From: Tubulanus polymorphus
Taxonomy: Eukaryota > Animalia > Nemertea
Assembly (NCBI RefSeq): GCF_964204645.1
Contig: NC_134027.1
Location: 7,720,485-7,784,484, forward strand
Direction: 5' to 3'
Length of the DNA: 64,000 nucleotides
Shown here: positions 1-64,000 of the stretch, piece by piece
Layout of the letters: each line of letters begins with the position of its first letter
Numbering within the stretch: the first letter of the stretch is position 1
The notes under the pieces: generated by a model
What the model was told of the DNA's origin: nothing
What the model saw: only the letters and a program-made list of their open reading frames with translations
Databases searched by the model: none
Position numbers and translations under genes: made by a program

Positions 1-240
1 ACAAGACCTATCAAAATTGTACATGTTCGTCTAGGTACTAGAAAGGTCGACTTACCTTGTGGTCTTCTAGGTACTAAAAAGGCTTAGGCTTCCGCAGAAC
101 ACAAAATCTGTTAATATTTGAATCATATCCAATCATCCGGGGCAATATTTTGAAGAAAAATTGTAACTGACTTACATTTTGTGATTTTTAATCTGTAATT
201 GTGTACGCTGATTATATGTTTGCGACTGTTTGGTTTGTAG

Positions 241-3200
241 GATCACGCCTGGTTGGAACTGATAAATGACACGCGTAAAGAAGATGGTCACACGTTGGTG
301 ACGCAGGAAATGTTCGAAACTCTCATGGACCGATTCGAAAAGGAAGCTTTCTTCCACAGTCAATCTTCCGGCAATGATATGACTCCGTCAATTGACGAGG
401 ACGCCGTCTGCAGTATTTGTATGGATGGCGAGTGTCAAAACAGTAATGTCATATTATTTTGTGACATGTGCAATTTAGCGGTGCACCAGGAGTGCTACGG
501 TGTGCCGTACATACCCGAAGGACAATGGTTGTGTAGACGTTGCCTTCAGTCTCCGTCGACGGCTGTTGATTGTTCGCTTTGCCCGAATAAAGGTGGCGCT
601 TTTAAACAGACGGACGATGGTCACTGGGCGCACGTGGTTTGTGCTTTGTGGATACCGGAGGTCGGCTTCGCGAACACTGTGTTTCTGGAGCCGATTGACA
701 GCATCGATCACATTCCAGCCGCGCGGTGGAAATTGTCGTGTTATATTTGTAAACAACGCGGCACGGGAGCGTGTATTCAGTGTCATAAAACGAACTGTTA
801 CACTGCGTTCCACGTGACGTGCGCTCAACAAGCCGGGTTGTATATGAAAATAGAGCCGGTACGCGAGACGGGGATCGGCGGCACGAGTTTCACCGTGCGT
901 AAAACGGCGTTCTGCGACGTACACGCTCCCGCCGACCATCACAACTCGAGCGACAACACGAGCATGCTCGTCAATTCGGAGGAGCAGGCGAATCTGGCGA
1001 AACGGGCGAAAGCAATATCGAGACAGAAAATGAGAAAGGCGAGAAAGATTTTGGCTGAAAAGCGCAACGCGATGCCGATAGTATCTATACCAGTTATACC
1101 GCAACAGAGGTTTGTACTAGTATTAGTAGGAATAAAAGAACTAACTTGAGAGTTTATTGATGCCTTGAAAAATAACACATAACAATAAAGGCATTTTGGA
1201 TTTGAATGTATCAATGATTAAAATGCATTCACCAGCCAGTTCACAATTGTGATCGTTATTTTGAGAAGCCAATATTGATAATGTAGCGCACATCGACTCA
1301 CACAGAACCCCTTAGATAACACCTACTAGGTATTAATCTATATGAACATTATTGAACATTTTACGGCATCAAAAATAGCTATTTGAAAAATAATGGTTTA
1401 GTGAATCTTACCTATATAGTCCTCTTGTTCCTCCAAGTCATATTGTATATACCGGTGAATGATTTTGCATTTGTAGGCTGGCTAAGATAGCGTCAAGAAT
1501 CGTGTTGCAGAGAAAAAATCAGTTTATCGGACATTTACAGAGTTATTGGACATTAAAACGACAATCGAGGAATGGCGTACCGCTACTCAGACGCTTACAA
1601 TCAAATCATATGTCTCGTCATAGGGATCAGGTATTCCAGTCACCCAATTCCAATTATAGAACCCATTTTCATTGAAGTCAACTGACTCTCCTCAGAAAAC
1701 TATTTCAACTTTGTTTTAAATGTTTGACGTATTTGTTTTGATTCAAGACCCAGAATGACAAAGAAAGCGATGCGCTGAAAGATCAGTTGAAATATTGGCA
1801 ACGACTGCGACAAGACTTAGAAAAAGCTCGTTTACTCGTCGAACTGATCAGGAAACGTGAGAAAATGAAAAGAGAACAGGTGAGTTACACGCGATAATCC
1901 TAGAGTGGCATAACTTGTATGGCTTGATATGACCACTTTGATTCATGTCATTCATATTGCATTTAGGTGCGGATCATTCAGATGAATACTGAGATGCAGT
2001 TGCAGCCATTCAATGTATTATTGAGGAAAACATTGGATCAACTTCAAGAGAAAGATATTGGAAATATATTCGCTGAGCCAGTCAATGGAGATGAGGTATG
2101 TCATACTGAATAATCAATAACAGTAGCTCACTGTTTTGCTCTCCAACCAGATGGCAGGCCTTGTGTTATGTAAATCTTGGAAGCGTTCATCTTATTCCTG
2201 ATTTCTTATTAGAAGAATGTTATATTGTCATATTAGAAGAATATTATATTCTCATAATCGTTATTCAATTCAGGTGCCAGATTATTACAGTTATATAAAG
2301 AATCCGATGGATTTTTTGACGATGAGACAAAAGGTCAATGGTCATCAGTATAAGTCGATCGATGCCTTCGAAGCCGATTTTGATTTGACGATCAATAACT
2401 GTATGAAATACAACGCGAAAGATACAGTATTCTATCGGGCAGCAGTTCGTCTACGAGATCAGGTATAATGCCATTCAGTTGACTGAGATAAAGCCACAAT
2501 CTTCTGAAAATGTATTTCTTCAAAAATGTCTCCAAGAACAAGTTATTACAAAATCTTTGACCTGGCTTTAAAAAAACCATCAATTACTTTAATCATATTG
2601 TTTATTGAATCTTCTATGTTGTATACATGTTTCACCAGTGATGATTTATTGTGTTTGGCTTGTAGGGTGGTGCTATTATTCGATCCATGAGACGTACTGC
2701 GGAACAGGTTGGCTATGACATGGAGACTGGATTGCATTTAAAAGATCGACCGAAACTTGAAAGAGAACCAATCGCGACACTCGAAGACAGTAAGTTTATT
2801 TTGTGATTGTCTACTGCAACTGATAGATCAGTTGTAAGATGAATGTAATTCTATATGAATATGTAAAGAAACTACTGGTTATTTTGAAATGTGAATTGCT
2901 TTTCCAGTTGACAGCTTTTTGCCTCCGGATGTAAGAGCAGATATGCCGTTGGAAGAACAATTACGAATTCTGCTCGATAAAATGGACATCGCGAATTCAC
3001 AACCAGGTAATGGTTCAACGATGAATAATCAAATCAATTGCTATTGAAGGCAATGTTTTATTCTTCGGTTTGTTAATCCTGATCGTCGCCATCTAGCTAT
3101 CTATATGCATCTTTGAATTATAAATTTAGGCAAGAAATCTCGTTTAGCAAAACAGATCAAACGTGAAATAGTGAAGGTACGACGTCAGTTAGCTTTACAG

Positions 3201-6200
3201 AAAGGCTCGGCTACCCAAGCTGATCTTGATGGGAGTACAGGTCAGTCTTTATGAAATGAGGTATTATGTTGCTTGTTTTATTATTCAACAAGTTTGTTTC
3301 TGTATGGTCTTTAGTGTCAGATACTGAGAAAGACAGTGCAACCCCACGAACGCCTGTAAAAACAAAATATGGAAGACTGACCAAAACGCCGCGATCAGCT
3401 ATGAAACGAGGTGATCGTGATAGTTCGACAACACCTCCAAGAACAGTCGGAAGAGGTCGTAAACGAGGTCGTAAGCCGAGGTCATCAGTCAGCGAGTTAC
3501 CAGTTGAACAAATAGAGGAGGCTAACACAGAGGAAATAGGTATTTTTTTCATAGACCAAATACACACTTCACAAAATTGTTTATGTATCTATAGTATGTA
3601 TTCGGTATAGTTATCGTTGGCATAAAAATTTAGATATGTTTCACTTCGAATCAAAGCGTTGATATTTTAGTTTCAGAAGATAAGAAGCCTGAGCCAGCTA
3701 CGCCTCAAAAATCATCAACTGGGCTAAACTCAGAGAGGAGCACATCGTGTGCCTCGCCCTCCGGTGTCAATCGACGTACCGCTGTACTATTTAGTAAGAA
3801 AGCCTACCACCAGACTAAACTTAATCTCACATCGACAAACACTAGTTCTACTCCCGTTCGAAAGGGCCCAGGACGACCGCCGAAAATCCGACCTTCGCCT
3901 GTGGTACTGGCCGCGCCAGAAGACACGATCAAGGAGGAATCGGAAAAGGAAGAAGAGCCCAAACCTGTGAATGAAACGTCGGAAGATGTTGCGAAACTGG
4001 CGGCGATTTCGGCGAAACCTGGTCGCGGGAGAAAACGTTCCGCGAGCGTGTTACACGTCGAAACTGATTTAAATCCGGCGAAAAAACCGGCGCTCGGTTC
4101 TCCGACTCCAAAATCGCCGAAACCGTCTGTCTCCACGTCTCCGAAATCACCGAAACCGGTCGCTGTAGCTACACCGGTGGTGCCGACGAAAATCTGTTCG
4201 AAATCGGTGAAAACCCCACGTTCGCCAGGACCGACGTCGAGTCCGCGACATCACAGTACTCCGATGACCGAATGCGGCGATATCGCGTTTCCTCCAGCGG
4301 GAGCCGAGCATCCGGAGAGTTTCATGCGCTATAGAATCGATCACTCCATGAGTAGTTGCGACGATTCGACATCGTGTTCAGAGACGGAGAACACTGACTC
4401 GTCGGATTGCGAAAGTTGTTGTTCGGGAAGCAGCATCGGCGGCGACGACGACAAATCGGCGCGATTCTCGCAGCGAGGCAGACACAGTATGTATCACACA
4501 GCTTATCTATCACATGATCTGTGTATTTACTATTCGCTGAGCTATTATCACTAATCTTCATTTATTGTGCTGTGCGTTATTCCCATCAATCAGTTATTTA
4601 TTATCGTATATACTCTTTATATTCATAGATATTTTTTCATTGAAATTCTTTATATCCGTGTCTGTACAGTTAGCTTGATTCCCCGCATGACATCGTCAGG
4701 AAAATCGTTTTTCAATAATGAATGCTCCTCCCAGTGCTTTCTCGCTAGTGCTCATACGATTCATTACCGTATGTGGAACATACTATAGCTGCTGAACATT
4801 GGAAACTAACTAAATTATTTTCTTTAATTCTGAACTAAGAATAATAGGTGATATTCATTATGACAATGAACACTTATTACCGTATAGTATTACTACATGT
4901 ATAAGAATACTTAACTGAAATTACATCCAAAATGTCATTCTGTTTGTACCTGTTGTTCAGCGGCCAGTATCATTGTTTCGATCATCAGTTCAAACATATT
5001 TGCACGCATAAATATATATATATATATATATACTGTGTATCTGTTTGATTATTTTCATCCCTCCGTCTGCAACAAATGCCTGAGTTGTTTTCCACGCAAC
5101 TCTTGTCTTTCTCTCTAGCATGTGGCTGTCGTGTGTATTATTGAATGGTATTATGCATTTTAGAAAAGAAAAAACGTGACAACTTTGGCTCCGCGTCTTA
5201 CCCTATATTCGAAGGCGATGAAAATAGCAATGGAAATGTCGACGCCGATGGCGGCCCCGTTTTGCGACCGGCATTTTTACGCCAAGGTGAGATAGAGCGA
5301 GACCAGGTGAAACTTGATCTCATCCAGCACCGAACACACTGAGCATAGTTGTATACTGTCACCCCTCGGTATATCTCATATTGCTCCTCTTTCTCAATAA
5401 GCAATAGAAGCTATCTCGCAAACTATTTTGAGAAAGACAAAGCGCTAGAACTAACATCGTACTTACAAAATACCCTAATGTCTTATCTCCAAAGTTGGGA
5501 AGATGAAAACAGGATTTACAGGCCCCTGCTTTATACCCTGCTTTTTCCATGTATCACTGATATGCTTTTAATCCTTATGTGTATGTGTAGTTATTCTTGT
5601 TTGATGTGCCTGCCAATACATTTCAAACTTAATTTTGTTTCGCTTAACGCTTGTGCTTTTGGAGCTTCGGTTTTAGAACATGTACAATGTACCTTTAGAT
5701 GTATAAGTCAGGCTATAACATAGGAGCAATGTTTGTTCTCACACTCTAGATCATTGAAATTTGGTGGTGGTGAATGTGTGTGTAAAAGTCCATGTTATTT
5801 AGCCACCAATGTTGTTTGATGGAATGATAGCTGAGTTTTTCTCTAAACTATAGCAAGTGTCTATAATTGAGATAGTATACACCATAGTGATATGCACGTT
5901 AATGGTGTAGTGTTGGTCCTCTATTCATCAAAACATTATCTGTAGTTTGTTTTCGTTGAGTTGGTGGCTCATATACCGGAGAGATCGGAAAGGAAACTTC
6001 ACGAAACTAATGTGTCCTAAACATTTTTTCCATGAACAGGTGATTCATCCTCAACAGAAGAGGGATCATACGAGATAAATAAATCTATCATCATTAAACA
6101 TAATCCAAACGATATAAGAAATTATCTGTGTTCAAAGCCCGTGTCAAAAAATGTTTTGACCAAAACCAATCGTATATTGTCTCGAAAGCGAAAGTCTGCA

Positions 6201-7035
6201 AGAGCAAGAATTGAGTTTTCAAGTCCGCCCCAGAAAAATAGAAATACGACCGATGACGATATTTGTTTGAAAAATGTAAAACCTACAGAATCATCAGAAA
6301 CTGAAATCGACGTTTGTTTTTCATCGGGTGATTATCATGCCAATAAAGTTGCTGAAAAAACTGTTTTACAAAATAGCAATAATAACGATGCGAAAATAGT
6401 TGAATCTCCGACAAAATCAATGAAAGAGAAATCGATCCAAGTTTTATGGAAACAGATCAACTCTCGACAAAGTCCACAAAATACTTCTCACTATAGAGAA
6501 CATGGACGGTTAGGTTTGTGAGTTAAATTATTACGAGGAAAGGCCGGTTTCATAATGTTAAACAAATTTTAGGATTTTAGTTTAACTAAAAGATTCTTTG
6601 AAAATGTGCTTCAGAATTTTTGGATGTCGAAAACAGACTGATTTCTTTTTGAATGATCCTGTGTTAGTCCAACACGCACCATAAATATAATATAAAGCCA
6701 AATGATATTATTAATTTACTTTGTTAGCCTTGAGCATTGATATGTGAAACTGGCCTTAAACTCTGGTCCCGAGTTCAGTTTTTCAGTTCAGGGGGTTTAG
6801 TTTATTTTTCAGCAATGTGTTCCATGTTATCGTTGCCCTAATATTTTGCACCGATTGCATTTTGTTTGTTAATTGTTCATCATCTATCACTAGTTGCTTC
6901 TAATCTCAAAAATACGATTGACAAATTTTTTTCTGATTTTAGTCGGGCACTCAAAATCGGGTCATTCCGATGGCATAGGTAGGAGAAACTATATGTTCGT
7001 TTGGGCCTGCTGATTTGAATTAGGATTTCTTTCAT

Positions 7036-7120
<85 letters not shown>

Positions 7121-8401
7121 ATTTCCACAATTTGATATGGTTTTTGGTTGTTGTATATGAGTATTTGAGTAGTACATGTATGAAATCGTGAAAGGATGTG
7201 CATGTTCTGAAGTTACCTCTTCTTTATTGTGAAGGCCTTTTTTGAATATCTATCCTTGTTTTGAACATTTATTTCCGGTACATAGATATTTCAGTCAAGT
7301 TAAGTGTTTCTTAATCGTACCTAAACTATATTTTCTCTTGCATGTGTCATTATTTATCTCATCAATTTTTTTGATTTTCTCCTTAAATCCTAGGCTTTAA
7401 TCGTTTTTATTGGTAAGTACAGTAAACTATGGATATACATGAGCTGTATAATTTACACTTAAAAAAATTGCTGCAATATTTCTATCCTACAGTATACATT
7501 TAAAAATACTAATCTTAATGTATTTCTGGAGTAATATATTTACGGGAAATGTGATCTTTAAGAAAAATATCAGATACATTTAGTTAATCATGATGATATA
7601 TCCATAGTTTAATGCATCTGACCTTCATTTCTGTATGAACTTGTTTTATGTTGTTAGCCGCATATATTGTTCCTCATCAAAGTATCAGTGAACGATCATT
7701 TCTTTGAGGGTTATATCAATCTTCTAATCTAAATGAATATTTTCAGTCCGTACAAAAACTAGATTTATGTGCGAGGATGAAGAGGATGAGGTCATACCGT
7801 TGGAGCCACTGGATCTAGTCTGGGCAAAATGTCGTGGATATCCCTGGTATCCAGCCCTGGTGAGTGAAGTTGCCGCATAAACCAATGATATTGATGTCTT
7901 CTTTGAAAGTCATTTCAGACAATCGGTCTCTTTTTTCTTAGTGACATCTTGGTTGTATGATTTTTCAGATAATCAACCCTAAAATGCCAAAGACCGGATA
8001 TTTTCACAATGGTGTTCCGATTCCAGTTCCACCTGATGATGTGTTACAACTTCAAAAACGACACGACGATCTGGTTTACTTAGTTCTATTCTTCGACACC
8101 AAACGCACCTGGTAAGAAAAAATATTTAGCATGCTCACTAAGTGATTGCACCTGTTACAATCCACAGTGTATTTATGCTGAATATCATAATACTCTGATT
8201 TTTTCTAGGCAATGGCTTCCGCGGAATAAATTGGAACCTCTGGGAGTTGATTCAGGGCTCGACCAAGCAAAACTACTCGAAAATAAAAAACTACACATCA
8301 GAAAAGCGGTGCGTAAAGCATACGAGAAGGCAATATCGCACCGCTGCCGTGTGACTGGTGAACCTAATCCTTTATCAAGTGAATCCAGTACCGAAGACTG
8401 A
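241..8401 (+). CDS. BRPF1: Peregrin / bromodomain and PHD finger-containing protein (BRPF1/Br140 family), 5'-partial, spliced
   Basis: Exons read in consistent phase with GT-AG sites: 241-1109 (PZP: [50 protein letters not shown]), 1477-1630 ([19 protein letters not shown]), 1748-1879 ([23 protein letters not shown]), 1967-2095 and 2274-2462 (bromodomain [25 protein letters not shown]), 2666-2789, 2908-3006, 3130-3240, 3315-3539, 3671-4486 ([10 protein letters not shown]), possibly 5164-5286 and 6040-6513, 7747-7859, 7969-8111, 8209-8401 (PWWP: [29 protein letters not shown]), stop TGA 8399-8401. Confidence 0.95.
5164..5286 (+). CDS. Candidate BRPF1 cassette exon (123 nt, phase 1-1); reading past its donor ends at TGA 5342
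   Basis: Acceptor TGCATTTTAG, donor AAG|GTGAGA, open in the frame set by the exon ending 4486 ([18 protein letters not shown]...FLRQ). Confidence 0.6.
6040..6513 (+). CDS. Candidate BRPF1 cassette exon (474 nt, phase 1-1), low-complexity S/K/N-rich with RKRK
   Basis: Acceptor TTTTTTCCATGAACAG, donor TAG|GTTTGT, 158 open codons in AT-rich context, in phase with flanking exons. Confidence 0.6.
7038..7117. repeat. (TA)n microsatellite
   Basis: About 40 TA units; shorter (TA)n tracts at about 5012-5032, 36605-36654 and 52137-52160. Confidence 0.95.
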
Positions 8402-10052
8402 CTGATATAATGTATCTTACCCACGGGATTCATCAAATGCGGGCCATAGTATTTTATTCATTTCTAACCGTTTGGATTAAGGCTTGTGCTTGGATCGGCG
8501 CAAAGTGCTGCAAATGGTCTACACATCATCATTTTGATGACATGACAATGTATTGTACGCCTACCAACAGAATTGTGTACATTCATCTGGGTAAAAAAAC
8601 ATTGTAAGAATACTGAAAAATATCAGACATTTAATGTTCATTCAACAATCCCCAATTCACCATGGGTTGTACTTTGTATTTTACTGTACCATACATGGTT
8701 TAGAAATTATCTTTCTGTGTTGACTATATACACACAAACATGCATGTCACATGTACGTTTGTACTGGAAATGACTGATGAAATATTACCGGTATTTGTAA
8801 TGTAACATCAATGTTGTTTGGTGCTTCATTTGATTCATTATGGAGATAATGTAATAGCATTGTGTATTTCATATATATAATTCTATACATATGTGTGTAT
8901 ATTGTTAAATAGTTTTAACTTCATATCAACTCTTGGAAATTCTAGATGTAAAAGGACAGGACAGAACTAATTTTGAAAAATCTGCCAATGGTCCTGGATT
9001 CAGTTTAAAAGATAATGGAAATATTGCATATTTAAGTCCACACATTCAGTAGCCTACGTGGATCTTCTGTTGTGCTGTTCATTAATAGAAAAGTTTGCCA
9101 TAAAAGTTAAAAACTTTCATCATATTATTATGTAAGCTTGTGTATAAAATATTTTAAGATCAAATTCAATTGATGCATTTTTGTCACTTTGTATATTAAA
9201 TTGTATATAATCACTGGGTCTGCGTAATATGAATGTAGTTATTGTGTAAATATTATCTAAAAGAGCTTGTATATAATATCTGGGGTAGGAACTTGTATAT
9301 TTCTTTTCTGTGGTGGTTTTATCGATGTTGTATTGTCAGCAAGTACATAGCTATGATCATCCTTTTTTGCCCTTCATACAATGTATTGTACCAGCTCTAT
9401 TACTCTGGGGAACAAATTTCGCATCTTGGCTCATTGTATTCATATTATATTTGTTACCATACATGGATATAGGATATATTGTCTTAATATAAGTGAAGCA
9501 TCACATTTCATATGAATCTGAAAATCTGTACTCTTTTCTGTTGTAAGCAGGAGTTCTTAGAAGTTGCATATTCATTCATCATTTTGTACTTTTGAGAAAA
9601 GTTTTAGTAGGCTGGCTGTATAAGATAAACTTTTATTAATGATCTCTATGTTTGATTTACAATTAGAGTAGATTTTGATTCACTACTGTTGTTAAATCTG
9701 CCCACTACAGACTATCCAGTATCTGGGAACAGATAGATGTATTAAGATCCTACACAGAAATCAATTAGACATATGTGACAAAGATTTTTTTTAGTAATTT
9801 TTGTAGAACAATATACCGGTACGTATGTTATGCTTTAGCTCATTTGTTTCCGCTTTCCACATATTGGTAAATCATAATTCGAGTTGCATACCACAACGAG
9901 ATGTGCTGTGCGTGAACTCTTGATATCAACTTGACCATGGGCATAAACATTATGGACAATTTGATATGTTTTTGTCAACTGCAAGAGTTCTGTATAATTC
10001 CAATGTTGTAAAATCTTAGCTGTTGGCTATTTTGTGCTGTAAATGCCAATGA

Positions 10053-10058
10053 AATAAA
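10053..10058 (+). terminator. Probable poly(A) signal of BRPF1
   Basis: AATAAA about 1.65 kb after the stop, followed by a GT/T-rich tract. Confidence 0.55.
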
Positions 10059-10587
10059 ATCATCTAAGCCATGTTCAATTTGGATTATTTGTTATTTTGA
10101 TAGGATCATTATCTGTTTTCCCTTCGTGGATTCCTGACACTGATTTATACTGCTGAACCATATTTACTTTTTAGTCTATGAGGAGAGACATTATAATTCC
10201 AATTTCTTAGTATGCCTAATAATGCCAAGTGTGTATAGCCTGCTTCAGTACAAAATTGTTTTTTCAATGCTGATTTCTTTAATGTGTTGGCCTAGTATCA
10301 ATGTAGTTAATTTTTGTAAACACTTTATTTGACGTTTGTATTTGAATTCGACTTGGTTATCTCGAGAGCAGGCAGCCACTTCCGGCTACGAAAACTATTT
10401 TTTTTACGGCACTATATCTTTAAACCGAATTGATGAATTCGGTAGAAATCTTTTGATGGTCTAACTAATTAAAGTTCAAAATATCTTAGGGATAGTTTGA
10501 AACCTATGACAGGTTGAACTAATACGGAATTTCCCTGCATTGCCATCCTCTTTGAGCGCGGAGTGATAACCTGAGCTCAACAATCAA

Positions 10588-10618
10588 TGACGTCAGTTAT
10601 CATGATTCCGTGACGTCA
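10588..10618. promoter_or_regulatory. Two palindromic cAMP response elements in the PKA-RII promoter
   Basis: TGACGTCA at 10588-10595 and 10611-10618, about 200-230 bp upstream of the ATG at 10820. Confidence 0.75.
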
Positions 10619-10819
10619 CTTAGCACTAGCCGTGTCGAAAATTCAATTTTTTCGTCATTTTTTGAAACGTTTTTCCACCAATTACGCGTTTACTCTCCTA
10701 CCTCATTCCTAACTTTACGACAGAAACAACGACCAAAGCGTTGACCTGCACCACGCGCTGCCGAATCCGAGCTGCAACTGGTGTAAACGGATTAAAATCA
10801 ACGGAAAACATCGACAATC

Positions 10820-13800
10820 ATGAGTTTTGAAATACCAGTCGGTTTGACAGATTTGTTGCAGGATTTTACCGTGCATGTTCTGCGAGAAAAACCGCCCGAT
10901 CTCATTCAATTCGCCGCCGATTACTTCAACAAATTAAATGACAATCGTCAACATCAGAATATCAGTGGCTGGGATGACGGTGGTGGGAAAGATGGGACGA
11001 AATTCATCAACGGAAAATCAGACTCTGCAGCATCCGAATCCGAAGATGATGAACCTATGCCAGGTCAGTAATCTTCCGGTAATCACATCATCCAATGATA
11101 TTTACATAACTTCATCAGTTGCAGGTGAAAATGTGATGTAGGTAATTTAGGATTAAGTACTGTTAATTTTAGTTAGTGAGTTAAGAATTGAAATGCAAGG
11201 TTAATCAAGAAAGTAGAAAAGGGACTTTAGGCTTAGCATGTAGTTCACCGAGAACCAGCGTCATTGACAATGTACCGCGGCAGAATGCTATTTTTTCTCA
11301 AAACTTTTAAATCGCCCTGACTATAAATCTCATTGCCAGCAGGGAATTATTTTTACATCTTAAATTTGTTCATTCTAATGACAGTTTTATCCTGAAACAA
11401 ATAGACTGGTCACTTAAGGTCACTGGAAGAATAAAAATCATTATAAGGTCAATATAGACCTACTATAGATGGTTTATTCATTGAAAGTGTGGTCAGCAAG
11501 TCACATAAATTTTAATAATGTCTGCTGGTGGTTTTGAACACAGGATCGAGAGCCTCTAGAGCAATGTGGATAGGCCTACAACGAACCGCTTGCTGGACTA
11601 GGCTATGTGAAGGTGTGGGTGTCCAGGAAGCCCATGCTGATTGTCCATTGTCCACTGCACTGCTGTTTGTCCACTTTTGGTATAAACATTTTTTTGAAGA
11701 AATATGAAATTTCTGAAAGGATCCAAAATTTGTTAATAAGCCTACAGTGAAACCTGCTTACAACGAACTCGAACACAACGATTCATCGGATATAACACAT
11801 ATGGAATTTTGTCCCAATCAAGACAATTTGATTTATTTCATACTGTGGATGAGCCTTTAACAAATTAGGCCTATTGGTTAATGAACATTTTCTGGTCCTG
11901 TGAAGTTCGCTGTGACGAGGTTCACTGCAGCAGTCGATATAGTTTGCGCAACAGGATTCTACCCTAGTATGAATATTATTACGCGTGTTAATTTAGTTCT
12001 AGCATTTTGAAGGCTGTATTTGGACATGGCGTAGGCCTATCGAATTACGATCTAATTCTAGTCAAACCAAAGTTTGTACAAGAAATTCAGGCATTCAGTC
12101 AGACCTGACTCTCTCACTGGAGTTTAGCTGTGGTGTATATGTTTTTCGTATGTATTTTTGAACGTGTGTAACGCTCTTTAACCCGAGGTTATTTTGTCGG
12201 TTTTCTTTGTTCGTCGACATTTCATAAATGTCAGCTCGCTGAAGTAACTCGGGAGTATATTTATCCACGGAAAAGTAAATTATTTTATTGCGGCAAAAAA
12301 TCGATTCTTATTGTTCTTGTAAATCGACTGTAGATTTCTGGCATGTGTATACATGCGTGTGAGTGTTTAAATTGACAGAGTAGTCGGATCTTCGGGGCAT
12401 CGACATCCAAAACAAATTTATTTTTTTAAGTTGTTTGTTGGAAGAATAGAAATGAGCCTATATATTGGGGTAAGACAGTTTGGGGCACCTTTCCGATATG
12501 TGGTGCTAGTGGTTAGGCTATATATCTGTGGATAAAAAATATCTGCGGCCCCTACCAGAGCGGATGTCAATATTGTATCAATGCTAATAATCACTTTGAA
12601 ATATATTGAGCTAATGTGATAAATACAAGATCAAACACCAAAATTATTGAAAATCAACCACCCTTCATAATATATTTGCTGCCCCTACCAGAAATAGAAG
12701 ATTACACTAAAATTAAGCTTAAGTTTCTGTTTTTTTGGGAGATGGAAAGCCTTGCTACTTCAGCAGCCACGATGTCATGAATGCAGCCCATTTAGAATTC
12801 CGGTATATGCAGAACACTGGTTAGGGATTGCAACCAAACCCCAGGGAACTACGCAAACTGCTACATCAGTCTGAGTCTTCTGCTAAGTGCACTCTGAACA
12901 TGACTGGCGGTAAATTGCTATACTGCTAGGAATTTATGGGTGGAGTCGGTTGGTCAGTTGGAATTCATAGAATTATGATTGTGCTATCTTGGTGTCTACT
13001 GTTTTCACCTCGATATCGATGATCAGAGACTATTTTCATTCGTAAAAGAATTCATTATCGCATTAGCCGCATCACGTTGAATACTTCCCGATGTAATTCT
13101 ATTTTATCTAAGACACCCTGTTAGTGTTATTTCAATAGCAGGTGTGCATTTTAATTCCCGCTTAATCAACTTGATGATGAACGTCCTCGTTGTCTATTTC
13201 AGAGTATCTGTGTGTTATTACCGAGTGTCTTATAAATGTGTCTTACCCGTTAATTGGTCGCAGGTTCAACTGAAGCAGCTGGAATAACAACTCTCCTCCC
13301 AGAGAGAGAGAGTCATTGCAGAAATAATAACTCTCAGTAGAGAACCTTTTTCAGAAAAAAAACTGAAACAAAAATGCGACTTGGTGATGATATAAACTCA
13401 GTAGGCCTATAGCTGGAGACATGGAGACAAATTGGCACGGAGCAGGCCCGAGTCAAATTTGGCCCGTTCACATGTAAACCACTCACTCGATACTAAAACA
13501 ATGCTTAAACAACGCGAAGTGAGTCACTTCCAGAACCTGTAGCAATTCAAACGCGATCATTTGTTCCGTGCTAAAATTTGGCTCGGCCTGGTTCGGAGTT
13601 GTTGGTCGGGCCAAGCAGGCCCATTTTGCACCTGGCATCTGAATGGTTGTTTCCGGGTCAAATTTAGCCAAGGCCAAAGATGCTTGTGTGATCGCGGCTT
13701 AGATCTGAAAGACTGGTCGCTGAAATAACAGCACGCGTACTCAGCAGAATTCCTTAGACTATTGATCTCAATACAAATTATTTTCTATGATAAAGCCTCG

Positions 13801-16800
13801 CTACACCAATGATTAGTTTTGTTACCATTTTGTTTAAATCAGTTCCTGGAAATGTTGACCATCGATAGCAATGAATATGTCAGGGAAATTCTCGTTATGC
13901 TCGGGACGAATTAGGCAATCGCCAATGATTTGCCGGAAAGGCCATGAGGACTCACTGCGTAGTGACTCACTAGGCAATTTTTAGGCAATTTTTCTGGCTA
14001 TTAAGAATTGGTGTCAGTCCTGTGACTGAGAAATAGAGTCTAGTCAACAGCATTTCAACAAGATTCCACTTTCAAATGACGCAATTTCCACTTAGTATAT
14101 AGCAGAGAAGGCACGAAGATATCATATGAATAGACAATGATGGTTGGTCTCAAGATTTCATTTCCTTTGTTCCTTTGCCTGTAATTTCGTTATCCCACGT
14201 CTCGTGGCAGTGCTGGCATTTTGTTTGATCGCTGGATTAAAAAGATCCAATTCAATTGGCGAAAATTCAATTGGTTGATGGCAATAAGGCGATTTTATTG
14301 CTGTAGAGCGGACACGCAGACGATTAGAAGTGCATTTTCTGGAATGGTCGTGGAAATCATGATTTTGGTCGCAAGTTCAGTGATCAAGGTAAAAAACCCA
14401 TAGGCCTAGTTGCTGATTAAGACATTCATCGTCTGACAGATTCGGAGTTTATGTAAACTCGATCATCGGAGAAACATTAAAGTTTTAGATAGAATTTAGA
14501 TAGACTCCTAGAAACTTGTCAAACGATAAATGTTTTAATCATCAACTCTGAACACCGAGATTGATATCGGTCTAGAGGAGTCAAGCTCGGTGATCTCGAT
14601 CGCTCGTTAGAATCGCTAGATGCCTACACAGATACGCTTAGCGATTTTTTCCCCAGAATTTTTGCCATTCGCCGCGATCAGCTACAGAGCGCCTCACCGT
14701 ATCGTAGCTGAGATACCATATCTTGATAATGATCGCGTTTATATCCTGATTCAGGTATGGGGGTATCTAAATGGTCGATCTTGTTTGTTGTTTAACCTTC
14801 CGTAGCCAAAACGGATGCTTTTTGAACAATGAGCCGATTCAAAGCTTAGGCTATGATATTGATCTGGTCTCCTTTTCCTGGTAATAGAAAATTGTGTCAA
14901 ATACACTAATTGGTCGCGTTTTATAGCCGCGATCACATGGACACAATTTGGCCCGGGCCAAATTGGCACGGATCAGGCTCGGGCCAAATTTGTCCCGTGC
15001 CTAATTAGAGAGCGCCAAATTTGGCCTGGGCCAAAAATGCTCGTGTGATCAGGGCTTTATGTTTCATGAGCTAACCTGAAATGGATATGATTCGTTGGAA
15101 CTCAATCGAATGTATCAACAAACAGCGTCGTCGAAACAGATGAATGGATTTATGTCTCCAATCTACAGCTCCGATGAACCAGGTGTGTTTAAACCGGCTG
15201 GTCACGTTTCATACCGCCGGTAATATAGTAGAATAACTGTCGCGGCTGTCAAAGATTCTCCACTCTTCTGATTGATGCGTCCAATCATGGATGGGTTTCC
15301 TACATGAGGAAAGTTGGCTACAGCCCTTCGGAAAATTGTACCTACTATATTTTCACAATTTAAGGCATAAGGGATCATTCATTTATTACGTACACATTAG
15401 GGGAGGGGGGAGGGATAAGTGCAATTGCGTACTCTAATGCTTAATGTATATGAAAAAATGGCCCATTTTGCATACAGGGGGTGCGGGGGGGGAGGGGTTG
15501 AAAAAGTCAAATTTCATGCGTACATAATAAATGACTGATCCCTAAGCAATAATGAGCAAGATTTTGACGGGCGCTCAAACTATAGAGGAGAACTTGTCAT
15601 TGTGAATAAGTGTAGCAGTTTTCGATGGTTCTTGAAGACTCGTTCTCAGCTCATGTCTTTAAGAGACTCTTCGTAGTCTACTTGTGTAACGTTAAGGTGG
15701 AACTCTTCCAGGTCTCGGAATATAGATTAATCAACCGTTTATGTAGACGGTGATGCTGTAGTGATACTTCGACGAAATGTTGTAATAGTGACGAATATAC
15801 GTTTTTCGGAGTTCGAATTCTTCAAACATTTCAATTAAATCTGAATGAACTTATCTCTTAAATGAATCAATTATTTATGGGAACTATAACAAGGATATCC
15901 AAGTAGAAGAATGAAAGTATTGTATATTTGGTGGGTGCTGTGATGATATATGGATTCGGGAGTCTAAAAATCCAGTTCAAAGTTCATCGAACACGAACTT
16001 ATTTTGACATTGGATGGAATGGTTTATTTCGCTCTAACCAAACGTGACCCACTGCTAGTCACGCCATCTAGTGGGAAAGCAGGTTCAGCTATAGGCCTGG
16101 ATTTTTCTCTAATTACTTATTTAGCCAGCGGGAAAACATTTCATTGATTTGAAAAATCTTAATCAACCGTAGACACGGAGCAGCTGTGACGGCAATTATG
16201 CCTATAGCGTGTTCATGATGGTGAAAAATCTGTCTCGCTCCGTTGATACATGTATTTTTTTCCTATCATCATCGATAGATATTTCAAGAAAAATCGAGCG
16301 TGAATATATAGCCTGAGGGGTGAGAATAGAACAGAACCGAACGCTGACTGGAGGAATGGAGAAAGGTAATTTCTCAGCTCTTCGCCGCACTGTTTTATAT
16401 TTTGATCAATCTCGGTGTATGATTACTCTGACAGATTGAATATCGCGCTCTAAAATGAGAAAGTCGGTCTACACCACGCATCTAGAAAATTGAAATATAA
16501 ATAAGGCAACTTATTCAGTATTCAAGATAAAATGTGAAAAATTAGTTGATGATATTTATCATGCTGTATTTTGTATTTGCCTCGAGCACAGGTTTATAGA
16601 ATTTGAAATGATGAATGGACTGAGACTTTCAGAGTCGATAATAAGATAAAATCCCACTATTTACAGATTAAAAGAATTTAAAAACCAGAATTTATTTATT
16701 AAATCTAAAATATTTAAAAGACACGACGTTTCGATCTCACCCTAGAGATCATCGTCGATGTTTGTTTGATAATTTAGTGGTTGTCTCGTCGTCACGAAGT

Positions 16801-19800
16801 CGTCGACGCCGGCGATGGCACCGCAAATTGAAGACAGTTCACGGCGACTTTCAGGCTTAATATCTCTTCGGACTCATGCATAGAATCGTCAATGATTCGG
16901 TCGGCCGTTCATCGACGTATTGCTCAGATTTATAGCTCAGATAGAACTTAGATGAAACTGCGAGGTCCATACGCTCAATGCCTGGCTAACGCACGTTACA
17001 TACCTCTTCCTTTCGCTCTACGATTCATAAACGTAGATCTTCGTCATCGCGCTTATTATCGCCGGCATTTTTTCACGAATTATCGTTTTTGCGACATATA
17101 GGAAATATTAGCATTCTTATGTACGAAATGGAACGGCCATCTACAGGTAGGAACTGATTCGAAATATCATTTAGAAACTGAAGCTTTTCAGGTTATAGTC
17201 GAAACGTTGAATTTATAAATCATCAGTGGTGAGTAACTTCTCGGGCCTATATCTTTCGTCATATAATTGTGGGATTCTCTTTTTACTGAAGCTTTCCAAT
17301 TTTTGCAAGCAATTTTCATTTTAAATCGTATCATAGAAAAAGCAACAAGTTTTGCCCAAATGAAATTCACTTTCCTTTTTAGGTTAAACTGCTAAGATTC
17401 TTTTGGTTCATGTTCATGGCTAAATTTCTTATATGATGGACAAAATTTCGGCAAATTTCTTTCTCGCACAAGAGTCAGAAATCAGCGAGCGGAATTTATC
17501 ATTGTTATCCTGTTGTGGACTGTGTCCGAAATTCAGTTCAAGGCTAGTCATTTGGATTTAAGTTTTATACAATTAATTTCGGCCAATTAGTCGAAGCTTC
17601 AGCGAAATTCGTGACAAAGTCAAATTTGTCGTAATGAATTATTCACTTTACCAGGTTTTCAATCAATAGTTTCATTAACTTTCTAGACCAGTAACTTTCA
17701 AGCTACGTCCTTCTTCGGCGATTAGTTTATGTTATGACAAATTTCATCGAAAATGAAAGCGCGCGTTCAATACTACGAATTCCGTCGTTGAATCGGTATC
17801 GAACCTTCTTTATTACCCATTAGAGAAAGTCTAAAAGCTTAGATTCACTCTTTCTATATGAGTCAATTCAATACGCGGCGAGATTCAGTATCATTGCAAG
17901 CGCTATTCATATGATAAACACTTCAATATCAGTTTAACTAGGAATTTGTAGGGATTTTAACATCGCTGTCACCGTGAAAGTGACACTAAATTGGTCCCTG
18001 TTGTGACGTAATTTGCGGAGTAGGTTTCTGGTCAGTACCGTCGTTCGGCGTTCAATACGAGATTCCCTTTCGATAATTTCACCCCGGGGATCATTAGCTA
18101 TTAGATTGACCGACTGAGGTCCGTAATACTGCAATACGGCGGCTTAATGTCGATATATATCTTGTACCGTATTCCACCAGACCCTGAAATGCTGAAATGG
18201 GAATGAAGTATCCACGGTCATTCATAAACTTTATCCAAATGTTATTCCGATATCTGATGTGGTATAGATAGCTTTCTAGTTTGGGGTTGGCTATTTTGGA
18301 ATTTATTTATCAGGCCAAAAACCCTGTACAACTTCTATTTACTGCTTGAAATATCTTAGACCTATGACTCGCTCGAACCTACGAGCAATTGTTGCTCGTA
18401 GCTCTAACATACTATTGTATTTTTTTTCATATCTTGACCTGGAATTGTCTGTCTTATCTATTTGATCGACTGATTTTGATTTGATTTGGTGTATCCCCGA
18501 AAAACCCACACCACTACATCTATCAGGAACGAAATGGGGGGTTTGATTTTGAAATTGAAGTACAGATATAGTTGGAAGGTCGAGCGAATTTACAGAACTG
18601 CTCTATTCAAATCAAAATACATAATTCAAATGGGAAATTTCCAGTTTGTAGGAACAATCTTTCAACCAGCCTGAACCGGCAAACGACTGATTTTAGCATC
18701 TTTGGGTGCCTGATTTAATGGCAGGGAGGTTCAGACGCAATCAGATACTATTGTATGATATAACTGCTGCTGGTTGGTGGTAATTTTTCCGTCTGTTAGT
18801 GTGGATGTGTGCGATCTGCTAACAAATTACTTATGATTGCTTATAGCCGGTATTAACTATGATTGGTAAGGGGGATGCTGTAGTTAGTTTGTCATCATCA
18901 AAGATGACGTCTTTTCATTCATGCAAACGTGCTTCACAGTCTGCCATACTAATACCTTCTTTGATGAGTTTAGAAATAGAACCGTTACCAGGTTGATAGA
19001 ATGTGATCGTGAGCAGAGCATAAAGATGGACTATCCTGGAAAAATTGATTCATAGTTAACATTGGTTTTCCTAGGTAAGTTGGTGGTCTTTGAACAGCTA
19101 TCAAGTCATCCTGGTGTTTAGGGCGTGGTGCTGGTTTTAAGGGTCAAAAACCCTAAAATCATTCAGCCTAAAATCATGCATACTTTAACCATGATTCCCT
19201 TGAATGAAGCCTTCCATTGGGAATCATTGTAATTAAGGGTTCCACTTGGCAATTGTCCGCCAGGTTCACTAATTCTGTAACTTGGTCTTCTGCATTCAAG
19301 TTCTTCTGAATTTCATTGAAATCGAATCAAGGGGCCAAATACCCTGTTGGGGCAGTTGGCGTGGCTTAATTTTCCCCTTCAGATTGGGATTGGTAGGCCC
19401 AGGATTTATCATCAAACTTGAACATTTTGTGCATTGTATCATCTTAAAAATTCAAGCTTCGAGTTTGTTGGTCGGTTTTGTATGAACTCGTGTGCATCTC
19501 CACAACCACCGGTTGCAGTGGGTCGGTTTCCTACTCGTCGGCTGAATTAAGCATCGCTCTGTTTATGATCGCGCAAATTGAGTTGTGATATACACATTCG
19601 ATGTGATCGATGATTGATGCGGCAATTCGTTAAGATCTTCAGTCGTACGGTCGTCTAAAATTGAACTGAAAATGACATCCATATAATCAGAATAAGCAGT
19701 GATTACGAGCTGTTGTACCCGAGCCGTATCACTGTTAAGATGATGCCGACGCGAGAGCGTATATCATTCACTATCCGTCTCATTCGCTAGTTCGCGTATC

Positions 19801-22800
19801 GGCGTATCGGCATAATGATACGCTTGAGAAAGCTTCGTTTTCACTCGAAATTATCGTTTAAGTAATACGATTGTCCGAATTTACGCAAACTAATCTACAC
19901 GTCGATTGATTCGGGTATTTCAGCCGCAGTGGACTGTAGTTAGTCAGTAACACCGTTGTGACGCGCGCCGTACTGATGACTACGACCGAATGAATCTCGC
20001 TAAACTTCCATCGCGCCCTCCGTCGTCGTAGTACCGGCCGGCGTACTGCTCCGGAACCGTCGTCTGAAAACGGGAGAGTTTTGAAAGGAGATACATATAT
20101 ATATAATATATATCTATATACGTACCAATATTATAGATCACGGATATATCTGTCCAATCAGTTTTTATATCGTTCAGTCGGAAGAGAGATGTTTCCATAA
20201 CAACTTTGTTCCAAGATCAACAACAGAGGAATTATTGATAATATTGTTTGTGTGTAGCCGAATATGGCAATGAATAGGACAAATTCCCTAAGTCGGAGAG
20301 GGGCGATCGGTGCTGGATCAGGTAGGCAGCCTTCATTGTTTAAAACTTCATTTGTTCTTTCGTCATCGTGTTGTGCGATTGATTTTTCGTTTTTTCTCAA
20401 AACCTGGCTTTCAGAACATGTTATTTGAGTCGAATGCGAAGAAGATTCTATATACATCTTTACCGAGAGAACGTGATGTCATTAGATATTAAATAAATGA
20501 GTTATAGAGCACCTGTCGGCTGTTTTATTAGGTAGAAAAATGATTAATGAATGGATTACTATCAGAGAGGTCGGTGGGGGGGATTTTGTAGTCGAACTGC
20601 TGGTAGCTTTATTCGTACGGATTAGATTTCTTAAGCGTAGTAACGCTCATATTGTTCTTGTCTCGCCTGAAGGAGTGTAGTTCTTCTGCCAGTCAGTAAC
20701 AATTCTAGTGGCTATTCGTAAGAATTGCCTGATTTTCACTGCGAGTGATTTTCTGCCCTTATTTTTAGATCAGCGCGCGTCTTTCTAGGGCGATGTGTCG
20801 GTCTGTTTTCGCTCTATCTCGTGACTAGTCGTCTTCGAAAAATGATTTCATATAGTTGGTGAATGCATTTGATACGACGTATTTGCCCGTGCCCCTCGGG
20901 TGTCGTTGATTATGTCAAACAGCGTTTAATTCTCGATGGATTATGTTTAAATCATTCGTTCCGTGGCTGATGTTATATTAGATAAACGTTGGAAATACAG
21001 AAAATATCATAAGTCTACATGAAATATATTCCGTGTATAAATGAGGCTTTGTACCACGTAGTTGTAAGCGGCATGAATAGCGGTGGTGTCCGTTTTGAAA
21101 CGGGCACCAGTTTTTTGCGAGAGCTGGCTATGAATTTATAATTGATGTTGCCCGGGGTTAGATGTTAAAACTTGAGGTGGCCGTAATCGACCTAGTAGTC
21201 ATAATATTAGGTCCAGATCAATAATGAGTTTTTAATAGTCGTCTTTTCATTTTGAAATCAATGGCAATTCAAAGCTATTTAAAAGGTTTGATACTTTTGA
21301 CTATGTGCTAGAAACATAATAGAGTATGCAGCACCCCCTGTCTGCTTTCATGCTCATTTAGCCTATGGTTTTTTGTATGACTGGCAGTTAGTTATGCAAG
21401 AAACTCACTTTCACCAGGCAGTTTTTGTGGTTTTCATTCATCGCCACGCTATACAACATTCACCCTGGGGGATACTGTCAGATCATACTGTCCTCGTAAT
21501 CCACCAAGTTACCGTTGCTGCCGTCGTCATCGTCGGGTTGTGCGCAATTTTCGGATAATCGAGGACGGTGGTTAATTGACTGCTAAATGAGAACGGCCAT
21601 AGTAGAAAATAAGGTGCGGACGAAGAACAGCATGTCGTCAATCTTCCAGGGTTATAGTAATTAGTCGGCTATTATTCATGACTATAGTCCAACTATAGCG
21701 AACTTTAGTTCGCTGTAGTTTGCACCTAATTTCAAGATGTCCGTGGTCTGCGTTTTTAGCTGATTTGATATAGGTTACACCAAATACAGTCTTGGCATTG
21801 AGTTTTATTTCATTGACTTATTTAAAGGCTTAGATAGAAATACATTCTCTAAGTGAAGAAAGCCTGCGGTCTTTTCTATTCGTGTTCACCTGTTGCTTTT
21901 TTGAAAAAAAATCGAATTCAACATGGCCTACTGCCAAATTTATAAATAAAACAAGTTTGTAGCTAAATATAACCTGTCCGGTTTATTTTAGAGAATTAAT
22001 TTCGTTGATCAGGATTATGCAATGTCTTTTTTTCTCGGCTTAATATTACATTAATGTTGCTATGAGTACAGTATTATCAGGTAGGTCATTTAGTCACTAA
22101 TTTGTCTTGACCTTGCATAGGCCTGGACATTATCAAGATACTTCCCTTGCACGAAGACGAGATAGCAATGTTTAGGGTTCATAGCATGAAGAATGCCTTG
22201 GAGTGAATTTTACCAAGAGAGTATAGAGTCTAACATGTGTCTCGGCTGGTGTGCCACGAAATGCTTCAGATCACACCTGAAATGATGATATAATGACACA
22301 GAAATTGTCGATCCTCATCGAAGAACAAGAAATCATTTTTCAGGGTGCGAAAGTGTTCGAAATATGTGTTTAGTCTGTCACAGACAGCTATCATTAATCA
22401 ATTTTTAATGTCTTGAGGAGCTTGTAAACAACTTGCGCATTAATACAATATCCCCTCTCTGAAGACTGGTAACTTCTCCTTGGGCTGGCCTGATTAGGAA
22501 TTGATTTGTTGCCTAGTGTATTCTCAAAGGGTCTCTGGTATTCTCAATATTTCCTCGCTGTGACTGAATAGTGATAATATGATCTGTATGAATGTCAATC
22601 CGAAAGAATCAATATTTAATTCTCAGACTGATCAATCTAAATTATATTAAACCCGCACGAAGCAGACTCATCTTCGTGTTATCTATTTTGACAAATTGCT
22701 TAACCGCTAACAACACCAAATGGCAACTTGTGTTTGAAACAAAACATCTCTAATTTGTCCGTGAACATTTCTATCTTTGCTCAAAAAGGGTCGTTGACAT

Positions 22801-25800
22801 ATTCCTAATTATGAAAAAAACGAAGGCTAAAGAATTATATCTTGTTTCTCATAATCGGCGGGTCACTTTTGTAAACTGCAATTTGTAATCAGTTCATTTC
22901 TCTAACGGCTGGGTATGTTATGGTTAGCCTGATCATGATTTTTGAAAAAAAGTTATGTACATGGTAAATAGGCGGCTGGCCAGGTCAGAAAAAAGAAACG
23001 ATTTATTTTAGCCAAAATGGTTGCAAACACTGAAGCCAGAGCTGCTGCACATTTTAGCCCACCTGGTGGATCCTGTTTTGCCAGAGATGGAATCTGCCAG
23101 ATAACATCATTAGGCCTCCCTTTTTTATCAATGATCAACAATCGGTCGCTGATGCTGGAGGCTCGTTGTCACTTGATAGTTCTAGTCGTTCAAAACGTTC
23201 ACGGGTTGTTTACGGCGTGGAAGGGAAAAAACGATCCATGTTGCAATCAGTCAAGATATCTGAAACGTATCGATATCAAACACTTTTCATCCGTTCATTA
23301 AATCTCTCTCCTCTCTGTTAAACTAGTATCAAGACCCACAGAATGTAGGAGATTTGGAACGAATTTTATTTATCGAGAATTGAAATCGAAATACTCTCAC
23401 TAGAGATAGCCCCTTGAATTCTGTATGTAGTGGGTTTTAAACTTATTCTCCGCATCGAGAGTGTGGACTAATCTGCCATTGTATCATTGACATTTCGTTC
23501 ACCTTTATGACGTGAAGTACTCCCACTCCTGATATGAAGAACGATTTGAGTTTTTGAAAACAATTGCCGCTGTTTGCGCGCAGTATTTTGTATATGATAT
23601 TCGCTACACATTAACCGCGGTATATATAGAGAAAGAAATATGGATCAATGATCATACACAACATTTATAATTCCGCTCAGACAACGGCGCGCTGTTGTTA
23701 TTATTTTTCACTGTTTCGTGAAGACGAAACTTTTCACCCGGTGCGACAGCTTGGCGTATACAGTACTATAGGTGGCTATAGTCCCGTGCGCGTATTGTGG
23801 TATTTATTAGTTGTTAACGCTGGTCTAATCAGAGTTGTTCGGTGTTAATTGCTACATTTGCTACTCGCTACCTCTGACTTAATACCTATAGCATATATCT
23901 GAGGAATCATGATACGTGTTTCAGTGCTGTGAATTATATACGGATTCTGTTCTTTTCGATTTGAATTGATCGAATCCGATCGTATTGTGATAGATACCGG
24001 GTAATTCGCGTTCATCGGATTACTGCCAATTTCAGCATGAATTTAAACTGTTGAAATTGATACTGATTTGACTTTTGGATCTGTCTCTGGAGTTATTTAT
24101 CTGTGCAGTCTAGATATGAGTTTTGGGAGTACACGCCCATTTCGTCGGGTTTCCCATGTGAGGTAACCGAACGCTTTATCGCATTTTATCGTATCGCATA
24201 TCTTTTTTTTTTACGTTGAAAGATGGGGGGATTGTGTTCTCGTTGCGGTGGGTACGACCTGTATCGCGTAGATGACACCCGCAGCAGCGGTGAACGTTAC
24301 GGACACGCTTCGACTGGAAATAATGGCGTAATAAAGAAATCGAATCGCAAAGACGACTACGATTATGACGATGACAAAGGCGTTATACAAGACCGTGACA
24401 AAGATTCGATATCGGTATTGTCGTGGGAAGAACGCGAACGTCAAAAACAAAAAAAGTCCGGCAATACGGATATTGAAATCGAGGATATAGGTATGTATAC
24501 GGACTGAGATATTCTTTGTCCCGTCATATTCACGTCGTCGATATCAATTCACACAGCTGAGACATTGTCGGAATTGTGACTTCTCAGTATCGATCTAAAG
24601 TTGTTTATTTACCAAAGTAAGCCTTAGGTTCCTTGCTTACAGTGATATTTTTAGTACGATCTTTGAAACATCAAGTGGCACGTATCCTACCTTGAGGGGA
24701 CAACAGAGATCATGTAAAAGAGATCCTCTAGTTTTACCTATTACTGGCCAACTTCATCATGTTGAAGATTTTTGCCAGGTACAGACTTTTGTTGTTAAAT
24801 CAGTGAGTCGATGAGTACTGATATGTGTCCTACCTGTATAACATGGTTTCACGAAGATTCGAACCCACAACCTCTCGGTTGTGAGTCAAACGCCTTATGA
24901 TAAGGTGTTTGACTCAAAGGCCTTGTCCTGTCCTGTGGCATGGTGGATAAGTTATCCAAATGGTGGATAAGTTATCCACCACACCACAGGACAGGACAAG
25001 GCCTTTTGGGCCTTCCTCGACACTTTTTATAACGAGGCAATCTATAGAGATGACATTATGTGGGCATAAATTTCAATGACTGACATGAATATTTCAGCGA
25101 GTGTAAAAACCTTAAGTCCCTTATAAACGTATACAATATGGCCCAGTAGGGCTATATTACTTCTGGATCAACTGTCACTGAAGGATAATTATGTTAGTGT
25201 TTGGAGTCTCCAAGGCTAATGTTAAGCCATTTGTCTCTTAATGATGATGAATATTGTAGCCCGAAACAGTAAGATAAGTTACACTAACTCGTATTAATCC
25301 CGCCCCGTGAGTGTTACCATCAAAACCAATCCATGTTATTCCGCGGTTTTCTGCTCAGCGACTCTTGAGGGAATCATGACCCTAAGTTTATACCCGCAGG
25401 TAACGTTCATATACTGCGTTTAGTAAATGCTATCGATGTCCTCTGTGGCTGTTTATGTCAAATAAAAAATTCTTCGTTTGTGATGAGACGCATGTATCGC
25501 ATATATCGGCTGTTTGGCTCTTTCAGGTTGTACTTATTCACCACACGTATATCTAAGCCATTCTAGATCAATCGACCATAAAAAGTCTACCACATGGTCG
25601 TTTACGGAATCTTATATTCTTTCGATTTTCGGCTGGTTGAACTTATTTTCCGAAGGGATGTGAATATTTAGCTCCTGATTCAGCTATTTCGGCAAATTTT
25701 CGACGAAATTTACCCAAACACAAAATAATACAGTTTCAGCCGATGTTCAGGTAATTTTTGAATGAACTTTTTCAAAGCTCAATTTTTATAGGCCTAGGCC

Positions 25801-28800
25801 TATCAAATGTATGGGTTAGTTATATGTCATGAAGGTCAGCCGCATGAAATGATTTTCACTTTCACTAGCATCTTACAGTCATGAACTTACTGCTGAAAAG
25901 ATTAGTCAGTGAACCTTGCATTGCAGCATGGGATTGATCGGAAGTTTGAAAATCGTCGTGGGAATTTCCTGATTTAGATTGCCTGTCAGACATTCACTGA
26001 CAACTCGTCAGTGGTTCGAATTAAATTTGTATGAGAGTTACGTTTTAACCTTTTGTGGCAGCAAAGTTCAATGTATAAATCTCAAGACAATGTTGTTAGC
26101 GTAAAAGAATCGAATAATTTGCAGACCATCTTGACCTATGGCTTCTGCATTTGCAAAGTGATCTAATGTAAAAAATGAGTTTTGTCTGTTTTTATCCACC
26201 ACCAGCGAAAAAAAACCCCATGGAAATCTCAGGGTTTTTTTTCAACCCAGAGTCAAATCTTAATTCACAAATGTGTAACTGGGTCTAGAACTTCAAGCCT
26301 TCAGATTTTTAGCATTTTATTTTGTGTGAATATCATGCAGTATTTGACCTCCCATGCATGTCGAGACATGAACTTGGATAACCTGCACCTGTGGAGACTG
26401 GGTCCGTTGACTACTGGGTATGTTCTTTTGTCCATGGAGGCCTCAGGTAACAACAGAATCTGTAGTTAAAGGAGAAAAACGTATTCCATAAGCAGGAGTC
26501 GATCCTCTCTGATCTACTGTTTATTAATCAACGGGTAGAAATTAATTCATTTTGGGTAGAAATTCATTCATTTTGAATTATGATCAACATTTATGCTTCC
26601 AAAACTTTGACATGATGGAATTTTATTTTCCGCGAAATGAGTACTCTATGTCAAGAAAAATTGAAACAGCAAAATAGCGTGATCTCTGTTCGAATGCTAT
26701 AGCTCTCCGTAAACTGAAATCGAATGAAATAATTGATCGGGATAGATGCTCGTTGTGGGTTGCGCGTATGATTTAACTAGTCATTACGCTAATTTTGTCG
26801 TCGTAGTCGTTGTATCGCCTGCTATTCATCTAATTATGTGATCTTGCGTATTGTGGCTTCGGGATCTGATAATTTCCTGCCGCGATTTCGCAATGTCATC
26901 GAGTATTACCTTATTTCCGACTGCAAAATCTATTTCCACAACTCTCTCTCTCCAACACTCTCTCTTGATTCAACTAATGCAGTTGATAATCATTCAATTA
27001 GAATTTCACCCATGAAGTTGAATCAAATAAATGAATGAACTTATGAATGATGACGATATCTTGCGAGCCTCGAGGTTCATGAGACTGCTGCCACTGCTGT
27101 TGCTGCTGTTGCTGCTGCTGAGGAAGACATCGCTCATTCATTACGCGTGAGCTTTTTTTTGCGTCTGTCTCCTGCAGAGTATTAATCTTGTGATCAGCGT
27201 TTAATCAAGTTAGGCTTGTAAGTTTCTGGATCCCTGAAGAAATGAAAAAACCAACTTCAATTTAATCATTCAACTTCACTTTGTCTCGTGCCCCTTTCAT
27301 CATTCCTTCCCTTTTTTTCATTGCTCATCTTTTCTTGTACTCCACGGAAGGTCCAACTGCAGGGTGGCCACTGACCTAGAAAACCAGGAAAACCCCGAAA
27401 GCCCAGGGAATCAGAAAATCTAGAAAAAAAATGGGGAACTCTGGGAAGTTTTACAAATAAACCTGGAAATCTTAGGGTAATTGGATATGTAACAGAAATG
27501 GGTTCCTATATGAATACGTGATTCATGAAAAATGAATGAATTCAACATCATTAGATTCACTGAGGGAATTTATAATGGGCGCAAAGTGGGGTCAGCCTGG
27601 ACCCATTTCTACCCCTGTCAACTCTAAACCCTAAACCTATTCTCAAGACAGTACACATGCTGTCTCTGTAAGGCCCTATTGAACGTTCGTTCTTCAGCTC
27701 GTCTCTCTTCAGTGTCACAACCACCCCTACTAAAAACAATAAACAGTTTCGCTCTGATAATAGACATGAACATCACTCAATAATGAGCTGATGCGATTTG
27801 TTGTCTATTATCTATTGTCATGGTAACCGATCTGTCTGTATTAAACAGTTGATGTTTGCGTTATCAGTAGCTGACGCCACCTATCAGCTATCAATTGAAC
27901 CGACATTTAAACAGCGGTGATGACAGAAATCCTCTATGTATCGATTTGATCTTATAGATGGATAATAGATGTTTATTCAAACACTGTAGGAACACTTCTT
28001 TCTATATGTGAGATAGTGCGGGCCAATGATCTGTGAAGTCAAAATTAAACATCTTTTCACCTTTTGTCTCGCAATCTTTAACTAGATTTGAGACTGACAT
28101 TTTTCTAAGGTCAATATAGTTGGGACCTAAATGTCTCGTTGTGTTGGTATTAAGGTCATCTAATCAATTCTAAAGAAAACTTACCTTCGGAAGTTTTATT
28201 TGGGTCAAAATAAGAGTTTATTAGTTGACGGGAAAAAATTCACTGCTAGACATACGCCAAGCATTCTGTGTATCGGAGTTCTTATTCTTTAAAACATCAA
28301 AGCATGTCTGGTTCTTCTAGTGATTCTGATTTTGGTATGTACTGATTATCATGAGTTATAAGGGCTGGAGGATGGAATATATATTGTAGTTTTTTTCTCT
28401 TACAATCAGTGTACAAGTTAAAACATGTCTTCTATTGATTTGTTTCTGGCTATGGCTCCATCCATCCTGAAATGAATCAAGAGATTTAACATTGAATAGT
28501 TTGTTTATTCGCTTCATTGATTTAGGAAACGTATTTAGTTAAAGAATTAGCCGACTTGAGATTTGTCGAAGAACTTATAGTGATCTATAATTTGAAGATC
28601 CAACCTTTTTACCCATGTTTATTGGATGATCAGAAGTCTCCAATAAACCTCCCAGTTGTAAATAATTGAATTGTAAAATTCTGTTAGCTCTTATCAAGTG
28701 GAAAACAATCATTAGCAAATATTTCCTCTGATTAAACTCTGTCTGCTGCTGCCATCTTGTGGAGTTGATTGAAACCAACTGTCATGCTAGTGTTGGTATC

Positions 28801-31800
28801 TGCAGCAAATATTCTTATTGTCAGAGACCATTAGGGCAGAGAGATCGTCGGAACAACCAAAAAAAAATCCTCGAAAAAGATATATTAAGTATAACATCCT
28901 ATTTGACACAGATCTCTTGACTCTATCTGAGTCTCTACTGGGGTCAATCTTTTTTTTAAATCACTGAGTTTTATGAATAATTTTTAGGAAACACTCTATA
29001 AAGATTCTCAACTCTGTATGATGGTCAACTTTTGTGAAATTGTTAGCCTAATGTGGCCCCACCAATACTGAGTAAGGTGGAATTCAATATGCTTCCATTA
29101 GTGGTCACGAAAAATAGGGTAGAATAATTTACAATCCATTATTGAATTATTAATTCAGATTTAGGTGTGGATGTTTCAGTTTGAGTAATATTCAGTTGTC
29201 TTGTGCTGCAGTACATAGCATAAGTCCAGAGAGCCTGTTGTGTCATTATACCCACTGAGCTATTATTACTCCTTTGATCAATTATTGTATCGCATGCCAC
29301 ATTATTGCACTTCAGCTAGTGTGCTGATGTGGTAATGGACATATAAGGGTTAAACTTTGATGACTGTGCGACTGACTGTCGTGTGAGTGTGTGTGTGTTG
29401 TAGTAGAGCAGGGACACTGAAGATCGTACAGACTGTAGTAGTGGCATCAGAGATCCGCGGTCGTCGCTTGTCGGATTTCTAATCCAGCTAGTCAACGATG
29501 TAGGAAGGATTTAGTTTTTTTCTTTTTTCGAAAACTGTTTTTGACGCGCACGCACGCGTGTATTGCACTAACGACGCGACGGTATTCAAAAAAAAGTTGA
29601 CAACAAGGAATATTTATAATATGTTATGGGAGGATTATGTTCAGTTTGTCAACATCAAAGTTCACAGCGTGGTGTAAGTGCAGATAACTCTGATGATAAT
29701 AACGCCATGGGTGCTAAGTTGACCAAGTTGCGATTCAGTAAAGACTCGACGAATTCAGCCGGCAATAATTCCGATAGTAATACTAATAGTACGGATGAGG
29801 CTATTCATGCGAAAGAAGGTTGGTCGATCTTTTGGAGTTTTTGTCGTTCGTGCTACCCCCGGTATATCATTCTCCTGTCACTTGCTTGATTTAGTCACAT
29901 TCCTGAATAGAAAATGGGCACAAAGTATGCGGATTAGATTGTGCCGCTCATTTTTTGTAGTAGAATATTCGTAAATTCTGCGGATTCCATTTATAAATCA
30001 TTGATCGTCGGTCTTCCGGCAACAGCGACCCTGGAGCTGGTTTTCGGGTTTTGGTACGCGATGCTTCGATAGCGTGTTCAATAAATCATACTATTCCCCC
30101 CCCCCCCCTGGGTCATGACAGAATCTGAGAACTTATATGGGCTTCATGAACTGATAAGCAAATCAGGCAGTGATCCATGCTACCATTACATTACATGCCG
30201 TAGGATTCTTCATTGACGGCAAAAAGTTTGCATCAATTATGTATTTTTGAAGATTAGAGATATGATAGTTATTAGTTGCTTTTTTGATACATCAAATCAG
30301 AAAGTTGCCAGACACAGAATTTTGTACAAAGGGAACCAAGTTAGTAAAATCAAAGCTACGTAAGGCTGATTATATTCGAGGATTTTTCAAATAACACTCA
30401 ATACCAGGATCTACTTGACATAAGCCGCGATCACACAAGCATTTTTGGCTAGGTTAGGCCATAGCTAACCGTTTAACGGGTGTGCCCGTGACTGTTCGAT
30501 CCGGGCCGAATTTGGCCCAACCAAAAGCGGGGCCGAACCTGATTTTGGCGCGCATCAATCGAATCATTACGTTTGTATGCCTAGCTTTAGCATTTGATAG
30601 CATCGAGTGAGTGGTTTATGTGTGAACCCGCTCTCTCTAATCAATTTGCAAAAAATTTGACTAGGGTCTGATCCAGGCCAAATAGTTTCCGTGTATGATC
30701 GTGGCTATAAGCTGGTATACAACTAGTTGTTGAAAGTGCCAACTCGCAATTCGTTTTACGTCGTGGAATACATATTTATGTATTTTCTAGTTTCAAACAT
30801 ATGCCGACGAATAAATATTCTTGACATATCAATGCTGACAAGTGTGCTAATACGATATCCCGCTAATATCGATTGAGCGATGCCTTCAGTCGGTTTCGAG
30901 GGCGCTTCACGCGCGCAAACTCGTCGCCTGAAACGCTATATAGCCAATTCATAAATGATTTATCAAAATGGATTTCAATTAATAACTCTCTCGTCGATAT
31001 GCCGTAATAATATTGAATTTCGAGTAATGCATCACATGTAAATTTCACAGCTTTCAATCCGCGGTTAATAGCCATTTTGTGCACGCACACTTCAGATACC
31101 GATGCATGTCGCGGCGAATAGGTTCAACCCTTGAAATGCCTCGTATTGGAATATATATATTCAATACTGCTTTTTGATATTACTATTTTTCTGCTTTTTC
31201 GATATTATCATTGACGTTAATTTTGATTTTTCTTTGCTTCTTTTCAGAACCACCGAAAAACAGATTTCAAAGGCGAAAATCAGGTAAATGAAAAACTTTC
31301 ACTGTTTTAACCGGATGATATCTTTTGATTACAGCCAAATATATAACAAATTCCCTCTTCGAAAAGAAAAGTTACGGCAAAGCCATTTCCTTTTATGGGC
31401 TTTGAATAAGACTTCACCCAGATCCTAACAGAATCGTGAGATAGATGTGATGATACTGTTTGAATTTAACTGCTAGAATCGGGTACACGTCACATCGAAT
31501 AGCCGCGTATAGATCGAGAATTATCGTCATTAAACGAACTCGAATTAGAATAAAATTCACATCACCATGAATTCAGCGGCCGGTCGTCGGTCGATCGGTC
31601 GCGAAACGCATCATTCAAACTCGTGTCGGAACGGAAAATCGGCCATGTTTTTAATTAACGATTGAAAATATTCTCCGCCAACCCGATAGAAATCAATTCA
31701 TCGATGACAGCTGCGACGCATCCACCGCACGCGTTATATATAGGCTAACAAATAGGTTTTGAAAATATCAGTCGAGTCGTATTTTGTTCCTTTTATCAAC

Positions 31801-34800
31801 AGTCGAGCTGTCGAATATGATCCATCATGATTTTGACTTCTCGAATATAAGCATGGAATCCGAGTTCATGATGTAAACTATTAAGTCTGAAGTTCCTGGC
31901 ATGGGAATTTTATTACATACTACGGACAGCTGTGATTGGTATCAATACGAACACCTTAGGGGTAATCTATTTGTCGCCGGCATTCCTGAAAGTCATATCT
32001 CCTCCTCCTCCGTAAACTTGTTATTATTATTGAACATTTCGCCTCTATATCGACCGCAAATTCGTCGATATCTGCATATAACGTTTTTAATCAGTGAATA
32101 GCCATTAATCACTTAACGGGGCTTTCATATTCAAGACCACAATTCATTGAGAAAAAGTGCTCCAAAGCCCGTTCCATAGTCGTTGATACAATTCTGGAAT
32201 TAGATGATTAGAAATTTTACTATTCAATTTGAGAAATATTCAATTTGAGAAATATTCAATTTGAGAAATATTCAATTTGATTTTTGTTGAATAGGCGCGC
32301 TCACACTGATACGGGCCAAAGTTGGAACTGACCAAATCAGAATATGTGTTCACACGCGTCTTCCTGAATTGGCTCCAGATCGACGGCCCTGTATGATGTT
32401 GCCATGAGTATTCTACCCCAAAATTTATATCTAAATGATAGATTTATGAGTTCCTGGCTGTTGTTTATTAAACTAATTTTGATGCAGTTTATCATAGATA
32501 AATCTAGACACATCAATCAATGGTAAGTGTTCGGGCATTTTCAAAATGATTAAAACAGATAACTCCCCGAGCAACACACGCAATAGACAAAATTTAAAAT
32601 CCATTGGCCTATATACATTAACTTTAGGCAATATAGAAATTATATGAAATCTGAAAACTATATTAATCATCTTGATGATGAATTAGTGACCAGTTTATTT
32701 CCATAAAGACTAAATAAGGCCTAACAATCGATTTTCCAGTCAAATAACCATCTGGTCCAATCATCCATAGTTACAAGTAAGCCCAATTGACTGTTTGTAG
32801 ACCTTCATTTTATGAAACCATGTTGACCGTTGAACAGGATTCTAAATTCCCTTCACTTTCATAGCCTGGTGGGGCCGCGTCAGCATACACGCATTCGTGT
32901 TCGACGCGAACAAGGCTGCGCAGAAAACCCGTTATCGCTGCATTGCAGCTATATTTGCAATTGAATTCATACTGCAGAACGGACCTGGATCCGTCTTTTA
33001 GGTCAGTCCTAATTGGAACGGTCTGAAATGGAACGGACAAGGTCTATTTGGAACAGACTTTTCGCTAGTGTGAACGCCTAGTCTGTTCCAAATTGGAACG
33101 GGCCAAATTTAGACCGTTCGAAATAACATAGGGTGTACGCGGCTAACGTGTATAGAAATGATTACACCAATTTATTTGACACGAAATCCTGAAAAAATAC
33201 GACCCGTTGTTTGGCAGTCAGTATTCTCTAGCGTGAGATGTATTTATTAGTCGCTACTGAAAGGTCTCTTCCGTGAAATAACCTTATGGATCTTCTGTTC
33301 ATTTCCTGAATGCAAATACCGCGTGCGACGGAAGTATTTGGCAGTCATCCCTGCCCGCATCAATGTTTATCCATTAATTGAATACGTCGTTCCTTTAATT
33401 GGCTCCTGTGAGGAATCTGAATTCAAACCATATAGCGTAAAAATGGAATTTCATCAGGAAACCGGCGATGAAGTCTTAAGGCGGATATGTTATAAGCCCC
33501 AAATTGTAGACTTACTGAATTGAGTGATTTGTATAAAGAATAGATTAGTAATGTAATACGAGTCCAGTGTACACATCGACAAGTAGGCTCATAACAGGGA
33601 AACTTGAGTAGATTGTAGATTTATATGGTGTACCACGCTGTACCACGAACCTTCTAGTTACAAGCGAGACAGAACCGCGGTAATCAGAATACGTTCTCTT
33701 TATTCTACATGGAAAATGAGTTTTTCATAGAATGAATAATTGTAGTTTTCGTTCAATCTATACATTTTTTCCTGGCGATAACTTTCAATTTGTAATTTAG
33801 GCCTATTTTTTATTCTAATTGTACAATGAATTTATGCTCGATTGGTATTCTTATGCAATATCGTCACCATAAAATATGAATAAATTGAATATATCAATAT
33901 GAATAAATCAACCTTAAAATTGTATCTAAAAAAAGACAATTCAAAAGATGGGGGGATTTTTACCTACTTTTTTTGGGAATTTTTTACCCATGGGATTTTT
34001 ACCAGATTGGATTTTCCGCTAACCCTAACTTTTCATTGGTTTCCCATGGATTGAAATGTAACTTCAAAATTAACTAGGTCAATATTACAACGAGCAACGA
34101 AGACACTCGCATTCGAGTTCGTAGTCTTTTGTGCGTCATTTGCTAATAATTACATTACACATTCTAATTAACGTCTGCGCAAAATTTGATTTAAAAGGAA
34201 TAATAAACATCACACGATAGGTAAATTGAATTTTGTAGACGCACACACAACAATGTAGGACACTCACGGGGATAAATGAATCACGGGTGTCAACAAAAAG
34301 CTGAAATTTGTCTGATATACAGTGTAAATAATATTCTACTGTTGCAATTAGTCCGTTTTCATTTCCTGCACTGAATCGCATGTACAAACAACTGGATACA
34401 ATTTCTGCTAAGGCTGGTAGTTATGTCGTCCCTCCCTCGGCGGGGATTCGAACTTGATGATAAGATTTAACCACAGCATGAAACGCAGCCTGGTGAGCCC
34501 AAGCACATATGCCTGCGCAGTGGGGCTTATCAGGCAGGGTTTCATGTCGGTTCATGGTGCCATCTGGATCAAATCAAGAAATTCTAGTTTATGAAAGAGA
34601 ATAGTTTCATGACATTATTTCAAGATTTGCAAAATCAAATTAGGAACTATCAAAAATGGTACTGGAGTGTCCTGAACTAAACCTACAATAACACTCTTGT
34701 GTTTGAAAGCTTCCCCTAGTGGCTAAAAATGCTGAGCACTGTAAGCGGTGATCACACGAGCATGTTTGGCCCGGAACAACTGTTCACACGGGTGCCAAAT

Positions 34801-36601
34801 GGGCCCAGGCTAAATTTGGCATGACCAAAAACGTTGGACCAGGCCCAAACCAGAATTTAGCACGGGTCAAATTATTTCATCTGAATTGCAACTGGTTCGG
34901 GAAGTCTCTCACTTTGCTTTGTATTAAGTATTGCTTAGTATCGAGTCACTGATTTACATGTGAACGCGATCTCTCTTATTTGACTCGAGTCTGATCCGAG
35001 CCCATGAGCCAAATTCTCTATGTGTAATCACGGCTATAGACACTGTATCACCTTGGTCAGTCAACACACACCAGCATTTACATGTGTCTTAAACAGTATT
35101 TTCATTCCATGGTATTTTCAGTGTCAGCCGAACGTTATGATCCCGAAGCGGATGAAGACGAAGGCGATGAACAGGTAAGTGTGGAGACCTCCCCTGTTAG
35201 TATACACCCTCCTCGACGCCGTCGCCGATGACATCATCTCTTTAGACGTCTTACTAACGACGTCGTAGCAGTTAGATTTTCGCATTAACTTTGATCTAAC
35301 GTAGGCACCCCGTGGAAACAATCTAACCAATCATGATATTTCACGTTCTGATTAGCTAAGACCGTCTACTCGGGTGCATTCGGTGGAAATAGTAATTTTC
35401 TTTCGTCGACGTCGTCGTGCCCCGCAGAGCTAACGAACAATCCCTTTAACCCATCGTCAATATCCTGGCTGTAAACGCTGTAACATCGCTAGCATCGGTT
35501 TACAAATTCAACCTTCGTTTATAATTGATGATCATATTTTGCCTAGAATGGGCTACGCTCACCGGGAAAATGGCCTTCATTTATATTGATACCCTATAGC
35601 TGAAGCTCGAGTCTGCTATCTACCATGGTGTTTTGGCCGCATGGTGCTTGGCCCTGATATGACTGTCGAACGATGGTATAAAACTGGGGCCAAGTTAGAG
35701 CATGGATTCTAAGTCCATGGTTAGAGTTAACCAGTGGTTAGTTGACATAGAGACAATTAATAGTTCGTTGTTACTACGGTATTTATTTCCCCCCACCGCC
35801 CCCCCCCCCGGTTATCTTAAACCAACTCTTGAGCAACTGGTCCCTGGACCATTGGGTTCCGCAATCGGTTCGCATTCAAATGTTAGTTGAATGAATGAAA
35901 AATAACGATGAAATTGATTTAATGAAACAAGTCTAATTTCTCAAATTGATGAACGCGGCGAAACTGCAGCCTGAATATTGTCATAAGAAGAAGCCGATTC
36001 TATGTGGATGATATAACTATCGTTTAACTACAACCACTGATTGATGATTTACCTACGTATCACCCCCTGTTTAATGATCATAAAACCTGTGTGATATTCG
36101 ACAGATTGAAAACCCGTTCGAAATGATGATGGATCGCGCTAGACATTAATCAGACAATGAGATATCTGTCTCTATCTCTCTCTCTGTACAGCCCTCCTGC
36201 CCGCCCACAGTTATTCATAACCTTAAATAGACGTCGGATTTTTATATAAACTGCACAATTTCATCACAAACAAAGCCGGGTGTATGTTTCTGATGAGATA
36301 CACGAGGGATCGCAACTGAACTGAATGATTAGATTTTTGATCTGTCAACGTCGCGATATTTTCATTAATTCTCGACGAGTTTTCCTCATTTCAATTAAGC
36401 CGATGCACGTTTTTCTTCTACTTCAATGTTTTTCTTCTTTCTTTTTTTCGATACAGAAAGTTTATCCGAAGACGGACGAACAGCGAAAACGATTGAGCGA
36501 AGCGACGAAGAACATCCTCTTATTCAGGAGTTTAGACAATGTGAGTGTACAATGCGATTACCCGGGAATTTCTTTGTCCGTCTCTTCCTCCTCAAACATT
36601 G

Positions 36602-36664
<63 letters not shown>

Positions 36665-39600
36665 CTTATATATGTTAGAAACTCGTCGGCATTTCATTAA
36701 ACTTTTTAAAAAAGCGTGTCAACTCTTCACATTGATCTTCTATTGTTCCTACGCGTAATAATTGTCAAAAACCAATTGACACCTTTTTTACTTAAAGAAA
36801 TGATCTCCTTACACTTACTCCGCCCAAAACGAAATGAACTTCTCTCCCTGCTGTTCCCATTGTTCGTTCTCATTTACCTATTGACATTAAAGCCGATGTC
36901 GGAGACATTTTCTACCATTTTAGTCGCTACGACTCTCCGTAATTCTTGAAAACTGTCTCGGGCAGATTCTTTATTAGTGTAGAGACGCGAAAGATCCGAT
37001 GATAGATTGCGCAGTGTTAGCTAATTTAAATTGATTACTTTCTCGTTGATTCGCTTTCCTAATTTCTTGTTTGTCGATTGCATCGGAAGTGAAAAATTGC
37101 CCTGAACACGTTTGAATGGCGGTTCGGTTGCCTCAGTCACATTTCTCCTAGTATCAGGCAGAGAATGTTTTCATTGTCAGATACGTATCTAGTTTACGGA
37201 TAAACTTGAAGAGTATGAGATTTTGAAAGGCAATCGAAATGTAATAGGAGCCTCCAGTCAGCGTATGTTTACCGGGTTTTGCCTCGTGTTTCTGCAGAAT
37301 GATAATTAAAAAATTGTTGTTGATGGTATTTATCTAAGCTTTGGGGCCCTAGAGCTTAGATTTCGAGAACATACAAAAACAGCACAGAACATGTTTAAAA
37401 ATCAGTCTTTTCGATTTTCTTTTTCAGCAACAAATGCACCAAGTAATCGATGCAATGTTTGAGAGGAAGGTAACTATATCTTTTTTATCTTATTCTATTT
37501 TCTGTGTTCGTAATCATCGCACTGCCGTGTGGCGGTCACTACTGATTTGTCGATGTAGCTAGTAATGTAATTTATTCGTTCATCACATTGACGCCTAACT
37601 AGATTTTTCCTGTTATATATATACATAACGGCAGTTTCTGCTCTCTGCCATCTACTACAGCCAAAATTGATGACTGCTGCCAAGATATGACAATAATAAT
37701 TTCCTCTCTGAATAGCTCATTATCTGAATGGATCTGATCGTACACTTGTGAAGTATTTTGAAAATTAGATCGCTCTGACATTTCTCGGTAGATAGTGCCA
37801 CAATCATGGCTGGTATTCTGGTATAACCATGCCATTACTGATAATAGAATGCGTATTTTCTTCATTGTCTTGAAATCAATTTGAGAATTTTTCCGAGCGA
37901 CCATTTGGCGAATAAATAACAAACATACTACGTCAATGTTGCGCTCTGGATAGTACATCTTGCGGTACTTGTAGCATAAAAAAGATTAGTTAGCAGTGGC
38001 ATTGTAGGGCAGTCGTGTTGATCTTAGTAATGCGCTTATCAAGTGGTCTGGATCGATTTTGGCTGGCTAAGAGCGGGCTGACACAACCTCGACGATATAT
38101 ACATTATGTTTAACCAGCAATTTAATAATGTACATGAGGGAAATCATGGCGTTCTCAGGATTTGAATTATTCTCGACATGAAATGTGCGGAATTCAAATA
38201 TGGCTAGGTGTTCGCAGCGGCTACCTCTGCTTAACTAAAGCGTAATGTAATTCCTGTGAACTACGACAGTTACAGCAGTGTGTCAACAGTTGCTGACTAT
38301 CTTTGAATGTTAGCAGGGTACGGCTGTCCCTGATGATCGTTTTCCTTCCCCCTTGTGGTATGAATAGATATCCTTAAACTTGGGTCTAGTCTCCAATAAT
38401 GAGAATAGATTTGATAACAAAAATAGGGTCGCCACTCACCTGGAAATCAGGAAATGGTTAGGGAATTTTGTAAAAAGCTAACAATCGAGGAAAAATCTGG
38501 GAAATTTGTTGAGTTTGCTAGATGGTGCCTTTAATCAAACAGTTTCCGTCCAAGTTTTACGTATTTTACTTCGTTAATTGATTGGATTCTTAGCAGATCA
38601 AGTCAGGGAAAACAAAGTGCACATGTCAGGGAATAGTCAGGGAAAAAGCAAGTCGAATAAAAGTGGCAACATGTATGAATCAGTTTGTTAAATAACGCAG
38701 TTATCAGGTTTTTCAAATAGGGTTTCTCGAGTAAAGGGTTAACGCGGATAATTTTCTGCGCATATGGCGTTTCTCGTGGCGGTGTCTTATTTTAATAGTC
38801 AGACTTTAATTCGATGAACTAAGATTCAGTTTACAGCGATAGAAGATCCCGGTAATGGAGCTCATCAGGTGATCATATTAGATATAACGTCGACGGTCTA
38901 TGAATCATTTGTCGGCGGCGTGTGCCATATTTATAAAGACTGGTATTATGAATGGCCCTCGTGTTAATTGTATTTATCAAATTGTCTTCCACTTTAAGTA
39001 ATAAAAAAGCTTTTAAAAAGAAAATACTGCAAATATAAGTCATTTTTAGGATCAACCGTGTTGATGGTCCTGAAAATAACAGTCTGTTTGCTCTTGGTGG
39101 CACAAATTGTAACCGCTGGATATACACAGCTGGTATTTTGTCATTAGGCGAGAAATAGGGGTTCATTAGTCCGTCCACTCTGCCGTTTAGAAGTACTGGG
39201 AGAAAATGTTCAAAAATTTCAATGAATTTATCCCCATTCTACTTATCGGTGCTTGGCCTTAATTCTAGATAATGACGTCATTGGGAAAGTCCTTCGGTAT
39301 TCAAGTCGCAAATCCCAGAACAAATCGTTTTTTTGTGGTCAAAAGTAAAACTGTACTCAGTTGATCCTACTGGACCCATGGTCCTTTATTCATGCATAGA
39401 TATGATAGAGCTTATTCGTTTCAAAAAAAATAGGAGCGTAGAATTTTGTCCGAACATTAGTAGAAGTTCGATGGAAAATCTTAGTCATTGTGCGGGGGGG
39501 AAAATAATTATGCTAATTTTTCTCTAGTTAGGCTAATTACTCGATACGAAAAACATCTAAACTTAGTTAGCATTTTGATGTCGAATGAACCGACGGGATC

Positions 39601-42600
39601 TGTCGGATTCGCCACCGATTGATCGGTTGGGTATCGGTAGGCGTTGTTGTTTATCTCGGATTGTTCCGGCATTTATCGACTTCTATTCTCGCGGAGACTT
39701 TCGACATGACTTTTTTTTATTCGTCGTTCGATGCGATCGACGCGCGGCGGTCGGTCTGTATTCGCCGTGCATCTAATGCGCCCCGAACGAGCCCGGATAA
39801 TTGGATCTTGCTGACGTCCATACATCTGTCTGTTGGTTGTCATCTCGCGCTGATATGAAAAGCCCGGATGGCCGGTAATGCCGTCAAATCATCACCGCTG
39901 ATGATAATACAGCTGTTTAGTGGCTTGTGTACATGAGGTGATCAGAAAGAATACTTCATTTGTCGCCGAATCGAACGGAGCCCTTGATCAATTCCATTGT
40001 CTCGAGACCACAAAATTCGGTTTGTGTTTAGGGACGTCTGTTGGTGGCATGTAAGAGGCTGAACTTACTGAAGTCATCAGTCTTTTACCGGTCGTATCAA
40101 TCCAGGATTCGTCGGTCGTCGAAATCTTCTTGAAGTATCAAAGACACTTTCTTTGACTTTGATTGCGCATACGCAGATCGCTCTAGTCTGCAAGAACCGT
40201 TTGAAATACCGCAGTGTGCCACTCACTACCGTATATTGGTTGCTGTGGGGATGATGTTGATCATGGACTATGTAACTAGTTTTCAAATCCAAGCAGTAAT
40301 GAAATGATAAATTATCAGTTGGGAACTGAGAGGCATGTCATTTGCCCTTTGTTTAAAGAGCAGAAAGACATTAGCGACTACGTTTAACAGCGAGTCTGCT
40401 GGTCCGCCGTGAACTTTGGTATTTTGTCATTCAACAGTTGGAAATGCAGTCGCAGTCGTTTTTATCTCCCCGATGACAAACATTTGCTTAAGGAGAGATA
40501 AAGCTTTTTTAAGTCTTCCAATATTTAAGAATATGAAATATTCCGTTGGGAAATACGTTTTAAATATTCTGATCTATTCAGCAGATTGAGGGATGAGATC
40601 TCCGTCTTTTGTTTTCGATTTATTTTTTCTATTTTCGCTTACCGGGGGTACGATGAAAAAAGTAAGCAGCGGGGAATCGAAAATTGAATTACAGGGGACG
40701 CTTTGATTTATATATTTTTCATGCCGCGACCACATTCGTGGTTTATTAACGTGCATTACGCTTTCGTGAAAGCGATGACGACTGCGCGAAATATGGTTTG
40801 CTCTAGGATGCATTACGCCGGTGAGGCTATTTCAGGTCTTACCGTTCATTCGTTCGTCTGTCTCGCGGTATGGTAATTCATATTTTACACACTTAATAAA
40901 CCACGAGCGTCTCCAGCGTCATTAGTGAAACAAATCAAACGGAAACTCTCTCAAAGTGTGAACTCAACTCAACTCAACTGAAAGCGTAGAATATCGGTAT
41001 GATTCCGGCTGATATTAGATATTCTAACACTAAGGGGTTGTAGATCTACACCTTGCAACTATACATAATCCCTTTTTTCATCAAATGTTTTACCGAATCA
41101 TAGGAAGGAATATTTTTAGGTTTTCTTTAGATGAGTGTTGCATCCTTGGATGTATTTCAACTATTGCTAAACAACATCCTTATTCAGTTGGTATTTGTAA
41201 TTATTGTCATGAATATGAATAGTAAACAAGGGTGAATCAGTGCCCTTATTCATTTTGTCAATAACGATATTTGGTGCATTTCTCAGTAGGGAGTGCAGGC
41301 TATATTGCCTTTTTAGACATCAAAATGCCCGTTTGGGATGCGACTTTGAAATTGGCCTCCGGATCTGCCCTGTATATCTACATTTTTGGGGCCTTTAAGC
41401 TCATTTTTAAAATAAAGATATTTTCATTTCTTTTGATTTCAGGTAACGCCTGACGAACATGTAATTGACCAAGGAGATGATGGAGATAATTTCTATGTTA
41501 TTGACACGTAAGTTTACATTTAGTCACATCCTGTGGCCAGCGTTTGCTTGCTCTGAATAATTATTAATAACTCAAACCGGTTTACCGTGCTCTTATTTGA
41601 AACCTGCTGATAATCATTTCGACCAATTATTCATTCATTGAGTGCTCTTTATACAGGTCTCTCTCCCCTCTCGCCTCTCCCCCTCTCTCGCTGTTTCTGC
41701 TCCCCTCCAGGGGACTGTTATCCCTCTTTCTTAACTGTAGCCCTCTTGTCATATTTCCAACTGCATTGAGATTACAAGCCTCTCATTGTTTCTCAGCAAA
41801 GAAAACTGCCTCATTTTTACCTGCCCTCCCCTTTTGATCTAACAGAGAAGAAGCATTTGAATGTAAACTTTTTTAGGTATCAATTTTATGTTTTTCATTT
41901 TTCCGTAAAATTTCAGGGCAAGTTGATATTTTCAGGAGGGGTGCACACGCTCGTATCTACCTGTGATGTATGTCGGCTACCACGCATAAAATGCATCCTC
42001 ACTGAAATGAACGTCGTGTGTCCCTTATGTCCTTGCTTGCCTTTGAAAGACTCGCGCTCACGTGGTCCCCCTATTCAATCAGTCCCTCACATCCCACACT
42101 CGCGCCTTTTAATCGAACCCACGTTTAATCAGCCTATACTACAAACTAAACTATAATTTCATAGGGTCGGTAAGGTTGATTATGAGCTGTATATTGTGCT
42201 GGCTTTTTCCACTGCGTTGAACATAATTGTTATCGTTCTCCTCACGTAGTCGTCGTCGTCAGCTACTCCGTCGACGTCGAGAACTGGAAAGCTTCACGGA
42301 GAGGATTTAGCTTTGATCTTGAAAAATGATGTTTCAGCTACAGCGTTGTTACCCGGGAAACCCTGGTCAATTCAAAGTGCTAATCGAAATTGGATTGCTC
42401 CATATTAATGTGGAATTAAAAAGTAACGACTGCGACGAGCTAATCTTTCGTCATCCCGGCGCGAGATCGGCGATGAACGTGAAAGCCTCCATCGGTGCTT
42501 CAGATCCACGTATTACCGTCAGATTTTACTGAATGTTCAATGTTCGTTTTATCCAAGTTCCAGGATACTCGAATCTTGGGTATAGTCGACTGTATACTGG

Positions 42601-45600
42601 ATATTTTCAACATGTTTCTGCTAACTTGTAGCTGTAACAAGCCAATATATTAGATTAAAAAGATTCTGTAAATTAGCTATCACAAGATCAGCGAGGCCTG
42701 GCTCAGACCAGAGTTAAATTTGGCCAGTGCCTAATTATAGAGCGTGTCAATCGCTAAATAATGCTGTGACAAAGTGAAGTGAGTCACTTCCAGCACCAGT
42801 AAGCATTCACACGCAATAATTTGAGCTGAAAATTTGGTATGGCTCAGGTCTGACGTTTTTGGTATGGCCATAGGCATGGGTCCATTTGGCACCCATAGCA
42901 ACGGTTGGCCTTGGCTCATTTGGCACATAGGCCAAAACCACTTGCGTGATCATAGCTGTTTCGTTCCCTGTGGTTTTGTGAGTCAAACAATAGATAAACA
43001 GAGAATGAAAAAAACTGGTTATATCGTTATCGAATCTCAAATGATGAAACCCGCAAAGAGAAACCTTTCATTCTTATTTTCATCCTATTAAGCGCAAAAA
43101 GTGATATTCTCAGGTACGGGATTTTTTGGCCAATTCTTGGTGCCAGCAAATCAACAGGCGAGATTCTTGTAATCTCCGAAAGTTATGCGCGTAGATCCGT
43201 CGATCCTCGACGGATTGAGAAATAAATGAACGGGATCGCGATATCCAGTGCGCTGCCATGGCAACAAAGGTATTTCCTGCTCGGAGATTTTGCCGCTTTT
43301 CCACAAGTCAAAGTCGGTTCATATGACGATGTCATCGGCGGCGGAGGTATACAACCAACGGTCTGTGTGTCGACAACGCGTATCGTATCCCTCAGGTGAC
43401 TGGGGAATACTGACGTTATCTCTGCGTCTCTTTCTCCTTGTTCAGAAAACAATCAGTTTTTGGTACGAAGCACCTAATCATCGTGAGAATTCCGCCCGTG
43501 AGGCAGCGCGCGCGCCCGCGCCAACACGAAACGACAAGAACGAATCAATCTAGAAAAAAAGACCAGGACCCGAGCGCTATTAAGTATTCTATTTCCGGCG
43601 TTGAAGAGGAAATAACGGGTTTCTCATGTTTTTTTACGACGATTCCCATTAGTTACGGTAATAATAGTTTTCCATCGAGGCGTACCCTCGGACGCGATGT
43701 ATTCTGTAAACTGTAATATTGCCCCGAAGCCCTGGTTTGCTTAGCGATGCTATTCATTGCAATTGCGATATTGTCGTTTTTGCACCAGGTGTGAAGCAAC
43801 TTTACTCCAATCACTGTCACGGTAAATCATTTCTATCGTCGCCCGCTCACAAAAAAATCTTTAGCTCATTGCGACCAAGCAGATCATTGCATTTTTTAGA
43901 GTATGTTTTTCAGTTTGAAAACTTATGATCCCTCGAAGCTTTACTTCAATTTTCAATCATAACGTTATATTTTATCATGTACTTTTAGGGGCACTTATGA
44001 TATTTATGTAGAAGTTGATGGTAAGCCTAAATGCGTAGGACAGTACGATAGTCAAGGCAGCTTCGGTGAATTGGCTTTAATGTATAATATGCCTCGTGCT
44101 GCAACTATCATTGCAACATCGGAAGGAACTCTTTGGGCTATGGTAAGTGAAATCAAAAATATTTGTGCTCTGGGTGTTTTTGTTGGTGGGAGAGTAAGGA
44201 ATGGCTCTGATTCTGGGGTTTTATATGGAATCAGAAGCAAAAGTTCCTTTCATAGCTCGCTTGCTCGTTTTAAATTAACCGAATCAAATTGACGAAAATA
44301 ATCACGGATTAGAAATTGAGAAATGCTGCAAAGTTGACTTTTCTCACACGCATCGATAAGATTTCAGCTACAATTCGAATTTAACGGCTTCATTTGCCTG
44401 CGCAGAATTCTCAGAACAATCACCGCTTCGAAAACAAATCTGTTTGAAATATACCTGAAACTTAAGTCTTTTAGATAATTTGCTTGACGAATTGATAATT
44501 GCTTGACCTTAAACACTTGATAGAAACAAAAAATATTTATTCGATTTCTGCGATCGATTATTGAAGGATATTTTCGTCATCAATTCTACGCTCTATTTAC
44601 TAAGACATTTCGAACTACCCTGCAATTTCATCGCGGTAATTAATTTATGTAGCTTGTTTTCGAAGAAGCGCCATTTTCAGTCGTAACTACCCAATATTTG
44701 TAGCGTTGCGTTTTTCAAAGGGCGCATGTGCCCCGCGGCAAAACTGATGAACTTTGATGATCAAATAATATAAGCGGATGTTACGCAGAAATTTGCAATA
44801 CGACTGTGTAGTTCTTATAGACAGCGTCATCTTCTCTTGAGCATAGTGTTCGCTTACACTTCTATGTCTTGAGATATACATTTATTTTTCATCCCTTGAC
44901 AGCTGTCTTCCATTAATGAATGGCGTTATGTTGTAACGGTAATCAAAGTGTCGTGGAAACTGAAACGTATTCGTAGAGTTCAGTACTTTCAAGGTTTTTC
45001 CAATAGATTCTAATGGATGCTATTCGTTCGAATATTCTGTAGATTCACGGGGTGAAATCTTTATGGCCTCCTCCATAAAAGATGGCAGGCTCCTATTTTT
45101 CGTATCACCTCATTTCAGAGCAATTATCAGCATTGATAGAGTATTGACATCCCTGGTAGGGGCAGCAGATATTTTATTTGGGGTGGCTGGTTCTCAGAGG
45201 GGTGGATATAAAAATGAAAGGGATGGCCCCCCTTCCAAACCTGTTGTGGAGAACACTGCTATGATATCATCTTATTGCTTACTAGAATTTGATGTTTGAA
45301 TCTTGCCTGAATATGATGTCATAGGGAGATAAAGGAGTCAGCTATGTTTTAATTGTAGGGAATCTTTGCCACACTTAAGAATCGTCGCTAGTTTTGCGTT
45401 TTGAATCAATGATTAAAATGATGATTACAAATGGTAGTCTAATTAGACCGACGCCCGCTGGATACGTTTTAATCAATCGTTGCTTTAATTTACAGGATCG
45501 AGCCACGTTCAGACGCATCGTATTAAAGAACGCTTTCAATAAACGCAAAATGTACGAAAATCTCCTCGAAAATGTACCAATGCTCAAAACATTAGATGTA

Positions 45601-48600
45601 AGTATCGTTAATTTCAATCTAGTCGTTTGTCGTCCCCCCATTCCTTACCTCCTGCCGAGGGATAAATTCAATTTCGTTTACATCCGCTTTTATGGTTCCT
45701 TATATCATTATTCATAGTGAAGTGGGCTAAGCTTTAGAGATGGTAGTAGTAAAGACATGTGATTTTTGCTACTATCGTATTAGGAAACGTTGGCCCTATC
45801 TTAGCAATAACGACTGTACAGTTAGTTCACAGATACTAACTACGGTCCGTTATTCGCTACTCAATATGGAAATGCGCATGACACTTATCAATAGGCATAC
45901 TTCTTATCAGCGTTGTGGATATACATGGAAACTAATCATTCTGGTCAAGTTGAACGTTGTTACTGGGATCCTGCGCTACCGAGAGGAGGTTCCTCCATTG
46001 ATTTCTCGCATCGGTTTCGCAATATATACATGCAATGCGACATAATTAACTGTATCTTGATGACCGAGCTATGGGATATATATGTTCACCACTGGTCATC
46101 AATTTGGTACCAGAATTGCATTGAATATTTTGCCGCGAAGGCTGCGTCTCAGTTATCAGTCAGACCCTCTGTCACTTCTCTGCTTTCTCAATGTCAACTG
46201 AAGGCTTTGTCCTGTATCAGTTTTCTCTCTCTCTCTATGCCAGAGAATTGAGGCACTCGGTGACAAGCGTGCGTAGAACTGAAGATGAATTTCAGAATGT
46301 AGTTTCCGTCATTGAAAACGAAGTGTATAGCGAGGTCTCTGACAACAAGTGATTACTACTAGTTAAACATACAGTTGGATATGAGATTGACGGTGTAAAA
46401 TGGAAATGTATTTAAAGTTTATCGATTAAAAATATGATTCAGGATGAAAATCAATTCAGTCAAAACAACTCCCAAGACAAGGATTAGTGTCACTTTCAAG
46501 GTTTCAACTAAACCGTCACCAGTCAGCTGGCCTAGTTTAAGGTCACCAGTTTCGTCAAAGAACCTACATTAGATAATGTGCACCCTAGTGAATGAACTAC
46601 GGTAATCATAGTTGCCATCCTAACATACAATACAATTAGTATTAATGAAAACAATTGAAGACAGAATTTTCAGTTTTATTAAAGGATGTTTAAGTACAAT
46701 AGAATTTATAGCCACCATCCTAATTTTATTCATTCACTCCGTTCATCGTCGAATTTTGTTGTTTGATTTGATTTTTTAACTGTTCGATTTCGAGAGTCAG
46801 TTTGTCTCGTTCTAACGCCTTTTTCTCCTTTTCGATCAGTTGTTTGTCCCTCTCGATTTCCAGTATGTGTTTCTGTAGCGCGAATAATTCTCTCTGTTGC
46901 TGCCGTCTCTCCTCAGTATTCTCCTCGAATTCGCTCGACCTCGGCGGAGACAGCGCCGTCATCGAATTTTTCAGATTAACCAGCGGGTTTAAAGCTCTGT
47001 TTCGCGAAGACTTGTCGCCGAATGTCGACAACATCGTACCGACACGCGATTCTTCGGTGACCTTGACATCGGGTTCGCTAGCGGCCTTGAACTTTTTATT
47101 GGGCGGCCATAAGTCGTCGTCGTTAACTTGTATTTCGACGTCGGCTTTTTCGTACGGGGTCATTTCGTTGTCCGTCTCGGATCTCATATTCAGGAATTGT
47201 TGTTGATTGTAGATTAAATCTTTCAATACGGGGAACTTCTGCGAAATCTTCGTCGTCGGGTAAGACGAAGGCGTATCCGGCGCCATGTCGTCGAACGAGC
47301 CGTCGTTGATGCTTTCGACGTCGGAAAATTCAGCCGTCGAGTATGCGGCTGCGGCCGCGGTGGCGGCGCCGGACTGTGCCGACCCGATCATTGGTTGTTT
47401 CGACTGCGGTGGTGTCGAACTCGGCTGCATGCTCATCGGCGCGAACACGTTCTGATCGGATTCCATTTCGGTCGTGTCGATGTCTTCGTTGATCGCTTCA
47501 TTTTCGATCATTTCGGCGGTATCGTCGTCGTCGTCTTCGTCGTCCTCGTCGTCGTCCATCGGTTCGCGTTTGATTCGCGCGTCGTCGCGGTTGATCATTT
47601 TCATGTAGCGTTTTCCGACCATGCCGGCGTTGATGATTTTCAGCGAGGTCGCCGACAGCTGCCGGGTCGGGTATTCGCCGGTCGTCAGCGCTTTTTGATA
47701 CGAGACGAGTTCTCGTCGAGCCGTGTGCAGCAGGTTCTTCCATTTTCTGCGTACGTCGCCGATGCAACGTTTCACGCCCGGATTATGTTTATTCAACACG
47801 ACGCTGATTCCGTACCAAACGGCGTGCTTGCGACTGTTCACTTGTCCGTTAACCTGCTTGTTCAATATGATACCTTTCTGTTTGATCACCTGGTCGACGA
47901 CGTACATGTTTTCGCGATCGGTGAAATTCGGCTTGCGTTTAATCCACTCCATCGTGCCCTGATCGACGACGGCGGGCGGCATGTAACCGTAATTCGTTAA
48001 CGACTCGGCTTCCATTACACCTCGATTATCCATAGTTAATTGAGAGTTAATTGCCTAGCGTTGATTAATCCGGTTCAATCTAAATCCGACTGAAGAACTA
48101 TTTACGCGTTTCAGTTTATATCTAAATAATTCATTTTAATCCGTCGAAATCCGAGCACGAATTCGTCGCTAAGTTATTCGGTACTATAATGAAACAAGTT
48201 TTCATGCCAGAGTCTTCACACACTATTATAAGTCTTATTTATGGACGATATCGCGATATCCTCTCTCCTAATTCTCATCAAATATATAATTTGTCATCAT
48301 TCGGTAATTCTCCGATCCGTAATATTATATCCTTCACACATCTGTCATAATTCGGTGTAGATTTATAACGATGAATAATTTTTCTACGACTCGGTTTCTT
48401 ATATCTGATGTCTGCGTGTGAAAAGCATTACAGCATAGGAGTGAACACTCTAGCTAGCTGAATGTGGTCTGAGCTATGTCTAGTGTAGTTAAACCTCGGA
48501 TAAAGCTTAGTTTGTATCTCAGCCAATAGAATTGTGCGTGCGCTGAGTCGATCAATAAAGTAATGCTACAAGCAAAATATAGCCTAGGTTTATAGGTCAG

Positions 48601-51600
48601 CGCAGTTGTTATTAACACAGGCTTAGTTCTGACTACGCACAATACACCTCGACAATAGAACTAAAACTGGTTTATTTTTAATTTCTCAACTACACAAATC
48701 ACTACGAAAACACGGCAATTTGTTTCCTAGACAATGCTCTACTACGCTCAATGCTCAATAATTATTAAAGATTTTTCGAAGATGCGTAATTAATTCTGTG
48801 TAATTCGCAGAAATATTGACTTTATATGAGATTATGATGAGAATCCGTTTATGGAATGATTACTTCTGAATTTTGGTTATAGCTTCGTGGTAATAACTAT
48901 AAGAGACTATTCATACCTCAAATAGTAATGAACATTTAGGCTTTGAATATTTTTTTAATAAGCGGAATAAAATGTTTCAATATTTATTTCCTGATTTTAA
49001 AGGTCTATTACAATTAAAATCCACTGTTGATTTTCACTTTATTCATGTGTATTTTTGCAGAGTTATGAAAGAATGAACGTCGCGGATGCTTTAGCACCGA
49101 AAACATTCGAAGATGGAGATCTCATCATTAAACAGGTAATCGTGAGATTGAATACGTATGTCTTTCGAGACTTATACTTTCTCTGATTCAGTGTCAGGTC
49201 GTCGAAATATTTATGGTCCTGAAACACCAGTTAGGCTGAGTAGCCTGCGACCCAATCTACTTCATTATTATACAGTTGTATCATACGTATGATATTTTGT
49301 GAAGTACATTTCTGCCCTTTTTGTTGAACTTTGGTTCATTTATTCCTATACGATTTTTTTGTGCCAATAACGCTGATCTCTGTGTTATTAGGCGGCTAAA
49401 ACTCCTTCTGTTGTGTCAATTTTGTGTTGATATGAATGCTATTTTATTAGTTGACATTTAATACTCTTGTAGAGCTATGGTTATTTGTCTGGAACAATCT
49501 GCAGCCCTGTTGACCATTGTCAAACATGCTACTTCTCATAAACTTGATTCCGTTCTCTATTTACCGAAGATTTTTTTATCTCAATCTCTTGCACTGTAGT
49601 CAGATTAGTTTTTTCGTAGAGTGTAAAAATGAATATTTTTAAGATGAACTTTGGTATATTGGTATTTTATGCGCTCTGGCTTATAATATAAGAATTAAAT
49701 TTTTTTTGTGGCGCAAACTACTTGCCATGTACAAGTTAAACTTAAACCCTTAAAAGTGGAAGGATAAATCTATCATAGACTGCATCATTCGAGATACTGA
49801 CAGAGCCATTCGCATTAGATTTGCTTCCAAGATTTTCACAATATGGGTTGAATAATATATGAACTAAATTCAGCCGTAGGAGGTATATGTTCATCACAGG
49901 GCAGCTGCAGCAACTGGTCTTGACAATCCTGACAGTTCAATTGTGAGGTCCTTAGAAAAAATATCGAGAAAATGTCCATGTGCGCAAATGGTTTTTGTCT
50001 GATTCGTAATTCCACCATGAGTAAAAGTGATTGAGTAGAAGGAATGAGGGGAGCCCATCATGTGGTCTAATTTTTCCTAGTCGCACTACCACGCAACACC
50101 GCAATCTACTGTGTAATTATATTATCAAAGAAACAGCGCACAAATTGCTTCTATTGTGTTGGTTATATATGTATATATCACTCATCTTCCGGTGAGATTT
50201 GAATAATGACATCTTTTAGGAATAGACCTTGCTCTATTCAGTCACAAAAAAATATTTAGTATATAACGCTATCATATGCGGTTATCATAGTGTAGTTTTA
50301 CAGTAAACTCTGCCCATCTTGGACACTAAATCTTCCGCCATCTTTTGCAGACCACTAATTGAAATTTGAAAACATCAAGGTTAAGTCGAAGCATGTGGCC
50401 AAATTATTTTTGAAGCTTATAGATGGTGAATACTGAGGCATGAGGACGTTGTCTCTGAGATTGATCGATCAAAGCACCATCCGCGTGTGTATTTTTATCG
50501 CAACAGGTTCATTACGCGATTAATCAATAGGGACTGATTCATTAATATAAGCGAGGTTATATCTATCAATTGTCAGAGGTTTCACCCGACAAGGTGAAAG
50601 TTGTCGTTTTTATTTGCCGATTAATCATTTTTGTGTTTTTATTCCAGGGTGACGATGCTGATTGCATGTATTTCGTCGAGGAAGGTGAAGTAAGAATAAC
50701 CATGACTAACATGGTACGTATGAACGTGCTGAGGGGATCAGAGGTTTCGTTTCGACATCTTCTATCAAATACTTATTAATTCGGAATCAATAGGTTCTCG
50801 TGATTAACCAATGATTGATTTTATTGCACTTATCAGCTTGGATAGGTCTTTATCCTGCTGTTGAATTAAGAGAACCGTGTGGTCCAGGGCCCCACAATCC
50901 AACACTCCATCCTTATCGATATTGATTAATCAATTATGAATTGTGTCAAGACTATTCGATTTTCCAATTTTGCCAATTCTAATTCGCGGTTCTCTGCTGC
51001 ATAGGTGGCCTTCTCTACTGCATAGGTGGCAGCACCATCTGGTTTGAAGTATTATTTCTGGTATTTGCCGTTATGTTTTTCAGAATGATCCGAATACCGA
51101 AGTTGAATTAACCCGATGTAAAAAAGGCGATTATTTTGGAGGTGTGTTTGACTTCACTATTGCTGATATCAATGATATAAATGCAGTATGTTCGATGACG
51201 TGGAATCTGATGATTTACTCATAATTCGGATATTTTTCTCATTTTCAGAATTAGCACTTGTCACTCATAAACCGAGAGCAGCTTCTGCTTATTCCGTAGG
51301 AACAACGCGTTGTGCAGGTAAACGCATAATATTTCTCGCATATGGATAGTTATTGATTCGCGTGTATTTTCACTTTCTATAGAATGACTGTCCGGTCCAC
51401 GTGTTACCTAGACAACATACTATAATACCTGCAATCATTGGTGTCTACATGATGCGTTGCTTGAATGAAAAAATGTCAGGCATTATCAATCACGGCAGTG
51501 TTCTCCGATACAGGTTTTAGAGGAATGGCGACCCCTATCATTTTCACATCCACCCATCTGAAAATCAGTCACCCCCTTATGATATATCTGCTAAGGATCT

Positions 51601-51786
51601 AAAGGATTGTTTTGTTTTTTTTTCAATATCACGTCTCTTTTGTTCTGTTTTTCAGTACTCGATGTGCATGCGTTTGAAAGACTATTAGGACCTTGTATGG
51701 ATCTTATGAAACGCAGTATAGAAGATTACGAAGGTCAACTTGTCCAGATATTTGGCTCAAAGAGCAACATCTCAGACCTACGATAG
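10820..51786 (+). CDS. PRKAR2: cAMP-dependent protein kinase type II regulatory subunit, spliced
   Basis: Exons 10820-11063 (RIIa D/D domain [36 protein letters not shown]), 31248-31283 ([12 protein letters not shown]), 35122-35174 (VSAERYDPE), 36457-36540, 37428-37469, 41443-41507 ([15 protein letters not shown]), 43989-44142 ([19 protein letters not shown]), 45496-45597, 49061-49135, 50648-50713, 51084-51141, 51249-51317 ([19 protein letters not shown]), 51656-51786 ([12 protein letters not shown]). All phases join; the Ser-containing inhibitor site RRKSV marks type II. Confidence 0.96.
11745..11927. mobile_element. Tc1/mariner (pogo/Tigger-like) MITE remnant
   Basis: TA-CAGTGAAACCTGCTTACAACGAACT ... 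AGTTCGCTGTGACGAGGTTCACTG imperfect terminal inverted repeats. Confidence 0.55.
13411..13699. mobile_element. About 290-bp MITE family A, copy 1
   Basis: Ends GTGTGATCGCGGCT; internal sequence shared with copies at 14925, 30423, 34744 and 42675. Confidence 0.7.
14925..15056. mobile_element. MITE family A, internally deleted copy
   Basis: AGCCGCGATCACAT ... GTGTGATCAGGGCT termini and AAATTTGGCC repeats as in the other copies. Confidence 0.7.
15371..15542. mobile_element. PIF/Harbinger-type (Tourist-like) MITE
   Basis: TIRs GGGATCATTCATTTATTACGTAC / GTACATAATAAATGACTGATCCC flanked by a TAA target-site duplication (15368-15370, 15543-15545). Confidence 0.8.
20264..20321 (+). CDS. Candidate alternative first coding exon of PKA-RII ([19 protein letters not shown])
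   Basis: ATG in AATATGG context after an in-frame TAG, 58 nt = phase 1, donor CAG|GTAGGC, downstream of a CpG-rich block (about 19600-20080); encodes RRGAI. Confidence 0.55.
24223..24490 (+). CDS. Candidate alternative first coding exon of PKA-RII with acylation motif ([10 protein letters not shown]...)
   Basis: AAGATGG start, 268 nt = phase 1, donor TAG|GTATGT, CpG-rich hydrophilic ORF; joins exon 31248 in frame. Confidence 0.75.
24851..25022 (-). repeat. tRNA-derived (SINE-head-like) fragment interrupted by fold-back palindromes
   Basis: Minus strand reads GGCGTTTGACTCACAACCGAGAGGTTGTGGGTTCGAATC (anticodon-arm-like plus B box); adjacent 17-bp and 23-bp inverted arms. Confidence 0.5.
29626..29818 (+). 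CDS. Candidate alternative first coding exon of PKA-RII with acylation motif ([10 protein letters not shown]...)
   Basis: GTTATGG start, 193 nt = phase 1, donor AAG|GTTGGT, TATAAG near 29342 and CpG-rich leader upstream; joins exon 31248 in frame. Confidence 0.75.
30423..30706. mobile_element. MITE family A copy
   Basis: AGCCGCGATCACAC ... GTATGATCGTGGCT termini. Confidence 0.75.
32221..32280. repeat. 16-bp tandem repeat, about 3.7 copies
   Basis: TATTCAATTTGAGAAA repeated. Confidence 0.9.
32874..33144. mobile_element. MITE-like element with GGCCGCGT.../...ACGCGGCT ends
   Basis: Short inverted termini and internal TTGGAACGG repeats. Confidence 0.45.
34744..35035. mobile_element. MITE family A copy
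   Basis: AGCGGTGATCACAC ... GTGTAATCACGGCT termini; internal similarity to the 13411 and 30423 copies. Confidence 0.7.
38424..38673. mobile_element. Non-autonomous DNA element with (C/T)AGGGT.GCCAC termini
   Basis: TAGGGTCGCCACT ... AGTGGCAACATG with AGGGAA subterminal repeats; related fragment at about 27360-27480. Confidence 0.5.
42675..42957. mobile_element. MITE family A copy, diverged
   Basis: Shares GAAGTGAGTCACTTCCAG and AAATTTGG blocks with the 13411 copy; ends GCGTGATCATAGCT. Confidence 0.65.
46726..48033 (-). CDS. Intronless Myb/SANT-like DNA-binding domain protein (MSANTD4/NAIF1-like) with C-terminal coiled coil, nested in a PKA-RII intron
   Basis: 435-aa ORF; [10 protein letters not shown]...[31 protein letters not shown] fits the Myb_DNA-bind_5 trihelix pattern; acidic linker; heptad tail [30 protein letters not shown]; AATAAA on the minus strand at 46725-46730 (overlapping the stop) and 46675-46680. 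Confidence 0.85.
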   Translation of the reverse strand: MDNRGVMEAESLTNYGYMPPAVVDQGTMEWIKRKPNFTDRENMYVVDQVIKQKGIILNKQVNGQVNSRKHAVWYGISVVLNKHNPGVKRCIGDVRRKWKNLLHTARRELVSYQKALTTGEYPTRQLSATSLKIINAGMVGKRYMKMINRDDARIKREPMDDDEDDEDDDDDTAEMIENEAINEDIDTTEMESDQNVFAPMSMQPSSTPPQSKQPMIGSAQSGAATAAAAAYSTAEFSDVESINDGSFDDMAPDTPSSYPTTKISQKFPVLKDLIYNQQQFLNMRSETDNEMTPYEKADVEIQVNDDDLWPPNKKFKAASEPDVKVTEESRVGTMLSTFGDKSSRNRALNPLVNLKNSMTALSPPRSSEFEENTEERRQQQRELFALQKHILEIERDKQLIEKEKKALERDKLTLEIEQLKNQIKQQNSTMNGVNE

Positions 51787-54074
51787 CTTCTCGTATAGAT
51801 AGAAAATCATTATGAAATGAAAGAAAAAATTTTCAGTATGCGCAAAACATCAGGGGGAGCCTAGTACAGGCACAGGCTCTCAACATTTTAGTATTTTGTA
51901 CTCTGATGTTTCTTTAAAAATTATAATTTATGGTTATCATTCACGATCAATTAAAAAAAAAGTGAATGATCGATCGGTCAAATTAAATGCGTTTAAATAG
52001 TATAGTATGTTATGTTTCTGTTAAATTCTAATTATTAGCCTTGTAAGGAAGGGTTATGCATATTTCTGGCAAAAACAGTTACCGGTACACAAAATTAAAA
52101 GAAAATAGTTTATGATTTAAGAGGTCATCTCTGATAGATTGTTTTTTTAACGTATGTATATATATATATATATATATATACTGGAACATGTACCGATGTT
52201 AAATGATTCATCTAGACTTGAACAATGCAAGCTATACAAACTTACCTCTTCGAGGTCAATTAATGAGCATGAAGCTATATTAGTGAGCATTAGCTATATC
52301 GAATACTTCAAAGCGTTCTGATTGATTTAACAACAGGAGCCGCGTTTATAAACTTGGTACCAATAACTTGCGAGGTGTGTTCATAGTATCTAGAGGCGTA
52401 ACGTGAATGCCTACAAAACCAGGCCCTGGACTTCAATTTAAGACTGGCCGTAGAAAATTTTGTGCTGCAAATTGGACCTAAGCAACAAATGGTCTTCCAG
52501 TTAATACGTACGTGCAGAAGATGAGTATTGATTTCTGAACTGGAAATTTAAAAAAAAGAAGATTATGTCCTTCCACCATATGATCATTAAGACCTGTCTG
52601 CCTTGATATTTGAATGGACGTGTGTTGTTACGTGTAAAACATGAAACCTGTGCTATGCTTTTATTTTCTTCATATTGATAATCGCTGCCACAAAAACAGC
52701 GTCGTTACTTTCGAATCTTGCCTCAATTTACTCAATCTGTCGGGTGTTAACTTATAAAACAGACGAAAAACTCAATTCTGACCTCAATTCGGATGAGAAA
52801 TATGATGTGCCGAAGACTTAGTAGTAATTAAGCAACATTCCATCTTGTGCTGTGTTACAAAGCCTATACTAAGGAGATTTTGTGTTCGATTTCAACATCA
52901 ATGAATCATTATATGAATATCGGTATAGTACTAGATTTTACAAAAAAGGAATGTTCCAGCAGTAATATATTAATTATATCATCACTGAATGTATCTAATA
53001 TATGTATATAGACCTATATATGATGTGTACGTGGTGTTCCGACCCTTTGTACAGCATTTGTGTTCAAAAAAATATTCACCACAATCCGTGGGAAAAAATA
53101 TATGCTACTATTTTTGTAAATTTCGATGGATGACGATCACGCGGACATCTATCCGTCTGAGGGTATCAAATAAGATAGATATATTCATCACATATCATTC
53201 GATAATTTCGATATTCATGTATACGCATGCATGGATACATTATATATGTATATATGTTTGCTGTCGTGTGTCGTCACCTTTCATGAATCGTTTCGACTCA
53301 TTCGTCCTCATCGTTGAAAACCAAAGCACTGATAGCAATTCGTCGATGAACGAAGTCACCGCATTTTTATGTAAGTGCTTTATAAACCAGATGTTTTTCA
53401 TACTGCGTGCAAAACACTATGTAGCTTAATGAACAAATCATCATAATTCACTGATTCTCAGCCACCCTAAACGACCGCGGCTCAATAGTGCCGCCACTGA
53501 TTGAGAAGGCGCCGATCCAATGTGTTGGTGTTTTGAAAACAAACTCTTGTTATCCTGTCATACATTAATTAATTCTATCTATTTATTTATTTATTTACTT
53601 AAATTGCCATTTTTTGTGTACTGGTGAAAAATTTATCTTAAGCGACATCATTGATGACCTATAGAGGAAGAGTTGCGAGTAATTATATATAGGATGACTG
53701 TTCCTCTGCCATTTACTTTTCTTTCTATGTGGTACCTGTGTATGGTGAGAATATGACAAATGCCTATTTATGTAATTCATGAGGGTCCTGATTTCAGAAA
53801 TAAGTTTAACAAAGAATTATTCAATTTCATCACAATCTCAAGGCTCAAGGGGTAATTATAGATTTTGTTTTCTTGAAATGTGTACTGTACCTGAAAAAAC
53901 CAGCGTGCAGTTGTATAAAACATACCTGGCTTTTCTATACGTGTGAATATATATAAAGTAGGATTTTATTTTGTTTGATCAACTAGTCAATATTCTCACC
54001 TCTCACCTAGCGAAATTTTGTAAGATAAAACAAATTCCTCATTATCTGAACATAATTAGAGTATAGTAGCACAG

Positions 54075-54177
54075 CTGGACCCAGATCCAAAGATCTGTGT
54101 TAAGATTTTAAGCAGAGTTAACTCATGGAAAATGAACTAATTTTAACTCTAACTCATTATTGTGGAACTGGGTCCAG
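54075..54177. mobile_element. Short palindromic MITE
   Basis: CTGGACCCAGATCCA ... TGGAACTGGGTCCAG; similar element at about 35683-35846. Confidence 0.55.
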
Positions 54178-55944
54178 GTCAAAAGCTAACTTAATATTTT
54201 GCTAACCAGGGCAGATTTGGATGTCGTGCTAAAATCTAGTATTCCAACAAAATATCTATGAATTCAGTCTTGGAAGTGAATTCACGTGCATAGTGCGTGG
54301 GTTAACTGTCAATTGTTCACATTATGGGAGAAAATTTCCATTTATGTATAAATACATGTGTAAAATTCATTCATACCCGAAAAATGCTGTATGAAATTAC
54401 GCAAAATAGGCAAGGATCGATAAGTGATATAGTACGTTAGTAGTTTATAGTATTAGAATTAACCAGAACTGTTGTAAGTTCACCGATGCCCGCAAAAACT
54501 ATATAAACTTATATCATTAAAACTGTATTTCATTTAACTAACTTGTAGGCATACATACGTAGCAGGTTACTCCTGTATTGTTCTGATTTTCAAGATGTAT
54601 GAAAAAGAGTTCTGCCTGTATGGCTTTATCAAAACAAAAATATTGCTGTGGATTTTGTGTGTGCCTTCTCGTTTTGCATTCAACGTTTAAACAAAAGTTT
54701 CCTTCCTTCGTTTCCCAATCATTTATTGATTAATACAATTATATTACTAATAATAATACTGATGTAATAATAATAATCATTCCCGAAAACTGAAAGGAAT
54801 TCATCGTGAAGATCCGTTGTTGTAATACTGTTACAAGATGTATGTATATATTATATAAAATTACCTGGATTTTATTTTGACTGATTGATTATATTTTTTG
54901 TAATGAATTCACGCCATTGATTAATTAAAGTTATTGATTATAAATATAATTGGAGAGATGGACGTGTAAAATCGTTAATTAATTAAAAGTCATATTGTAT
55001 GAATTGATTTGTGTTGGCAAAGCTTAATTTTTGATCCATGGAATTTAGTCTCAGGAACAATGTTAACTGTTTTTCATAACACTAGGGGTCTCTGTATGTA
55101 GGGTAATGACATGTGATGCCTTTATCATCAGATAACTCTTTTGAAAGCTTACAAATTTAAGAGACTTTTGGGCCTCTAGTGGGTCACCTGTCAAGTGGAT
55201 TAAAGTTATTATACATGAAATGTTTGAATCATTATAAAGCAGTAAAGATCTTTATAAGAAATCACATACCAAAGAACTGATGAGATGAAATATGAATCAT
55301 TAATTGTAAGTGGATTGTACTTCCATTCATGATGTTCCGGTTTTTTTTCATTTACTGGTTGCTACTGTATTATTGAATTATTGTGTTGAGAATGTCATTT
55401 GAAAAATATCCTTTATCGTCAAAGTTCTAAACGGTATAGTTTGTTTGTTCTTTCAACTTCTGAGGATGTAGTTACTCCAATTGAGGATTATTCAAGTGGT
55501 CTTGAGGTTCCCACCGAGGGATCATTGTGATTTTGACAATGTTTTGATGGCATTTCAACTGACAGCTCCGTTAATGAAAATGTGTTTCGACTGGCTGACT
55601 AAACTGGCTTTCCTCAATACAAAATACTTGGTTCCTTAGAACACTTTGTGAAAACGTAGCACCATTACTAACTGCTCATCATTTGAAACGGGTCTAGTGC
55701 TGCTGCGATAACAGGAAACATGAACTAACATAATACTCGGAGTCTGAACGGCTGTAGTGTACAAACTATCTACCAATATGTGGGCTGGATTGAGAAAAAT
55801 CTTAGACTCTAAACACAGCACTAATTACACTTGCTACATACCATGTCAAGGGTACTTCAACCGGAATAAGAAGGCTACCATTCTATTTCCTCCAATCGTT
55901 CAAATGTGAATGAAAAAAACAACAAAAAGCTTTTTGATTCAAAT

Positions 55945-55950
55945 TTTATT
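55945..55950 (-). terminator. Probable poly(A) signal of DSTYK
   Basis: TTTATT on plus (AATAAA on minus) about 2.2 kb past the stop, followed on minus by a TTTTTGTTGTTTTTT tract. Confidence 0.55.
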
Positions 55951-56451
55951 CAATGCAACAATATTTCATATTGTAAAAATATTTACAATATATATCAGGA
56001 AAAGAATTAACAAGTATGGAATATCCACATATATTCATCAATGATTACACCATTCAACAATCATTAAATCTACACTTTATCAGGTTTTTTCTACAGTTTT
56101 ACCATTATATACATAGATACGTATTTCTACTTTTCGTTCATTAAACCATATTTTGTCAAAGTTGTTTTGAACCATTCCAGCAATTAACGCATTATATTCA
56201 TGTAATTAATCAACATGATCTCATGATCTGGTTGGTAACATGAAGATAACTTTACTTTTAACTAGAACGTATAATCATGTTTCTTTTTTGTTTAGCTTAT
56301 AGTTAGAGATCGAAAAGCTGACTAACTCAGTTATAAATTACATAAAATATGAAAGACTTTTTCTACCATGCCTTAGTGCTAAATTCGTCTAAGCACAGAA
56401 TACATGTAGGTATTGAGTAAATAAATCAAGGTAATAACTGTCATATATTTA

Positions 56452-56781
56452 CATGGTTCCCACAGAACAGGGAAATTGGGAAAAACTTGGGAATTTGGAA
56501 ATAATAATTCCCGGTTTGAAAATATTTGGGAATTTGAACATTTTTTGCTCAAATCAGGGAAATATTTGGGAAATTCATTACATTTCACATATTGCATTTG
56601 CCAAGGGCAACTTTCTTCAGCAATTTCCCTTGAAAATCACCTTTATCAACCAGTCACCACTAAAATGTTGGCTGTAGCATGATGACATGTGTTCATTTCA
56701 TTTGGGAAAATTGAAAAATCACCCATGAAATACTTGGGGAAAACTTGGGAATTTTGAATTCAAATAACTGTGGGAACCATG
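56452..56781. mobile_element. MITE with perfect 14-bp TIRs in the probable DSTYK 3' UTR
   Basis: TA|CATGGTTCCCACAG ... CTGTGGGAACCATG|TA with TTGGGAA subterminal repeats. Confidence 0.75.
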
Positions 56782-58190
56782 TATTCAGCCATGAAGCCAT
56801 CTAGCCAAGTCAAAACTAGGCTACACTAAACTTGACACAATGTCACACCAAATGGTTTATTATACTAAGTCTCGTTTCAACTTGAGTTTATCTAACTAGA
56901 AGGAAAATGACACCACCAGAAACTAAAAGCTTCTGAAGACATTGCTTTTAAGCCCAATTAGTGACACATTTAAAATCATTGGAACAGTAGACTCACAGTA
57001 GCGACATTGGGACCATTTGACAAGAGTTCAGTCTTGGCTAATCTTCGAGAAGAACCTTTGTGAACTCACCAAATTGAGCGGTTTTATAAGTTGACAGGTA
57101 TCGAGTATAGATGCGTCGGGTTTCAAGAGACTTTGGAAGCTGTCTTCAAATATTCTATGAGCTATGTGTAAGTCTTTAAATATCACTACATCTAAGCACA
57201 AACACACTATAATTGTGATAAGATAAGAGCCATAATGGCTTAGGATGGAAGAAGTGAGCCTAGTACAGATTAGGCTGGAAGACTGGAAATTCTATTTACA
57301 TTTACCCTAAAAATCACAGCGCTGCGGATTTTAATATATAAAGGTTTACAAATTTATATATATACATATACAGAAGTTGATTATTAAACAATAATGACTA
57401 GCTGATTGCTGTGCTCCAATTATTAGTGGATATACATACTGTCCAAGATAATTTCCTTAAATTATGCTATTCAGTATTCAGTTGGAATCACCTCAGCGAC
57501 AATTAAGTCAGCCAACCAACTCCACTGCGATTCTCAGCCACCCTCTGCCTTACACAGACCAGCGCCTAACATTCAATTACAACGTATCTCTCTCCAGTAG
57601 CATATTTGCCACATTTGGATGCAGCAACGTCTCATTCAGAAACAATATTTTTTCTAAAATTTTCATATAATGAATGGATCATTGTTATGTTGCAGGTTTT
57701 CATGGATCAGCTAATCAGTTTGAGGTAAAAAGCATTGATTTATCAGTCTACCAATGCCCGCTCAGAAATGTGTATTCATGACATGTTGGAAATGTAGACC
57801 TGCCAGACCCTGGTTACATATATCCATTACTACACACAATCTCCACTAATAATTAGAGCATTACGCGAATAGTGTATATGAATAGAGCAATATACAATAT
57901 CGATAAAAAATAAACTTTCGTGGCAAATGGTAAAGCAATTACAAAATTGAAACAAGAGGCAATTCATGCATATTTGTTTGTATGTTATATTAACCTGTTC
58001 TATTTCACACCTGATCAGAATATATTGCTATAGACTGTTTTAACAACCATACATGCACATGTATTTGTAGCCATGATATTTCCCTCATGAATGAATGATG
58101 GCTTTTTCTGGATCAGATATCAATGGGTTCTGATTATTAATAAACGGTTGATGGAACACCATAGGTCAGTATAGATTCGAACTTCTGGTA

Positions 58191-61100
58191 TCAATGAAAT
58201 TCGGTATGGTCGACCGGGATCAGCGCCGACATTGAATTACTTCGACGCGTTCTAGTTCTACTGCTGTTTATACTCTGAGTCCGCGCGAATATAGATCGTA
58301 ATTGAGGTTCCACATCGCCTAATAGAGGGCGCTTTATCGGATCACCATGCCAACATGCTGACATCATTTCCCAACATTCATCATCGAATTGTTTTAATTT
58401 TTCTGGACGAACTCCTGAAAAGCACAGATAAAACACTTTCATTTTTTTGGAACTGTTCTCCTTCAAAGGCTCACTACTCAAGAAAAGTCTGAGGTCACAC
58501 TAAGATCTCATGTCACACTGTGAGGTTGAATCCCCATTTCAGTCAGGTCCCACTCAGGTGACCTAAGTAAGATCTCATGTCCCACTGTGAGGTTGAGTCA
58601 CCATTTCAGTCAGGTCCCACTCAGGTGACCTGAGACGGTCTCAGGTATACTCAGGTCACCTAAGATCCACCTGCTCTGAGAAATGCTTGGTCTTGTGACA
58701 GCACAAAATGGTGCTGTCTATGTCGCTAATTGCAAAAAATCTGATGATCGGGCCGAATCCTATGTGAGTAAGGCATAAAGGATGTATATTTAGTTGCACA
58801 GAGGCATAGAATGTTTGTTCACCTTTTTTAACCGATGTCCACAGCATATCTTTACTTGTGCATTGTTCGTAGGCGTATGGCAACCTGACATGTCCAGCGC
58901 AGACGTACCAGAATAGTATACCGAACGCGTACACATCGACGCTACTGTCGTATTTACCAGTGAATAATTCTGGAGCCATGTGAATCGGTGTTCCTACTAT
59001 ACTACCGCTCATCATTGCTTCTGGTTTACAAAATCCTAAATCGGTGATTTTTCCGCGATTTCGTTTATCCAGCTGCAATGACAAAGAATACATATACCGA
59101 CCTCGTATAGTTAGAATTCATTCGCATTTTCAGCTTCTGATTGCTAAGACTTACCAGCACATTCTTTAGTTTGATATCTCTGTGAACAAGGCCTTGACTA
59201 TGCAGGAATCGAATACCTTCCACAACATCTATAGCAACTTGTAACCTGTTCAAATCAAAATAATGCATATTCAAATTTAAATGAAGAGTACAGACTCAGT
59301 TACCATTAAGCTAAGTACAAAGATCATGAACTAAAATTGTTTGTTTAGCTAAGCGTGCTTCATTCAGATCACTGTAATTATGATTTTTACATTATCATCA
59401 TGATAATCAACAAAACTATTCTCATAAACCATATATGATTTGGATCAATTGGTACCACATGCTCTTTTAAGGCACATTAGTGAAAAACTTATCTTTATAC
59501 GAGTCTTTTAAAAACATAACAACAGATGAATACTTCTTGTCGAGTTAAATTAATGATAATGTTCAGCAAATTTTCTTAAAGCGCTAAATTGATAATTAAC
59601 ATACATGTATGACAAATAAATCTGATAACAACTGATGATTCAGCTTTTTTCAAATTCTGGCACCACCACCTGACGTGAACACTAGACCACCGTCTCTAAA
59701 TACCAGGACACCATCAAACAGGGGTAGAGAGGATATTTTTACTAAGACATGTGAATAATTGGTTGAGTAAACTAATGCTTTTAATGGAAATCCTTAACTA
59801 TGAGAAACCCCATCCGATAGATCAATAATTTTGTGAATCCAATCATCTTTTTTTGGAAAAACTTTGAAACAAGAAACAAAACGAAAAAAGAGACAGGAGA
59901 GTACACTATATTCTTTCATCTGGCTCGACACAAACAATATTACCTTCCAGGCCAGTGTAGCCCCCGGATAATGGCTTGTTGTAAATCACCTTGCATCAGG
60001 TCAGTTATAAGAAGAACTTCAGGGCTGTAGCCATCACCGTAGTCGTAATTGATGGCCGCACCGTGAATAGGGACAACCCGTTCGTGGGGAGGAAGATTCC
60101 TGTAAAATTGGCGCAAATCTGATCAGTGATTGATGCTTGTTATGAACACGAGGGGGCGCTGGTGTAGGTGAGTGTCCGATAGAGTTCATGTAACTTACAT
60201 TGTATAAGCTTGTCAAAGCCACGTGTCAAAAATTGCGTTAAAAAAAACACTGGGTTTAATGAACTCATCAAAAACAACAAATGTTGAAGTGAGCCTGATG
60301 CAAATTCAATAATTTTCAACCAGTGGCACTTGGGAATCCAAGCTTACCCATATTGTGTTACATGAACTCAAAGCAGGTACATGATAGTAGTCATATATAG
60401 GGCTGTGAATAATCAACACGCTGATCGTGAGTGGTGCAGGCGGGTGGTGTCCTATAATGCATGTGCCTGAAATAGAAAATTAACACCGACCAGCCAGCCA
60501 GGTCATCCCGTCGCTTACAGGTCGACATTCACGCTTACCTACTCGGCCAATCAAGTCCAGTCTTGATGGCCGTATATAAATCTCGTTGGGCTCGCGGCAT
60601 GATGAGCAATACAGCAGGTGACGAGCCTCCGCCGTACGAATAATCAATCACCGAACCGAATATCGTAACTAATCTCTCATGTTCTGGAACATTCCTGGGT
60701 ACAATATAACAATGAGGTTCAATAGTGGAACATCCATAAAGTGTATATGTATCAACTGAATTCTACCCCATTAGGAGTAGTTTTCAGCCATGCCTTAGCA
60801 ATGGTACATATTTTCCAGACCCATAGTGTACCTATTTTATGGATGGTCCCTAGGGCATCAAAATACAAGGTAAAACAGAGCCAAAGAAATTATTACATAA
60901 TGCATTGCTCAACTTTGAATAATAGCAGTCTCAGTCCTTTTTTGTTGGTAAACTAAAATCTATAATTTCGATAGAAATGCCTAAAATTTACGTTTACAAG
61001 TATGTCCACCAAGTACTCAAAATCTAAGCATCACAACTGCAATAAAATATAAACATATGAAATACATCTGAAAAGATTTAGTATTACATGTGGGTTCCAG

Positions 61101-63627
61101 ATAAGCTCTTCAATAGCATAGATCGTGAAAATACAGTGTAGATCTCAAAATGATCAGCACCATGCAGGAAACAATAGATAAACTGGCAATAATAACTGTC
61201 TGACTGTTTGAACTTGATTTACATGACAGTTCTCAATTGAATCCAACGTCCATTCATCAGTTCTGTGACAGCTGCACACTCACTAACCCACTCAATAAAT
61301 ATCTATCCAGATGATTTACTGTTTTCTTTCATTTATATGAAGTACAGGTGAAACAGTACGGATCATTCCATTTCCATTAGACAACCGTGATTACAGCTTT
61401 TTAATGGGCTATGGAAATGAAACGACCATCAAGAACTACAGTCTACTTTTCTCCCAATATCGGTCAATTGATGAGTAAATAGTTAACCGAGATATGTATT
61501 TCATATCCAAGCTGAACAGAGACCCGAGTTAGGCTAGGTTTACTTTTTGGTGAATTGTTACAGGTAAAATATTTGTCCCAGACAAACTGAATTAATTATC
61601 AGAAATGGTGACTGTGTTTTGAAAGTGACTTGAATAGATAATGGCTAGTGATATGATGATATCAGGGAAAAAATTCAAGTTTGAATTATCAGTATAAGCT
61701 AGTAAACAAACTACATGCTACAGAAGGGGTATTAGCCGCGTTCCCACTAGATTCGGCACTTATGAAGTACCATACTTCGCTAGTGCCTAATTCAACAAAA
61801 TACAGCGCTTCCACAGCTAGTTACGTTGACATGTAGAGTCGGCAATTCGACACTTAGTAAGCCCAGTATACTAGTCACCCGGTGTGCCGAGGGGAGTGAA
61901 ATCAGTGTTGAGTGTATTGTACTACAAAGATGTAAATACACAGCTAGCTAAGCACCGAATCTGCATTCACAATACAGAAAATACGCGGCCAGCTCAGTTC
62001 CGTACTGAGATTGCGTTTAATAAGCCTCGTATTTCAATACGGAACTGAATAAGCCGCGAATAGGCCTCGAATAATTTTTCAAGTGTGAATGCGTAATACC
62101 GTCCTGAAATCCTAGTGCGAACGCAGCTATTGACGTACACAAAGCTTCTTGAATAATTGATAAAGAAAAATGCTCTATCAACAGGCAGGCTGTAAGCCTA
62201 TAGAACTGAAAATCTAGAAAAGAGATGCTTTTTCAGAAGGATGCAGCAATTTCTGAAATTCAAATTAATTTCATTAGTTCAGCATTAACTCCATACACAT
62301 GGCAGGCCATAAGTTAACTTTTTTTGTTAAATGAAACAACTAACCCTTTCAGTGTGTCTACACCGTAGAGCAGTGTGTAAATCGGTGATGGACTTAGCTA
62401 ATACACCACGGTCAATTGACCATTAGCTGCATCGCAGTTTAGATGCACTATAGCGGTATGCCCATTATACAACGCACTGGGACAGAATCCTCCAAAATTT
62501 TCAAATCATCTCCAGCACTTAAGGGTAAGAATCAGTCAGCACTGAAAGGGTTGGTTGAACTGCTGGAATAACTTTACAAGAACAGGTTAACAAACACAAT
62601 ACAAACCAATTTGTTTATCCAGAGTTCTCAATACTGTTATACATAAGAATAAGATATCAGATTGAATGATTTATGATGTCGCCAGGTTAACCTTAAGTTT
62701 TAAAACAAGCAACATAAATGAAGCCGCAAGTTATTTAATACAGTTCATAGATAGGCAATATATGTTTGCAGCATTAAGAACTTGATAAACTTGTAATTGT
62801 ACTTCTCTAAAGTCAATAAAAATGTGAACAAGTGAACTAGAAAAGTTGAGCTCAGCACTTAGGTTCATGGCGTTGTTCAAAAATGACATGTGGCAATTTT
62901 CTAGTTTGGTTTCTTTAAGAACAAGACTTACTTTGTATAATAGAATTCTAATGCGAGATCGTTCCAGTGTTTGTCGTCGGGTGGTACAACCGATTTGATG
63001 GCGCACGGAGAATGTCCTGCCCAGTTTTCGCATGAATACACCACGCCATACTGTCCTCGACCGATTTCCCGCCCCATCTGTGGCATACCTATAAGAGACA
63101 AAAAAAATGAATTAAGTACGACATTTGATTGAATCTAACTAAATGTCATGCAGGATTTATGAATATTTCCATCATGAAAAGGTAACAGACAGGTTCTGAA
63201 ATCAAAAGAACTACTTACCAAACATGATCATATCTTTAAGCGAAACACTTTCCAGAGCCATCCTAGCTACGAGTGGTGCGTGTACTTTCCGCACACGTAG
63301 TCGTTGTTCTTCAGTTTTTTCGAGACGACCGGAATGACGCGCTTCAAGTTGACGCAGAGCGGTGGCGAACGCTTCATGCGAATTCTTCAATCGCTCTTTG
63401 ATCTGAACACATATACTCTTTGCTAATCTGTAATGAATATGTGATGATATAATAGACATAAGGGTTAAAATAATAATCCAGGTCCCAGTTTGAGTATGAT
63501 TGAGCTGCAAAGAAACCTGTTGGTCTTACTTTGTTTCACTGAGACTGCTGATCATATCACAAGCCACTGTTTTCTTCCATTCTCGGTCAATTTTTGGCGG
63601 CGTATTCCAAGGCATTGATTGAACGAG
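58191..63627 (-). CDS. DSTYK: Dual serine/threonine and tyrosine protein kinase, 5'-partial, spliced
   Basis: Exons (minus) 63627-63530, 63427-63219, 63088-62932 ([37 protein letters not shown]), 60694-60539 or 60099-59944, 59245-59155 ([13 protein letters not shown]), 59072-58823 ([35 protein letters not shown] signature), 58414-58191 ([13 protein letters not shown], stop). Confidence 0.95.
58501..58632. repeat. Tandem duplication of an about 66-bp unit in a DSTYK intron
   Basis: TAAGATCTCATGTC.CACTGTGAGGTTGA.TC.CCATTTCAGTCAGGTCCCACTCAGGTGACCT occurs twice. Confidence 0.9.
59944..60099 (-). CDS. DSTYK duplicated kinase exon, variant copy ([52 protein letters not shown])
   Basis: 156 nt, phase 2-2, acceptor TTTTACAG, donor AAG|GTAATA, no stops, aligns without gaps to 60539-60694. 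Confidence 0.85.
60539..60694 (-). CDS. DSTYK duplicated kinase exon, canonical copy ([52 protein letters not shown])
   Basis: 156 nt, phase 2-2, acceptor TTGTACCCAG, donor TAG|GTAAGC; matches the DSTYK motif GSVIDYxYGGGSS.AVLLIM. Confidence 0.9.
61734..62128. mobile_element. Harbinger-like MITE with internal hairpin
   Basis: AGCCGCGTTCCCACTAG ... CTAGTGCGAACGCAGCT termini; internal inverted arms TCAGTTCCGTA / TACGGAACTGA. Confidence 0.6.
62342..62552. mobile_element. piggyBac-like MITE remnant
   Basis: AACCCTTTCAGTG ... CACTGAAAGGGTT, 13-bp perfect inverted termini; TTAA sites degenerate. Confidence 0.55.
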
Positions 63628-64000
63628 CTGAAAAAGAAGTTACATCATGTCAGCACTATCAGGCAGAAACGATTCAGTCTTCCAAGGTAGTATACATTAG
63701 GAATTCCCTTGCTCTCCCTGATTATATTGATACTTAGGGGTGAAGCTTTTAACGTCATTCGATTTAAAATGCAACCACTTATTGAAAACTGTTGTTGAGA
63801 AGACATAGATTGAAGTTCGAGAAGAGAGAAAAGTGGCAATTAACAAGACTGGGGAGCATAGAGCAGGGACTATGTATCATTTTTTACCTCTTTCATTTTT
63901 TCAAGAAGTAGCATCATTAGTGATGAACTAGTTCGCACTGTTATTTCCACTTGATAAGCTGCATTGAGAATCTATGTAAAATAAATATATCGTATGAAAG

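Follow-up and report, generated by a model that had tools for sequence, protein, structure and literature searches.

The RII gene and a candidate first exon in its first intron

The analysed window, the whole stretch of 64,000 nucleotides from contig NC_134027.1 of the nemertean Tubulanus polymorphus, holds the gene for the type II regulatory (RII) subunit of PKA. Motif scanning of the window placed a PKA regulatory-subunit gene on the forward strand between 10820 and 51786. Its exon 7 was 100% identical to a T. polymorphus RefSeq protein whose cluster comprises three isoforms (X1, X2 and X3), and the 13-exon model read from the window matched all three exactly (Table 1). The first exons of these isoforms each join exon 2 at 31248 in phase 1 and, since the isoforms differ in their first exon, the gene already uses alternative first exons. 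Its type II character is seen in the RRxS autophosphorylation site of the linker (RRKSV), read from exons 2 and 3, and in two cAMP-binding domains that are closest to RII: the nearest solved structures were those of RII-beta and RII-alpha, and an isoform from another nemertean, Lineus longissimus, matched RII structures at 1e-112 to 1e-122 and RI structures at about 1e-61. The flanking genes, at 241-1149 and 3634-4554 (+) and at 58656-59117 (-), were judged by eye and are presumably those of a PHD-finger BRPF/peregrin protein and a DSTYK-like kinase. In the RII intron between exons 8 and 9, an intronless, GC- and CpG-rich ORF of 442 codons lies antisense (46726-48054, minus strand), and by eye it resembles a DNA-binding protein of the Myb/SANT-like type that carries a coiled coil at its C-terminus.

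Table 1. Features of the T. polymorphus RII gene discussed in the text (window coordinates)
Feature	Position	Strand	Basis
Canonical first exon, dimerisation/docking (D/D) domain, RefSeq X1	10820..11063	+	Exon model identical to RefSeq
Alternative first exon MEK, RefSeq X3	16356..16365	+	Exon model identical to RefSeq
CpG-rich block, probably the promoter and 5' UTR for the exon at 20264 (putative promoter role)	19500..20263	+	CpG observed/expected
Candidate alternative first exon, coding part: 19 codons and one base, ending at a phase-1 donor	20264..20321	+	Sequence; donor 9.9 bits; in-register match to Lineus X3
R-x-N-S at P-9 to P-6, conserved; may be phosphorylated, next to the pseudosubstrate (putative role)	20276..20287	+	Lineus X3 has the same R, N and S
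Pseudosubstrate-like RRGAI, P-3 to P+1	20294..20308	+	RRCAI equally far from exon 2 in Lineus; same five residues in the Smoothened PKI motif
Alternative first exon, short, Ser/Asp-rich, RefSeq X2; like Lineus X4	28304..28334	+	Anchored score 23, second-best pair
Exon 2, acceptor common to the first exons; codes RRKS of the canonical RII site	31248..31283	+	Exon model identical to RefSeq X1, X2 and X3
Exon 3, completes RRKSV; acidic linker	35122..35174	+	Exon model
Exons 4-13, two cAMP-binding domains and stop	36457..51786	+	Exon model identical to RefSeq proteins

The initial annotation had proposed a further first exon in intron 1, carrying a pseudosubstrate of the RI/PKI kind. Its coordinates, sequence, translation and phase proved exact (ATG at 20264, 58 nt, RRGAI at 20294-20308, donor CAG/GTAGGC), and the two acceptors that it named, 31248 and 35122, do begin exons 2 and 3, with both joins open (330 and 318 aa). 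It had counted this exon as the third, which holds only if the D/D (10820) and MEK (16356) exons are the ones counted. The CpG richness of the block described as promoter-like was borne out, with an observed/expected ratio of 1.93 in the 700 bp upstream of the ATG compared with a median of 0.92 for intron 1, and the block would be the promoter of the alternative first exon. The highest 500-bp CpG window of intron 1 (1.98) lies upstream of this ATG, windows of 1.8-1.9 occur elsewhere in the intron too, and the RefSeq X2 exon has no CpG peak upstream (0.76). The start context is good (A at -3, G at +4). In a weight matrix of donor frequencies, the donor at 20321 scored 9.9 bits; the 12 donors of the constitutive path, from the D/D exon to exon 12, ranged from 7.5 to 12.9, and those of the two RefSeq alternative first exons scored 5.8 and 8.0. 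An acceptor-like AG ends at 20257, so that a non-coding exon upstream of 20264 is also possible. An in-frame cassette following the D/D exon was ruled out, given that this AG is in phase 0 and the D/D donor in phase 1.

The 20264 exon is absent from the three RefSeq Tubulanus isoforms of the cluster. Contigs from sequencing runs X1-X3 run through intron 1 in a DNA-like manner, with no exon joints among the matches listed. Run X4, taken by guess to be RNA, gave three pieces on 19500-37500 at 80% likeness; the piece over exon 4 carried 13 differences in 88 letters and begins only 68 letters before that exon, which makes it uninformative for first exons, and none of these runs is weighed for or against the 20264 exon. 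Very high contig depth marked high-copy dispersed repeats in introns 1 and 2, at 16690-16756, 30420-30680, 32920-32960 and 34765-34900.

Intron 1 holds 30 candidates that run from an ATG to a phase-1 donor. One of 9 codons, at 17119-17146 (+), has a donor of 9.5 bits and an upstream CpG observed/expected ratio of 1.78, and it had no Lineus match among the top pairs. Two others that are unannotated, at 24223-24490 and 29626-29818 (+; 89 and 64 codons), both start with MGGLCS-x-C, which resembles an N-myristoylation and palmitoylation motif, and they possibly encode a membrane-anchored RII lacking the D/D domain; snail and Lingula RefSeq RII isoforms likewise begin with MG..C or MGS. Just upstream of the 24223 candidate, a short ATG-started frame (24117-24163, +) contains an RRVS substrate-like motif, and, its donor not being in phase 1, it may be an upstream ORF.

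The Lineus longissimus counterpart

The RII cluster of Lineus longissimus contains six RefSeq isoforms with different N-termini. One of them, isoform X3 (XP_064633497.1, an automated RefSeq model), has RRCAI, and thus RRxA[IV] was found at the same place in a relative, as the initial annotation had proposed to check. In an ungapped alignment from the exon-2 junction, 8 of 19 residues were common to Lineus X3 and the 20264 exon, with the shared pattern M-x-R-x-N-S-x-x-R-R-x-A-I-x4, in which M, R, N, S, R, R, A and I stand at identical distances from the junction. Conservation was concentrated on the motif (four of its five residues identical, none of the four tail residues), and the motif Ala precedes the Ser of RRKSV by 17 residues in both species. 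Lineus X3 thus resembles the Tubulanus product in gene, exon-2 junction, residue pattern and spacing to RRKSV, and differs from it by a longer N-terminus, a Cys at P-1 and a Lys at P-4. Tubulanus belongs to Palaeonemertea and Lineus to Pilidiophora, two different classes, and their RII proteins are 78% identical.

When the 30 Tubulanus candidates were paired with the six Lineus isoforms, this pair had the top anchored score of all 30 x 6 pairs (28). The runner-up, Tubulanus X2 with Lineus X4 (23), joins two RefSeq-annotated exons and serves as a positive control. A score of 28 was reached in 0 of 1000 simulated introns (maximum 26), in a test that was devised after the Lineus match had been seen and whose null is about twofold lenient, the simulated introns having a mean of 16 mini-exons (in the 200-intron simulation) against 30 in the real one. 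A mini-exon with RRx[A/G] followed by a hydrophobic residue arose in 5 of 200 simulated introns, so the RRGAI stretch alone could be a product of chance. The initial annotation had likewise noted that chance might explain so short an exon. Because the match to Lineus X3 is conserved, and with the motif alone not being decisive, 20264-20321 is likely a real alternative first exon joined to 31248.

The predicted product and its occurrence in other proteins

It had been proposed that splicing to 31248 would yield a subunit with tandem RRGAI and RRKSV sites, and this is supported by Lineus X3, which joins exon 2; exon 2 is also retained in all six Lineus and all three Tubulanus RefSeq isoforms. 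The likely product, as read from the exon model, is a predicted RII of 330 aa with an upstream RRxAI and the normal RRKSV, in which a site is added and not swapped. The D/D domain is coded in the gene but is missing from this predicted isoform and from Lineus X3. The initial annotation had further taken the exon for a type I/II switch by promoter choice. This part did not hold, since the exon-2 join keeps the RII phosphorylation site and adds a second one: RRx[A/G] is here neither the sole inhibitory site nor in register with the cAMP-binding domain. The distance from P0 to the conserved AExxDP is 20 residues after the exon-2 join, 8 after an exon-3 join and 3 for the canonical site. RI-alpha shares the non-phosphorylatable Ala at the P-site and, as far as the sources consulted describe it, carries it as the sole site and in register with cAMP-binding domain A, whereas the Tubulanus motif lies 17 residues upstream and RRKSV is kept. 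With RRKSV kept and a second site added, the arrangement resembles PKI, Smoothened or PDE7A1 more than it does RI.

Among 464 proteins gathered, RRx[A/G] plus a hydrophobic residue was found no more than 45 residues upstream of an RII-type Ser site in 2 of 293, namely Lineus X3 and a protein whose RRRGL lies roughly 40 residues off and is unrelated. Residues 6-50 of the Lineus N-terminus, used in a region search, returned 12 matches among 16 candidates, none with the motif; a search of 50% representatives (148 new proteins) added no homologous N-terminus, and a metagenome scan returned 14 loci that were uninformative on intron 1. As annotation misses such exons, and as the 464-protein set is redundant with clusters opened for 30 representatives only, the lack of further cases outside Nemertea carries little weight. 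A tree built from 24 proteins chosen by hand among 316, with no RI outgroup, did not resolve the lophotrochozoan branching. In the same tree, three R subunits found by RII queries (P0087, P0093 and P0145), which carry an in-register, non-phosphorylatable RRVAV, formed a long branch outside the RII group.

Loss of the D/D domain is in itself widespread. A D/D match was missing in 40 of 265 proteins with a linker site, some of them fragments, and D/D-less R isoforms are described for decapod RI and RII (PMC12608923) and for C. elegans KIN-2 (PMC9692727). These are comparable to the Tubulanus chain in having alternative N-termini that drop dimerisation and AKAP docking. They differ in that, in the portions of these reports consulted, each has one inhibitory site, RRx[A/G] in RI and RRxS in RII, while the Tubulanus chain is predicted to have both. 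Judged by titles, abstract openings and term counts, none of the papers listed dealt with the 20264 exon or with two inhibitory sites in one R subunit, although isoforms of this kind may be present in the supplementary alignments of PMC12608923; nor was the Lineus X3 motif mentioned in the literature searched. The parts are each known already; what seems new is their joint presence in a single R chain.

Predicted inhibition of the catalytic subunit and alternative readings

The hallmarks of a PKA pseudosubstrate are described as Arg at P-3 and P-2, Ala at P0, a hydrophobic residue at P+1, an upstream aromatic residue and a helix, the aromatic being Phe at P-11 in PKI and Trp at P-13 in Smoothened (10.1101/2021.07.05.451193). 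Both nemertean peptides have the four core residues (Arg P-3, Arg P-2, Ala P0, Ile P+1) and an upstream hydrophobic residue, as do PKI and the PKI motif of Smoothened, whose RRGAI is identical to that of Tubulanus. The upstream positions are hydrophobic and not aromatic (Met/Met at P-11 and Met/Leu at P-13 in Tubulanus/Lineus), and P-6 is Ser in both species in place of PKI Arg15, which belongs to the basic cluster of PKI (PMC6514771); the described Smoothened motif lacks this Arg too. An AlphaFold model of Lineus X3, with no partner present and pLDDT under 50 in this region, had no helix over residues 1-43. The candidate motif differs from PKI and Smoothened in having Met/Leu for Phe/Trp, in the absence of a helix from this low-confidence model and in its predicted fusion in cis to cAMP-binding domains.

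Pseudosubstrate motifs that inhibit the PKA catalytic subunit (PKA-C) from the N-terminus of a larger protein have precedents in ARHGAP36, with RRGAV (PMC5059767), and in PDE7A1, whose N-terminus has two pseudosubstrate sequences (PMC6143667). These proteins differ from the Tubulanus chain in not being R subunits and, as far as the consulted text describes them, in having no competing autophosphorylation site in the same linker. A Smoothened RRGAI peptide is reported to bind PKA-C in an ATP-dependent manner at about 0.8-0.9 uM, and Smoothened peptides to inhibit only at 50-125 uM (10.1101/2021.07.05.451193), hence a bare RRxAI motif may be weak.

On balance, and somewhat more confidently than even, we favour the reading that a conserved nemertean RII first exon, likely spliced to exon 2, yields a D/D-less RII in which RRxAI is predicted to act as a tethered PKI-like brake. 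Without the D/D domain, this subunit would be a monomer and would not be held by AKAPs. RRxAI and RRKSV would compete, as a single catalytic subunit could not hold both. cAMP would open the holoenzyme and RRKS would be phosphorylated, slowing re-association, in keeping with reports that RII phosphorylation weakens binding to C (PMC12608923) and controls PKA inactivation by modulating re-association (PMC5987717). The Ala site would then re-capture the catalytic subunit in an ATP/Mg-dependent manner. Stable binding is described as requiring ATP for RI and not for RII (PMC6143667). Since the Ala site cannot be phosphorylated, no phosphatase step would be needed for this re-trapping and, since RRxAI is offset by 17 residues from the register set by the cAMP-binding domain, it would probably proceed regardless of cAMP, with no need for its level to fall. 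A modest, Smoothened-like affinity may be offset by the tether. In the most speculative step, phosphorylation of the conserved P-6 Ser could turn the brake off.

It is rather unlikely, yet deserves weight, that the exon is real and conserved and its RRxAI too weak to inhibit PKA-C. The peptide would then serve a different function in a monomeric RII that is otherwise ordinary: it may be phosphorylated at R-x-x-S or bind 14-3-3, form a patch of basic residues for targeting, or be recognised by another AGC kinase. R-x-N-S is conserved as well as RRxAI, neither the P-6 Arg of PKI nor an aromatic anchor is present, and D/D-less R isoforms with varied N-termini are common, both in the proteins counted above and in decapods and C. 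elegans. Nevertheless, the two Arg residues, the Ala and the Ile have all been retained while the flanks vary, and this consensus match lies within a PKA-C-binding protein, where its local concentration would be high.

It is improbable that the two sites hold two catalytic subunits at once, with the monomeric isoform acting as a bivalent R1:C2 buffer in place of D/D dimerisation. The P-sites are separated by 17 residues, estimated at up to about 60 A when extended, residues 1-43 are predicted to be flexible, and the paired sequences of PDE7A1 offer a parallel. The size of the PKA catalytic subunit, however, is about equal to this spacing, and a clash is likely. A similarly small probability is given to the exon being unused in Tubulanus, as a chance look-alike or a silent relic. 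The exon is short and is one of 30 such candidates in intron 1, the motif alone recurs in simulations, and RefSeq X1-X3 lack it; against this, the start and frame are intact, the donor is strong, a CpG block precedes it, and the in-register match of eight residues between two classes was reached by no simulation. The direct splice to 35122, from which the initial annotation had foreseen an RII body whose sole inhibitory site would be an RI-like pseudosubstrate, keeps the frame open over 318 aa and has an in-register version in a Lingula RefSeq isoform, but is very improbable here, as it would put the Ala 8 residues and not 3 before AExxDP, five out of register, as exon 2 is kept in all nine nemertean RefSeq isoforms seen, Lineus X3 among them, and as introns 1-2 yielded no phase-1 exon ending in RRx[A/G/S]. 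The donor at 20309, weak at 1.4 bits, was rejected, since it would still leave the motif one residue out of register with exon 3.

The Lingula anatina isoform, X3 (XP_023932347.1, P0232), has RRSAV in the exact register of RRKSV, its first exon being apparently joined directly to exon 3. This RefSeq model is a candidate for a true RII-to-pseudosubstrate switch of the sort that the initial annotation had envisaged, in another phylum and by another exon, although its RRRS could serve as a shifted substrate site.

Returning to the tethered brake in nemerteans, a broader reading is put forward tentatively, at somewhat less than even confidence. A promoter-selected, monomeric RII with a built-in PKI would have been kept in nemerteans since before the split of Palaeonemertea and Pilidiophora as a cAMP-resistant and possibly phospho-gated brake and, together with the Lingula isoform, it would mean that lophotrochozoan RII genes build both RI-like and PKI-like inhibitors by first-exon choice. 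What separates RI from RII by definition is a single residue at a single site. A natural R subunit with both kinds of site, if true, would break the rule for these motifs, which the consulted text of a survey of metazoan R subunits calls entirely conserved (PMC12608923). Such an isoform should also reset without dephosphorylation, and would offer a ready test of the part that RII phosphorylation and phosphatases play in timing when a PKA signal ends. Nemertean oocyte maturation, described as being driven by cAMP/PKA, could provide a physiological setting for the candidate isoform.

Follow-up and report, generated by a model that had tools for sequence, protein, structure and literature searches.

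The window analysed here is a 64,000-nucleotide stretch of Tubulanus polymorphus DNA (contig NC_134027.1), and its forward strand carries a gene for the PKA type II regulatory subunit (PKA-RII). This identity, already proposed in the original prediction, is borne out by a substrate-type RRxS inhibitor site (RRKS, spanning exons 2 and 3) and by two cAMP-binding domains, recognized from a PF00027 match on exon 7 and from a spliced model that matches RefSeq RII isoform X1 in all but one residue, where the model donor is 3 nt short. The canonical first coding exon (10820-11063) encodes the D/D (RIIa) domain (Pfam PF02197, E = 1.8e-15) and a linker, ends in a phase-1 donor at 11063, and gives a product matching the N-terminus of XP_074645339.1. 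All first exons share the acceptor at 31248 of exon 2 (31248-31283), which bears the RRKS site. The common exons 3-13 (35122-51786), containing the two cAMP-binding domains, form an open frame and lie at 35122-35174, 36457-36540, 37428-37469, 41443-41507, 43989-44142, 45496-45597, 49061-49135, 50648-50713, 51084-51141, 51249-51317 and 51656-51786.

Mapping the isoform proteins to the window places the coding parts of two annotated alternative first exons within intron 1, that of RefSeq isoform X3 at 16356-16365 (three codons plus 1 nt) and that of isoform X2 at 28304-28334. Because both map there in the same phase, the expectation that intron 1 holds first exons replacing the D/D domain is upheld by the annotation itself. 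The same intron contains two further frames with MGGLCSxC starts, hereafter exons A and B, which would use the acceptor and phase used by X2 and X3 but are absent from all three database isoforms of the gene. Exon A (24223-24490) starts MGGLCSRC close behind an in-frame stop and runs for 89 codons plus 1 nt to a phase-1 donor (G|gtatgt, a hexamer identical to that of the X2 donor); exon B (29626-29818) starts MGGLCSVC and runs for 64 codons plus 1 nt to its own phase-1 donor (G|gttggt). All coordinates originally given for these frames were verified, as was the fit in phase of the A, B and D/D donors to 31248, and the common exons yield an open product of 375-400 aa whether preceded by the D/D exon, A or B. 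Seven of the first eight residues are common to A and B, codon 7 encoding R in one and V in the other, and the shared codons differ at four positions (codons 2, 4, 6 and 8), as first noted, only synonymously. The accompanying description of the two frames as unrelated beyond this motif holds for the most part, but scattered identities do occur after residue 8 (26% overall). Neither A nor B has a Pfam match to the D/D domain at E ≤ 0.1, and this domain is confined to the exon at 10820. An origin by transposition or recent duplication was considered and rejected: no repeat pair links the two starts among the 20 of 41 direct families and 25 of 47 inverted pairs listed, and DNA contigs covering A and B are at single-copy depth (36.7 and 32.4, respectively).

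Judged from these features, A and B are probably alternative first exons of PKA-RII that exchange the D/D domain for a disordered linker with a predicted myristoyl and palmitoyl anchor. MGxxxS is the N-myristoylation consensus, and in both frames the initiator Met is followed by Gly2, with Ser at position 6 and Cys within the first 10 residues. The obvious alternative is that they are chance intronic ORFs, or that one is real and the likeness accidental: intron 1 offers 303 phase-1 donors in ATG frames, A and B are unannotated, and searches with A returned no homologue (none of 36 candidates from a word search at E ≤ 10; three phmmer matches only, apparently spurious, to internal stretches of unrelated long proteins). 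The numbers make this quite improbable. There are 132 ATG ORFs in intron 1 that reach a phase-1 GT, five of which start Met-Gly, and A and B are the only two with MGxxxS and two Cys. In 300 copies of the intron simulated with an order-4 Markov model, two such ORFs never occurred together (0/300) and one occurred in 4/300, while a pair sharing seven of eight residues arose in 2/300; the motif was picked after being seen, so these figures somewhat overstate its rarity. The four synonymous differences in eight codons fit selection on the peptide, and starts with Met-Gly and Cys recur among D/D-less RII isoforms elsewhere, where Lineus and Lingula also show some likeness (see below). Coding statistics favour A, which ranks first among the 303 candidate donors (34.2 bits) and is the best coding segment on either strand of the intron (41.7 bits against 17.0 for the next of 535 segments). 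We regard exon A as likely to be real.

Exon B is also probably real, with less assurance than A. Its coding score of 2.2 bits does not stand out from the background (n = 67; top 17.4, median -12.5), its shifted frames scoring -15.5 and -83.2. On a crude matrix both donors are modest, A scoring 4.8 (rank 18 of 303) and B 4.4 (rank 21) where the 11 donors used for training reach 7.9-13.6; even the annotated X2 donor, however, falls below 3 there. Scans for CpG and TATA did not discriminate A or B: local CpG observed/expected ratios peak at 1.55-1.83 at A, 1.44 at B and 1.37 at the D/D promoter, and many other 500-nt bins are equally high. A feature overlooked in the original prediction is a second in-frame Met-Gly start inside B, at Met28 (29707-29818, context gccATGg), from which B would have a Met-Gly and basic N-terminus without Cys. 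It is conceivable, if unlikely, that A alone is a live exon, with B being a copy that has decayed or goes unused, or else one translated mainly from Met28 into a myristoyl-plus-basic form. Codons 1-27 of B score -2.6 bits against +6.2 from Met28 onwards, an 18-codon out-of-frame upstream ORF (29621-29677) overlaps the first ATG of B and stops before Met28, and the B donor has T at +3; against this, seven of eight residues have been retained despite four synonymous changes and the frame is open from Met1 to the donor.

Could these frames belong to something other than RII? Unspliced, both run to a stop (94 aa for A, 87 aa for B), and small proteins with dual acylation are known, smAKAP among them, so that A and B could be stand-alone acylated proteins or the first exons of a nested gene; the nearest Atlas cluster to A, herpesvirus UL11 (score 0.76), is a lead only in the same direction. 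This is improbable, as the coding score of B turns negative past its donor (-7.5), the A donor lies five codons before the stop and in the phase required by exon 2, and there is no other strong plus-strand coding segment between A or B and exon 2. An amphipathic R-binding helix of the smAKAP type is also absent from A and B, whose best-moment windows are hydrophilic with one or two large hydrophobic residues compared with four in the D/D helix. A single-sequence structure model of A gives low-confidence coil and one short helix (pLDDT 53).

Alternatively, the exons could be real and their proteins not lipid-anchored, if translation starts elsewhere or if an upstream phase-0 exon splices onto the AAG before the ATG of A. 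A T-run and AAG do precede this ATG, and motif-based prediction of myristoylation does not always agree with experiment (PMC7373427). Every known upstream donor is nevertheless phase 1, no AG follows the in-frame stop that lies three codons upstream of the B start, and the motif geometry of both matches that of an experimentally tested regulatory subunit, Toxoplasma PKAr1. We consider this reading very improbable.

Transcript searches bear little on the choice of first exon, and neither reads nor contigs connect A or B with 31248. Three sequencing runs (X1-X3, distinct from the RefSeq isoforms) look like DNA: their cover of the introns is even, and the 15 joints listed, out of a set with 154 more, include none between exons. 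A fourth, X4, is RNA-like and derives from a diverged relative; at neither 88% nor 80% did any of its sequence match A, B or exon 2. An RII contig from this run, 83-86% similar over coding exons, connects exon 4 with exon 7. It starts within exon 2, some 19 nt short of that exon's end; since this is downstream of the first-exon junction, the contig is uninformative on the first exon.

How might such isoforms be made and what would they do? Both frames present Met-Gly-x-x-Cys-Ser-x-Cys behind an in-frame stop, lack the D/D domain and are in frame with exon 2. Transcripts starting inside intron 1 would splice A or B to 31248 in the manner of annotated X2 and X3. By established chemistry, Met would then be removed, Gly2 myristoylated, and Cys5 and Cys8 palmitoylated. 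GFP fused to the first 15 residues of Toxoplasma gondii PKAr1 goes to the cell periphery, a targeting lost in G2A or Cys mutants (PMC6152992). Like the predicted A and B isoforms, PKAr1 is a regulatory subunit without the docking domain and has Gly2 with two nearby Cys, although at positions 5 and 7 rather than 5 and 8. The lipid-anchored N-terminus of PKAr1 is the one described for its gene, whereas A and B would each be one alternative start, out of five or more, in an animal RII gene whose products include an AKAP-binding form; the same paper contrasts acylation with the use of AKAPs “as is the case in metazoans” (PMC6152992). Another precedent is smAKAP/AKAP19, whose myristoyl and palmitoyl anchor recruits PKA to the plasma membrane (review, PMC13025221). 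Unlike A or B, whose anchor would sit in the R chain, smAKAP is a protein in its own right and uses a helix to bind the RI D/D domain.

Without the D/D domain, AKAP binding and the usual dimerization would be lost, and each regulatory subunit would be expected to hold one catalytic subunit at the membrane as an R:C heterodimer. The earlier suggestion of a monomeric subunit is supported by analogy with mammalian RIIβ, in which the inhibitor site and two cAMP domains form an R:C heterodimer after D/D deletion and activate at an approximately tenfold lower cAMP concentration (65 vs. 584 nM; PMC4497662), though those constructs are engineered and soluble, unlike the predicted isoforms. Animal R isoforms without D/D have themselves been published, for C. 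elegans kin-2 (review, PMC9692727), which differs in being type I, and for decapod PKA-RI and RII (PMC12608923). They are presumed to be incapable of tetramer formation and AKAP binding, their function is left open, and in the available text of both sources myristoylation is mentioned for the catalytic subunit only (PMC9692727, PMC12608923). The original prediction, which knew of no description of the feature in metazoan RII genes, overlooked these published isoforms; our literature search met with no paper in which they are read as lipid-anchored.

In the standard view, animal PKA is a tetramer positioned by AKAPs through the D/D domain. To our knowledge, regulatory subunits bearing their own lipid anchor have been held to be an apicomplexan trait. 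If the isoforms are real, the choice of first exon would toggle one gene between a tetramer placed by AKAPs and a heterodimer that anchors itself and responds at a lower cAMP threshold, giving D/D-less invertebrate R isoforms a testable role and offering a testable answer to cAMP compartmentalization in animals with few AKAPs. Replacing the exon that precedes the inhibitor site with a direct anchor to the membrane could moreover be a recurrent design among invertebrates. We give about even chances to the wider proposal that a second targeting system, free of AKAPs, is widespread in invertebrate PKA-RII genes, where alternative first exons swap D/D for a built-in membrane anchor and so give monomeric, more cAMP-sensitive, membrane-bound PKA. 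Nemerteans, gastropods and brachiopods would use dual acylation, amphioxus Cys clusters, and corals and decapods basic amphipathic or polybasic starts. Many invertebrates may then tether PKA to membranes without anchoring proteins, the apicomplexan design would have been reached independently, and D/D-less isoforms of open function would be explained.

The feature is not peculiar to this gene, a point missed in the original prediction: acylation-type N-termini at the first-exon junction recur in the RII models of other invertebrates. The RefSeq isoforms compared, which include XP_076469393, XP_070192799, XP_041347766, XP_023932345 and XP_035675653, are automatic gene models without a functional label. 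The chief support for the proposed anchored isoforms is comparative: annotated D/D-less isoforms with a Met-Gly start and Cys are found at the same junction in Babylonia, Littorina, Gigantopelta and Lingula, and a Branchiostoma (amphioxus) isoform switches there to a Cys-cluster start; no such isoform was found in the bivalve, cephalopod-like and bird clusters. Among 64 distinct D/D-less N-termini, seven start Met-Gly and five of these have Cys in the first 10 residues, representing three independent types: MGCLFS (Babylonia, Littorina), MGQCFDC (Gigantopelta) and MGISCS (Lingula). The majority (57/64) lack a Met-Gly start, which counts against the proposed anchors. Two D/D-less RII loci on intronless environmental contigs (L010 and L018, 2 of 80 loci) have a Met-Gly-Asn start behind an in-frame stop, which speaks for the proposal, but lack Cys, which speaks against it. 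By comparison, Met-Gly starts occur in 0/62 distinct D/D N-termini, and Met-Gly with Cys in 9/1453 random ATG frames of the window. A role in calcineurin docking, considered on account of the IEIE stretch ending A and PTITVT in L018, is unsupported (loose matches 2/72 against 3.2 expected; strict matches 1 against 0.4 expected). Past the motif, the RefSeq model sequences are unrelated to A and B, so that either homology or convergence could underlie the resemblance. Weak likenesses do exist. The best match to A among 56 N-termini is at its 3' end, to the exon end of isoform X2 of another nemertean, Lineus, an isoform with a CCC cluster (single-test p = 0.01, failing correction for 56 comparisons), and the closest N-anchored match to B from Met28 among the same 56 is Lingula X2 (score 15 vs. 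7 for the next). Isoform pairs switch 7-14 residues ahead of RRxS in 13 of 14 cases.

The PKA regulatory subunit gene of the window comprises 13 exons on the + strand, with a Pfam RIIa domain in the first exon (10820-11063) and a first intron of 20 kb. The spliced model equals RefSeq XP_074645339.1 (Tubulanus polymorphus) except for one residue, with the donor placed 3 nt short, and the gene is an ordinary RII. Its database cluster has three members, X1 with the domain for docking and dimerization (D/D) and X2 and X3 without it. Since X2 and X3 map to phase-1 first exons within intron 1, ending at 28334 and 16365 respectively, alternative starts there are already an annotated architecture. Two further ORFs of this intron, A and B, are missing from these three isoforms. 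An unannotated candidate first exon of 24 codons also lies at 15110-15182 (phase-1 donor CAG/gtgtgt, coding score 9.3), and its end resembles the D/D linker. A pair of full TGACGTCA palindromes of CRE type lies at 10588-10618, upstream of the D/D exon, with 23 bp between them (three in the whole window vs 0.8 expected); cAMP feedback on the canonical promoter would be possible.

The original prediction described A and B as starting MGGLCSRC (A, 24223-24490, + strand) and MGGLCSVC (B, 29626-29818, + strand), and coordinates and starts were borne out in the window sequence. Each start lies behind an in-frame stop and each ORF ends at a phase-1 GT donor, in frame with the RII exons as had been claimed, giving open products with exons 2-13 of 400 aa (A) and 375 aa (B). 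The shared codons do differ synonymously, at four positions. MGxxxS with two cysteines, a motif chosen post hoc once A and B had been seen, occurs only in these two among 132 intron-1 ATG frames reaching a phase-1 GT, and in no frame on the reverse strand of the intron. Two such motifs arose in 0/300 simulated introns, and a pair with 7 of 8 residues identical in 2/300.

In a codon-position model trained on the other exons of the window, A reaches 34.2 bits, the highest score of 303 donors, compared with 9.6 for the held-out D/D exon. The score of B, 2.2, lies within background (top 17.4, median -12.5); its alternative frames are strongly negative and its score drops beyond the donor. Donor scores are low (A 4.8, B 4.4, from a matrix built on 11 sites), and in the same matrix the annotated donor of X2, which shares its hexamer with A, scores below both. 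Three sequencing runs behave like DNA, and in a fourth, from a relative, the RII contig begins downstream of the first-exon junction. We regard A as quite probably a real exon and B as probably one, with less assurance. Shortly after A, at 24916-25006, follows an inverted repeat of 43 nt with 93% complementarity; it sits in a bin of high depth and is probably a small mobile element.

A broader pattern, seen among isoforms annotated in other invertebrates, is both stronger and of greater interest; it is based on automatic gene models. From 390 proteins, picked by similarity and by our choice of 30 clusters, 307 were full-length RII-like sequences that begin with Met and carry the inhibitor site; D/D is present in 222 of them and absent from 85. 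The latter reduce to 64 distinct N-termini, some probably truncated models. Seven begin Met-Gly, five of them with Cys within the first ten residues; none of the 62 distinct D/D N-termini begins Met-Gly. The seven starts are MGCLFS (two Babylonia genes and Littorina), MGQCFDC (Gigantopelta), MGISCS (Lingula X1), Met-Gly plus a basic stretch (Lingula X2) and, seventh, an alligator model. Generality is limited by the way the sample was picked and by the clusters read from mussel, oyster, scallop, abalone and birds, where no such start was seen. Of 14 isoform pairs, 13 switch 7-14 residues ahead of the inhibitor site RRxS, the exception being an amphioxus pair sharing one more exon. In Lineus and Gigantopelta, Glu and Lys are swapped at the first residue that the isoforms share, consistent with a phase-1 junction. 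Among 56 N-termini, A finds its best local match in Lineus X2, at the exon end (uncorrected p=0.01).

Other D/D-less starts take different forms: CxxCC in amphioxus, an internal CCC in Lineus X2, basic and aromatic residues in corals (P0293, P0294, P0379, P0381) and polybasic stretches in decapods (P0304, P0319). The 80 environmental loci include two contigs without introns whose D/D-less RII begins Met-Gly-Asn, behind a stop and without Cys; two more loci start FPCL plus basic residues. The basic/aromatic or polybasic starts (corals, decapods, L037, L038) could permit membrane binding without myristate. Environmental locus L018 has a PxIxIT-like PTITVT after its Met-Gly start (385-470), a motif showing no enrichment across the set. 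L026, L027 and L028, one within a 45 kb contig, are intronless D/D-less RII-like ORFs with a short N-terminus and an RRSS/RRTS site, possibly retrogenes.

Within 29621-29818, an out-of-frame uORF overlaps B, and B contains a second in-frame Met-Gly start at 29707 (gccATGg); because of these, it could yield two N-termini with different anchors. Both types, Met-Gly with Cys and Met-Gly with basic residues, are present in Lingula as separate isoforms, and Lingula X2 is the best match of this internal Met28 start among the 56 N-termini. None of the three members of the Lingula cluster (P0152, P0236, P0237) has D/D, and two of them begin Met-Gly; the annotation may lack a D/D form, or such a form may be clustered elsewhere.

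MGxxxS is the myristoylation consensus. A and B would be transcribed from their own promoters and spliced to exon 2, with Gly2 predicted to be myristoylated and Cys5/Cys8 putatively palmitoylated; given expression, acylation is highly probable. Pfam finds no D/D in either, and an AKAP-like helix was not found. Because D/D is absent, such isoforms would fall outside the canonical RII type. The experimentally tested model is Toxoplasma PKAr1, which also lacks a docking domain and carries G2, C5 and C7; its residues 1-15 direct GFP to the periphery (PMC6152992). RIIbeta deleted for D/D forms an R:C heterodimer, activated at 65 nM cAMP vs 584 nM for the tetramer (PMC4497662, in part). By analogy, A/B isoforms would act like apicomplexan PKAr1, and a similar shift in cAMP sensitivity might apply to nemertean RII.

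Older work reportedly concerns D/D-less fly RI isoforms, possibly one with a Met-Gly start. D/D-less R isoforms of C. elegans kin-2 are assigned "other, unknown, functions" (PMC9692727), those of decapods are reported with dimerization and AKAP binding left undecided (PMC12608923), and a study of AKAP evolution left out R sequences without D/D (PMC12083921). No description of an acylated animal R isoform was found in the literature searched, which covers few subscription journals, nor in the accessible portions of PMC8339350, PMC13466552, PMC8560092, PMC13082882, PMC13025221 and PMC7373427.

In five shark species (P0031, P0053, P0057, P0063, P0075), RIIalpha isoform models of ~603 aa additionally contain the mitochondrial carrier domain PF00153, which may stem from read-through of an adjacent gene. 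In the window itself, an intronless Myb/SANT-like ORF (46729-48054, - strand; PF13873, E=8.8e-14) is nested antisense in an RII intron. Domain searches place an EPL1/PHD finger gene upstream (241-8400, + strand), which we take to be BRPF-like, and a protein kinase gene downstream (~57000-63500, - strand), presumably DSTYK-like.

Follow-up and report, generated by a model that had tools for sequence, protein, structure and literature searches.

A tandem exon pair conserved in two nemertean classes rewrites the gatekeeper, the hinge and neighbouring invariant residues of the kinase DSTYK

The window analysed here, a stretch of 64,000 nt from the ribbon worm Tubulanus polymorphus, carries on its minus strand a kinase gene in which two adjacent exons both encode the segment with the gatekeeper and the hinge, and the question arises what the second copy could mean for the protein. 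From its sequence, the gene can be assigned to T. polymorphus DSTYK, as it encodes an orthologous kinase domain together with a long N-terminal region and is 100% identical to a RefSeq DSTYK-like entry, with the translations of both exons matching the RefSeq T. polymorphus DSTYK isoforms completely. A total of 857 relatives were found at E ≤ 1e-40 and, among the matches listed, all those bearing a function name are called DSTYK. The isoform containing only the first of the two exons (exon A) shows 74-85% identity over the kinase region to the single-copy DSTYKs listed, which range from cnidarians to vertebrates. The parts of the gene that matter for the following are:

63219..63427, minus strand: DSTYK coding exon just upstream of the kinase domain (tblastn with RefSeq X1; joint 63085/63216 in a contig of sequencing run X3)
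62932..63088, minus strand: upstream constitutive kinase exon with G-loop, beta3 Lys and alphaC (joint 60693/62931 to exon A in run X3)
60539..60694, minus strand: exon A, the canonical copy, with alphaC-beta4 loop, beta4, beta5, Met gatekeeper, hinge and alphaD (joined to the upstream exon in run X3; alignments)
60100..60538, minus strand: A-B intron of 439 nt (branch-point-like motifs, among them CTGAT some 24 nt ahead of the AG)
60182-60212/60339-60369, minus strand: imperfect 31-nt inverted repeat in the A-B intron (sequence)
59944..60099, minus strand: exon B, the diverged tandem copy with a Thr gatekeeper (RefSeq X1, X2, X4, X5, X7 and X8; homology to Lineus B)
59650..59695, minus strand: short terminal exon that RefSeq X8 uses as an alternative after B, cutting the kinase off ahead of the catalytic loop (database model only)
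59155..59245, minus strand: downstream constitutive exon with alphaE and the catalytic loop HRDIKLKN (tblastn; joint 59072/59155 in run X3)
58823..59072, minus strand: kinase exon with DLG, activation segment, APE and alphaF (tblastn; joints in run X3)
58191..58414, minus strand: coding part of the last coding exon (tblastn; joint 58413/58822 in run X3)

A high-depth, MITE-like repeat with nested inverted repeats (about 61720-62140 of the window) lies in the long intron that precedes exon A, and the last DSTYK intron contains two 67-nt tandem copies of 94% identity (58501-58634). Neighbouring genes in the window encode an EPL1/PHD-finger protein (241-1149, plus strand), presumably BRPF-like, and, in a single long open frame, a Myb/SANT-like DNA-binding protein (46726-48054, minus strand).

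Exons A (60694-60539) and B (60099-59944) are each 156 nt long, are preceded by AG and followed by GT (GTAAGC and GTAATA, respectively), share the phase 2-2 and are open in the reading frame of the flanking kinase exons. The introns from the upstream exon to A, from A to B and from B to the downstream exon measure 2237, 439 and 698 nt. Both copies align without gaps, with identity at 28 of 51 residues and 85 of 156 nucleotides; by codon position, 32, 36 and 14 of 51 sites agree, and with a pS of 0.86 and a pN of 0.34 the synonymous sites are saturated. We are thus dealing with adjacent homologous exons of one gene that have equal phase and similar length. The original prediction, which had been made from the letters of the window, had described two open and diverged exons with intact splice sites and had proposed that they arose by tandem duplication, and both the coordinates and the gapless homology agree with this. 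It had further argued that a frame kept despite such divergence points to selection. When random mutations were introduced into A until it reached the nucleotide divergence between A and B, frame and splice dinucleotides remained intact in 31 of 5000 runs and at least 28 identical residues were retained in none of the 5000 (mean 13), which, together with an orthologous B exon in Lineus longissimus, bears the argument out; because Lineus keeps that exon, the case for selection on B is now much stronger.

With regard to what the second copy changes, the residue after VLL[IVM] is encoded by ATG (Met, 60600-60598) in A and by ACT (Thr, 60005-60003) in B. That this residue is the gatekeeper, as originally predicted from its position, is corroborated by the DSTYK profile alignment and by a structure model of the isoform containing only B. 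In the profile alignment, the Met registers with the Met of IYIVMEL in Fes, LVMEYM in RIPK1 and FFVMEYL in PKC theta, all of which we take to be gatekeepers; a single phmmer alignment to IRAK4 gives a different register. Our comparison set consisted of 116 proteins (the 120 listed of the 857 matches minus four nemertean rows), and in these other DSTYK proteins the residue is Met in 115 cases and Ser in one, while the B copies of both worms carry Thr or Ser (Thr in Tubulanus). The predicted swap hence stands, but it is not the whole of the change, as B also alters four DSTYK-invariant residues that had been missed: S14A, D17N, A27E and R34L (segment numbering) are the same in both B copies and affect positions that are invariant in all 116 DSTYKs listed. 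D19, D22 and Y24 are likewise common to both B copies and rare elsewhere, so that A14, N17, D19, D22, Y24, E27 and L34 are the distinctive residues of Tubulanus exon B. The Tyr/His of alphaD is replaced by Gln/Glu in the B copies, and the hinge of B (T-D-L-M-Q-G-D-L) follows a pattern like that of p38 alpha (T-H-L-M-G-A-D-L). The shell and spine positions remain hydrophobic in B, and alphaD still starts with Asp-Leu. For their part, the A copies of both nemerteans show a rare Pro after the gatekeeper.

Small gatekeepers also occur in A-type DSTYK segments, namely Ser or Thr in the cluster P0255 (the bee Ptiloglossa), in P0016 (the ostracod Cyprideis), in P0229 and in P0254, where they would have been fixed independently. 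The Ser gatekeepers in the single-segment DSTYKs of the ostracod and the bee cluster had escaped the original prediction. In numbers, Ser or Thr is found in A-type DSTYKs in one of the 116 listed proteins and in three of 103 matches to a B profile, and because A-type DSTYKs show these residues as well, the gatekeeper change alone need not be the one that was selected.

Lineus longissimus, which was found with a raised score in a search by the A-form kinase region, belongs to the Pilidiophora, while Tubulanus belongs to the Palaeonemertea, i.e., the two worms represent separate nemertean classes, whose split probably dates to the early Palaeozoic; a published date for it was not found in our literature search. 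Between the two species, A and A agree at 46 of 51 residues and B and B at 31 of 51, compared with 24-28 of 51 for A-B pairs. Since the A-A and B-B likeness lies above that of A and B, the pair is orthologous and the duplication is older than the split between the two classes, so that both copies have been conserved over the long term in Palaeonemertea and Pilidiophora. In the same comparison, the C-lobe is identical at 138 of 156 and the N-terminal region at 432 of 629 positions, and B (61%) thus appears less constrained than A (90%), the C-lobe or the N-terminal region. Exon B nevertheless keeps its exact length, its core hydrophobic positions, the Asp-Leu and the Gly positions in both worms and in unnamed B-type sequences.

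Outside the nemerteans, an adjacent second copy of the segment was found in none of the 116 other DSTYK proteins among the matches listed. The database protein P0010 (Strigamia, 1669 aa) contains a tandem of two DSTYK-like units, of which the second has a degenerate catalytic loop (HRN); it probably represents two fused gene models. A profile built from the two B exons gave 107 matches over 1.84 billion representatives, and four of these (the unnamed ORF clusters P0167, P0204, P0216 and P0223) are closer to B than to A. The four are genomic-looking ORFs with the same exon ends and a Ser gatekeeper, and they share the His, Asn-Tyr-Asp-Tyr, Pro-Glu and Asp-Leu-Glu marks with B, so B may be more widespread. 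Within the group of P0204, P0216 and P0223 the exon is 95-98% identical and the flanks differ; B-type exon translations with a Ser gatekeeper also occur in the unnamed Logan/ENA ORFs P0270-P0275. In a tree of 34 rows, five B-type rows lie on one side of a branch supported at 100/97, to be read with the caveats that the alignment is short (51 columns) and that two of the five rows sit on a very long branch (2.06); the stem branch of B is itself long (0.54). A search with the B profile for longer proteins, in which 7994 candidates were scored, yielded five proteins, which belong only to Tubulanus, Lineus and two unnamed ORFs, and the 294 matches obtained when JGI metagenomes were scanned for B-type patterns included no relatives. 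We kept 80 out of 92 metagenomic DSTYK loci; in 24 of the 80, many of them from closely related animals, the exon is present along with both introns and both neighbouring exons. None of these 80 animal DSTYK loci has a B-type exon, and B is therefore not general in animals. One of them, an unrelated animal locus (L002), carries, upstream of the complete DSTYK exon, a second, partial copy (4955-5047) that covers its first 31 codons and is nearly identical to them.

How the two exons are used can be approached through annotated isoforms and through contigs of sequencing runs. RefSeq lists eight predicted isoforms for T. polymorphus (XP_074645322-29), with both exons in X1, X2, X5 and X8 (4/8), A only in X3 and X6, and B only in X4 and X7. 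The four predicted isoforms of Lineus longissimus (XP_064632294-97) comprise both exons in X1 and X2, A only in X3 and B only in X4. Predicted models with A only and with B only are hence present in both species, and both exons stand together in six of the twelve. The annotation of both worms thus already models the two exons in all three combinations; it differs from the present account in that the exon homology, the gatekeeper change and the conservation pass unremarked and in that the models are predicted. The original prediction had held co-inclusion to be unlikely because it would insert 52 aa into the kinase core, an argument that finds no support in these six models and in a predicted A+B structure in which the kinase fold survives. 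Because half of the models carry both exons, the exclusion of one exon by the other may be leaky or absent.

Among the contigs of sequencing run X3, four spliced joints fall into the gene, and one of them links the upstream exon to A (60693/62931), i.e., the junction 62932-60694, one of those that had been proposed for a check. It is the sole spliced junction observed at the A/B site. No joint of this run touches B, which has no cover in X3, one contig reads through from exon A into the A-B intron, and an A-to-B junction does not occur among the contigs of X3, whose coverage omits B. Among the other runs covered, which make four of the six listed, X4 and X5 contain no joints and look like DNA, and X6 contributes no sequence to the gene; an A-to-B junction occurs in none of the four, which does not speak against the splicing of B. 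From the database models we infer that A-only and B-only mRNAs are both made, with A likely being the default and B a regulated alternative, and some A+B transcripts probably also form.

If the exons exclude each other, some mechanism has to enforce this. Steric hindrance was rejected in view of the A-B intron, whose 439 nt are presumably far too many for it, and nonsense decay was rejected since both exons preserve the frame. Scans for intron-intron duplexes, in which observed and shuffled sequences were treated with different step sizes, gave nothing convincing. A stretch of exon A (60643-60659) is complementary to the region of the B branch point (60118-60134) and could form a helix of 12 pairs. 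This complementarity was identified post hoc, and the controls are mixed, with two passed and two failed: helices at least as good arise in 9 of 1422 window segments and in 32 of 1000 synonymous recodings, but 8 of 60 controls are at least its equal in energy, and within the folded region the two stretches pair with a probability of about 0.07. Pairing of exon A over the branch point of B is hence a weak lead as an exclusion mechanism.

The structure models bear on whether a kinase containing B could work. For the B-only form, the model reaches a pLDDT of 83 (74-83 over five models) and a pTM of 0.84, exon B contributes two strands (74-80 and 90-96) and a helix (102-107) with the Thr as residue 95, and the similarity to solved kinases corresponds to a TM of about 0.7-0.75. 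The Pkinase score of the B-only form (126.1 bits) compares with 124.1 for A-only, and the G-loop, beta3 Lys, alphaC Glu, HRD, DxG and APE, all of which lie outside the exon, are intact, so that by sequence and predicted fold the B isoform would be an active kinase. A PDB search for DSTYK gave no close solved structure, with BMX as the best match (E 1.5e-19), and phmmer with the B-only protein gave no PDB match at E 1e-20. The A+B model has a mean pLDDT of 76 (53-76 over five models) and keeps the kinase fold by using A, followed after alphaD by an insert of low confidence (residues 112-150, pLDDT <50); it is biased because 59 of the 61 alignment rows are single-copy. Co-inclusion would accordingly not be obviously lethal in the model, the extra segment entering at the alphaD-alphaE linker. 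The accessible text of Meharena et al. (PMC3797032) describes a shell of three residues, the gatekeeper among them, by which the regulatory spine is supported, and reports that bulky hydrophobic gatekeeper substitutions raise activity. Going by their positions, two of the shell residues (the gatekeeper and the one two places ahead of it) lie in the exon, and the third probably does so too; the shell positions other than the gatekeeper are hydrophobic in B.

From our point of view, the probable explanation is that in a regulated subset of transcripts B replaces A, giving a kinase that would be active, with an enlarged back pocket and an altered beta4-beta5/alphaD surface, and would likely show lower basal activity. 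The duplication, the orthology and the residue changes are observed, the substitution comes from database models, and the biochemistry is deduced. In this history, a symmetric 156-nt exon unit was duplicated before the split of Tubulanus and Lineus, and B fixed a small polar gatekeeper together with S14A, D17N, A27E and R34L. Splicing would then substitute B for A and produce a second, differently tuned DSTYK that is predicted to be active. According to what is known of kinases, the smaller gatekeeper would open the back pocket and leave the regulatory spine less supported, so that the B form may have a lower basal activity or depend more strongly on activation, and the changed beta4-beta5 hairpin and alphaD may alter contacts to partners or substrates. 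A bolder version, namely an ancient, tissue-regulated splice switch of the whole gatekeeper-hinge-shell module between Met and Thr/Ser forms of DSTYK, with a conserved docking surface of its own, a distribution beyond ribbon worms and exclusion via pairing of exon A over the branch point of B, seems doubtful to us.

Other roles for B can be imagined. If B were mainly a cassette exon spliced in after A, the Met gatekeeper would be kept and B would form a 52-residue insert between alphaD and alphaE that could serve as an off switch or as a module for docking or regulation. The six A+B models from both species fit this, the 439-nt intron and the frame-preserving exons leave co-inclusion unblocked, and the A+B model folds as a kinase using A, with its low-confidence residues inserted in a linker that is also the site of KIT/PDGFR-type kinase inserts. 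Yet B keeps the exact length and core positions of a part that folds inside the kinase core, both species have B-only models, the confidence of the A+B model falls below that of the B-only model (76 against 83), and RefSeq often models both exons of known exclusive pairs together, all of which makes a cassette role unlikely. Equally, the B-only isoform could be made and be catalytically crippled, serving as a scaffold or as a dominant-negative form, for which one could cite the changes at four positions invariant in 116 of 116 DSTYKs and at the Tyr/His of alphaD as well as the long stem branch of B. We consider such a loss of activity rather improbable, as the catalytic motifs are shared by both forms, the shell-type positions of B are hydrophobic, its Pfam Pkinase score is not lower, and bee and ostracod have single-segment DSTYKs with a Ser gatekeeper. 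Finally, B evolves faster than A and the joints of run X3, where B is uncovered, include none into it, as might be expected of a rarely spliced and decaying leftover of the duplication; against this, its frame is open, its splice sites are intact, the synonymous sites are saturated, and another nemertean class has an orthologue that shares its derived residues, so that it can hardly be one.

Alternative splicing of kinase segments has precedents, among them probably the catalytic subunits of Aplysia PKA. Substitution of tandem duplicated exons is known for the human kinases FYN (FynB/FynT), MAPK8 (JNK1) and MAPK14 (p38 alpha), as described in the available parts of PMC8373072, PMC9741552 and PMC8746764. 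As in the DSTYK pair, these cases involve ancient, adjacent and homologous exons of equal or nearly equal length inside the kinase domain, with one segment differing between the isoforms. Unlike the DSTYK pair, FYN swaps the region from the SH2-kinase linker through the G-loop, and MAPK8 and MAPK14 swap segments of the C-lobe, so that, as far as the same excerpts go, none of the three covers beta4-beta5, the gatekeeper and the hinge. For FYN, exclusion and tissue specificity are documented in these excerpts, whereas for the DSTYK pair the substitution is inferred from RefSeq models. The original statement that no such pair is known in vertebrate DSTYK is in line with the accessible part of the human tandem-exon catalogue, in which DSTYK does not occur (PMC8373072), and the retrieved portion of PMC7954323 contains no case in a protein-kinase hinge. 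A published report of a DSTYK exon pair or of a spliced gatekeeper swap was not found in a literature that consisted mostly of non-subscription sources. The kind of pair is thus already known, and its location at the gatekeeper and hinge of DSTYK is apparently unreported.

Overall, the tandem pair of A and B is real, conserved and apparently undescribed, and what it rewrites is the gatekeeper and hinge of DSTYK together with neighbouring invariant residues. DSTYK is a poorly understood kinase, which has been tied to human urinary-tract malformation and to the spastic paraparesis SPG23 (PMC10492769; further background in PMC9573974, both in their accessible parts). The gatekeeper and the hinge set the shape of the ATP pocket, the inhibitor sensitivity and part of the basal activity of a kinase, and they are usually altered by mutation. 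In the present gene, splicing likely does the switching, and two nemertean classes have kept both states. Exon B can further be seen as a natural experiment which points to S14, D17, A27 and R34 as DSTYK-invariant residues that can be substituted together. As such, the pair suggests a testable route to what the changed surface of this kinase binds.
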